A stretch of 39,993 bases of DNA from a virus (taxonomy: Duplodnaviria; Heunggongvirae; Uroviricota; Caudoviricetes): IMG/VR virus record IMGVR_UViG_2623620506_000005, positions 1 to 39,993 of that record; one strand, written 5' to 3'. This document shows, piece by piece, positions 1 through 39,993 of this stretch. Each line of letters begins with the position of its first letter. Position 1 is the first letter of the stretch. The notes under the pieces are model-generated. The model searched no databases. It saw only the letters and a program-made list of their open reading frames with translations, and was not told the origin of the DNA. The translations under genes were made by a program, and so were the position numbers.

Positions 1-248
1 ACCCGGTGTCCTCAACGGGGAAGGAATAACCCCGCCATACTTACCGCCGCGCCATTTCGCGGAGTGCCACAACCGGAAGCGCATGGTCGAATTAAATTTA
101 ACGACACCGTACAGTGAGACGAATTTCGCCGTGCGCTTTCGTGTTGTGTGCCTGCTTTTTAACCACGTCAGGCGAGGTGGTTCCTGTTATTCCCCAACAA
201 CAAGAAATTTGTATAATCCGGATACCCCAACAACAAAGAGAGTTAAGA

Positions 249-767
249 ATGCTATCTGGAATAACTTCATCAATAACGGCAATTAAAGCCTCGATTGATT
301 TATTACAGGTAATACTTGATGCAAAAAGCCAATCTGAACGTGAAAAGGCTGTCTACGAAATGCGTCGCCAACTGGCAGACTTACAAATACAGAACGCAGA
401 GCTAGCGAAAACGCTCGCGCTTCAGTACGAGGAAATACTCTTGCTTAAGCAAAAATGTCATGAAATTGACGAGCGTAATCGAAAACTTGAATGCTATACG
501 ATACACAAAACTGGTTTTGGGCATTTTGTCTATGCTTTCAGGAACAGCCTCGACGAAGAAGACACATGTTTTCACTATGCCTGTCCCAATTGCTATCAGC
601 ATGGTGTAATAGCAATACTTCAACCTGTTGAAATTGATGAGCATGATAAGTTCCATATTTCTAAATGCCTGAAATGTGATTCGCACTTTAAATTTGAACG
701 CAATGATGACTATATACCGCCCCCATCTGTAGAAGAGATAGGGAGAGCATTGAGCAGTAATCCGTAG
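249..767 (+). CDS. hypothetical protein, predicted coiled-coil with C-terminal Cys-rich zinc-ribbon-like motif
   Basis: ORF 114-767; internal ATG at 249 chosen as start. Heptad-like region (LADLQIQNAELAKTLALQYEEILLLKQK) and CPNC...CLKCDSH cysteine pairs. No family recognised. Confidence 0.4.
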   Translation: MLSGITSSITAIKASIDLLQVILDAKSQSEREKAVYEMRRQLADLQIQNAELAKTLALQYEEILLLKQKCHEIDERNRKLECYTIHKTGFGHFVYAFRNSLDEEDTCFHYACPNCYQHGVIAILQPVEIDEHDKFHISKCLKCDSHFKFERNDDYIPPPSVEEIGRALSSNP

Positions 768-1001
768 GTTATTGCTGTTGTGGATATCCAGATTGTTAAA
801 GAGCATGCCGGAAGGTTATCCGTGTCTGGCGCACGACCACACGTAGCAGCGTGTTGGTCTCCATTTTTTAGATCTCTAATGGAGGATAAAATGTCAGAAC
901 AATTTAGCCCCCTGTTGAGGCCTGCCTCAGCAGCACAACAGGTCGTGCTTGAAGTTGTTCGCGCGGGTAGTTGTACGACAAAACACAACTTTCTGAACTT
1001 T

Positions 1002-1199
1002 TTACACACATGCTTGACCATTACCGTGCTGAGGCGAAACGCCAGGAGCAGGAAAATAAAGCTCAATAAAAGCTGTTTTAATGCTCTGAGCCAGTGTGAT
1101 TGCTGGCTCTTTTTGTGTTGAATCTAGGTCTACTAATTTTTGACGAAGACAGTCTGTAGCAATAACCTGCAAATCTGAGGGTAAATCTTTAAATTCCAT
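1002..1199 (-). CDS. hypothetical small protein
   Basis: 65-aa ORF tightly packed on the minus strand with the two small ORFs upstream of it, suggesting a leftward early operon. Confidence 0.3.
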   Translation of the reverse strand: MEFKDLPSDLQVIATDCLRQKLVDLDSTQKEPAITLAQSIKTAFIELYFPAPGVSPQHGNGQACV

Positions 1200-1210
1200 C
1201 TTTAACCCCG

Positions 1211-1339
1211 TTAGTCGATAGATTTTGTCGAACTGGAAAGCGCCTGTTTAAACTCACTGAAGCTGAGAGCTTCTTCGCCTTCGGCAAGGCCTTCGAAGTA
1301 TTCTTCGTAAGCCTTTTCCATGATTGCGTCGAAATCCAT
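1211..1339 (-). CDS. small acidic hypothetical protein (42 aa)
   Basis: Not in ORF track (<60 aa). ATG at 1339 directly after the stop of the upstream ORF; translation MDFDAIMEKAYEEYFEGLAEGEEALSFSEFKQALSSSTKSID; stop 1211-1213. Confidence 0.3.
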   Translation of the reverse strand: MDFDAIMEKAYEEYFEGLAEGEEALSFSEFKQALSSSTKSID

Positions 1340-1340
1340 A

Positions 1341-1577
1341 TCACTCACCTGAGTTTCTTTCCAGCCAGCGACGGGCACCATTTTCGGTTTTAAACGTTTT
1401 GCTTTTGTTATACGTCATCGCGGTGAACGTACCGTCCTGGTTGGGGAACACGCCACATACCAGAGATTCGCTGTTGCCAAGATCGATAGTATCCATGCTG
1501 ACCTCATTTCCCCTTAACGCCGGGGTAGCGGAACAAAAACCTGCTGCATAGTTATTAAAGTTGAACCCTGCCGTCAT
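1341..1577 (-). CDS. hypothetical small protein
   Basis: 78-aa ORF, first gene of the leftward minus-strand cluster downstream of the repressor gene. Confidence 0.35.
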   Translation of the reverse strand: MTAGFNFNNYAAGFCSATPALRGNEVSMDTIDLGNSESLVCGVFPNQDGTFTAMTYNKSKTFKTENGARRWLERNSGE

Positions 1578-1707
1578 GTTCTTACGCCTCGGGCTGGCTA
1601 CTTAACCCCTGACCACTGCCTGGTAACTCGAAGTATTGCCCTGCATTCTGTGGGGCGGGGTGAGGGAATGAATGAAGTTTAGAAAAATGAACATTTAAGG
1701 TCAATGT

Positions 1708-1723
1708 TTTTTTATCAAAACAT
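1708..1723. promoter_or_regulatory. candidate left operator site (OL-like)
   Basis: Reverse complement (GTTTTGATAAAAAAAC) matches the 16-bp operator-like sites found between the repressor and cro-like genes. Confidence 0.3.
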
Positions 1724-1788
1724 TTTAAGCAGGCAGCTGTTACGCCATCACTACGATGGCATACAGTTAATCAAATAGATGAGGTTGG

Positions 1789-2427
1789 TTAAATATCTTG
1801 TTGAATTTTAAAGCATACTCCCAATATGCAAGATAGATCATCCAGCATAATTGAAGGGTAGCGAGGATTCGTGGGGACTAAAAGAATATCCGGCCCTTCT
1901 ATCTCCAGTTTGCGAATGACAGGCGTTGTGGTCCCTTTGGGTAAGGCAAGGACAATATTTCCTGGTTGTACGATTCGATCGGGATCAACAAAAACTGTTG
2001 AACCATTTGGGATGGAAACTCCACCACCAGATGTCGACATACTGTCACTCTCTAGAACAACAGCAAAGGTATTGGCCGGGATTTCTCCGACAAGCTGCAC
2101 ACAAGAGGTTATTGAGGAATTTTTCATATAATCACTCCAGCTTGCTGCCTGCTGAAGTGATAGTAGCGGAACCGTTTTTATCGGCGGTAAAGATAGATCA
2201 AGCGAATCACCTGTATTTAACTCTCCTCCATTAAGAAGCCAATTTTCGTTTACTTTCAATATCTTTGCCAGTGAACTTATGTAACGCGAGGACGGCGCTC
2301 CTCCACCGTTCATCCATTGACTTACGGAGCCTTTTGATGCGCCAGTGGCATTGACAAGGTCTTTGCCTTTCAAGTTTAGCGCATGCATACGTTGGGTTAT
2401 GCGTTCAGATATTGTTTGCTTGTTCAT
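1789..2427 (-). CDS. cI: CI-like phage repressor (N-terminal HTH, C-terminal S24 LexA-like peptidase domain)
   Basis: 212 aa. N-terminal HTH (LKGKDLVNATGASKGSVSQWMNG); C-terminal S24-type region with Ser in LESDSMSTSGG and Lys in VIRKLEIEG; divergent from a cro-like gene. Confidence 0.85.
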   Translation of the reverse strand: MNKQTISERITQRMHALNLKGKDLVNATGASKGSVSQWMNGGGAPSSRYISSLAKILKVNENWLLNGGELNTGDSLDLSLPPIKTVPLLSLQQAASWSDYMKNSSITSCVQLVGEIPANTFAVVLESDSMSTSGGGVSIPNGSTVFVDPDRIVQPGNIVLALPKGTTTPVIRKLEIEGPDILLVPTNPRYPSIMLDDLSCILGVCFKIQQDI

Positions 2428-2489
2428 GTTTTGATTTTAAAACACAGATGGTTTTGTTTCTTGACTTTCTTTGGTTTTGATTATTAAAC
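2428..2489. promoter_or_regulatory. tripartite operator/promoter region between repressor and cro-like gene (OR-like)
   Basis: GTTTTGATTTTAAAAC (2428-2443), GTTTTGTTTCTTGAC (2451-2465) and GTTTTGATTATTAAAC (2474-2489) recur at 23-bp spacing; TTGACT at 2461-2466 is a possible -35. Confidence 0.5.
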
Positions 2490-2518
2490 TTTTGGCGTTC
2501 AGTTTTATGGAGCGACTC

Positions 2519-2761
2519 ATGAAAAAATCAGAAGTATTAGGCTATTTTGGCGGAGTTGTTAAAACAGCCGCCGCTCTAGGAACGTCAAAAACCACAGTCA
2601 GCATGTGGGGGGAAGACGTTCCGTGGAAATGGGCGTTGCTAATTCAGGCAGTCACTGCCGGGGCGCTCAAATATGAGTTACACATACCGACGGTTGTCAT
2701 TCCCGATTCTGATCATAATCCGCCTTCTAACCAAGGGGGGATTCATGAAAATCAAGCATGA
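2519..2761 (+). CDS. Cro/YdaS-like DNA-binding protein
   Basis: ORF 2471-2761; ATG 2519 preferred (GGAG RBS). HTH-like segment VVKTAAALGTSKTTVSMWGEDVPWKW; divergent from the repressor. Start uncertain (2507 also possible). Confidence 0.6.
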   Translation: MKKSEVLGYFGGVVKTAAALGTSKTTVSMWGEDVPWKWALLIQAVTAGALKYELHIPTVVIPDSDHNPPSNQGGIHENQA

Positions 2762-3170
2762 ACACATCCGCATGGCGATGAATGCCTGGGCGCATCCGGA
2801 CGGCGAAAAAGTACCGACTGCGAAGATTACCAAAGCGTATTTCGAACTGGGTATGACGTTCCCGGAACTGTATGACGACAGCCATCCGGAAGCCCTGGCT
2901 CGCAATACCCAGAAAATTTTCCGCTGGATAGAGAAAGACACCCCTGATGCAGTTGAAAAAATTCAGGCGTTGTTACCAGCGATCGAAAAGGCAATGCCAC
3001 CTTTGCTGGTGGCCAGAATGCGCAGCCACAGTTCAACTTATTTTCGGGAGCTGGTGGAGACGCGGGAGCGACTGGTGAGAGACGCTGATGATTTTGTCGC
3101 AGTGGCAATCGCCGGTTTCAATCAGATGAACCGTGGTGGCCCGGCAGGAAATGCTGTGGCAGTGCATTGA
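2745..3170 (+). CDS. CII-like / YdaT-family early regulatory protein (tentative)
   Basis: ATG 2745 after a strong RBS (AAGGGGGG). Position after cro and N-terminus MKIKHEHI resemble YdaT-type proteins of Rac-like prophages, from memory only. Confidence 0.45.
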   Translation: MKIKHEHIRMAMNAWAHPDGEKVPTAKITKAYFELGMTFPELYDDSHPEALARNTQKIFRWIEKDTPDAVEKIQALLPAIEKAMPPLLVARMRSHSSTYFRELVETRERLVRDADDFVAVAIAGFNQMNRGGPAGNAVAVH

Positions 3171-3241
3171 GTGATAATAGCCATATCGAATCGCTTCCGG
3201 CAACTCGTGAGTAAAAAGATTCGGTATCAGAAGAGGTGAGT

Positions 3242-4312
3242 ATGGCTAACGCCTGGCTCAGATTATGGCATGACATGCCAAATGACCCTAAGTGGCGAAC
3301 AATTGCCAGGGTGTCAGGGCAGCCAATTGCAACAGTGATGGCAGTGTATATCCACCTCCTGGTGAGCGCGTCACGAAATGTCACGCGAGGTCACATTGAT
3401 GTCACGACAGAAGATTTAGCAAGTGCGCTCGACGTGACAGAAGAGGTAATTGATTCAATTTTGCAGACGATGCAGGGGCGGGTACTTGATGGTGATTTAA
3501 TCACTGGATGGGAAAAACGCCAGGTGCTGAAAGAGGACAACGGCAATATTTCGCAAACCGCAAAATCTCCTGCAGAGCGCAAGAGGGCGCAGCGAGAGAG
3601 GGAAAGAAAGCGGGAACAAAATGGCGATTGTCACGGCGCGTCACGAAATGTCACGCACATGTCACGACGAGTCACGACAGATAAAGATACAGATAAAGAT
3701 ACAGATCAAGAAGATCAAAACACTATGGTCCATGGCGTAAAAAACGCCACGAACCAGGCAGGGGATGTTCAGACCGCCAATCCTGGTCAGCCAGCAGGCA
3801 CGACACCGGAAGCCGATTCAGCGTATGCGCTGAAAGCCGATTCGGGCGCTGTGCAGCAGGTGATGACCGCAAGGCCGGAGCAATCACACCAACTGCAGCA
3901 GCCTGAAGCCGATTCCGCCATTCAGCGGGAAGCCGATCGGGTAGTCCCGGAAAACACCGGGCAGCCTGTGGGACGAGTGGATTATCCGGATGTGTTCGAG
4001 CAGGTCTGGCGGGAATACCCGTTACGAGCCGGGGCAAACCCGAAGAAATCCGCTTTCAGTGCCTGGAAGGCCAGATTACGCGAGGGGGTGCCACCAGAGG
4101 CCATGCTGGATGGTGTGAGGCGTTACACAAGATACCTGGCTGCTACCGGGAAAACGGGAACGGAATTTGTTCAGCGAGCGACGACGTTTTTTGGACCGGA
4201 CCGGAATTTTGAAAACCCCTGGTTGCTCCCGGTAAGCGGCACGAACAACCAGCGTTGTGTTAATCATATTTCTGAACCGGACACCGAAATTCCGCCGGGA
4301 TTCAGAGGGTAA
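3242..4312 (+). CDS. replication initiation protein (lambda O-like replisome organiser)
   Basis: ATG 3242 with GAGGTG RBS (track start 3236 is GTG). Position after cro/cII; GTCACG iteron clusters inside the gene, as in lambda O/ori. Confidence 0.6.
   Translation: MANAWLRLWHDMPNDPKWRTIARVSGQPIATVMAVYIHLLVSASRNVTRGHIDVTTEDLASALDVTEEVIDSILQTMQGRVLDGDLITGWEKRQVLKEDNGNISQTAKSPAERKRAQRERERKREQNGDCHGASRNVTHMSRRVTTDKDTDKDTDQEDQNTMVHGVKNATNQAGDVQTANPGQPAGTTPEADSAYALKADSGAVQQVMTARPEQSHQLQQPEADSAIQREADRVVPENTGQPVGRVDYPDVFEQVWREYPLRAGANPKKSAFSAWKARLREGVPPEAMLDGVRRYTRYLAATGKTGTEFVQRATTFFGPDRNFENPWLLPVSGTNNQRCVNHISEPDTEIPPGFRG
3370..3410. repeat. iteron cluster 1 (4 x GTCACG at about 10-bp spacing), candidate origin of replication
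   Basis: GTCACG at 3370, 3380, 3390, 3401. Confidence 0.6.
3630..3704. repeat. iteron cluster 2 (5 x GTCACG at 10-11-bp spacing) followed by a 12-bp tandem duplication
   Basis: GTCACG at 3630, 3640, 3650, 3661, 3671; then GATAAAGATACA x2 (3681-3704), encoding DKDTDKDT. Confidence 0.6.
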
Positions 4313-4349
4313 CAGATTTCAGGTCATGGGGTAATTTTCAGGAGGGCTT

Positions 4350-4766
4350 GTGGCAAAAGTTTTTACTCCCGAACTGCGGGAAGAAGTGAAGGCGCGCATT
4401 GTGGAACTGGTATGCAGAGATGGGCGAAAAACGCGTAAACAACTGGAAAATGAAACCGGGGCGACGAGACACCTGATAGAAGTTCTGGCGAAAGAGCTGG
4501 TAGTTAGTGGCGCAGTATATGGTTCAGGACATGGAATATTTCCTTCGGAGCAGGCCAGTAAGGACTGGGGAAAAGCCCGCAAAAAAATGTCGAGAGCGGC
4601 AGTGAAAAAGAAGAGCGACCCTGACCTGATTTATTCATTGCTAGATGGCGAAATACGCCGTTACAACAGACGACAGAATATAATTTGTCGCGAGTGTCGT
4701 CAGAGCGAAGTTATGCAGCGCATACTGGAATTTTATCAGGGAAATGTTCGGTATTTATTGAAGTGA
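4350..4766 (+). CDS. hypothetical protein with HTH-like segment, in the position of a replication accessory gene
   Basis: GTG 4350 preceded by GGAGGG RBS; 138 aa; no family recognised. Confidence 0.5.
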   Translation: MAKVFTPELREEVKARIVELVCRDGRKTRKQLENETGATRHLIEVLAKELVVSGAVYGSGHGIFPSEQASKDWGKARKKMSRAAVKKKSDPDLIYSLLDGEIRRYNRRQNIICRECRQSEVMQRILEFYQGNVRYLLK

Positions 4767-4902
4767 CGAAATTAAAGAGCATTAGTTCAGATATTAATTG
4801 ACACTTCGATGGCACAGGCCCAGACCTAGTCTGGTTGTCAGCTTTGAGTCAGGTGAACGTTGGTATCGTTAGTTTGTATTAATCAACGGAGAATAGGCCA
4901 AA

Positions 4903-4932
4903 TGACTTTTCTTTGCCTCTTTTAATTATAAT
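4903..4932 (+). promoter_or_regulatory. candidate sigma70 promoter for the 5001-7799 gene
   Basis: Perfect TATAAT at 4927-4932 with TGACTT about 18 bp upstream, in an AT-rich spacer. Confidence 0.3.
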
Positions 4933-5000
4933 TCAAGTTCAATTGATTACATTGAAGTACTAATGTGAGTCCGTCAAACAAATAGCTCAAGGAATAGGTC

Positions 5001-7799
5001 ATGTGGGGAAGTGAAAACAAACAAAATCTGGACGTACTGGATCCTGTGCAGTTGGTGCGTATCGAAGCGGTACACCGGGGGTTCCTTTACCAGCATCTTT
5101 ACGCTGTAGGCTGCTTACTTTTGGCGCAGAGGGCTGCTATGGACTCAGTAACTGTCGAGCTTGATGAGGATATTGAGCTGAAATCCAAACAGGAACGTCT
5201 CTACATTCAGGTTAAAACCCGTTCAAAGCCTATTATGCCCAACGATGTGTCGGGGGCTCTGGAGCGATTTGTAAAGCTCAGAAATGAGCATACTTCGGCA
5301 AACCGCGAAGGGGTGGCTTCTTTTGTGATTATTGTAAACCAGGCGCCTGGACCGCTGCTTCAGAAGATGATTGACGATAAAAAGCTTCCTTCTGATGTTC
5401 TTATTGTCTGGCCCCGGTCGACAGCTGGACGTCACCCGGCACTTCCGCCCGCATGGAGTACTCTGGCTGATGCGGCCACATGGTGTATCGCAGAAGCAGA
5501 AAAGCTGAAATTTTCACTATTGTCCCCAGAATCCTTGATTTGGAAGTTAGCAGGGTTGGTTCAGCTTGCCGCCACCGGAGGCGATACCAATGGACAACAT
5601 ACGTTTTTCACGGAGGAACTTACTGAACTATTTGAACAGTTGATCGTTCAGCTACAGGACTTTCCTGCACCACCAGCACTGTACCGCCCACAAAACGAAG
5701 AACCTTCTCTCACATCTGGTGAGCGGATCCGTATCCTTTGTGGACTCTCAGGTGCAGGCAAGACAGCGTGGGCCGCACAGGCCGCATTACACTCCACTGC
5801 ACTTTGTGCTTATTACGACACCGGTGATCTTCCCGGTCCAGCTCTGGCCAGTACGCTGGTGCGGGAGATGGCTGCTAGATTTACAGCCCGTGACCAAGAC
5901 GGTTTGCGCAGGATTTTGCTCCCCGGAGCCAGTGGTTTTGAGGCTCTTAGGAGTTTTGATACCTACCTGAAAGAGCAGGGTACCACCTTGGTGCTGGTTC
6001 TGGATAACGCCCATCGTGTACCTGCGGAAAATCTACGGGATGTTCTGAATGCAACTACACATATTCGTTTTGTGCTGTTGTGCCAGCCTCACGAAAACGT
6101 TCGCGAACTGGAGGTCATGACGGGGCTACAGCGCGAGGGCCTGCAGGGATGGAATCTCGATACGGTAGCTGTCGTTGTAAACGATATCGGAGGATTTGCC
6201 ACCGCTATGGGATACGAGCAGCTACGGGCTTACACTGGTGGTCTTCCCCTGTATGTAGAGAGCGCCGCAAAAATCGCCGTTTCTGACTATGAGCGTAGTG
6301 TCGATGCTCTGTGTGCTGAACTCCAGCAACAAACCCATACTGCGGAAACCGCCCAAGAAATTATTCTGTCACGTGTATTTCAGGGATTTGAATCACTACT
6401 TCAGAGCGCGCTGGCATTGTTCAGTCTCTCTGACGTAGGGCTGAGTCGCGAAGAGATTTCTACGCTCCTAATCAATTCGCTGAACATTTCACCAAGCAGT
6501 GCGGCTTCTTTAATTAGGAAAATGCGCGCTACTGGCACTATTGAAATTTATGGAAACCAGACCCTGAAGGTACATGATGCTGTCAGGGGGCTAGGACTGC
6601 AACATCTGGAACTGATGGATCAGGGTATATCGAACAAAGCGCTACTAGCGCTGAAAGACCTTTTAGTTGAAAGTCTTCATAATACCCGCAATACAAAACG
6701 GTTATCGTTGTTGACTCAACTTTATATTAAGCTTAATGATGTCACGACGTTGATCGAACTCTCAGGCCAAGAAATGTTTTATGAGATGGGCGTGACGGTC
6801 GACATTCTTGCAAGCTTGGAGCGTGCTGCAACATCGGACTTATTGGGACCTGTTCATAAATTCTGGGCATTGGATGGCCTTGTTTTCGTTGAGCTTAAAG
6901 ACGGAATATCCGACCACATTGCTCAGAGGTTAAACATCATGGGAGCTTTACTTGCGGAGCACAAGTTCGGCTATCAAGAAGAGATGGCCTATGCAATGAA
7001 ACGAATGTTATTTTCGGCAGAAAGCAATGATGCACGAGAAGTTCAAAAGCTGGCACAGGAAGTCCGCCCCCAACTCCCAGATGAAGAACATAAACGCATC
7101 TTTGACTACAACCATGCCATTGCACTCTGGAGATTAAAAAAACTCAAGGATGCTGAAACATTAAGCTGTAATGTTATACAAGGGTACTATTCTTTATTTG
7201 GTATCACACCTGCTGATGTCATAGGAAAAAACGCCGACGCATTATGGAAAACTATTAATCATTCCGAAAATATGCAGGAACACTTTAAACATATGGCTGA
7301 TGCTCTGGAGTTGCTGGCCAGAATTCGTGATGCGCAGGGAAAACTGTCACCATTACTGCGTATTCATTCGATGAAGTTCTACAATCTGGCCATGGCCCCG
7401 GAATCCATGGTCAGGGTGGGCCAAGATCTGGCGGATGAGTTTGTTGCCATAAAGGATTACGACGGTGCCAAGGAAGTCATGGAGCAACATGTCCTGCCGG
7501 TTGTCAATGAGGCAGGTCTAGTACATCGACTGATTCAGGTTCGAAGCCAGTACGCAGTCATATTGGCACTATCGGGTCAGCATAAAGCAGCTGATGTCGA
7601 AATGCAGCGCCTTGCTCCCTATATCGAAGGCCTCACAGGTGTACAGCGTCAAGAAATCCAAAATCAATCAAATTACATCGTACAGCTTGCCCATAAAGCA
7701 GCAAAGACTAAATTAACTGAAGTTTTTGGTGCGGTCGGCCGGAATGAACAATGCCCCTGTGGCTCGGGAATAAAGTACAAAAAATGTCACGGTGCCTGA
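5001..7799 (+). CDS. large multidomain protein: N-terminal PD-(D/E)xK-like nuclease domain (Cap4/DUF4297-like), P-loop NTPase, helical repeat region, C-terminal SEC-C zinc motif; candidate anti-phage defence protein
   Basis: 932 aa, AAGGA RBS. Residues 53-72 VELDEDIEL...IQVK (acidic cluster plus QxK); Walker A GLSGAGKT (248-255); Walker B-like LVLVLDNAH (331-338); about 550 aa helical region; C-terminal CPCGSGIKYKKCH. Confidence 0.7.
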   Translation: MWGSENKQNLDVLDPVQLVRIEAVHRGFLYQHLYAVGCLLLAQRAAMDSVTVELDEDIELKSKQERLYIQVKTRSKPIMPNDVSGALERFVKLRNEHTSANREGVASFVIIVNQAPGPLLQKMIDDKKLPSDVLIVWPRSTAGRHPALPPAWSTLADAATWCIAEAEKLKFSLLSPESLIWKLAGLVQLAATGGDTNGQHTFFTEELTELFEQLIVQLQDFPAPPALYRPQNEEPSLTSGERIRILCGLSGAGKTAWAAQAALHSTALCAYYDTGDLPGPALASTLVREMAARFTARDQDGLRRILLPGASGFEALRSFDTYLKEQGTTLVLVLDNAHRVPAENLRDVLNATTHIRFVLLCQPHENVRELEVMTGLQREGLQGWNLDTVAVVVNDIGGFATAMGYEQLRAYTGGLPLYVESAAKIAVSDYERSVDALCAELQQQTHTAETAQEIILSRVFQGFESLLQSALALFSLSDVGLSREEISTLLINSLNISPSSAASLIRKMRATGTIEIYGNQTLKVHDAVRGLGLQHLELMDQGISNKALLALKDLLVESLHNTRNTKRLSLLTQLYIKLNDVTTLIELSGQEMFYEMGVTVDILASLERAATSDLLGPVHKFWALDGLVFVELKDGISDHIAQRLNIMGALLAEHKFGYQEEMAYAMKRMLFSAESNDAREVQKLAQEVRPQLPDEEHKRIFDYNHAIALWRLKKLKDAETLSCNVIQGYYSLFGITPADVIGKNADALWKTINHSENMQEHFKHMADALELLARIRDAQGKLSPLLRIHSMKFYNLAMAPESMVRVGQDLADEFVAIKDYDGAKEVMEQHVLPVVNEAGLVHRLIQVRSQYAVILALSGQHKAADVEMQRLAPYIEGLTGVQRQEIQNQSNYIVQLAHKAAKTKLTEVFGAVGRNEQCPCGSGIKYKKCHGA

Positions 7800-8075
7800 G
7801 TCTTTGTACGACCATGCGGGCCTTATTGTCTTGCTATTGCTCTTATGGTTCGCCTTTCTGATTGATTTCATATTGGCGAGGTGACGGGAGTTAAGTAGAA
7901 TTGCTGCGGGTGCTTGAGGCTATCTGCCTCAGGCATGAACACCAAAGGCAGATAGAGAAAAGCCCCAGTTAACATTACGCGTCCTGCAAGACGCTTAACA
8001 TTAATCTGAGGCCATATCTATGCGACACATAGAGATTAGCCTCTTACGGACCGAAAGGTCAAGGAGAAGCAGGCT

Positions 8076-8231
8076 ATGAAGCAGCAAAAGGCGATGTTAA
8101 TCGCCCTGATCGTCATCTGTTTAACCGTCATAGTGACGGCACTGGTAACGAGGAAAGACCTCTGCGAGGTACGAATCCGAACCGGCCAGACGGAGGTCGC
8201 TGTCTTCACAGCTTACGAACCTGAGGAGTAA
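8076..8231 (+). CDS. hok: Hok/Gef-family type I toxin (small membrane toxin)
   Basis: 51 aa, MKQQKAMLIALIVICLTVIVTALVTRKDLCEVRIRTGQTEVAVFTAYEPEE; near-identical in pattern to remembered Gef/HokC. Not in ORF track (<60 aa). Confidence 0.85.
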   Translation: MKQQKAMLIALIVICLTVIVTALVTRKDLCEVRIRTGQTEVAVFTAYEPEE

Positions 8232-8300
8232 GAGACCAGGCGAGGGAGAAATCCCTCGCCACCTCTGATGTGTCAGGCATCCTCAATGCACCCGCACTTA

Positions 8301-8325
8301 ACCCGCTTCGGCGGGTTTATTTTAT
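8301..8325 (+). terminator. rho-independent terminator downstream of hok
   Basis: Hairpin ACCCGC-TTCG-GCGGGT followed by a T-run. Confidence 0.6.
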
Positions 8326-8689
8326 CTGTAAATATTTTTATAAAAATAATGCCCACACACAGCATAAAACAAAAAGTATCACAGATAAAAAAGGAGCGTA
8401 ATGTGCAGATTTGTTGTTTTCCATATTTACTCACTTTAACATAATCAATATTGATATGGTTGTTGTTTCGGTGGTTTCAAACGAGATGTTATGGTGATCT
8501 GGTAAAATTACATAACATTAAAATTTAATTTATCTAATCGCTTTTAATAATAAGCGTTGTGTTTATCCCAACAATCTGTTGTTTGACTTTTATTCCATTA
8601 ATGTAGGGGCTTTACACTGGAACCAGTTTATTTATACTTTATACGCCAGCCTGAACAACTGGCACCTGCTGCGCCAGCAGAGACAACCG

Positions 8690-8968
8690 ATGGCGCACGA
8701 TACCAAATTACACAATTCTGATGATTCTGCCGTCTTTGCCAGCAGGTGCGGACGGCGTTTTCATGCATTCAAATCGGACTGGTTCCAGCATCCACCATGC
8801 ACTGAAGAGCAGGCTGAATGGATAATTCAGTGTTACCGCAGGCGCGGATACGAGGTTAAAAAAGCCCTTAGCCTCGACTACCGTCACTGGATAATCTCCG
8901 TCAGGCTTCCTTACTCCGAACGCCCACCGCGTCCGTCCCGCACATTCCAGCAACGCATCTGGAGGTAA
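8690..8968 (+). CDS. hypothetical protein
   Basis: ORF 8579-8968 (track start is TTG); internal ATG 8690 chosen. Ends 1 nt before the DUF968 gene. No family recognised. Confidence 0.4.
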   Translation: MAHDTKLHNSDDSAVFASRCGRRFHAFKSDWFQHPPCTEEQAEWIIQCYRRRGYEVKKALSLDYRHWIISVRLPYSERPPRPSRTFQQRIWR

Positions 8969-8969
8969 C

Positions 8970-10019
8970 GTGCGGGTATTACTTCGACCTGTTCTGGTAC
9001 CGGAACTCGGGCTGGTGATCGTTAAGCCGGGCCGTGAATCCATGCCGGTATTCCACAATACCCGGGTACTGGTGGAGCCGGAACCGAAAAGCATGCGTGG
9101 TCTGCCGTCCGGAGTTGTTCCTGCCGTTCGCCAGCCGCTGGCGGAAGATAAATCATTACTGCCATTTTTCAGCGACGAACGGGTGATTCGTGCTGCCGGC
9201 GGCGCTGGTGCACTGTCTGACTGGCTCCTGCGTCATGTTAAATCCTGCCAGTGGCCTCATGGTGACTATCACCACAGCGAAACCGTCATACATCGTTACG
9301 GCACCGGCGCGATGGTGTTGTGCTGGCACTGCGACAACCAGCTGCGTGACCAGACCTCAGAATCACTTGAGCAACTTGCTCAACAAAACCTGACAGCATG
9401 GATGATTGACGTCATCCGTCACGCAATAAGCGGTGCGCAGGAGCGGGAATTATCGCTGGCTGAATTATCCTGGTGGGCTGTCTGCAATCAGGTGGCGGAC
9501 GCACTACCGGAGGTAGTATTACGTCGTTCTCTGGGGTTACGTGCGGAAAAAATTCGCTCGGTGTACCGCGAAAGCGACATCATACCGGGAGAGCAGACAG
9601 CCACCAGCATACTGAAGCAGCGCACAAAAAATATTGTGCTATCGCCTCACGTCCACCAGCAACAGAACTCACCGCAGGAAAAGGCGGTGGTCAGCATTGC
9701 CGTTGATCCGGAGTCTCCGGAATCTTTCATGAAACGACCTAAACGTCGCCGTTGGGTTAACGAGAAATACACGCGCTGGGTGAAGACACAGCCGTGTGCG
9801 TGTTGTGGTAAGCCAGCCGACGATCCCCATCACCTGATTGGTCATGGTCAGGGCGGAATGGGGACAAAATCCCACGATATTTTCACGCTACCGCTGTGCC
9901 GGGAGCATCACAACGAACTTCATGCGGATCCGCTGGCGTTCGAAGAAAAGCATGGTTCTCAGGTTGATTTAATTTTTCGTTTTCTTGATCACGCCTTTGC
10001 AACCGGTGTGCTCGGGTAA
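8970..10019 (+). CDS. DUF968-family prophage protein (YdfU-like) with C-terminal HNH-like Cys/His motif
   Basis: GTG 8970 after GGAGG RBS; 349 aa; C-terminal CACCGKPADDPHHLIGHGQGG...CREHHNELH; typical neighbour of rusA/Q in lambdoid prophages. Confidence 0.7.
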   Translation: MRVLLRPVLVPELGLVIVKPGRESMPVFHNTRVLVEPEPKSMRGLPSGVVPAVRQPLAEDKSLLPFFSDERVIRAAGGAGALSDWLLRHVKSCQWPHGDYHHSETVIHRYGTGAMVLCWHCDNQLRDQTSESLEQLAQQNLTAWMIDVIRHAISGAQERELSLAELSWWAVCNQVADALPEVVLRRSLGLRAEKIRSVYRESDIIPGEQTATSILKQRTKNIVLSPHVHQQQNSPQEKAVVSIAVDPESPESFMKRPKRRRWVNEKYTRWVKTQPCACCGKPADDPHHLIGHGQGGMGTKSHDIFTLPLCREHHNELHADPLAFEEKHGSQVDLIFRFLDHAFATGVLG

Positions 10020-10031
10020 AAGAGGTTACTG

Positions 10032-10403
10032 ATGCGTATAGAGTTTGTTTTGCCTTACCCGCCGACGGTGAACACCTACTGGCGTCGTCGTGGCAGCACA
10101 TATTTTGTATCAAAAGCCGGTGAGCGTTATCGCCGTGATGTGGCGCTTATTGTTCGCCAGCAGCGGCTGAAATTAAACCTGTCCGGAAGGCTGGCGATAA
10201 AGATTATTGCAGAGCCACCGGATAAGCGCCGTCGTGACCTGGACAATATTCTGAAAGCACCACTGGATGCGCTGACGCATGTGGGACTGCTTATCGATGA
10301 CGAGCAGTTTGATGAAATCAATATAGTACGCGGTAAGCTCGTTCCTGGTGGTCGGCTGGGCGTGAAGATTTGCGAAATTAGAGGTGATAGTAATGGGGCG
10401 TGA
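10032..10403 (+). CDS. rusA: RusA-type Holliday junction resolvase
   Basis: 123 aa; RRRDLDNILKAPLDALT catalytic region and overall similarity to remembered E. coli RusA. Confidence 0.85.
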   Translation: MRIEFVLPYPPTVNTYWRRRGSTYFVSKAGERYRRDVALIVRQQRLKLNLSGRLAIKIIAEPPDKRRRDLDNILKAPLDALTHVGLLIDDEQFDEINIVRGKLVPGGRLGVKICEIRGDSNGA

Positions 10404-10764
10404 TATGTATGAGGTTTTAGACCGCTGGGGGGCATGGGCTGCAGCAGAAAATAGTGGTGTCGACTGGCAGTCGATAGCGGCAGGCTTCAAGGGGCTTCTA
10501 CCACACGGTAAAAAGTCACGCCTCCAGTGCGATGATGATGAAGGAATTATGATTGATGGATGTGTGGCCCGGTTGCGGAAATATAAGCCAAAAGAATATG
10601 AGCTGATAATTGCACACTTTGTCATCGGGATTTCGCTCCGTACAATTGCAAAGAAGCGGAAGTGTTCAGATGGTACAATACGAAAAGACATGCAAACAGC
10701 AATGGGGTTTATTGATGGCTGCTTGTCATTTTTCATTTACTACAATGACTTAAGTTCTATGTAA
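10393..10764 (+). CDS. Q: late-gene antiterminator Q (QuuD/phage-82 type)
   Basis: ATG 10393 (RBS GAGGTGA); VLDRWGAWAA...SIAAGFKGLL...CDDDEGIMIDGCVARL matches remembered QuuD-like antiterminators. Confidence 0.75.
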   Translation: MGRDMYEVLDRWGAWAAAENSGVDWQSIAAGFKGLLPHGKKSRLQCDDDEGIMIDGCVARLRKYKPKEYELIIAHFVIGISLRTIAKKRKCSDGTIRKDMQTAMGFIDGCLSFFIYYNDLSSM

Positions 10765-10769
10765 AATCG

Positions 10770-10805
10770 TTCTACTTTCCCAACTTTTATGTGTATATAA
10801 TACCA
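10770..10805 (+). promoter_or_regulatory. candidate late promoter (PR'-like) downstream of Q
   Basis: Perfect TATAAT at 10796-10801 in the 51-bp gap between Q and the next gene; weak -35. Confidence 0.3.
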
Positions 10806-10815
10806 GGATAAAGTA

Positions 10816-11868
10816 ATGGAGAATCTTGTGAACATTCAGGCAGTAGACATTTTTTGTGGTGCGGGGGGCTTAACTTTTGGGCTAAAAAAAGCCGGGATTG
10901 AGGTTTCTCATGGTATTGATATTGATGAATCCTGCCGTTTTGCTATTGAGAGCAATAATCCTTTAACGCAGTTCATTAATCAGTCAGTTACAGAACTGCA
11001 ATCCTGCGATGTGTCTGCTATGTTCAGGGAAGGAAATATTAGATTGCTTGCTGGATGTGCTCCTTGCCAACCGTTTTCCAAGTATCGTAATCCAAATAGC
11101 CGTAAAGACGATACAAAGTGGCGTTTGTTATATGAGTTTCAAAGGCTTGTAAGTGATGTCATGCCAGAGCTTGTGACGATGGAGAATGTTCCTCAACTTA
11201 GAAACCATAAGGTTTTTGAAGGGTTTGTTAGTGCATTAAAGACTCTTGGATATCATTTGTGGTACGACGTTGTAAGATGTTCTGAGTATGGCTTACCTCA
11301 AAATAGACGTAGATTAATTCTAATTGGTTCCCAATTGGGGCCGATCAGCCTTGATCAAAAAAAAGTTAGCCGTAAAGTTACTGTTAAGGATGCTATTGGT
11401 AGGTTGCCAAAAGTAGGGGCAGGTGAGAAGCTGGAAAGCGATCCCTTGCATCGTTCGCCTAAATTGATGGATATCAATCTTAAACGAATCATGCATTCTT
11501 TACCTGGTGGTACATGGGATGACTGGCCTGAAGAAATTAGAGCAGACTGTCATAAAAAGAATTCAGGTGCTACCTATAAAAGCGTTTATGGACGGATGGT
11601 TTGGGACGATACTAGCCCTACGATAACTACCCAGTGTTATGGATATGGAAATGGACGATTTGGCCATCCTGAGCAAAATCGCGCCATAACTTTGCGTGAA
11701 GCTGCGATTTTGCAATCCTTTCCAATGGATTATAAATTCCTTGACAAGGAGACGCCTTTTTCATTCCAAAAATTGGGGACAATGATTGGAAATGCTGTTC
11801 CCCCTATAATTGGTCAGATAATAGGGGAAACATTTATCAGACATGTTGAGGGGATAAATACCCGTTAG
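10816..11868 (+). CDS. DNA (cytosine-5)-methyltransferase
   Basis: Motif I FCGAGG, motif IV PCQPFS, ENV motif, C-terminal GNAVPP. Confidence 0.9.
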   Translation: MENLVNIQAVDIFCGAGGLTFGLKKAGIEVSHGIDIDESCRFAIESNNPLTQFINQSVTELQSCDVSAMFREGNIRLLAGCAPCQPFSKYRNPNSRKDDTKWRLLYEFQRLVSDVMPELVTMENVPQLRNHKVFEGFVSALKTLGYHLWYDVVRCSEYGLPQNRRRLILIGSQLGPISLDQKKVSRKVTVKDAIGRLPKVGAGEKLESDPLHRSPKLMDINLKRIMHSLPGGTWDDWPEEIRADCHKKNSGATYKSVYGRMVWDDTSPTITTQCYGYGNGRFGHPEQNRAITLREAAILQSFPMDYKFLDKETPFSFQKLGTMIGNAVPPIIGQIIGETFIRHVEGINTR

Positions 11869-12526
11869 AGGTAATATAATTTTCTGTTGAGTTGATTAAT
11901 AAACGCAAATATAGATCAATTCTTTCTGACCTCGATTTGACTTCTTCTAAAGGGTCTATTTGACCTTTTTTAGAAAAGCTGGTACTTCCATGTGCCAGCT
12001 CATTTCTGATATCTTTAAGTAAATCTAAGTCAACGCCATTTCTACACTCTGGTGAGTTTGCAACAGTTATTCCGTAAGCTTGTGTTATTTTGTGCAATAC
12101 AGACTTGCAAACATTACCATTGAATTCTTTACGTATGTTTAATGAGGCTGAAATGATCCTTTTAGATATATCGGAACCAATTTTTTGATAAAGAGATTTT
12201 CCCGATTCATTATCTGAAATGATACGGTGCAAGATATTTACTTGGAATTTCTCCCTGAGTGATGCGTAATTTACTTCATTATCTTGCAAATGGTCATAAA
12301 TTGACTCAATGCATCCTCTGGCAGTGTTTTCAACCTGATTGTACAGCATCATGTGCACGGATGATTTTAAAATGTTAACCCTAAGGGTATTAGATTCTAT
12401 TTCATCTTTATGCGTTTGCTGATCTAAATGCTGAGTCTGAGCCTCTAAAGATGACGCAAGAGAAAGCAATTCCATAATATCTCTTGCTCTTTCTTCGTAT
12501 TCATCTCTTAAATCAATCAAACTCAT
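11837..12526 (-). CDS. HEPN-domain protein (MAE_28990/MAE_18760-like), putative RNase partner of the DUF262 protein
   Basis: 229 aa; Rx4H motif RNELAH (R174..H179) near the C-terminus; start 2 nt downstream of the DUF262 stop. Confidence 0.6.
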   Translation of the reverse strand: MSLIDLRDEYEERARDIMELLSLASSLEAQTQHLDQQTHKDEIESNTLRVNILKSSVHMMLYNQVENTARGCIESIYDHLQDNEVNYASLREKFQVNILHRIISDNESGKSLYQKIGSDISKRIISASLNIRKEFNGNVCKSVLHKITQAYGITVANSPECRNGVDLDLLKDIRNELAHGSTSFSKKGQIDPLEEVKSRSERIDLYLRLLINSTENYITSNGYLSPQHV

Positions 12527-12528
12527 AG

Positions 12529-13686
12529 TTACATTCCTAATAATTTATCTTTGACATAAAATATTCTGTTTTTGAGTTGGCTGGTGTTGTTGGCACTATC
12601 AGCAGTAACTATGGTTTCAAATTCCTCCCCAAACAGCCAGTCTCCTACAGGAATAACCGGAGCCTGTAGATGTGGATTGGCTTTTAAGGCAAGAGCAGTT
12701 CCCACTGCTATGGCTTCGTATCTTGCACGGGGGGTGGTTTTACTTGTTGCTGTCTTTTTAAACCCCATAGGAAAATGAGCATCTACAAAAGCAAGCATGC
12801 TCTCAAAATCATGTTTAAAATTGTCAACATCTTGTTGTGTAACCCTTTCGGCTTGAACATTAAGATAATTGTCAATAAAAGGAGCGACATAACCCTTATA
12901 ATTTTCTAAATCATTTAAGTATGCAAAAAATCTCAAAACTAACTCACGATGATCGCCATTCGAACGCTTCCTGTCTGATAATGGAGCTAGGCTAGCGAAA
13001 AGTGGATTTGTTGAGCAAGGGGTCACAACGTCTCTATAGAAAATTGAAGTAGCCGCATCTGAACCATGTCTAACCTCCATAGCTTCCAATCTCTTAACAC
13101 CTGAGTTTATCCTTTCGAATAAATCTCTCCTATGTTGCTCCTCAACATCACCTTTCAATTCAATAAATCTTAGTGATGCCCTTAAAAATCGTCTTTGGCG
13201 ACTAGCCAAAAGATCTGAAAATTTGAAACCCTCTAAACTTTTGAGTTCTTTTAAATCTTTTAATTCAAACTGATTGTTCCAAAAGTAATAAATTGAGCGA
13301 ATCCTTTGTGAGCCGTCAATGATTTCTACCCGACCATCCAATTCTGGATCTTCATTAAATACGTCTGCAATGTAAAGATACGGTATTGGAAAATCTAATA
13401 ATATGCTTTCGATAAATCGAGAGGCTGTTTTGATATCCCATTTGTAGTCGCGTTGATAATCAGGAATAAAAAGTTCGTTTTTGTCAGTTTCAAGATTATC
13501 GCCATACTTTTGTACAATTACTTCAACGGTCCATTCACGTACGTTGTATCCAATGCTTCTCTGTGCGAGCCTAATCTCGTTGTCGGCAGAGGTGACCAAG
13601 GCTGCGATTTCAGCCTTTTTTCTGTTTTTCGCGTTTTCATCTTGAATCTGATCAAGCTCTTCTTTAAGTTCTTTGAGTGTAGTCAT
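12529..13686 (-). CDS. DUF262 (ParB/Srx-like NTPase-nuclease) domain protein
   Basis: 385 aa; DUF262 hallmarks IPDYQRDYKW (76-83) and IIDGSQR (122-128). Confidence 0.8.
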   Translation of the reverse strand: MTTLKELKEELDQIQDENAKNRKKAEIAALVTSADNEIRLAQRSIGYNVREWTVEVIVQKYGDNLETDKNELFIPDYQRDYKWDIKTASRFIESILLDFPIPYLYIADVFNEDPELDGRVEIIDGSQRIRSIYYFWNNQFELKDLKELKSLEGFKFSDLLASRQRRFLRASLRFIELKGDVEEQHRRDLFERINSGVKRLEAMEVRHGSDAATSIFYRDVVTPCSTNPLFASLAPLSDRKRSNGDHRELVLRFFAYLNDLENYKGYVAPFIDNYLNVQAERVTQQDVDNFKHDFESMLAFVDAHFPMGFKKTATSKTTPRARYEAIAVGTALALKANPHLQAPVIPVGDWLFGEEFETIVTADSANNTSQLKNRIFYVKDKLLGM

Positions 13687-13712
13687 ATAACAGTTCCTTT
13701 AATTGAATATGG

Positions 13713-13741
13713 ATTGTAAGAAAACTATAACGCGTACGCAA
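13713..13741 (-). promoter_or_regulatory. candidate sigma70 promoter for the DUF262-HEPN operon
   Basis: Minus strand: TTGCGT (-35) - 17 bp - TACAAT (-10), about 25 bp upstream of the DUF262 ATG and its AAAGGA RBS. Confidence 0.4.
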
Positions 13742-13934
13742 AAAATATTGTATCGTGTTAAGAGTGGTTGCTTCGCCACGCAGCTTAAAACCGCCGCAGA
13801 GCGGGTTTTTTTATGCCTGAAAATTGCTGCAGTACGTTAAACGCGCTGGTGGTTGCGAATACTGATCTTTCAGCTTGCTGGCTTTTTGGACAAGAGTTAT
13901 TGGTATGTCACGTTAACCAGAAAAGGGAAAAGAC

Positions 13935-14132
13935 ATGCTAAAACAGCAGGATATGACTGAAACCGCCAGAGTGGTATTTAATGAATTAAGCGTCACCGAA
14001 CCGGCGACCGTCGGGGAAATTGCGCAGAATACTTACCTTTCACGCGAACGCTGTCAGTTAATACTGACCCAGCTTGTTATGGCGGGTCTGGCAGATTATC
14101 AGTTCGGTTGTTACAGACGCCTTCCTCAGTGA
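13935..14132 (+). CDS. small winged-helix-like DNA-binding protein (possible regulator)
   Basis: 65 aa, RBS AAAAGGGAAAAG; HTH-like PATVGEIAQNTYLSRERCQLILTQLV. Confidence 0.4.
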   Translation: MLKQQDMTETARVVFNELSVTEPATVGEIAQNTYLSRERCQLILTQLVMAGLADYQFGCYRRLPQ

Positions 14133-14282
14133 AGGCTTTTTTATTTGTGGTAATGGGCGGCTGGTGGGTGTTAGCGGCACCTGCCAGCCATCTGCTCATG
14201 CGTTGGGGTCACAAGCAAACCTCAGGCCCATCTGCTTTGCGCAAAAGCGGTATGAGCCTATCAGAGAAGTGCTTATTGATCT

Positions 14283-15329
14283 ATGGCTAATACTGTAAAA
14301 ATATCCAGTTGTGAGTTAATCAACGCTGATTGCCTGGAATTTATCCAGACCTTACCGGAAAACTCTGTCGATCTTATAGTCACAGACCCGCCATACTTTA
14401 AAGTGAAACCCGAGGGCTGGGATAACCAGTGGAAGGGCGACGATGATTATCTGAAATGGCTGGACCGATGTCTGGCGCAGTTCTGGCGGGTACTGAAGCC
14501 TGCCGGAAGTCTCTACCTGTTCTGTGGTCATCGCCTGGCATCTGATATCGAAATCATGATGCGTCAGCGCTTTAATGTACTGAACCACATTATCTGGGCG
14601 AAGCCGTCCGGACGCTGGAACGGATGCAACAAGGAAAGCCTGCGGGCGTATTTCCCGGCAACAGAACGCATTCTGTTTGCAGAACATTATCAGGGGCCAT
14701 ACCAGCCCAAAAATGACGGCTATGCGGCAAAGGGGCGCGAGCTAAAACAGCACGTCATGGCCCCGCTGATTTCTTACTTTCGTGATGCGCGTGAATCACT
14801 GGGAATAACGTCAAAACAGATAGCGGAAGCCACCGGAAAGAAAAACATGGCTTCGCACTGGTTTGGTACCAGTCAGTGGCAGTTACCGAACGAGGGTGAT
14901 TACAACAAATTGCAGGAGTTGTTTGCGCGTGTTGCGGCAGAAAAACATCAGCGCGGGGAACTGGAAAAGCCACACCACCAGCTGGTCAGCGCATACAGTG
15001 AACTGAACCGGCAATATGCCAGCCTGCTGGCAGAGTACAAATCTTTACGGCGTTATTTTTCCGTATCGGCTGCTGTTCCTTATACGGATGTCTGGACGTA
15101 CAAGCCAGTGCAGTATTATCCGGGCAAACATCCCTGTGAAAAACCAGCGGATATGTTACGTCAGATAATTACCGCCAGCAGTCGTCCGGGAGACTTGGTT
15201 GTCGACTTTTTTATGGGGTCAGGCTCCACAATTAAAGCCGCAATGACGCTGGGGCGTCGGGCAATTGGTGTGGAACTGGAAAAAGAGAGATTTAATCAAA
15301 CTGTAACTGTAATAGAAAATAATCTTTAA
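14283..15329 (+). CDS. DNA N6-adenine/N4-cytosine methyltransferase (beta-class, DPPY)
   Basis: 348 aa; DPPY at 35-38; C-terminal AdoMet motif VVDFFMGSGST. Confidence 0.85.
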   Translation: MANTVKISSCELINADCLEFIQTLPENSVDLIVTDPPYFKVKPEGWDNQWKGDDDYLKWLDRCLAQFWRVLKPAGSLYLFCGHRLASDIEIMMRQRFNVLNHIIWAKPSGRWNGCNKESLRAYFPATERILFAEHYQGPYQPKNDGYAAKGRELKQHVMAPLISYFRDARESLGITSKQIAEATGKKNMASHWFGTSQWQLPNEGDYNKLQELFARVAAEKHQRGELEKPHHQLVSAYSELNRQYASLLAEYKSLRRYFSVSAAVPYTDVWTYKPVQYYPGKHPCEKPADMLRQIITASSRPGDLVVDFFMGSGSTIKAAMTLGRRAIGVELEKERFNQTVTVIENNL

Positions 15330-15494
15330 ACACGCTTTCTATTATTTATTAATTATTGAAACAATAAAAACATATGAGTATATTTACAAATATTGACATT
15401 GATTTTTATTGAAAAAATATCTTATCTCGTTAATATTCTCACCCGGTTCCGAGGGGGTATTGCTGGGGCATTTTATTTTTCTTGAGGAACCATT

Positions 15495-15570
<76 letters not shown>

Positions 15571-15573
15571 TAT

Positions 15574-15648
<75 letters not shown>

Positions 15649-16014
15649 GCAGAGGACGATGCTAGGCCGTTTCAGGCACTGACACATTATATGTGTGGGA
15701 TGTTTTTAACCTAACTCCTTACCACATCCTGTTCTGTAATGAATATTATTTATTACGGTACCAGTGCTGTTTTTTTACAATAGTGGAATGGTGCATTACT
15801 GGTGGAGATTTGTATTTCCTGGCAGGGCTGGTAATGTATCATTCCGGTGTTGTAAATGACACCCCAGAGACGTTCCTCAGTGCGAGGGTGGTTGAAAGAG
15901 TCGGTTTTGCGGGAAACCACAGCATCCATGCAGGACTGGATGTTTCGGGAGGCACCCGACGTCTCTGGTCATAATAAAATCATCGTTTTCTCTTCATGCC
16001 ATTTTATGCCATAG

Positions 16015-16040
16015 ACCGCCACGCCAGGCGGTTTTTTTTT
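16015..16040 (+). terminator. rho-independent terminator
   Basis: ACCGCC-loop-GGCGGT hairpin followed by nine T. Confidence 0.5.
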
Positions 16041-16222
16041 ATTCAGAATTCAGTATTTATGCGGCTCGCTACGGCGGGCCTTTTTCATATCCGCGCCACG
16101 CCCGGCGAATATCAAAAACCACAGAGCCTTTCAGGGGTGAGCTTACGGGATGGTCAGTGTGACTTTCTCTGTGGGCTGGTCACCCCCGGGCGCAGGCTCA
16201 CCCACTAAAAGGAAAAGTCACG

Positions 16223-16648
16223 ATGTTTGGTATTTTCAAAAAGAAAACCCGCAAGGCCATTACTGAAGTGAAGAAGATGGAGAACCGCGACGCAGTGGAG
16301 GCGACTGTCTGGGGCGCGTATTCCATAGCATTCGCCGACGGCACCTGTGATGCGAAAGAAATCGCTGTGCTGGAGAAAACCATTGCAGCACTTCCTGCTT
16401 TTGCGCCGTTCTCGGGTGAGATTGCACAAATGAGTGCAAATATCCGCGCCCGTTATGAAGCGTCGCCGCGCTCTGCCAATGCTGAAGCCCTTCGCCAGCT
16501 GGCTGATGTTGCCGGTACTGATGATGCAGTTAATGTACTGTGCCTGTGTCTGGATATCGCAGACCAGGATGGCATTGGTCCGGATGAAGAAGCGCAGCTC
16601 AAGAAAATTGCTCAGGCGCTGCAGTTACCGCTGGAGCAGTACCTGTGA
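16223..16648 (+). CDS. TerB-like (tellurite-resistance TerB fold) protein, tentative
   Basis: 141 aa, RBS AAAAGGAAAAG; acidic helical protein with ADG...E and DIADQDG motifs; assignment from memory. Confidence 0.4.
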   Translation: MFGIFKKKTRKAITEVKKMENRDAVEATVWGAYSIAFADGTCDAKEIAVLEKTIAALPAFAPFSGEIAQMSANIRARYEASPRSANAEALRQLADVAGTDDAVNVLCLCLDIADQDGIGPDEEAQLKKIAQALQLPLEQYL

Positions 16649-16797
16649 AAAGTGCGCGCCTTGTGCTGGCTGCCATCCTGCTGTTTCTGGTAGTGGCGGT
16701 GGATTTCACCGGACGGCTGATGTCGGTGCTGGCAGATGGTGTGCTGGTGGCGATGGCGCTGGTCGTGCTCCGGCCTTTACTGCGTAAATCTGAATAA
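16645..16797 (+). CDS. small hydrophobic membrane protein (50 aa)
   Basis: GTG start overlapping the upstream stop (GTGA); highly hydrophobic; not in ORF track (<60 aa). Confidence 0.3.
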   Translation: MKSARLVLAAILLFLVVAVDFTGRLMSVLADGVLVAMALVVLRPLLRKSE

Positions 16798-16886
16798 CAC
16801 CACACAAAAGGCATCTGCGGGTGCCTTTAACGGGGTGTTTTTTACGGGCCGCTGGTGGCCCTTTTTTATTTACAGGAGAAAAAAGT

Positions 16887-17279
16887 ATGTCTGAACCCTT
16901 ATCCGGTTCCGGCACAGCTGCGGCGCTCGGTGGGGCGACGGTGTACGGGCTGTTTACCGGAACGGATTTCGGGATTGTGTTTGGTGCGTTCGCCGGGGCG
17001 TTATTTGTGGCAACGATGCCGCAGGCGCTTTCAGCCTGGCGTGTGGCGGCGCATTTTCTGGTGTCGTTCATTATCGGCGTGCTGGGCGCAGAGGTTCTGG
17101 CATCCTGGCTGGTAAAGCATACAGAGTTTGACGGTGCACCTGTCGACGCATTGTGTGCAGTACTGGTGTCAGTGGTGTCGGTGAAGATTCTCTCGTTCAT
17201 CCACCAGCAGGATATTGCATCGCTGGTGTCCGGCCTGTTCTCCCGCCTGCGGGGTGGAGGAGGCGGCAATGTTAAGTAA
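16887..17279 (+). CDS. holin-like multi-TM membrane protein
   Basis: ATG 16887 after CAGGAGAA RBS; Gly/Ala-rich transmembrane segments; directly upstream of the endolysin. Confidence 0.5.
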   Translation: MSEPLSGSGTAAALGGATVYGLFTGTDFGIVFGAFAGALFVATMPQALSAWRVAAHFLVSFIIGVLGAEVLASWLVKHTEFDGAPVDALCAVLVSVVSVKILSFIHQQDIASLVSGLFSRLRGGGGGNVK

Positions 17280-17547
17280 CCTTCCCGGATTACTGAATGT
17301 GGCGTTATGCACGGTTATCGTGCTGACGCTCTTTTTTTATCGTCGCCGTGATTCCAGACATAAACCGCTGATGTCATGGCTGGCCTGGCTACTGATGCTG
17401 CTTTATGCCTTTGCACCACTCAGCTATCTGTGTGGTCGCCCGTTAGCGGCGAACTGGCTGGCGGTGGGGCTTAATCTGCTGTTCTGCGTGTTGGTGATTC
17501 GCGCACGCGGGAACGTTTCAAAAATCTTTGTATTACGAAGGCGCTGA
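17269..17547 (+). CDS. holin/antiholin-like membrane protein
   Basis: ATG 17269 (RBS GGTGGAGGAGG) overlapping the previous gene's end; 92 aa with 2-3 hydrophobic helices and basic C-terminus. Confidence 0.5.
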   Translation: MLSNLPGLLNVALCTVIVLTLFFYRRRDSRHKPLMSWLAWLLMLLYAFAPLSYLCGRPLAANWLAVGLNLLFCVLVIRARGNVSKIFVLRRR

Positions 17548-17548
17548 T

Positions 17549-18094
17549 ATGAAGTCGAAAGATGAAATTTTTGACGAAGTTCTGGGAAAAGAGGGCGGTT
17601 ACGTCAATCACCCGGATGATAAAGGCGGACCGACAAAATGGGGTATTACTGAAAAAGTTGCCCGTGCGCACGGATACCAGGGCGATATGCGTGATCTGAC
17701 GCGCGGACAGGCGCTGGAAATACTCGAGGCGGACTACTGGTATGGACCACGTTTTGACCAGGTGGCAGCGTTATCCCCTGATATTGCCGCAGAGTTGTGT
17801 GATACGGGCGTGAACATGGGGCCAACCGTGGCGTCAAAAATGCTTCAACGCTGGCTTAACGTTTTCAACCTGCGCGGGAAACTGTATCCGGATATGGATG
17901 CTGATGGACGCATCGGGCCGCGTACTCTTAATGCGCTACGGGCATATATGAAAAATCGTGGCAGGGATGGCGAACTGGTCTTACTAACCGCGCTGAACTG
18001 TACGCAGGGTGACCGTTATCTGGAGCTGGCAGAGAAACGCGAGGCCAACGAGTCGTTTGTCTATGGCTGGATGAAAGAACGCGTGGGAGTGTAG
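17549..18094 (+). CDS. endolysin, glycoside hydrolase family 108 with C-terminal peptidoglycan-binding domain
   Basis: GH108 signature LGKEGGYVNHPDDKGGPTKWGIT near the N-terminus; C-terminal region consistent with PG_binding_3. ATG 17549 preferred over 17528. Confidence 0.7.
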   Translation: MKSKDEIFDEVLGKEGGYVNHPDDKGGPTKWGITEKVARAHGYQGDMRDLTRGQALEILEADYWYGPRFDQVAALSPDIAAELCDTGVNMGPTVASKMLQRWLNVFNLRGKLYPDMDADGRIGPRTLNALRAYMKNRGRDGELVLLTALNCTQGDRYLELAEKREANESFVYGWMKERVGV

Positions 18095-18434
18095 TTGAAA
18101 TTCCACTTTTCAATGAAGTCGGTAAATCCACTTTGCAGATAGCACGACATTAGACTTACTGAAAAAGCAAAACCCCGGCTGGGGGAACAGTCCGGGGTTT
18201 TCTGTTTCTGACCTTGGGTAAGGCAAAGTAGAACATGAGGAAGTATAAACCAATTCTGTTGAGGTTGACTATGAAAAACGGCCTTGAATTGAAAGCGCCT
18301 GTAACTGATGACATCAGCAGAGCGGTGGCTTTTGCCATTAAGTGGGTGGCTGTCGGTATCGCTGTGTCTCCGATTCTGTATGGGATGGCAAAATTGATCA
18401 TTGCTGTGAAATCGTAAGTGGTGCGGGGGTAAAT

Positions 18435-18569
18435 ATGTCAGATAGCATCATAAAACTAGCGAGGATTCTCTGTGTGGTTGTTGGCCTTTCATTTTCAGTG
18501 ATGCTGGTTGCTATTTTCATTGCTACTGCCTGGAGAGTCTTGAGCTTATCTGGATTGATTGGTGGATAG
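18435..18569 (+). CDS. small membrane protein (possible spanin-like or lysis accessory)
   Basis: 44 aa with one TM helix (LARILCVVVGLSFSVMLVAIFIATAW); RBS GGGGGT. Confidence 0.3.
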   Translation: MSDSIIKLARILCVVVGLSFSVMLVAIFIATAWRVLSLSGLIGG

Positions 18570-18574
18570 CTGAC

Positions 18575-18757
18575 ATGAGCCGAAAACACTGGACACACAG
18601 AGTGCCGCGAACGGCGGCGAAATGGGCACTGGTAGCGATACTGGTGCCTTTTTTTCTGGTGGGATGCGTCAGCCTGGATAAGGCGCGCCAGCTTTTCGAT
18701 ACAGCTTCTCAGGTCTGTGAAATTGTCGACGGTGTTCGGCAGTGTATGCAGAACTGA
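18575..18757 (+). CDS. predicted lipoprotein (o-spanin-like or Bor-like)
   Basis: Signal peptide ending in lipobox FFLVGC; 60 aa with Cys residues in the mature part. Confidence 0.5.
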   Translation: MSRKHWTHRVPRTAAKWALVAILVPFFLVGCVSLDKARQLFDTASQVCEIVDGVRQCMQN

Positions 18758-18931
18758 TCGCCTGTAAGAGCAGAATATTTTGCTGAAAAATGAAGGATGC
18801 GCCGGCGTCCGGAAAGCATGAAATTCTGTGTTTGTGGCTACTCAATAAAATAAATTCTTTCTGTCGCCGCGAATACTCAAATGTTGATCAGCGCCCGGGG
18901 CGGTGACGGGCTTCGATATCAGGAGAAGATA

Positions 18932-19207
18932 ATGGAAAAGAAAGAAGACAAACCAATGGTAATTGGTGCTGTGGCTGTTCCGTTTAAGTTTGAACTGTCA
19001 CAACTGGTGGAGATGCGCATCAGTGATGAATGGGGTGAGGTTAAAGCTCGCGCGCAGTATGCGGATGGCGAAAACCAGTACTTGATCCACTACAAGGCTG
19101 CTGATGGTCGCGCCACAACGGCGTGGTTTGGTGAATCAATGCTGGAAGCAACAGAAGATGCTCGTCATCCGGGCTGTCCGGTATTTGCCTTCATGAAATT
19201 ACCGTAA
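18932..19207 (+). CDS. hypothetical protein
   Basis: ATG 18932 after AGGAG RBS; 91 aa; no family recognised. Confidence 0.45.
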   Translation: MEKKEDKPMVIGAVAVPFKFELSQLVEMRISDEWGEVKARAQYADGENQYLIHYKAADGRATTAWFGESMLEATEDARHPGCPVFAFMKLP

Positions 19208-19485
19208 GGTGCGGTAGTTAATGAGTAACAGGCATTACAGCAGCTCTTCAGCGAGGGGCTGCGATAATGTGAGGAATAAAAAACCGGCAGGGGAAATCCA
19301 TTGAAGATTTGCCGGTGGCGAAAGATGGCCATGTTTTTAACCTTAGTAGCAGAGTTACGGAGTGCAACAACGGATGCTGCCGGTATAGGACTGAATGGCG
19401 TTTCAATGATGTACATCATCTTATCCGCAAATTTCAATGATAAATGTTCTCATTTGCGCGGGTCCTTTCTGAAATCTGAAACACC

Positions 19486-19645
19486 GGGGGGCGGCAGACG
19501 CGCAAAAACGCGCTATTTATGAAAATTTTCAGGGAACCATGTCCGGTTTCCCTACTGGTTAACTATATGAAAAATATAAAAACAAGCTTTTTGTGAACCG
19601 GACATGTACAAAAAACGAACATGCAAACCGGACATGGGCGGTTTT
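19486..19645. other. candidate cos region (cosN-like GGGCGGCAGACG plus cosB-like repeated sites)
   Basis: GGGCGGCAGACG at 19489-19500 resembles the lambda cohesive end GGGCGGCGACCT; three copies of CCGGACATG (one inverted) at about 19546-19641, just upstream of the terminase small-subunit gene. Confidence 0.45.
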
Positions 19646-19680
19646 CTGATTGTGAGGTGAGAGTTTTTGCGAGGTAAGTC

Positions 19681-20190
19681 GTGGCTACGCAGACTGAAGT
19701 TGCCAGGCATTTGAGTCTGACCGATCGCCAGCTTCGCAGATTGCAGAAATTGCCTGGTGCCCCGGTCTCGAATAAACGGGGGCATCATGACTTGGATGCC
19801 TGGCGTGATTTTTACATATCGTATCTGAGGAGAAGTAAAAATGATGTGTCTGATGGTGATAGCGAAGAAGACTATGAAGAAAAATTACTTATCGCCAGAT
19901 GGAAATTGACTGAAGAACAGGCAATAGCACAGCAATTAAAAAATCAGGTAACTGAAGGCAGACTTATTGATTCAGGGTTTTGCGTTTTCGCTCTCAGCAA
20001 ACTGGCGATGGCATTGTCCAGTACGCTTGATTCCATTCCTTTATCCATGCAGCGACAGTTTCCGGATTTAACTCCGCGTCATATTGATCATCTGAAAACT
20101 CTTATCGCAAAGGGAGCGAATCAGTGCGCGCGGGCAGGGGATAAATTACCGGAGTTACTCGATGAATATATCCGAATTACAGCTGAATAA
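19681..20190 (+). CDS. nu1: terminase small subunit (lambda Nu1-like)
   Basis: GTG start with GAGGTAAG RBS; C-terminal half aligns with remembered lambda Nu1 (FCVFALSKLA...LSMQRQFPDL...LPELLDEYI). Confidence 0.8.
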   Translation: MATQTEVARHLSLTDRQLRRLQKLPGAPVSNKRGHHDLDAWRDFYISYLRRSKNDVSDGDSEEDYEEKLLIARWKLTEEQAIAQQLKNQVTEGRLIDSGFCVFALSKLAMALSSTLDSIPLSMQRQFPDLTPRHIDHLKTLIAKGANQCARAGDKLPELLDEYIRITAE

Positions 20191-22078
20191 TATGATGATC
20201 GCCGTCACAACCGCATTGCAGCCACTAATAAGGGCACTGCCGGTGACGCCAGTTGAATGGGCTGATCAAAATTATTATCTGCCTAAAGAGTCGTCATATG
20301 TTGATGGAGAATGGAAGACCCTGCCGTTTCAGGTTGCCATCATGAACAGCATGGGAAATGACCGGATCCGTACTGTTAATCTGATTAAATCGGCGCGTGT
20401 GGGTTACACCAAAATGCTGCTGGGCGTGGTTGGGTATTTTATTGAGCATAAATCCCGTAACAGCCTGCTCTTCCAGCCGACAGATTCTGCAGCTGAAGAT
20501 TTCATGAAAGCGCATGTGGAGGCTACGCTGCGGGATGTCCCCTGCCTTAAAGCGTTATCGCCATGGCTGGGAAGAAAGCACCGTGATAATACACTCACCC
20601 TGAAGCGTTTTTCCTCCGGCGTGGGGTTCTGGTGCCTGGGCGGTGCCGCAGCTAAAAACTACCGTGAAAAATCTGTGGATGTGGTCTGCTATGACGAACT
20701 CTCCTCGTTTGAACCGGATGTGGAAAAAGAAGGTTCGCCGACGCTTCTTGGCGATAAACGTATCGAAGGCTCGGTATGGCCTAAATCCATACGCGGTTCA
20801 ACGCCAAAAATTAAAGGTTCCTGTCAGATTGAGAAAGCCGCGAATGAATCTGCGCATTTCATGCGGTTTTATGTTCCTTGCCCTCATTGCGGGGAGACCC
20901 AGTATCTGAAGTTTGGCGATGATGCGACGCCGTTTGGCCTGAAATGGGAGAAGGGTAAACCGGAAACGGTGTATTACCTGTGTGAACACAATGGCTGTGT
21001 GATCCGCCAGTCGGAACTTGACCAGACCGACGGACGCTGGATTTGTGACAATACCGGGATGTGGACGTGTGACGGCCTGACATTTTACAGCGCCGGTGAT
21101 GAGGAGATACCGCCACCGCGCTCAATCACGTACCACGTGTGGACGGCGTACAGTCCGTTCACCACCTGGGTACAGATTGTTTATGACTGGCTGGATGCGC
21201 TGAAGGATCCGAACGGCGTCAAGACGTTTATTAACACCACGCTCGGAGAACCCTATGAAGAGGCCGTGGCAGAAAAGCTGAGTTTCGAGTTATTGCTGGA
21301 AAAGGTCTGTCACTATGGCGCGCAGGTTCCCCTGCGGGTGGTTTACCTGACTGCCGGGATCGACTCCCAGAAAGATCGCTATGAAATTTATGTCTGGGGC
21401 TGGGCTCCCGGCGAAGAAGCCTTTCTGATTGACAAGCAAATTATCATGGGGCGACCGGAAGACGAGGACACCCTTAAACGTGTTGATGCGGTGATCAGGA
21501 AAAAATACCTCCATGCTGACGGTACTGAAATTTCCATTTCCCGCGTCTGCTGGGATACCGGTGGTATCGACCAGGACATTGTGTATCAGCGTTCCAGAAA
21601 ACACGGCACTTTTTTTGTGCTTCCCATTAAAGGGGCATCGGTGTACGGCAAGCCGGTGATCACCATGCCCAAAAAGCGCAACCAGCGTGGGGTGTTTTTG
21701 TGTGAGGTGGGCTCTGATACCGTCAAGGAAATGCTGTACGCCCGTTTTGCCCTGCCGGTGGTCTCTGCCAGTGACGCCGCCCCGTATACCTTCCGTTTTC
21801 CGGATAACCCGGACATTTTTTCGGAAGAAGAGGCGCGTCAGATCGTGGCGGAAGAACTGGTGGAGAAGGTGGTTAATGGCAGGGTGAAACTGCTGTGGGA
21901 TAAAAAAGGGCGACGCAACGAAGCCCTAGACTGCCTGGTATATGCCTATGCTGCCCTGCGTATTTCAGTTCAGCGATGGCAGCTGGACCTTGAGGCACTG
22001 GCCCGGGCACGAAGAGACGAGCAGGACGAGGATGATATGAGTCTGGAAGAAATCGCGGCTGCACTGAGTGGAGGATAA
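20162..22078 (+). CDS. A: terminase large subunit (lambda gpA-like)
   Basis: 638 aa; overlaps the Nu1 3' end as in lambda; gpA-family features and position. Confidence 0.9.
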   Translation: MNISELQLNNMMIAVTTALQPLIRALPVTPVEWADQNYYLPKESSYVDGEWKTLPFQVAIMNSMGNDRIRTVNLIKSARVGYTKMLLGVVGYFIEHKSRNSLLFQPTDSAAEDFMKAHVEATLRDVPCLKALSPWLGRKHRDNTLTLKRFSSGVGFWCLGGAAAKNYREKSVDVVCYDELSSFEPDVEKEGSPTLLGDKRIEGSVWPKSIRGSTPKIKGSCQIEKAANESAHFMRFYVPCPHCGETQYLKFGDDATPFGLKWEKGKPETVYYLCEHNGCVIRQSELDQTDGRWICDNTGMWTCDGLTFYSAGDEEIPPPRSITYHVWTAYSPFTTWVQIVYDWLDALKDPNGVKTFINTTLGEPYEEAVAEKLSFELLLEKVCHYGAQVPLRVVYLTAGIDSQKDRYEIYVWGWAPGEEAFLIDKQIIMGRPEDEDTLKRVDAVIRKKYLHADGTEISISRVCWDTGGIDQDIVYQRSRKHGTFFVLPIKGASVYGKPVITMPKKRNQRGVFLCEVGSDTVKEMLYARFALPVVSASDAAPYTFRFPDNPDIFSEEEARQIVAEELVEKVVNGRVKLLWDKKGRRNEALDCLVYAYAALRISVQRWQLDLEALARARRDEQDEDDMSLEEIAAALSGG

Positions 22079-22081
22079 GTG

Positions 22082-22291
22082 ATGATTTATACACATGAGA
22101 TGCTTTGCGAAGCGCGTCGGGCGCTGCATGAACTGATGATAGGGCGTGCTGTGGCTTCTGTCAGTAAGAACGGACGACAGGTACAGTATTCGCGGGCGAC
22201 GATTAATGAATTACGGCGATATATTGAGGAAATTGAAAGTGCGCTTGGAATGTCCGGTCGTCGCCGTGGCCCTGCAGGAGTACGACTGTGA
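22082..22291 (+). CDS. W: head-tail joining protein W (lambda gpW-like)
   Basis: RALHELMIGRAVASVSKNGRQVQYS...RRRGPAG closely parallels lambda gpW; start at ATG 22082 (GTG 22079 also possible). Confidence 0.8.
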   Translation: MIYTHEMLCEARRALHELMIGRAVASVSKNGRQVQYSRATINELRRYIEEIESALGMSGRRRGPAGVRL

Positions 22292-23859
22292 GCGGGGGAC
22301 TGGTGGATCTTCACGGGCAACCTTTGCGGCAGAGTATGGGATATTCCGGCAGCGGCTCCGGATTCGGAGGGCAACTGGCTGAATGGTTGCCAGCACCGGA
22401 AAGTGCCGATGTGGCGCTCTTACCTTCCATTCAACTGGGTAACGCCCGTGCAGACGATCTGGTCCGTAACAACGGTATTGCCGCAAATGCTGTAGAAATT
22501 CATAAAGACCATATCGTCGGTCACATGTTTCGCCTGAGCTACCGACCCAACTGGCGCTGGCTGGGGATGTCAGAAGCTGATTCGCATGCCTTTATTGAAG
22601 ATGTGGAGGCGGCGTGGATGGAATATTGCGATCCGGTATTTGGTTCGATGGATGTGGAAGGGCGTCGCTCGTTTACCGAATTTATTCGTGAAGGGGTGGG
22701 GGTCCATACTTTTAACGGTGAAATTTTTGTCCAGCCCGTATGGGATACGGAATCCACGTCATTATTCAGAACAAAATTCAAGACCATCAGTCCGAAGCGC
22801 GTCAGCACGCCCGGTTATGGCATCGGCGATCGTTTTATGCGTGCCGGAGTGGAAATCAACCGTCACGGAAAGGCGATGGCTTATCATGTTCAGGACGATG
22901 ACTGGCCTGGCTACGGTGTCAGCAACTGGACACGGATTGCGGCGACGCTGCCCTCCGGGCGACCGGGAATGATCCATGTGTTTCAGCCGCAGGAGGACGG
23001 ACAGACGCGCGGGGCCAACCAGTTTTATTCCGTGATGGAGCGCCTCAAGATGCTCGACACACTACAGGCCACGCAACTGCAGTCGGCGGTGGTGCGGGCG
23101 ATGTATGCCGCGACGATTGAATCCACACTGGATTCGGAAAAAGCATTTGAATATATCGCCGGGGTGGGAGATGGCGGTAAAAATCCCCTGAACACCATCA
23201 TGAAAGGCTATGCGCGCTATTACGCCACCAATACGGTAAAGATGGGGGGGGTTCGTATTCCGCATCTTTATCCGGGGGATTCACTGAATCTGCAGACAGC
23301 ACAGAATGCGGATAATGGTTTTTCTGAACTGGAAAAGGCGCTGTTACGTTACATTGCTGCCGGACTGGGCGTGTCCTATGAGCAGCTTTCCCGCGATTAT
23401 TCACAGGTCAGTTATTCCAGTGCCAGAGCATCCGCCAATGAGTCGTGGCGGTATTTTATGGGGAAACGAAAATTTGTGGCCAGCCGACTGGCGTCACAGA
23501 TGTTTGCCTGCTGGCTGGAGGAAGCCCTTATTCGCGGTGTGATCCGCCCACCGAAATCCCGTTTCTCATTCTGGGAGGCCCGTTCCGGGTGGTGTCGTGC
23601 CGAGTGGATTGGTGCCGGCCGCATGGCGATTGATGGCCTTAAGGAGGTGCAGGAGGCGGTGATGCGTATTGAAGGTGGCCTGAGCACGTACGAGAAGGAG
23701 CTGGCCCTGATGGGTGATGACTATCAGGAGATTTTCCGCCAGCAACTGCGTGAAAGCCAGGAGCGACAGGCGGCTGGTCTTCCCCGCCCCATCTGGATAA
23801 AGGATACGTTTCAGCAGCAGATCCGACAGACAACGGGAGAAAAAGTCGATGCGTCGTAA
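22288..23859 (+). CDS. B: portal protein (lambda gpB-like)
   Basis: 523 aa; GTG start after GGAG; position after A/W and lambda-B-like length. Confidence 0.85.
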   Translation: MSGGLVDLHGQPLRQSMGYSGSGSGFGGQLAEWLPAPESADVALLPSIQLGNARADDLVRNNGIAANAVEIHKDHIVGHMFRLSYRPNWRWLGMSEADSHAFIEDVEAAWMEYCDPVFGSMDVEGRRSFTEFIREGVGVHTFNGEIFVQPVWDTESTSLFRTKFKTISPKRVSTPGYGIGDRFMRAGVEINRHGKAMAYHVQDDDWPGYGVSNWTRIAATLPSGRPGMIHVFQPQEDGQTRGANQFYSVMERLKMLDTLQATQLQSAVVRAMYAATIESTLDSEKAFEYIAGVGDGGKNPLNTIMKGYARYYATNTVKMGGVRIPHLYPGDSLNLQTAQNADNGFSELEKALLRYIAAGLGVSYEQLSRDYSQVSYSSARASANESWRYFMGKRKFVASRLASQMFACWLEEALIRGVIRPPKSRFSFWEARSGWCRAEWIGAGRMAIDGLKEVQEAVMRIEGGLSTYEKELALMGDDYQEIFRQQLRESQERQAAGLPRPIWIKDTFQQQIRQTTGEKVDAS

Positions 23860-25465
23860 TTTATCGCATATTGCCGCCATGGCATTTAATGAACCGCTTT
23901 TACTGGAGCCCGCCTATGCGCGGGTTTTCTTTTGCGCGCTGGGTAAAGAGATGGGGGCCGGCAGCCTTGCCGTTCCTCAGCAGGCTGTTCAGCTTGATGC
24001 TGACGGTATGCAACTGGCTGTGACTGACTATATGGCGGGCGGTCAGCGCCCGGCGAAGAGTTACCAGGTGAAGAATGGCATCGCCATTCTGCCAGTGAGC
24101 GGCACGCTGGTGCATAAACTGGGTACCCTGCGGCCTTACTCCGGCATGACAGGCTATGACGGTCTGACTGCTCGTCTTCAGATGGCGGTGAATGATCCGG
24201 ATGTGCGCGGCATTTTGCTGGATATCGACAGCCCAGGCGGTCAGGCTGCCGGGGCGTTTGACTGTGCTGACATGATTTACCGTCTGCGGGAACAGAAGCC
24301 CGTGTGGGCGCTGTGTAATGACATGGCCTGTTCAGCCGCCATGTTGCTGGCGGCAGCCTGTACCCGTCGGCTGGTCACGCAGACGGCAAAAATTGGTTCG
24401 ATTGGCGTGATGATGGCGCACACCAGTTATGAGAAACAACTGGCACAGGAAGGGGTGGACATCACGCTGATTTACTCCGGGCAGCACAAGGTTGACGGCA
24501 ACAGTATTCAGGCATTGCCGGCAGGTGTGCGTGCAGATTTTCAGCGCCGTATTGATGAGGCCCGCCGGATGTTTGTCGACAAGGTGGCGCTTTATACGGG
24601 GCTGAGTTCAGAGGCTTTGATGAATACCGAGGCTGCCGTTTATGACGGTCAGGCAGGCATTGATGCAGGCCTGGCTGATCAACTGATTAATGCTGCAGAT
24701 GCCGTTGAAGTGATGGTTTCTGCACTGAATGACTCTGTTACGAAGGAGAATGCAATGACTGTTAAAAATCTCACCGTTGCTGAAGCGGTGGCCCAGGAAA
24801 ATCAGCGCGTGATGGGGATCCTGAATTGTCAGGAGGCGAAAGGGCGCGAGCAACTGGCGCAAATGCTGGCAGGTCAGCCTGGAATGACGGTAGAGCAGGC
24901 GAAAGCGTTCCTGGCTGCTGTGCCTGCTGCCAGTGTGGCAAATACAGGTGATCAGATTATGGGGCTGCCGGAAGCAAAGGGGCGTGAGCAACTGGCACAG
25001 ATGCTGGCAGGTCAGCCGGGGATGACGGTGGAGCAGGCGAAAGCGTTTCTGGCGGCAGCCCCTGCTGCTGGTGCTGCAGGCACAGGCGATCAGATTATGG
25101 CGTTACCGGAAGCAAAAGGGCGTGAACAACTCGCGCAGGCGCTGGCTGAACAGCCGGGAATGACCGTTGACCAGGCCAAAACGTTACTGGCGGCGGCACC
25201 GGTTGCTGGTTCTGCAAGTGTCGGCGATCAGATTATGGCGCTGCCGGAGGCAAAAGGGCGCGAGCAACTTGCACAGGCACTGACAGAACAACCGGGAATG
25301 ACGGTGGCGCAGGCGAAAACGCTGCTGGCAGCCGCGCCGGCGGCATCGCAACCGTCACAGGAAACACTTTTTGATCGCTTTATGGCACAGCATGCTGCCA
25401 GTGCGGTTTCCGGTGGCGGAACTGCCGGGCGCGGGGAGGAAGACCTGCTGATGAGTATGCCGTAA
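23849..25465 (+). CDS. C: head maturation protease / scaffold (lambda gpC-like S49 peptidase with repeat-containing C-terminal region)
   Basis: 538 aa; ClpP/S49-like N-terminal half; C-terminal region has four tandem 46-aa repeats. Confidence 0.85.
   Translation: MRRNLSHIAAMAFNEPLLLEPAYARVFFCALGKEMGAGSLAVPQQAVQLDADGMQLAVTDYMAGGQRPAKSYQVKNGIAILPVSGTLVHKLGTLRPYSGMTGYDGLTARLQMAVNDPDVRGILLDIDSPGGQAAGAFDCADMIYRLREQKPVWALCNDMACSAAMLLAAACTRRLVTQTAKIGSIGVMMAHTSYEKQLAQEGVDITLIYSGQHKVDGNSIQALPAGVRADFQRRIDEARRMFVDKVALYTGLSSEALMNTEAAVYDGQAGIDAGLADQLINAADAVEVMVSALNDSVTKENAMTVKNLTVAEAVAQENQRVMGILNCQEAKGREQLAQMLAGQPGMTVEQAKAFLAAVPAASVANTGDQIMGLPEAKGREQLAQMLAGQPGMTVEQAKAFLAAAPAAGAAGTGDQIMALPEAKGREQLAQALAEQPGMTVDQAKTLLAAAPVAGSASVGDQIMALPEAKGREQLAQALTEQPGMTVAQAKTLLAAAPAASQPSQETLFDRFMAQHAASAVSGGGTAGRGEEDLLMSMP
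24833..25350 (+). repeat. tandem direct repeat, about 138 bp x 3.7 copies, inside the protease/scaffold gene
   Basis: Unit EAKGREQLAQMLAGQPGMTVEQAKAFLAAxPAA...GDQIM(A/G)LP starts at 24833, 24971, 25109, 25247 (last copy partial). Confidence 0.85.
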
Positions 25466-25503
25466 GCGATATCCGGAATTCAGATAAATCAGGAGGCTGA
25501 AAA

Positions 25504-25839
25504 ATGATTAAAACCACCACGGAAAAGCGCGCGGATGTGCACATTTTTGCCGGAAACGATCCGGCGCATACCGCAAAAGCCACCAGTGGTATCAGTGCCG
25601 CCATGCCTGCACTGACGCCACTGATGCTGGATGACGCCACCGGTAAACTGGTGGCATGGGATGGTCAGAAAGCCGGAACGGCAGTGGGCGTGCTGGCTCT
25701 GGCGCTTACCGGGACCGAGTCCATGCTGACGTACTACAAAAGCGGTACGTTTGCCACTGAGTCGCTGGTCTGGCCTGACTCTGTGGATGCGGTGAAAAAA
25801 GCCAACGCATTTGTGGGAAGTGCCATCAGCCACGCCTGA
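25504..25839 (+). CDS. D: head decoration protein (lambda gpD-like)
   Basis: NDPAHTA...MPALTPLMLD...KLVAWDG...YKSGTF...AISHA aligns with remembered lambda gpD. Confidence 0.9.
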   Translation: MIKTTTEKRADVHIFAGNDPAHTAKATSGISAAMPALTPLMLDDATGKLVAWDGQKAGTAVGVLALALTGTESMLTYYKSGTFATESLVWPDSVDAVKKANAFVGSAISHA

Positions 25840-25907
25840 TGGTGAAGTGATTAACTGAAAAACGGGTCGCGATGCGGCCCGTTTGTGTTTCTGAAGGAAA
25901 ATAAATT

Positions 25908-26936
25908 ATGGGGTTATTTACCACGCGTCAGTTACTCGGGTACACCGAGCAGAAAGTGAAATTTCGTGCGCTGTTTCTGGAGCTGTTCTTTCGTCGCACG
26001 ATCACTTTCCATACTCAGGAAGTCATGCTGGATAAAATTACCGGCAAAACACCGGTCGCGGCGTATGTGTCTCCGGTGGTGTCAGGCAAAGTGCTGCGCA
26101 GCCGTGGTGGTGAAACCCGCGTGTTACGTCCCGGTTATGTAAAACCAAAACACCGCTTTGATTATCAGCAGGCAGTGGAACGTCTTCCGGGAGAGGATCC
26201 GGCCCGCCTTAATGACCCGGCTTACCGCCGTCTGCGTATTCTGACAGACAACCTGAAACAGGAAGAGCAGGCGATTGTGCAGGTGGAAGAAATGCAGGCG
26301 GTCAGTGCCGTTCTGCAGGGTAAATACACCATGAGCGGCGAGCAGTTTGAGACGGTGGAAGTGGATTTTGGGCGTTCTGCCGCCAATAACATTACGCAGG
26401 CTGGCGGACGCGAATGGTCACAGCAGAATGCTGACACCTTCGATCCGACGCATGATCTGGATGCGTACTGCGATTTCGCTTCCGGCACCATCAATATCGC
26501 AATTATGGACGGCACGGTCTGGCGTATGCTGAACGGTTTTAAACTGTTCCGTGAAAAACTGGATACCCGCCGTGGCTCCAAATCTGAGCTGGAAACGGCA
26601 CTGAAAGACCTGGGCTCCGTGGTTTCCTTTAAAGGTTATTACGGCGATCTGGCAATTGTGGTGGCGAAGACAACGTATGTTGACGAAAACGGGGATGAAC
26701 AGCGTTATCTGCCGGAAGGTACACTGATTCTGGGGAACACTCAGGCGGAAGGCGTCCGTTGTTATGGTGCCATTCAGGATAATCAGGCACTGAGTGAAGG
26801 GATCACCTCTGCGATTCGTTATCCGAAACACTGGGAGGAAGTGGGGGATCCTGGTTGCGAATATACCATGACGCAGTCTGCGCCGTTGATGGTGCTGCCG
26901 GATCCGGATGCGTTTGTGGTGGTTCAGGTGAAATAA
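25908..26936 (+). CDS. E: major capsid protein (lambda gpE-like)
   Basis: 342 aa; position after D; lambda E-like length. Confidence 0.85.
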   Translation: MGLFTTRQLLGYTEQKVKFRALFLELFFRRTITFHTQEVMLDKITGKTPVAAYVSPVVSGKVLRSRGGETRVLRPGYVKPKHRFDYQQAVERLPGEDPARLNDPAYRRLRILTDNLKQEEQAIVQVEEMQAVSAVLQGKYTMSGEQFETVEVDFGRSAANNITQAGGREWSQQNADTFDPTHDLDAYCDFASGTINIAIMDGTVWRMLNGFKLFREKLDTRRGSKSELETALKDLGSVVSFKGYYGDLAIVVAKTTYVDENGDEQRYLPEGTLILGNTQAEGVRCYGAIQDNQALSEGITSAIRYPKHWEEVGDPGCEYTMTQSAPLMVLPDPDAFVVVQVK

Positions 26937-26940
26937 GACG

Positions 26941-26967
26941 GGGCGGGATATTCCCGCCTTTTTCTTT
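26941..26967 (+). terminator. rho-independent terminator/attenuator after the major capsid gene
   Basis: GGCGGGA-TAT-TCCCGCC hairpin followed by TTTTTCTTT. Confidence 0.6.
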
Positions 26968-26986
26968 AGCGCACGGGAGAGATGTG

Positions 26987-27352
26987 ATGACAAAAGAGCA
27001 GATGACTGAACGTTTGCAGGAACTGGCAGTGATTCTGGGGCGTGAAGCAGATATTTCAGGTTCAAAAGCCGATCTTGAGCAGCGCCTGGCGGAATGGGAA
27101 GAGGAGGCCGCCGGATTCGATGGGGAGGAGACAGGGAAGGAAGAGGTGGGCAACGATGCATCCGGCGACGGAATGCATTCTGAGCGGGGACTCGCCCGGG
27201 TGCGTATGCTGAAAACGGCGCATATGCCAGCCTGTGATGCTGTGACGGGAAAAATGTTGATGTTTGCCCGGGCCTCCAGTGTTGTGCTGGTTAATGAAGC
27301 CGCAGTTCCTGCGTTGCTGGCGGACGGTCTGGCAGAAAAAATCCGGGAGTGA
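26987..27352 (+). CDS. DNA packaging protein FI-like
   Basis: Start MTKEQMTERLQEL resembles lambda gpFI N-terminus (MTKDELIARL...); acidic middle; position after E. Confidence 0.6.
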   Translation: MTKEQMTERLQELAVILGREADISGSKADLEQRLAEWEEEAAGFDGEETGKEEVGNDASGDGMHSERGLARVRMLKTAHMPACDAVTGKMLMFARASSVVLVNEAAVPALLADGLAEKIRE

Positions 27353-27756
27353 TGATGTTCGATAATCTGTTCGATCAGGCCATGAGTGATGCGGATGACA
27401 TCATCCTGGATACGATGGGGACGGAAATCAGCATATATCCGGGCGGCACGGAAAGAAGAATCCGTGCCGTTTTTGATGCCCCGGCAGATAACACCGGGAT
27501 GAACACTGGCAGCGGCGAAATTCGTGATACTGCGCCCGTGTTATTTACCCGGAGCACATGGGCCGCCGGTCTGAAAAAATATGACAGGGTCATGATCCAC
27601 GGCGAACCCTATCAGGTAGTCGATCCCGGCTGGGATGAGTCAGGCACTGCGGGTCAGGGGGTGATTACCATCACCCTTGCGCGTGGAGAGCCGGGGAGAA
27701 ATACACCTGCTGCACCGGAACGACCGAGTAAACGTTATGGCAGTCAGAGAGCATGA
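27352..27756 (+). CDS. head-tail connector FII-like
   Basis: MFDNLFDQAMSDADDII...IRAVFD aligns with remembered lambda gpFII (MADFDNLFDAAIARADETI...IRGVFD). Start ambiguous among 27349/27352/27355. Confidence 0.7.
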   Translation: MMFDNLFDQAMSDADDIILDTMGTEISIYPGGTERRIRAVFDAPADNTGMNTGSGEIRDTAPVLFTRSTWAAGLKKYDRVMIHGEPYQVVDPGWDESGTAGQGVITITLARGEPGRNTPAAPERPSKRYGSQRA

Positions 27757-28459
27757 ACGAAGCAGTGCCCGGCAGCGACGGCTGGCACGAAACCTCGTCG
27801 TCGATATTGATGAAGATGAGGTGCTGAAAATTATCGCTAAACTGGGTGGGTCAAAAAGTCAGATCCGTAAAGCCTGGGGCGTGGCGTTGAAAAGAGCCGC
27901 GTCTGCACTGCGGATGAAGGCTATGGCAGAGTTTAAAAAACAGGTTGCCCCACGCAGTCAGAAAATGATCAAAAAGCGTGTTCTGCATAATTTTATCATT
28001 CGTCGTAACGGTGATGAGTTTGATGAGGCGAAGGTATGGTTCGGTCTGAACGCCATCAAAGTACGCGATCTGCGCGGACGCATCAGTGGGGGACGACGCA
28101 GCGAACGCCATCAGTTGCGCGATGAGCGGGGGCGTTTTGCACCAGCTTCCCGCCGCAGGAAGGCACGGGAGCTCCGTTTTAAACCTGCCGGGGAATCCCT
28201 GCCTGTCAGCACCTGGTCAACGAATGATGCCTTTATCAACCAGTTCGAAGCGGAAAATCGTAACGGACGTATATCAAAAAGGAAAACGATACTGATCCGA
28301 CAGACATCCGGACGACGGAGGGTGCGTGAAGCGGAAATTGATATTTATGAAGCCATGCTGAACCGTATAGAGGATTTTGTTTTTCCGGATGCGGAAGTAC
28401 TGATCCTGAAAAATTTTGAGCATGAACTGAAATTCCGGGTATTTAAGGGGCTGGAGTGA
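27737..28459 (+). CDS. putative virion morphogenesis / tail completion protein
   Basis: Basic 240-aa ORF between the lambda-like head genes and P2-like baseplate genes; function by position only. Start uncertain (27677 or 27737). Confidence 0.35.
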   Translation: MAVREHERSSARQRRLARNLVVDIDEDEVLKIIAKLGGSKSQIRKAWGVALKRAASALRMKAMAEFKKQVAPRSQKMIKKRVLHNFIIRRNGDEFDEAKVWFGLNAIKVRDLRGRISGGRRSERHQLRDERGRFAPASRRRKARELRFKPAGESLPVSTWSTNDAFINQFEAENRNGRISKRKTILIRQTSGRRRVREAEIDIYEAMLNRIEDFVFPDAEVLILKNFEHELKFRVFKGLE

Positions 28460-29022
28460 TGGAGCCATTGATGATGGGCGCCTGGCATCAGGCGGTGATT
28501 GACAGTCTGAAACAAATTCCCTGGGTGGAAGATGCCGATGAGTACCCGGAAAAAGTGACGCAACTGGTGACGCCTGCCGTGTTTGTGGATGTACCGGGCT
28601 GGGACAAGGCTCAGTTTGCCGACGGGCAGACGCGGGTCACGCTGAAATGTGATCTGTTTGTGGTGACAGATCGGGCCGGGAAGACGGAAAACGTGCCAAA
28701 ACCGCAGATTTTTGCCCGTTGTCTGGCGATGGATTTATCTGACTGGATTGAGGGAGCCACGTTCGGGCTGGATAACGTTGATCCGGCGGTTTTTATCGAT
28801 GCTGAGGTGGATACCTTCGACCGGCTACTGGACGACTACATCGTTTTCCGTGTCTCTTTTGAACAGGACATTCCGGTCGGCGAAGATCCGTTTGCGGTTC
28901 CGGCAGGTGCGCCGTTACAGGAAGTCTGGCTGGGTAAAGTACCGGAAACCGGCAAGAGACATGAGCAGGATTATCGTCTTATCTGGAAATCGGAGGGCAC
29001 CGGTGATGAGTCTGGCAGATGA
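28456..29022 (+). CDS. putative tail completion / head-tail adaptor protein
   Basis: 188 aa, start overlaps the upstream stop (ATGA); function by position only. Confidence 0.35.
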   Translation: MMEPLMMGAWHQAVIDSLKQIPWVEDADEYPEKVTQLVTPAVFVDVPGWDKAQFADGQTRVTLKCDLFVVTDRAGKTENVPKPQIFARCLAMDLSDWIEGATFGLDNVDPAVFIDAEVDTFDRLLDDYIVFRVSFEQDIPVGEDPFAVPAGAPLQEVWLGKVPETGKRHEQDYRLIWKSEGTGDESGR

Positions 29023-29629
29023 AGTGGCTGAGTTACGCCGCAGGGTGGCGGACATGGTCCGTCGCGGCGTGGTGGACGAGGTGATCCCGGGTAGCCCGGT
29101 GATGGTTCGGGTGGATATCGGGGATGTGCTTTCGCCTCCGTTGCCCTGGATTCAGGTACAGTCCGGGCGCTACATGCAGGTCAGTAATTACCCGGCTCCC
29201 GGAGATGCCGTTACAGTGATATCGGAGGCGGGCGATCTGCGTAACGGTCGGGTGTATCCGGGGGCCAATATTGACGCCATTCCTGTCCCTGAGGGCAGTG
29301 AATACGAACATGTTATTTTGTTTGATACCGGAACGGAAATCCGTTACGACCGTCAGGCTAATGCCCTGTCCATCACGCTGGCTGAAGGCGGCAGCTATAA
29401 AATTACCGGCAGGGGAACCCTGGACGGTCCGGTAGAAATCACAGATACCCTGACCGTACAGGGTAAAGCAACCATGAATGCTGAGGCGGTGGTTAAGGCG
29501 GATCTGATGGTCGGTGGTGAGGTTTCTGATTATCACGGAACGATGAGTCAAATCAGAATTGTCTATAACGGTCACAATCACCGGGGCGACAGTGGTGGCA
29601 GCACCGGACAGCCTGGTCAGCAAATGTAA
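29006..29629 (+). CDS. V: baseplate assembly protein V (P2 gpV-like spike)
   Basis: 207 aa; gpV-like; start at ATG 29006, internal to track ORF 28712-29629. Confidence 0.75.
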   Translation: MSLADEVAELRRRVADMVRRGVVDEVIPGSPVMVRVDIGDVLSPPLPWIQVQSGRYMQVSNYPAPGDAVTVISEAGDLRNGRVYPGANIDAIPVPEGSEYEHVILFDTGTEIRYDRQANALSITLAEGGSYKITGRGTLDGPVEITDTLTVQGKATMNAEAVVKADLMVGGEVSDYHGTMSQIRIVYNGHNHRGDSGGSTGQPGQQM

Positions 29630-29662
29630 TCTCCTTTCAGTTCTTTTTCCGGAATAAACAAC

Positions 29663-30019
29663 ATGATTGGTATTGATTCAGGCACCGGCAGATATCTGCA
29701 CGGTAACGAACATCTGCGTCAGTCCGTCACCGATATTTTGTCAACACCGGTCGGCAGCCGGGTCCTGCTCAGGGAATACGGTAGCAGACTTTTCAGTCTG
29801 CTTGATAACCCACAGGATGATTTCACGCGGGTGAGAATTGTCCGTGAAACGGTAACCGCCCTTGAACGCTGGGAACCCCGCCTGACTCTCCGGCGGGTGG
29901 AAGTGACGTGGACAGGAGAAGGAAGCGCGTGGCTGACGCTTGTCGGGGTGAATAACGAAACTCAGGATACGATTCGACTCGAGGAGATAAAAATTGGCAA
30001 CGTCTCAGGCAATCATTGA
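29663..30019 (+). CDS. W: baseplate protein W (P2 gpW / GPW_gp25-like)
   Basis: 118 aa; GPW/gp25-family pattern (LHGNEHLRQSVTDIL...RVLLREYGSRL). Confidence 0.8.
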   Translation: MIGIDSGTGRYLHGNEHLRQSVTDILSTPVGSRVLLREYGSRLFSLLDNPQDDFTRVRIVRETVTALERWEPRLTLRRVEVTWTGEGSAWLTLVGVNNETQDTIRLEEIKIGNVSGNH

Positions 30020-30908
30020 TCTGTCCGCGATACCGGTACCGGATGCGGTGGAAGTGCCGGATACCGCAATGCTGGTCACTCAGATAGTGGCGAAGTATCA
30101 GGAGCTGGATACGTTGTTTTCGGCTCTGGTGGAATCTGATCCCGCGTATAAATGGGCAGAGGCGCTGGCTTTTCGGGTGGCGCTGATGCGCCAACAGATA
30201 AATGATGCTGTCCGTGCTGTACTGCTTGCCAGTGCCGGTGGGAGCGATCTGGATCAGGTTGGCGCGAATTATCAGGTTCAGCGGCTGGTCATTACCCCGG
30301 CAGACGACAGCACCATTCCGCCCACGCCGGCGGTGTATGAAGATGATGACGCTTTTCGCGAACGTATCCAGTTGTCGTGGGCACAGCTCAGCACCGCTGG
30401 CGCGAAAAATGCGTATCACTATTTTGCACAAAGTGCTGATCCTGATGTGCTGGATGTGAAGGCTTACGGGCCGGAAACGCATTCGCAGGAAGGCCGGGTT
30501 TTTCTTTATGTGTTATCCCGCTCCGGAAATGGCACTGCACCACAACCCCTGCTGGATAAGGTGGCAGCATCAGTCAGTGATGATGAAACCCGTCCCCTGA
30601 CGGATTTTGTCAGTGTCCGGGCGGCAGAAATTATTCCCTACGATGTGGTGGCGGATATTCATATTCCCTACGGACTGGATGGTGAACTGGTTATGGCAAA
30701 TGCCCGCAAGGCGCTGCAGTCATACACTGACAGCGTCCACCGGATTGGCTCGGTGGCATCCCGTTCTGGCATGGATGGTGCCCTTCACCAGACTGGAGTG
30801 ATTACGGTGAATCTGACCTCTCCGGGCAGTGATATCGTTCCTGCGATGGGGCAGGCACCGTGGTGCCGTAAGGTAACGCTGAACAAGGTAGAGACAACTG
30901 ATGAATGA
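29994..30908 (+). CDS. J: baseplate assembly protein J (P2 gpJ-like)
   Basis: N-terminus IIDLSAIPVPDAV parallels P2 gpJ (MPIIDLNQLPAP...); likely TTG start after GGAG RBS. Confidence 0.8.
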   Translation: MATSQAIIDLSAIPVPDAVEVPDTAMLVTQIVAKYQELDTLFSALVESDPAYKWAEALAFRVALMRQQINDAVRAVLLASAGGSDLDQVGANYQVQRLVITPADDSTIPPTPAVYEDDDAFRERIQLSWAQLSTAGAKNAYHYFAQSADPDVLDVKAYGPETHSQEGRVFLYVLSRSGNGTAPQPLLDKVAASVSDDETRPLTDFVSVRAAEIIPYDVVADIHIPYGLDGELVMANARKALQSYTDSVHRIGSVASRSGMDGALHQTGVITVNLTSPGSDIVPAMGQAPWCRKVTLNKVETTDE

Positions 30909-31491
30909 CGATATCAGCAGCATACTGCCGGTCAGTGCCAGCCGGGCAGAGCGGGTGGTGGACTGTGTCGCCGGAGATATGCTGTCAGACATAGCGGTCT
31001 GCCTGATCCGCTATGTGAAAAATCCCGATTTATGCCCTGCTGAATTGCTGCCATGGCTGGCCTGGGAAATGGCGGTGGATACCTGGAATGAACACTGGAC
31101 GGAGACGGAAAAAAGGTCTGCGATAAAACGTGCTGCTTACATCCACCGACACAGAGGGACTAAAGCGGCGCTGATGGCATCGCTGGCTGACAGTCCCTTC
31201 CGGTCGCAGATTGTTGAGTGGTATGAGCAGACCCCGCCCGGGGAGCCGTATACCTTTCGTCTGAACGTGGAGCAGAAGGATTTACCGGTGCTGATGAATG
31301 ATCATCAGGATCTGAAGCATGCGGTGCTCCGTGCCAAAAATCTGCGTAGCTGGTTCAGTATTCACGTTTACGGGAACAGCACAGGGCGGGGATTTGGTTA
31401 CGGTTATGTGATGGCGACAGAAAAAATCAGAAGTAACGGTGTGATAACAAAGACAGTGCCCACTGGCGGGCAGAGTGAGGCAGGAGTATGA
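30901..31491 (+). CDS. I: tail protein I (P2 gpI-like)
   Basis: 196 aa; overlaps the gpJ stop; P2 gene order V-W-J-I. Confidence 0.75.
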   Translation: MNDDISSILPVSASRAERVVDCVAGDMLSDIAVCLIRYVKNPDLCPAELLPWLAWEMAVDTWNEHWTETEKRSAIKRAAYIHRHRGTKAALMASLADSPFRSQIVEWYEQTPPGEPYTFRLNVEQKDLPVLMNDHQDLKHAVLRAKNLRSWFSIHVYGNSTGRGFGYGYVMATEKIRSNGVITKTVPTGGQSEAGV

Positions 31492-32747
31492 ATGGGCTGA
31501 TTCTGACAACGTCCGGCACTGCAGAAATTGAAGCAGCATATCAGAACGGGCAAACCGTGACCGTCCGGCATGTTCTGCTTGGCGACGGGGGCGGGCAGGC
31601 ATTGCCATCCACGCCGGATGAAATGGCAGCAATGACATCATTGTACGGCGAATTCGGGCAGGAACCCTTTTCCGACGGTGCGGTGGAGGAGGGCTTCATC
31701 AGCGGGGATATTGTGATTGACTGTAAATCATACCCCGGTAAAACCCTTCGTGAACTGGGGATAATTAGCGACAGCGGTACGCTTATCGCGTACGGACGTT
31801 ATCCGGACACCTTTTTACCAGACCAGACGGACTCTGTTATCAAGGAAGTTATTCTGACGCTGGTTCTTGGGCTGACGCACGCACAAAACGTGGTGCTGGA
31901 AGTTGATCCGGACAGGGCCATTGTTACTCAGGAAATCGGAGACAGACGCTATCTGCAACGAAAAAAGAATCTTTCGGATGTGGAAGACAAGGATGAGGCT
32001 GTTGAAAACCTCGGATTAAAACCCACGGTGGACAAGGCAAAAAATGCCGTTCAGCGTGATGGTGACACCATGAGCGGGGAACTGAAAATCCGTGGTGTTA
32101 ATGCGCTGAGGATTTTCAACGAAGCCTTTGGCCTGATTTTTCGTCGTTCGGAAGAGTGCCTGCACCTTATTCCAACACAGGAAAACCAGGGTGAAAATGG
32201 CGATATTGGTCCACTTCGCCCGTTCACTATTAATCTGCGGACGGGTGAAATATCCATGTCGCATAAAGTGTCTGTTGGTGGCGGTTCTCAGGTCAATGGT
32301 GCACTTGGTATCGGCGTTCAGAACACGCTGGGTGGAAACTCAATAGCGATCGGGGATAACGATACAGGCTTTAAACAGAATGGTGACGGCATGCTGGATG
32401 TTTATGCCAATGGTCAGCGAGTATTCCGTTTTCAGAACGGAACAATGCAAAGTGAACGAGGAGTAGTTGTTTCAGGGCAGGTTATACCATCAAACTACGC
32501 AAACTTTGATGCCCGTTACCAGACCAAAACAGGCGGCGTTCAGGATGTGCGTTATGGTTCCGAAATGTATTACAACCCGGGAGGTAACCAGATATCCTGG
32601 ACATTTCGCTCACCTTCAGGCCACGGGTTATCCGGTATTAATGTGCAGGAAACCGGAAGTAATTCGGCAGATAACATCGGCGGCGTGTATTACCGACCGC
32701 TTCAGAAACTGATTAACGGCACCTGGTATAACGTGGCGAGTGTTTAA
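31488..32747 (+). CDS. H: tail fibre protein (P2 gpH-like)
   Basis: 419 aa; conserved tail-fibre N-terminus (MNGLILTTSGTAEIEAAYQNGQTVTV...) with divergent C-terminal half. Confidence 0.7.
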   Translation: MNGLILTTSGTAEIEAAYQNGQTVTVRHVLLGDGGGQALPSTPDEMAAMTSLYGEFGQEPFSDGAVEEGFISGDIVIDCKSYPGKTLRELGIISDSGTLIAYGRYPDTFLPDQTDSVIKEVILTLVLGLTHAQNVVLEVDPDRAIVTQEIGDRRYLQRKKNLSDVEDKDEAVENLGLKPTVDKAKNAVQRDGDTMSGELKIRGVNALRIFNEAFGLIFRRSEECLHLIPTQENQGENGDIGPLRPFTINLRTGEISMSHKVSVGGGSQVNGALGIGVQNTLGGNSIAIGDNDTGFKQNGDGMLDVYANGQRVFRFQNGTMQSERGVVVSGQVIPSNYANFDARYQTKTGGVQDVRYGSEMYYNPGGNQISWTFRSPSGHGLSGINVQETGSNSADNIGGVYYRPLQKLINGTWYNVASV

Positions 32748-32749
32748 CA

Positions 32750-33292
32750 ATGTTGCATTTAAAAAATATTACTGCGGGTAATCCGAAAACCGCGGAACAA
32801 TATCAGATGACAAGACAACATGGTATCACCTGGCTTTTTTCGGAAGATGACAAAAACTGGTATGAAGAGCTGAAAAATTTTGCCAGTGACACCATAAAAA
32901 TGGTTTACACCGGAGACGGGCGCGTGGTGTGGGTCGGTAAGGATGTGACAGGCATTGAACCCCGTAACGCCAGTGTTATTGAAGTTCCTGATATTACCGC
33001 TAATCGCCGTATTACCGTGCCTGGTTACTGGTTTTACCGCAACGATAAATTTGTCTTCGACTACAAACTTAAAGCGGAAGATGAGCGCGATGCTCTGTTA
33101 AAACAGGTCAGCATCATGACCAGCGAATGGGAAAAAGACCTGCTGCTGGGATTAATCAGTGACGAAGACAGGGAGAAGCTGAAAGCGTACCGCATTTACG
33201 CGAAATCGCTGCAGGCGATGGATTTCAGCGCTATTACGGATAAGCCCACTTACAACAATATTAGCTGGCCTGAGCAGCCACAAAATACCTGA
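32750..33292 (+). CDS. tail fibre assembly chaperone (Tfa/gpG-like)
   Basis: 180 aa immediately after the fibre gene; Tfa-like C-terminus. Confidence 0.65.
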   Translation: MLHLKNITAGNPKTAEQYQMTRQHGITWLFSEDDKNWYEELKNFASDTIKMVYTGDGRVVWVGKDVTGIEPRNASVIEVPDITANRRITVPGYWFYRNDKFVFDYKLKAEDERDALLKQVSIMTSEWEKDLLLGLISDEDREKLKAYRIYAKSLQAMDFSAITDKPTYNNISWPEQPQNT

Positions 33293-33311
33293 AAAAGAAG
33301 TTAATCATCTG

Positions 33312-33334
33312 ACCGCCTGAGGGCGGTTTTTTTA
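33312..33334 (+). terminator. rho-independent terminator
   Basis: ACCGCC-TGAG-GGCGGT hairpin followed by seven T. Confidence 0.65.
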
Positions 33335-33346
33335 TGGGAGAAATGT

Positions 33347-34822
33347 ATGTCCGGATTACATGGTGTTGAAACCATTGAACTGACGACAGGCACGGTTGCC
33401 GTGCAGACCATCTCCACGGCAGTGATTGGCCTGGTGGGGACAGCGCCGGACGCCTCTGGTGGTGTGTGCGCTTCCGGCACAGCCGGCTCCTGGCTGCTGG
33501 GAACGGCGCTGGATTTCACGGCGAAACAGGAAGGTCGGGCCGGTAATAAGATTTCGGTTGTTGCTGTGGCTGCCACAGAACAAAACGCGCAGACAGTTGC
33601 CTCACTGAAAGGTACGACCCTGACGATAACACTGGGGACGGACGAACACAGCCAGGTTAACGCCACGGCGGACCGTGTGACTGAAGTGGTGAATGCGCTG
33701 GGGGATTCGCCTGTGACGGCGGCTGTCAGCACCCTGAATGCAGGAGGCGCTGAAAATAAAGTGGTGTTGCCGTTCAGCCTGACGTTATCCGGCGGAGAAG
33801 ATGAGGCGTTCCCGGTCAATACACCAGTGGTGGTGGCAGGGGCCATTACTCAGGCAGGGAAACTGGGCACAGCCGGAACATTATACCCGGCCCTGCGGGA
33901 TATTTTTGACCAGACTGGTGCGCTGGTGATTGTGGTGCGCGCAGAAAGTAAAACAAAGGCGAAAGAGGCCGAACAGCGTGCGGCGGTGATTCAGGCCATG
34001 GAGGCACTGACAGAAAGTAAGGGCGTGACAGGCTATCAACCGCGCATCCTCATTGCCACGGGGTACAGTGAGGATGATGGCGTGGCAAAGGCGCTGGAAA
34101 CGTATGCCGCGAAGCTGCGGGCAGTGGCCTATATTGACTCGCCCTCAATGGCAACGCCGCAGGATGTGGTTCAGCGGCGCGCGTCATTTGGTGGGCGTGT
34201 GGAGCTGCTGCGTCCGCGCGTGTCAGTGACGGATGACAGCGGGCAAACGATATTTCGTCCATATTCGGCTCGTGCTGCCGGGCTGCGTGCCCGTATTGAT
34301 TACGAAAAAGGGTGGTGGTGGTCCAAATCAAACCAGGACGTGATGAATATCACCGGTCTGGAACAGGTGGATACGTTTATTCTCGGGGAGCAGAACTGCA
34401 CGGCAAACCTGCTGAACATGGAAAATATCTCCACCATTATTCGCCATGACGGTTTTAAACACTGGGGTAACCGTCTGTGCACATCCCACAGTCAGTGGCG
34501 CTTTGAGCCGGTACGCCGCACTGCAGATGTGATTGAGGACAGTATCCAGGAGGCCATGTTGCCTTATGTCGATCGCCCGCTTGATCGGGATGTGGCAGAC
34601 GACATTCTTGGCAGCATTAATGCCTATATGCGTCAGCTTAAAAATCTGGGTGCGATCCACGGTGGCAGCGCCTGGCTGAATGATGAACTGAATACAACTG
34701 AAACCCTGGCGGCAGGGCAGTTGTATATCGATTATGACTTTGGGCCGAAGTCACCACTGGAGCGCCTGACACTGCGGGCAATGATTAACAATAAACTGGC
34801 GCTGGAGGAACTGACGGTATGA
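33347..34822 (+). CDS. FI: contractile tail sheath protein (P2 FI-like)
   Basis: 491 aa; sheath-like N-terminus (MSGLHGVETIELTTGT...) and size; followed by tube gene. Confidence 0.85.
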   Translation: MSGLHGVETIELTTGTVAVQTISTAVIGLVGTAPDASGGVCASGTAGSWLLGTALDFTAKQEGRAGNKISVVAVAATEQNAQTVASLKGTTLTITLGTDEHSQVNATADRVTEVVNALGDSPVTAAVSTLNAGGAENKVVLPFSLTLSGGEDEAFPVNTPVVVAGAITQAGKLGTAGTLYPALRDIFDQTGALVIVVRAESKTKAKEAEQRAAVIQAMEALTESKGVTGYQPRILIATGYSEDDGVAKALETYAAKLRAVAYIDSPSMATPQDVVQRRASFGGRVELLRPRVSVTDDSGQTIFRPYSARAAGLRARIDYEKGWWWSKSNQDVMNITGLEQVDTFILGEQNCTANLLNMENISTIIRHDGFKHWGNRLCTSHSQWRFEPVRRTADVIEDSIQEAMLPYVDRPLDRDVADDILGSINAYMRQLKNLGAIHGGSAWLNDELNTTETLAAGQLYIDYDFGPKSPLERLTLRAMINNKLALEELTV

Positions 34823-35337
34823 TTACGGGTGAAAAAAAACTGTTGCGCGCATGGGCGTTATTTCTTCCTGGCGGGATCCGCCTTCAGGGTGCGCATGAAT
34901 ACACGCCGCCTGCCATTAATATCACGACAGTGGATATCAAAACCGGCGCAATGGATGCACCGGTGGCAGTGGATGACGGCATGGAAGCGCTGACCTGTTC
35001 GTTTAAGATTTATGGTTATGATGTTGCCATGCTTACGCTGCTGGGATTGCAGGCCGGGCTTTATTCGCCGGAGATTGTTGTGCGCCAGGCTTATCGGGTG
35101 GGAAATGCGACCAGCGGACAGGTGGAAACCCTGCAGGGGATGATCACCAGTATCACGCCGGATGCACGTCCGGCAACATCACAGGCAGAGGCTTCGGTGA
35201 CAGTGGAAATGTCACTGAGTTATTACCGTCAGGCTGTCGATGGCCTGGAAACCATCTGCATTATTCCGGAGGAGTTTGTACGTCGTATTAATGGCGTTAA
35301 TGTTCTGGCGGATCTGAAAAAAATCATCCGGGTTTAA
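34819..35337 (+). CDS. FII: tail tube protein (P2 FII-like)
   Basis: 172 aa; overlaps the sheath stop; P2 order. Confidence 0.8.
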   Translation: MITGEKKLLRAWALFLPGGIRLQGAHEYTPPAINITTVDIKTGAMDAPVAVDDGMEALTCSFKIYGYDVAMLTLLGLQAGLYSPEIVVRQAYRVGNATSGQVETLQGMITSITPDARPATSQAEASVTVEMSLSYYRQAVDGLETICIIPEEFVRRINGVNVLADLKKIIRV

Positions 35338-35354
35338 TCCGGGATCCTGTCATT

Positions 35355-35384
35355 CAGGCGGCTCAGGCCGCCTTTTCTTTTTTA
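35355..35384 (+). terminator. rho-independent terminator/attenuator
   Basis: GGCGGC-TCAG-GCCGCC hairpin followed by TTTTCTTTTTT. Confidence 0.6.
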
Positions 35385-35396
35385 AAGGAGATGCTT

Positions 35397-35699
35397 ATGT
35401 CGGAAAAAAACAGCGTTCCTGCCAGCAGCGTGGAAATTGTGTTATCCGTGCCGTATGTCACCGCATCCGGACAGACGATCACGCACGTCACCATGCGTGC
35501 GCCCACCGTCCGCGATCGTCTGTTGCATCGCCGGAGTACCAAACCGGAAGCAGAGGCTGATCTGGATATGATCGCCGGTCTGTGCGGGATGGACGCGGCG
35601 GACATGATGAACATGGAAGCGTGCGATTACCTGGCCCTGGAGCGGCAGTTTAATGTTTTTTTGCTGCCGCCGGTCCGGCGGAAAAAGAAAACATCCTGA
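35397..35699 (+). CDS. E: tail assembly chaperone E (P2 gpE-like)
   Basis: 100 aa; RBS AAGGAG; precedes the tape measure gene. Confidence 0.7.
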   Translation: MSEKNSVPASSVEIVLSVPYVTASGQTITHVTMRAPTVRDRLLHRRSTKPEAEADLDMIAGLCGMDAADMMNMEACDYLALERQFNVFLLPPVRRKKKTS

Positions 35700-35836
35700 T
35701 GGCGATACGGCGCGCCGGTGCCTGGTTCGGGTGGTCTCCCGGAGATGTGATGGCGCTGCCGTATGAGGATTTTGTGACAATGATGCTGGCAGAGGCGGAG
35801 GAGAGGAAGCAACGTTATGGCAACGGTTGGCGATAA
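35397..35836 (+). CDS. E': tail assembly chaperone E+E' (product of -1 programmed frameshift)
   Basis: Slippery heptamer T_TTT_TTG at 35657-35663 in the E frame; -1 frame stays open to TAA at 35834-35836, overlapping the tape measure start. Confidence 0.55.
35657..35663 (+). other. programmed -1 ribosomal frameshift slippery site
   Basis: TTTTTTG read as T_TTT_TTG in the E frame. Confidence 0.55.
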
Positions 35837-37469
35837 CCTTAAAGCGAATATCCGGATCGGCGGCACAATCGATCCATCCTGGAAGAATTCTGTTGAAGGC
35901 CTGAAAAAAGGACTATCCGGAGCAACAAAGGAAGTCGCCCGTCTTACCCGCCAGCAGGATGTACTGAAACGAAAAATTCAGGCTGGGGTGCTGGCCGGGC
36001 AGGATATTACCGATCTGCGAAAGCAGTATGAAAAACTCGGCAAAAAAATTCATGATGCCACCGGAGAGCAGGACAAATTTAACCGTAAGCTGGCGCGCGC
36101 GGAACGTCTTGCTCGCTGGAAAGGGCGTGCAGGGACGGTTCTTAAAACCGGGCTGGGTCTTTCGGTTGGTTCCGGGCTTACGCTGGCAGCAGGTGCCGGC
36201 GCGGTACTGAACCGGAATTCGGAAACGGCAGAGCGGGCTGGGATCGCCCGGAGTTACGGAGTGGACTATGAAACCTACGCGGCGTGGGATTCACTTGGCC
36301 GACAGATGGGATTAAACGGCGAAAACGTCGGTGATTTGTTTGAGGAGTACCGGAACAAGGTTTTTGACGATGATAATGGTGCCACGGATAAAGGGGCCAT
36401 TCAGGAGGTCTTTGGCAAACTGGGACTGAAAGCCGGGGTGATGGCAGGGAAAAGTAACCAGGAGCAGGTCGAATTTTTATTTGATCGCTTACTGCAGGTA
36501 GAGAATGAACAGGTGGCAGCCGGGATGGCAGATGCGCTGTTTGGTGGAGAAGCCAATAAAATTCTGACCTGGATGCGTCTGTCAGGGAAAACTTACCGGG
36601 AGCTTATCAGTGAGCAGAAGCGCTATAACCTGGTGACAAAGGCAGGGGCTGATGGCGCAGTTCAGGGACATGTGGCACTGTCAAATCTCCGTAATGTTCT
36701 GAATTCTTCCATTGATGAAATCAGCGGACAGCTGGGTAATGAACTTGCCCCACATATTCAACAGGTGACGGATGATCTTGCGGCCTGGTTTAAGGATGGT
36801 GGGCTGGAAAAAATCCGGGCATTTATTCGTGATGATGCCCTGCCGGCGCTGATCGACATGGCTGCCTGGATGTGGAAATTTGGAAAAGTTCTGGCTGGAA
36901 TAACGCAGAAAGCCATTGAGTGGGGGCTGGCAGATGATCCGCGTCAGGACCGGCGAGAGGTACTGGAATATCTGGCAAAAATGGGGTCACCGGAGCTGGC
37001 GAGAGCGGTGGCGCAGAAAAACGGCCAGGGAGAATGGTTTGATGAACTGCTCAGGCAAAATCCGGACCTGACGAAACAGGTTGTACAGGCTTATAAAGAC
37101 ACCCGCGGTTATCTCCCCTGGAATCATGACGATAAAAAGTTTGATGCATTTCTCGACCCTCTGCTGGGGCCGAAAGAAGAACCTGATTTTAAGGCGATAA
37201 AAGAGAAATCCCGCACCTACATTGATGGACTTCATGCAGCAGATCCGGGGCAGGGTAATTCGGATCCCCTCTCAGCTCTTCAGTATACGCCCGGCAGTGT
37301 CAGCCAGGTGGAAGTAAAACCCACGTATCAGATACGGGCGGAATTTAACATCACTCAGAAGCCCGGCGAGGATGCCGGACAACTGGCAGACAGGGTAACG
37401 AAAAATCTGGGTGATATTCATTTTGGTCAGCGTTCCCGCATGACCGATGGTAATGCTTTCTGGGGGTGA
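35817..37469 (+). CDS. T: tail tape measure protein
   Basis: 550 aa, helical, Gly-rich segments; follows E/E'. Confidence 0.75.
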   Translation: MATVGDNLKANIRIGGTIDPSWKNSVEGLKKGLSGATKEVARLTRQQDVLKRKIQAGVLAGQDITDLRKQYEKLGKKIHDATGEQDKFNRKLARAERLARWKGRAGTVLKTGLGLSVGSGLTLAAGAGAVLNRNSETAERAGIARSYGVDYETYAAWDSLGRQMGLNGENVGDLFEEYRNKVFDDDNGATDKGAIQEVFGKLGLKAGVMAGKSNQEQVEFLFDRLLQVENEQVAAGMADALFGGEANKILTWMRLSGKTYRELISEQKRYNLVTKAGADGAVQGHVALSNLRNVLNSSIDEISGQLGNELAPHIQQVTDDLAAWFKDGGLEKIRAFIRDDALPALIDMAAWMWKFGKVLAGITQKAIEWGLADDPRQDRREVLEYLAKMGSPELARAVAQKNGQGEWFDELLRQNPDLTKQVVQAYKDTRGYLPWNHDDKKFDAFLDPLLGPKEEPDFKAIKEKSRTYIDGLHAADPGQGNSDPLSALQYTPGSVSQVEVKPTYQIRAEFNITQKPGEDAGQLADRVTKNLGDIHFGQRSRMTDGNAFWG

Positions 37470-37471
37470 AT

Positions 37472-37960
37472 ATGGTGGATTTGCTGGGCTGGGGCGTAAA
37501 CCGGCTTGAGCGTGAAGCATGGGACGCGGTGGGATCATTAACGGATGTCGCCTCCCGCGTCATGCTGTCGTTTGGTGAGTTTGAATTCAGTATTGATACT
37601 GCTGCTTATAACGCCATGAAGCGCACGATGGAATGGCGATGGGATGAACAACAGCTTATCGGAAAAAACGACCTGCTGCAGTATACCGGCAAGGGGGCCA
37701 GAACAATAACCCTTGAAGGTATGGCGCACGCGGGATTTCGTGACGGTGTGGGAATGGATGCCCTTGATACACTGGTTCAGATGGTGGATGACAATCCGGC
37801 CCCGCATCTTTTGGTCTCGAGCACAGGTGATGTGATGGGGTATTTCGTGGCAACCGCCTATTCAGATAACACCACGTCCTTTCTTCCCGGCGGTGCGCCG
37901 AAGAACAAAACGTTCACACTGGAGCTGAAATACTATGGCGAAAAACTGGCGGACTACTGA
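37472..37960 (+). CDS. U: tail protein U (P2 gpU-like)
   Basis: About 162 aa after the tape measure; ATG 37472 with GGGGGTGA RBS (track start GTG 37466). Confidence 0.75.
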   Translation: MVDLLGWGVNRLEREAWDAVGSLTDVASRVMLSFGEFEFSIDTAAYNAMKRTMEWRWDEQQLIGKNDLLQYTGKGARTITLEGMAHAGFRDGVGMDALDTLVQMVDDNPAPHLLVSSTGDVMGYFVATAYSDNTTSFLPGGAPKNKTFTLELKYYGEKLADY

Positions 37961-38153
37961 CGGCGATATGCTGGATGACATCTGCCAGAGACACTATGGC
38001 AGTGCCGGGCTTAACCAGTCACTGGCGGCGGTACTGGAAGCCAATCCCGGACTGGCTGACCTTGGTCCGGTCTATCCGGCGGGAGTGGAAATCGTGTTGC
38101 CGGACTGGGTATATGAACCGGAAGTGAAGGAGACGTTTCAGTTATGGGACTGA
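37935..38153 (+). CDS. X: tail protein X (P2 gpX-like, LysM-like)
   Basis: GDMLDDICQRHYG...LEANPGLADLGPVYPAGVEIVLPD parallels remembered P2 gpX. Confidence 0.8.
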   Translation: MAKNWRTTDGDMLDDICQRHYGSAGLNQSLAAVLEANPGLADLGPVYPAGVEIVLPDWVYEPEVKETFQLWD

Positions 38154-39232
38154 ATGAATATCAGCCGGATTTCAGCCTGACAGCGGAAGGCCAGGATATC
38201 ACGAAGGCCATAAAACGGGGGCTGGCTGAACTGCGATATACCGATAATGGTGCTGCCACAAAGCGGTCCGATGAACTGATGATAACGCTGTTCAGCGAGA
38301 CGCTAGCATTACCACCGAAAGGCGCGGTGTTAACGCTGGGACTGGGGTTCAACGGAAATCTGGTAAATAAAGGTACCTTTACAGTCTGTCAGGTGGCAAG
38401 TGGTGGTCCTCCCCGCCGGATCACCATTTATGCCACCGCAGCCCCCATGAATGCGTCAAAACATGGCGCAGACGTGACCGCACTGAAAACCCGGGCTTTC
38501 AGCGATATCACACTGGGCGACCTGGTGAAAACCATTGCCACTGAAAATAATCTGGTGGCGCGCGTCTCATCGGTGCTTGCTGATATTCATATCCCGTGGG
38601 TGATGCAGTCATCAGAATCTGATGCTGCCCTCTTGTCCCGCATTGCAGGTATGTACGGCGCCACCAGTAAACCGACCAGTGGCTACTGGTTATTTCTGGA
38701 ATACGGGGCATCACAGAGTACGGGGGGCAGAAATGCGCCTGAGATAACCATTACGCCGGGTATGGTATCAGACTGGGATTATCGTGAAGGTGAGCGACAG
38801 GGCGCTGCGGGTGGTGCGAAGGGGGATAAAAAGAGCGGGAAAGTTGGGGTCCGGTATTTTGATGCCCGTGACGGACGCACACGTGAAGTTAAAGTTGACG
38901 TGGAGTCAACAGATAAGCGACATCCGTTTACCCAGCCTGACCAGGGCACCGCAAAACACTGTGCAGAGTCGAAGGTTAAACGTGTGCAGAAAGCCGGACG
39001 CCAGATGACGATAACGTTGCCCTGCAGGCCGGAACTGCTGAAAGCAGGGGCGGAGATGCGTTTTGTCACGCAGGGATTTGGTGTACGTGAGGACCATCAC
39101 TGGCAGGCTGAGTCTGTGGAGTTTTCACTGGTACCGGGACAGGGATTTACGCTGAATCTGTCACTGACCACGGATATTTCTGCAAAGGGGAAAGCCAGTG
39201 GCAAGAAAAAAGGCGTCAATTATTTTGGTTAA
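38144..39232 (+). CDS. D: tail protein D (P2 gpD-like)
   Basis: 362 aa; P2 order U-(X)-D; RBS GAAGGAG. Confidence 0.8.
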   Translation: MGLNEYQPDFSLTAEGQDITKAIKRGLAELRYTDNGAATKRSDELMITLFSETLALPPKGAVLTLGLGFNGNLVNKGTFTVCQVASGGPPRRITIYATAAPMNASKHGADVTALKTRAFSDITLGDLVKTIATENNLVARVSSVLADIHIPWVMQSSESDAALLSRIAGMYGATSKPTSGYWLFLEYGASQSTGGRNAPEITITPGMVSDWDYREGERQGAAGGAKGDKKSGKVGVRYFDARDGRTREVKVDVESTDKRHPFTQPDQGTAKHCAESKVKRVQKAGRQMTITLPCRPELLKAGAEMRFVTQGFGVREDHHWQAESVEFSLVPGQGFTLNLSLTTDISAKGKASGKKKGVNYFG

Positions 39233-39256
39233 TGTTTTCTGAATCAGGAAATAAAC

Positions 39257-39993
39257 ATGTCTGTATTAATTTCGGGTGTGCTGACGGATGGCACGGGACT
39301 CCCCATGTCCGGATACCATATTATTCTGAAAGCCCGACAGAATACATCCGCAGTGGTTATGAGAACGGTGGCAACAGTGGTGACGGGGCCGGCAGGAGAA
39401 TATGCATTTGAGGCTCAGACCGGAAGATATGACGTTTATCTTCGGTCATGTATTGAAAGAGAATATTGTGTTGGTGATATTTCGGTTTACGACGACTCAA
39501 AGCCCGGCACACTGAACGACTTTCTGACTGCTCTCGATGAAGGTGACCTCAAACCCGACGTGGTGAAACGCTTTGAGGAAATAGTGGCGCAGGCGCAGCA
39601 GAGCGCGGAAGCGGCAGCGGAAAGCGAACGACAGGCAGGGCAACATGCTGAAGCGGCAACTCTGATAAAAGAGCAGGTTGAAACGCTGGCAGATAATGTT
39701 CAGCAGAATACAAATGCTGTGGAGCAAAACACGCAGCGCGTTGAACAGCTGGCCTCGCAGGTTGAGGATACCGCCGAAGAAGTCAGGCAGGATGCTGAAG
39801 CCGCCAAACAGGCCGCATCCGATGCAGAGCAGGCCAGAGATGAAATTGATGTTGCGTTATCTGCAACGCTGAAAACGGCGAATCACCTGTCAGAAATTGC
39901 AGCAGAGGGGGAAGATGCTCAGCAGGAATCCCGAGACAATCTGGGGTTGAAAAGTGCTGCAACGATGGATGTACAAACAGACATTTACAACCG
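39257..39993 (+). CDS. tail fibre protein, N-terminal part (prophage tail-fibre N-terminal domain plus coiled-coil region), 3'-truncated by window end
   Basis: MSVLISGVLTDGTGLPMSGYHIILKARQNT... followed by Ala/Glu/Gln-rich heptad repeats; ORF is open at the window end. Confidence 0.6.
   Translation, partial: MSVLISGVLTDGTGLPMSGYHIILKARQNTSAVVMRTVATVVTGPAGEYAFEAQTGRYDVYLRSCIEREYCVGDISVYDDSKPGTLNDFLTALDEGDLKPDVVKRFEEIVAQAQQSAEAAAESERQAGQHAEAATLIKEQVETLADNVQQNTNAVEQNTQRVEQLASQVEDTAEEVRQDAEAAKQAASDAEQARDEIDVALSATLKTANHLSEIAAEGEDAQQESRDNLGLKSAATMDVQTDIYN

Follow-up and report, generated by a model that had tools for sequence, protein, structure and literature searches.

A tandemly repeated scaffold module in a lambda C/Nu3-type head gene: an old, stably inherited family trait with a probable role in multivalent contact

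Introduction

The closest described counterparts of the locus analysed here are the C/Nu3 genes of phage lambda and genes 5/6 of phage 21. In lambda the head genes follow the order portal, C/Nu3, D and E, the protease gpC has the Ser/Lys pair of S49 peptidases, and a Shine-Dalgarno (SD) sequence and an ATG precede the nested scaffold reading frame; all of these features recur in our locus. Two-hybrid assays found interactions of lambda Nu3 with E, with C and with itself, and Nu3 is required for incorporation of the portal (PMC3224144).

In phage 21, genes 5 and 6 contain repeats that are annotated as the Tri1 box, Tri box and Tri3 box in GenBank M81255.1, where their function is noted as unknown, and our literature search on Tri boxes or Nu3 repeats found nothing. 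Gifsy-1 and other Salmonella and E. coli prophages encode gpC homologs (annotated as ‘S49 family peptidase’) with three-copy arrays in the equivalent place, and each unit of these arrays is orthologous to the phage 21 unit at the same position.

A further comparison, in function only, can be made with gp8 of P22 and gp7 of phi29, which are internal scaffolds with a small helix-loop-helix. In P22-type scaffolds this helix-loop-helix is the coat-binding element and is found at the extreme C terminus.

The window referred to below is the whole stretch of 39,993 nucleotides from a Caudoviricetes virus record (IMGVR_UViG_2623620506_000005) that was analysed, and all features described lie on its plus strand. 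We asked how a 138-bp tandem repeat in its head protease/scaffold gene compares with these systems.

Results

The repeat is located in a homolog of lambda gpC, in which an S49 prohead protease is joined to a scaffold domain of the Nu3 type; the ORF (23849..25465) has 538 codons plus stop. The Pfam Peptidase_S49 domain (PF01343) covers aa 146–290 (24284..24718) with E=2.9e-33, a score that passes the cut-off of that family, and the gene product matches phrog_53, ‘head maturation protease’, with E=6.9e-217; the initial annotation had thus named the host gene correctly. In its protease part the protein shares 59.7% of residues with lambda gpC and 73.2% with phage 21 gp5. Ser162 (24332-24334) aligns with Ser166 of lambda gpC, which we take to be the catalytic residue, and Lys214 (24488-24490) aligns with Lys218; among 62 homologs K214 is invariant and S162 nearly so. 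The protein is thus a putative protease in which both the S49 (SppA-like) domain and its Ser/Lys pair are conserved.

The surrounding genes are arranged as in lambda. Upstream, a lambda-family portal gene (22288..23859; Pfam Phage_portal_2, E=9.2e-95) overlaps the start of the protease gene, and downstream are genes for a gpD-like head decoration protein (25504..25839; Pfam HDPD, E=6.5e-23) and a gpE-like major capsid protein (25908..26936; Pfam Phage_cap_E, E=5.4e-66). The latter, which is 58.8% identical to lambda gpE, is the presumed partner of the scaffold. The same order of portal, protease/scaffold and gpD/gpE-type genes is found in the relatives L004-L007.

Within codons 200–330 of the protease gene, the only strong combination of SD and start codon is AAGGAG-N6-ATG at Met303, the SD being located at 24743..24748. 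The in-frame ORF that starts here (24755..25465) would encode a Nu3-like scaffolding protein of 236 aa. The equivalent Met is present in all 22 aligned C-terminal regions of homologs, and SD-like sequences accompany it in L004, L005, phage 21 (the annotated RBS of gene 6) and lambda, at gpC codon 309. We infer that the Met303 start corresponds to that of phage 21 gene 6, with translation from it predicted. The scaffold region matches the PHROG scaffold families phrog_8399, phrog_8940 and phrog_1999, and the unit HMM and alignments find in it both the conserved Nu3 module (IMGILxCxEAxGRE...PGMTV...LAAAP) and the DRxM / LLxxxP tail. The repeats occupy 77% of this nested ORF.

Tandem Repeats Finder reported one array (24832..25329; period 138, 3.6 copies, 80% matches, score 569), which is free of indels. 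Copies of EAKGREQLAQ begin at aa 329, 375, 421 and 467 (nt 24833, 24971, 25109 and 25247), in agreement with the four in-frame units of 46 aa described initially. All four conserved cores are complete, and only copy 4 has the C-terminal tail in place of a linker. On the other hand, the description of the copies as near-perfect, with few substitutions at the DNA level, is not borne out: in pairwise comparisons the cores are 75-85% identical in nucleotides and 78-97% in amino acids, the units as such being 76-94% identical in amino acids, and the longest exact stretch common to any two units is 18 nt.

The differences between the copies are mainly silent. Over 34 codons, units 1 and 2 have 14 synonymous and only 2 non-synonymous differences, and 33 of their 34 core residues are identical. 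Pairwise dS for the window units is 0.7-2.1, i.e. synonymous sites are saturated, while dN/dS is 0.03-0.17, and the substitution pattern thus indicates that selection on the array acts at the level of protein and not of DNA. This bears on whether the array might be an element that functions as DNA or RNA, for instance as a set of binding sites, a structured RNA or a hotspot of recombination, its overlap with the gene being incidental. A phage 21 genome record does mark matches to the CII-binding-site pattern in the homologous region, and the unit contains the Chi-like GCTGGTGC. However, conservation is seen in amino acids while synonymous positions are nearly randomised, neither the array nor its surroundings contain an exact Chi site (the 11 of the window are confined to 3–17.2 kb), and in folding the RNA at the internal start has no advantage over shuffled controls (z = 0.02). 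We regard an element of this kind as having almost no likelihood.

To place the array among its relatives, units were counted with a unit HMM. Phage 21 gp5 is matched three times, exactly on the annotated Tri boxes, whose coordinates translate to the window's repeat unit; lambda gpC is matched once and the window protein four times. The two loci resemble each other in the gene that is affected, the nested scaffold ORF, the position of the repeats and the unit itself (IMxxxEAxGREQLAxxLAxxPGMTVExAxxxLAA). They differ in that phage 21 has three units and the window four, and in that the phage 21 units are old and distinct (mutually 53-56% identical in amino acids and 56-65% in nucleotides), unlike those of the window. 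All four window units are closest to Tri1 (similarity 0.59-0.74, within a range of 0.47-0.74 against any phage 21 unit), yet they are nearer to each other (mean 0.84). They are not one-to-one orthologs of Tri1, Tri2 and Tri3, there being four of them, all nearest to Tri1, and the window array is thus not a Tri-box array that merely gained a unit. In the three-copy group, by comparison, units are positional orthologs, with a similarity of 0.74 at equal position and 0.53 at different positions, and the Gifsy-1-type arrays have one unit fewer than the window.

The single module of lambda gpC is located at aa 368-401 and is 53-59% identical to the window units, compared with about 60% identity in the protease. 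It is preceded by about 47 aa rich in Ser/Thr/Ala/Gln that the window protein lacks, while the DRLM and C-terminal LL..P tail motifs are common to both proteins. If codon 309 is its start, the lambda scaffold has 131 aa, as opposed to 236 in the window.

Copy number does vary among related prophages, as had been expected: the HMM finds a single unit in lambda, three in phage 21 and in the majority of Salmonella and E. coli relatives, four in the window and five in rare variants. The view that such an array is unusual in an essential morphogenesis gene fares less well. The 120 closest protein clusters have 2-5 copies, with at least 3 in all but one of them and 3 as the commonest number (75 clusters), and by this count multi-copy arrays are the norm in the window's gpC subfamily. 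In a search of 1.84 billion cluster representatives, 130 of the best 150 of 753 matches are single-copy. One four-copy cluster holds 826 member sequences. Distant two-copy proteins also occur (P0141 and P0261), on contigs that are too short or IS-disrupted to be informative about the genomic context.

Of 5,426 complete E. coli genomes, 105 contain a colinear array of the same four-copy form, with nucleotide identities of 80-99.4%; every sampled match among the 105 keeps four copies, with one 9-nt and one 5-nt difference as the only length variants. Proteins of 538 aa with equal length and order are also found in Citrobacter, Salmonella, E. marmotae and E. albertii. These data speak to two readings of the array. 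The first is that it is mis-assembled and that the true copy number is different. Many ORFs from short-read or metagenome assemblies (P0124-P0135) begin, end or shift frame inside such arrays, and the five-copy variants stem from draft assemblies. In the window, however, reads can be placed uniquely owing to the 15-25% of positions that distinguish the copies, the reading frame is unbroken through all four units, and the same length and order recur in the complete genomes and in the other enterobacteria listed above. We therefore consider a mis-assembly here to be hardly conceivable. The warning that the array is an assembly artefact hotspot does not apply to the window array; as a general caution it has some basis, since short-read and metagenome ORFs start or end inside arrays of this type.

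The second reading is that the repeat is recent and recombination-prone, as the initial annotation had it, its copy number changing often and acting as a contingency-like dial on scaffold length. Fresh events are indeed seen in relatives: units 2 and 3 of the five-copy L005 are 100% identical across 129 nt, the four-copy array of L004 is homogenised (87-97% nucleotide identity, with exact runs of up to 61 nt), hybrid-unit and large-duplication variants occur (P0101 and P0044), and copy number in the family spans 1 to 5. By their sequences, the relatives thus include both fresh and old arrays. The window array has the marks of the latter. Its units are only 75-85% identical with dS of 0.7-2.1, and their longest shared exact run of 18 nt is below the roughly 23-27 bp commonly given as the length that RecA needs to recombine DNA efficiently in E. 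coli. Furthermore, four copies are kept in every sampled match of the 105 complete genomes, and the five-copy variants are single sequences, each from a single draft contig, as opposed to the 826 members of the four-copy cluster. A recent and unstable repeat is therefore very unlikely, even though saturated dS need not date the duplication, as unequal recombination between diverged co-resident prophages could create copies that already differ.

The unit HMM, the unit alignment and AlphaFold delimit four modules. Module 1 (aa 319-361, 24803..24931; QRVMGILNCQEAKGREQLAQMLAGQPGMTVEQAKAFLAAVPAA) has predicted helices at 310-325, 334-341 and 348-357; module 2 (aa 368-407, 24950..25069; DQIMGLPEAKGREQLAQMLAGQPGMTVEQAKAFLAAAPAA) at 363-371, 380-387 and 394-403 (pLDDT about 78-79); module 3 (aa 414-453, 25088..25207; DQIMALPEAKGREQLAQALAEQPGMTVDQAKTLLAAAPVA) at 412-417, 426-433 and 440-449 (pLDDT about 82); and module 4 (aa 460-499, 25226..25345; DQIMALPEAKGREQLAQALTEQPGMTVAQAKTLLAAAPAA) at 458-463, 472-479 and 486-495 (pLDDT about 83). 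In the prediction each unit opens with a short ‘IM’ helix and continues as a helix-loop-helix (EAxGRExLAxxLA - xxPGMT - VExAKxxLAAAP), and variable Gly/Ala/Ser linkers of about 6-8 aa would join the units like beads on a string. In keeping with this, the pLDDT of the units is 77-84 and that of the linkers is below or close to 50, and in the unit alignment 15 core positions are invariant or nearly so, also across distant phages, while the linkers vary. The title of Medina et al. (2011) calls lambda gpNu3 intrinsically disordered, and the unit helices may accordingly form only upon binding. The proposal that the unit is a protein-binding module finds some support here, a conserved core, variable linkers and a predicted small helical module all being compatible with it.

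Searches for known relatives of the module gave the following. Neither Pfam nor NCBIfam contains a model of the unit; DUF732, HU and T2SSK were considered as its family and rejected, their matches being weak and under cut-offs. Sequence searches of the PDB with the scaffold and with the unit profile returned matches at chance level only. The scaffold-only AlphaFold model (mean pLDDT 55.8) had no Foldseek match in the PDB under E=2, and the resemblance of its top matches to the RuvA/RecR helix-hairpin-helix was dismissed as not significant, the query model being of low confidence. The full-length model matched only S49/ClpP proteases among viral structures. PDB sequence searches and Foldseek likewise detected no relationship in sequence or fold between the unit and P22 gp8 or phi29 gp7, whose scaffolds oligomerise and have one terminal helix-loop-helix, while the window element is internal, tandem and fused to a protease.

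The array is followed by a single-copy C-terminal tail (aa 500-538, 25346..25462) with predicted helices at 504-515 and 529-535. Its conserved FDRFM motif (25370-25384) is similar to DQIM, with which a unit starts, and it ends with the last residues of the protein, LLMSMP (25445-25462). Among 62 homologs F508 and M512 are invariant and F511 and P538 nearly so, and comparison of the tails of homologs, lambda and phage 21 shows that the tail motifs are never duplicated.

The genes next to the scaffold argue against a matching of its length to the capsid. Scaffolds with three, four and five copies all adjoin coat proteins that are 96.8-98.8% identical to that of the window, and the idea that copy number is tuned to the coat protein was rejected because such near-identical coats go with all three numbers; one unit more or fewer thus appears to be tolerated. 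This tolerance would also suit a scheme in which the units serve chiefly as flexible spacers or for self-association, their number being nearly neutral, and the tail binds the coat. The nearly invariant and never duplicated tail motifs, the self-interaction of lambda Nu3 and the extreme C-terminal position of the coat-binding helix-loop-helix in P22-type scaffolds are in line with such a scheme, and it could be the tail (FDRFM ... LLMSMP) that actually binds the coat. Nevertheless, a mere spacer would not be expected to hold 33 of 34 core residues across saturated synonymous divergence, as in units 1 and 2, nor 15 core positions (nearly) invariant across distant phages. We judge this scheme to be unlikely, although self-association as a role overlaps with the explanation that we prefer.

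Discussion

Taken together, these results make it likely that the array consists of a conserved module of about 38 aa, present in internal head scaffolding proteins of the lambda Nu3 type, that was amplified four-fold in tandem and has a role in multivalent contact. The repeat is real but old and stably inherited, and is an ordinary trait of its family, given that phage 21 carries the module three times and lambda once; it is not a recent or unstable array.

In the mechanism that we propose, the C-terminal third of the gene would also be made separately as a scaffold from the SD and ATG at Met303, in parallel to lambda C/Nu3 and phage 21 5/6. The modules would be the sites where the scaffold, and the protease that shares this domain, contact the inner side of the gpE-type shell and/or each other, such that four units per chain would yield a multivalent scaffold. 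For contact with the coat, the two-hybrid interaction of lambda Nu3 with E provides indirect support. The units probably act as multivalent contact modules in procapsid assembly, and the scaffold would be degraded by the protease once assembly is done.

As to its history, the single copy would be the common state, as in lambda and most distant relatives, and the module would have been amplified within the enterobacterial subfamily. At some past point the array of the window's lineage would have been homogenised, after which nearly every synonymous site diverged while the peptide was held constant. Because of this divergence, the array would now be stably inherited.

A bolder extension, about which we are doubtful, is that the module is a unit of valency (one coat, portal or scaffold subunit per copy) that has been amplified repeatedly and independently in lambda-like phages, successful arrays being stabilised as synonymous divergence removes the substrates for recombination. 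Examples of repeated amplification could be the three old copies of the phage 21 group, the separately homogenised four of the window, the fresh duplications in L004 and L005, and distant two-copy arrays like that of P0141.

These findings leave current views of lambda-type head assembly standing. For annotation, they mean that the gene is more than an ‘S49 family peptidase’, namely a protease with a nested Nu3-type scaffold, whose repeats are copies of a conserved scaffold module not described in Pfam or NCBIfam. The natural versions with 1, 3, 4 and 5 copies offer a simple genetic series with which to study the binding partner of the module and the effect of valency. If the valency reading is true, one to five copies on an almost identical coat would constitute a natural test series for the control that scaffold valency exerts on the nucleation and fidelity of procapsid assembly.

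Array and predicted nested scaffold

A single long-period repeat was detected in the window by Tandem Repeats Finder, at 24832..25329 (period 138, 3.6 copies, 80% matches, no indels, score 569). It is in frame with the ORF at 23849..25465 (538 aa), in which the EAKGREQLAQ motif begins at residues 329, 375, 421 and 467 (nt 24833, 24971, 25109 and 25247). Residues 146-290 of the encoded protein form a Peptidase_S49 domain (E=2.9e-33), and its PHROG match is phrog_53, 'head maturation protease'. Its gene lies among those for a lambda-type large terminase (20162-22078), a lambda-family portal (22288-23859), a gpD-like decoration protein (25504-25839) and a gpE-like major capsid protein (25908-26936), which is the lambda B-C/Nu3-D-E arrangement.

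An SD sequence, AAGGAG (24743-24748), precedes the in-frame ATG of Met303 (24755) by 6 nt, and no other start codon within codons 200-330 has a strong SD. The equivalent elements in phage 21 are the annotated RBS and start of gene 6, the Nu3 analogue, and they are also found in two related prophages and at codon 309 of lambda gpC. Thus, the window very probably encodes a nested Nu3-like scaffold of 236 aa (24755-25465), as predicted from its sequence; the array and its linkers (residues 319-499) make up 77% of this product. In RefSeq, lambda nu3 begins at gpC codon 239 (position 833 of L003, the lambda genome NC_001416), and the SD and ATG common to phage 21 gene 6 and the window are at codon 309 (GGAGG-N4-ATG, position 1043). 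In UniProt, Nu3 starts at Met309.

The repeat seen in the initial annotation is real, but 'near-perfect' overstated it: in pairwise comparison the unit cores are only 75-85% identical in nucleotides and 78-97% in amino acids. Nei-Gojobori counts give a dS of 0.7-2.1 (essentially saturated) and a dN/dS of 0.03-0.17; units 1 and 2, for example, have 14 synonymous and only 2 non-synonymous differences over 34 codons. The array is therefore protein-coding and under strong purifying selection, within the scaffold domain common to the protease and the nested product. A role of the array at the DNA or RNA level is disfavoured, since synonymous sites are randomised, the array has no Chi site and the RNA around the internal start has no special fold.

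The repeat unit and its family

Alignment of the four units with those of relatives defines a core of ~38 aa, x-I-M/L-x-L/C-x-E-A-x-G-R-E-x-L-A-x-x-L-A-x-x-P-G-M-T-V-x-x-A-K/R-x-x-L-A-A-A-P, with 15 invariant or nearly invariant positions, followed by a variable Gly/Ala/Ser linker of 6-8 aa. Unit 4 is followed by a single-copy tail with an FDRFM motif, similar to the DQIM of the unit start, and a conserved C-terminal LLMSMP. The unit HMM matches lambda gpC once (residues 368-401) and phage 21 gp5 three times, coinciding with the repeat_region features 'Tri1 box', 'Tri box' and 'Tri3 box' of GenBank M81255.1, which carry the note 'function unknown; putative'. For phage 21 the repeat was thus recorded decades ago, and the window array is a four-copy member of that family, as compared to three copies in phage 21. 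Neither Pfam nor NCBIfam has a model for the unit; only PHROG scaffold families cover it, each matching four times.

An AlphaFold2 model of the full protein (62 homologs) has a mean pLDDT of 61, with the units best predicted (77-84) and the linkers between them below or close to 50. Each unit is modelled as a short helix (DQIMAL), a helix (REQLAQxL), a loop (xxQPGMT) and a helix (VxQAKxLLAA). This helix-loop-helix is only a prediction, as the scaffold-only model is poorer (pLDDT 55.8), a Foldseek search of the PDB returned nothing below E=2 (top rows: helix-hairpin-helix regions of RuvA and RecR) and PDB sequence searches gave no match to the scaffold or unit. Since lambda gpNu3 is described, in the title of one paper, as intrinsically disordered, binding may be needed for the helices to form. 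The expectation of a modular protein unit is supported by the conserved core, the variable linkers and the predicted fold.

The HMM was applied to the 120 closest protein clusters together with the window, lambda and phage 21 proteins: it counts three copies in 75, four in 42, five in 3, two in 2 and one in lambda only. Copy number thus varies among relatives, as anticipated, and an array of at least three copies is usual in this set, not unusual as first proposed. A search of 1.84 billion cluster representatives gave 753 proteins matching the unit profile at E≤0.001; the best 150 have one copy in 130 cases, two in 15 and three in 5, and the remainder are presumably almost all single-copy, since multi-copy proteins score highest. 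The usual state is therefore a single copy. Arrays characterise an enterobacterial subfamily, and a few duplications outside it appear to have arisen independently (e.g. in the homolog P0141). In long single-copy proteins, a median of 49 aa separates the unit end from the C terminus. Among 50,697 phage records, good matches are limited to Gifsy-1 and the phage 21 group, with coverage of the window scaffold below 80% in every case.

Stability and age of the array

Of 5,426 complete E. coli genomes, 105 contain the array gene over its full length; a search with the array region alone gives a single colinear alignment in 105 genomes, at 80-99.4% identity. In 60 sampled rows, record and query spans are equal except for one 5-nt and one recurrent 9-nt difference. 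Four copies are therefore kept across substantial divergence, which rules out the suspected mis-assembly for the window and argues against instability. Many top unit matches in metagenome and short-read assemblies (P0124-P0135) are fragments that start or stop within an array, or lose the frame after a unit; short-read assemblies thus often break or err in such arrays, while the window is sound.

The array also does not appear recent, given the saturated dS and a longest exact run of 18 nt between any two units, though dS is no clean clock because copies could be born diverged by unequal recombination between different co-resident prophages. In the three-copy group, unit identity is 0.74 at the same position and 0.53 at different positions; the units are positional orthologs, which indicates an old triplication. 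The window units have a mean identity of 0.84 to each other versus 0.47-0.74 to phage 21 units, which points to turnover or homogenisation in the window lineage, followed by long divergence. Arrays of relatives span the whole range of ages: unit-to-unit nucleotide identity is 56-65% in phage 21, it is 87-97% in the prophage locus L004 (exact runs up to 61 nt), and two units of the five-copy locus L005, a single draft contig, are 100% identical over 129 nt. In E. coli, rare rearranged relatives seem to have arisen by unequal recombination inside their arrays: P0044 (657 aa, with a 156-aa internal duplication taking in two units), P0101/P0102 (551 aa, with a hybrid unit) and P0001/P0002 (five copies, 43-aa period).

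Other features of the window

Chi (GCTGGTGG) occurs 11 times, versus 1.76 expected from shuffles, always in the early/regulatory half (3005-17208) and never in head or tail genes; Chi-rich lambdoid phages are reportedly the subject of a 2025 paper (PMC12315714). Tandem repeats at 3629-3711 (TGTCACGACA x5, then ACAGATAAAGAT x2.9), inside a 358-aa ORF (3236-4312) with no Pfam match, look like origin iterons within a replication-initiator gene, as in lambda O. A 932-aa ORF at 5001-7799 (+) combines a Cap4-nuclease/LmuA-like N terminus with an AAA ATPase domain and, at the C terminus, a SEC-C motif; this candidate defence gene of the prophage has no clean fit to a named system. Modification and restriction-like genes cluster at 10816-15329: a C5 cytosine methylase (10816-11868), an NsnA/GmrSD_N-like protein (12529-13686, minus strand; PADLOC NsnA 1.1e-45) adjoined by an unassigned 229-aa ORF (11837-12526, minus strand), and an N6/N4 methylase (14283-15329). 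Genes for tRNA-Thr(TGT) and tRNA-Gly(TCC) lie side by side within the prophage at 15495-15648. In the window, a contractile tail (sheath protein, 33347-34822) accompanies the lambda-type head module; in the Cronobacter locus L006 (coat protein 96.8% identical), lambda-type siphovirus tail genes Z and U follow the head genes (6741-7479). Near-identical head modules are thus combined with different tails, a case of head/tail mosaicism.

Proposed role and copy number

The units described here are probably contact modules through which scaffold and protease would attach to the inner face of the growing shell, to each other, or both; four units per chain would provide multivalency, and the protease would subsequently remove the scaffold. 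Such a role is supported by lambda Nu3, which interacts with E, with C and with itself and is required for portal incorporation (PMC3224144). The P22 scaffold, too, has a helix-loop-helix element, which binds the coat protein. In the main rival explanation, coat protein is bound by the invariant single-copy tail, and the units serve as spacers or in self-association.

Lambda and phage 21 heads are the same size, and the two phages, with one and three copies, belong to the same head-gene family. Furthermore, the gpE-like coat proteins of three-copy (L006 and L007) and five-copy (L005) loci are 96.8-98.8% identical to that of the four-copy window locus. Copy number does not track the capsid, and one unit more or fewer seems to be tolerated. 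This natural copy-number series offers a handle, of modest value, on scaffold valency.
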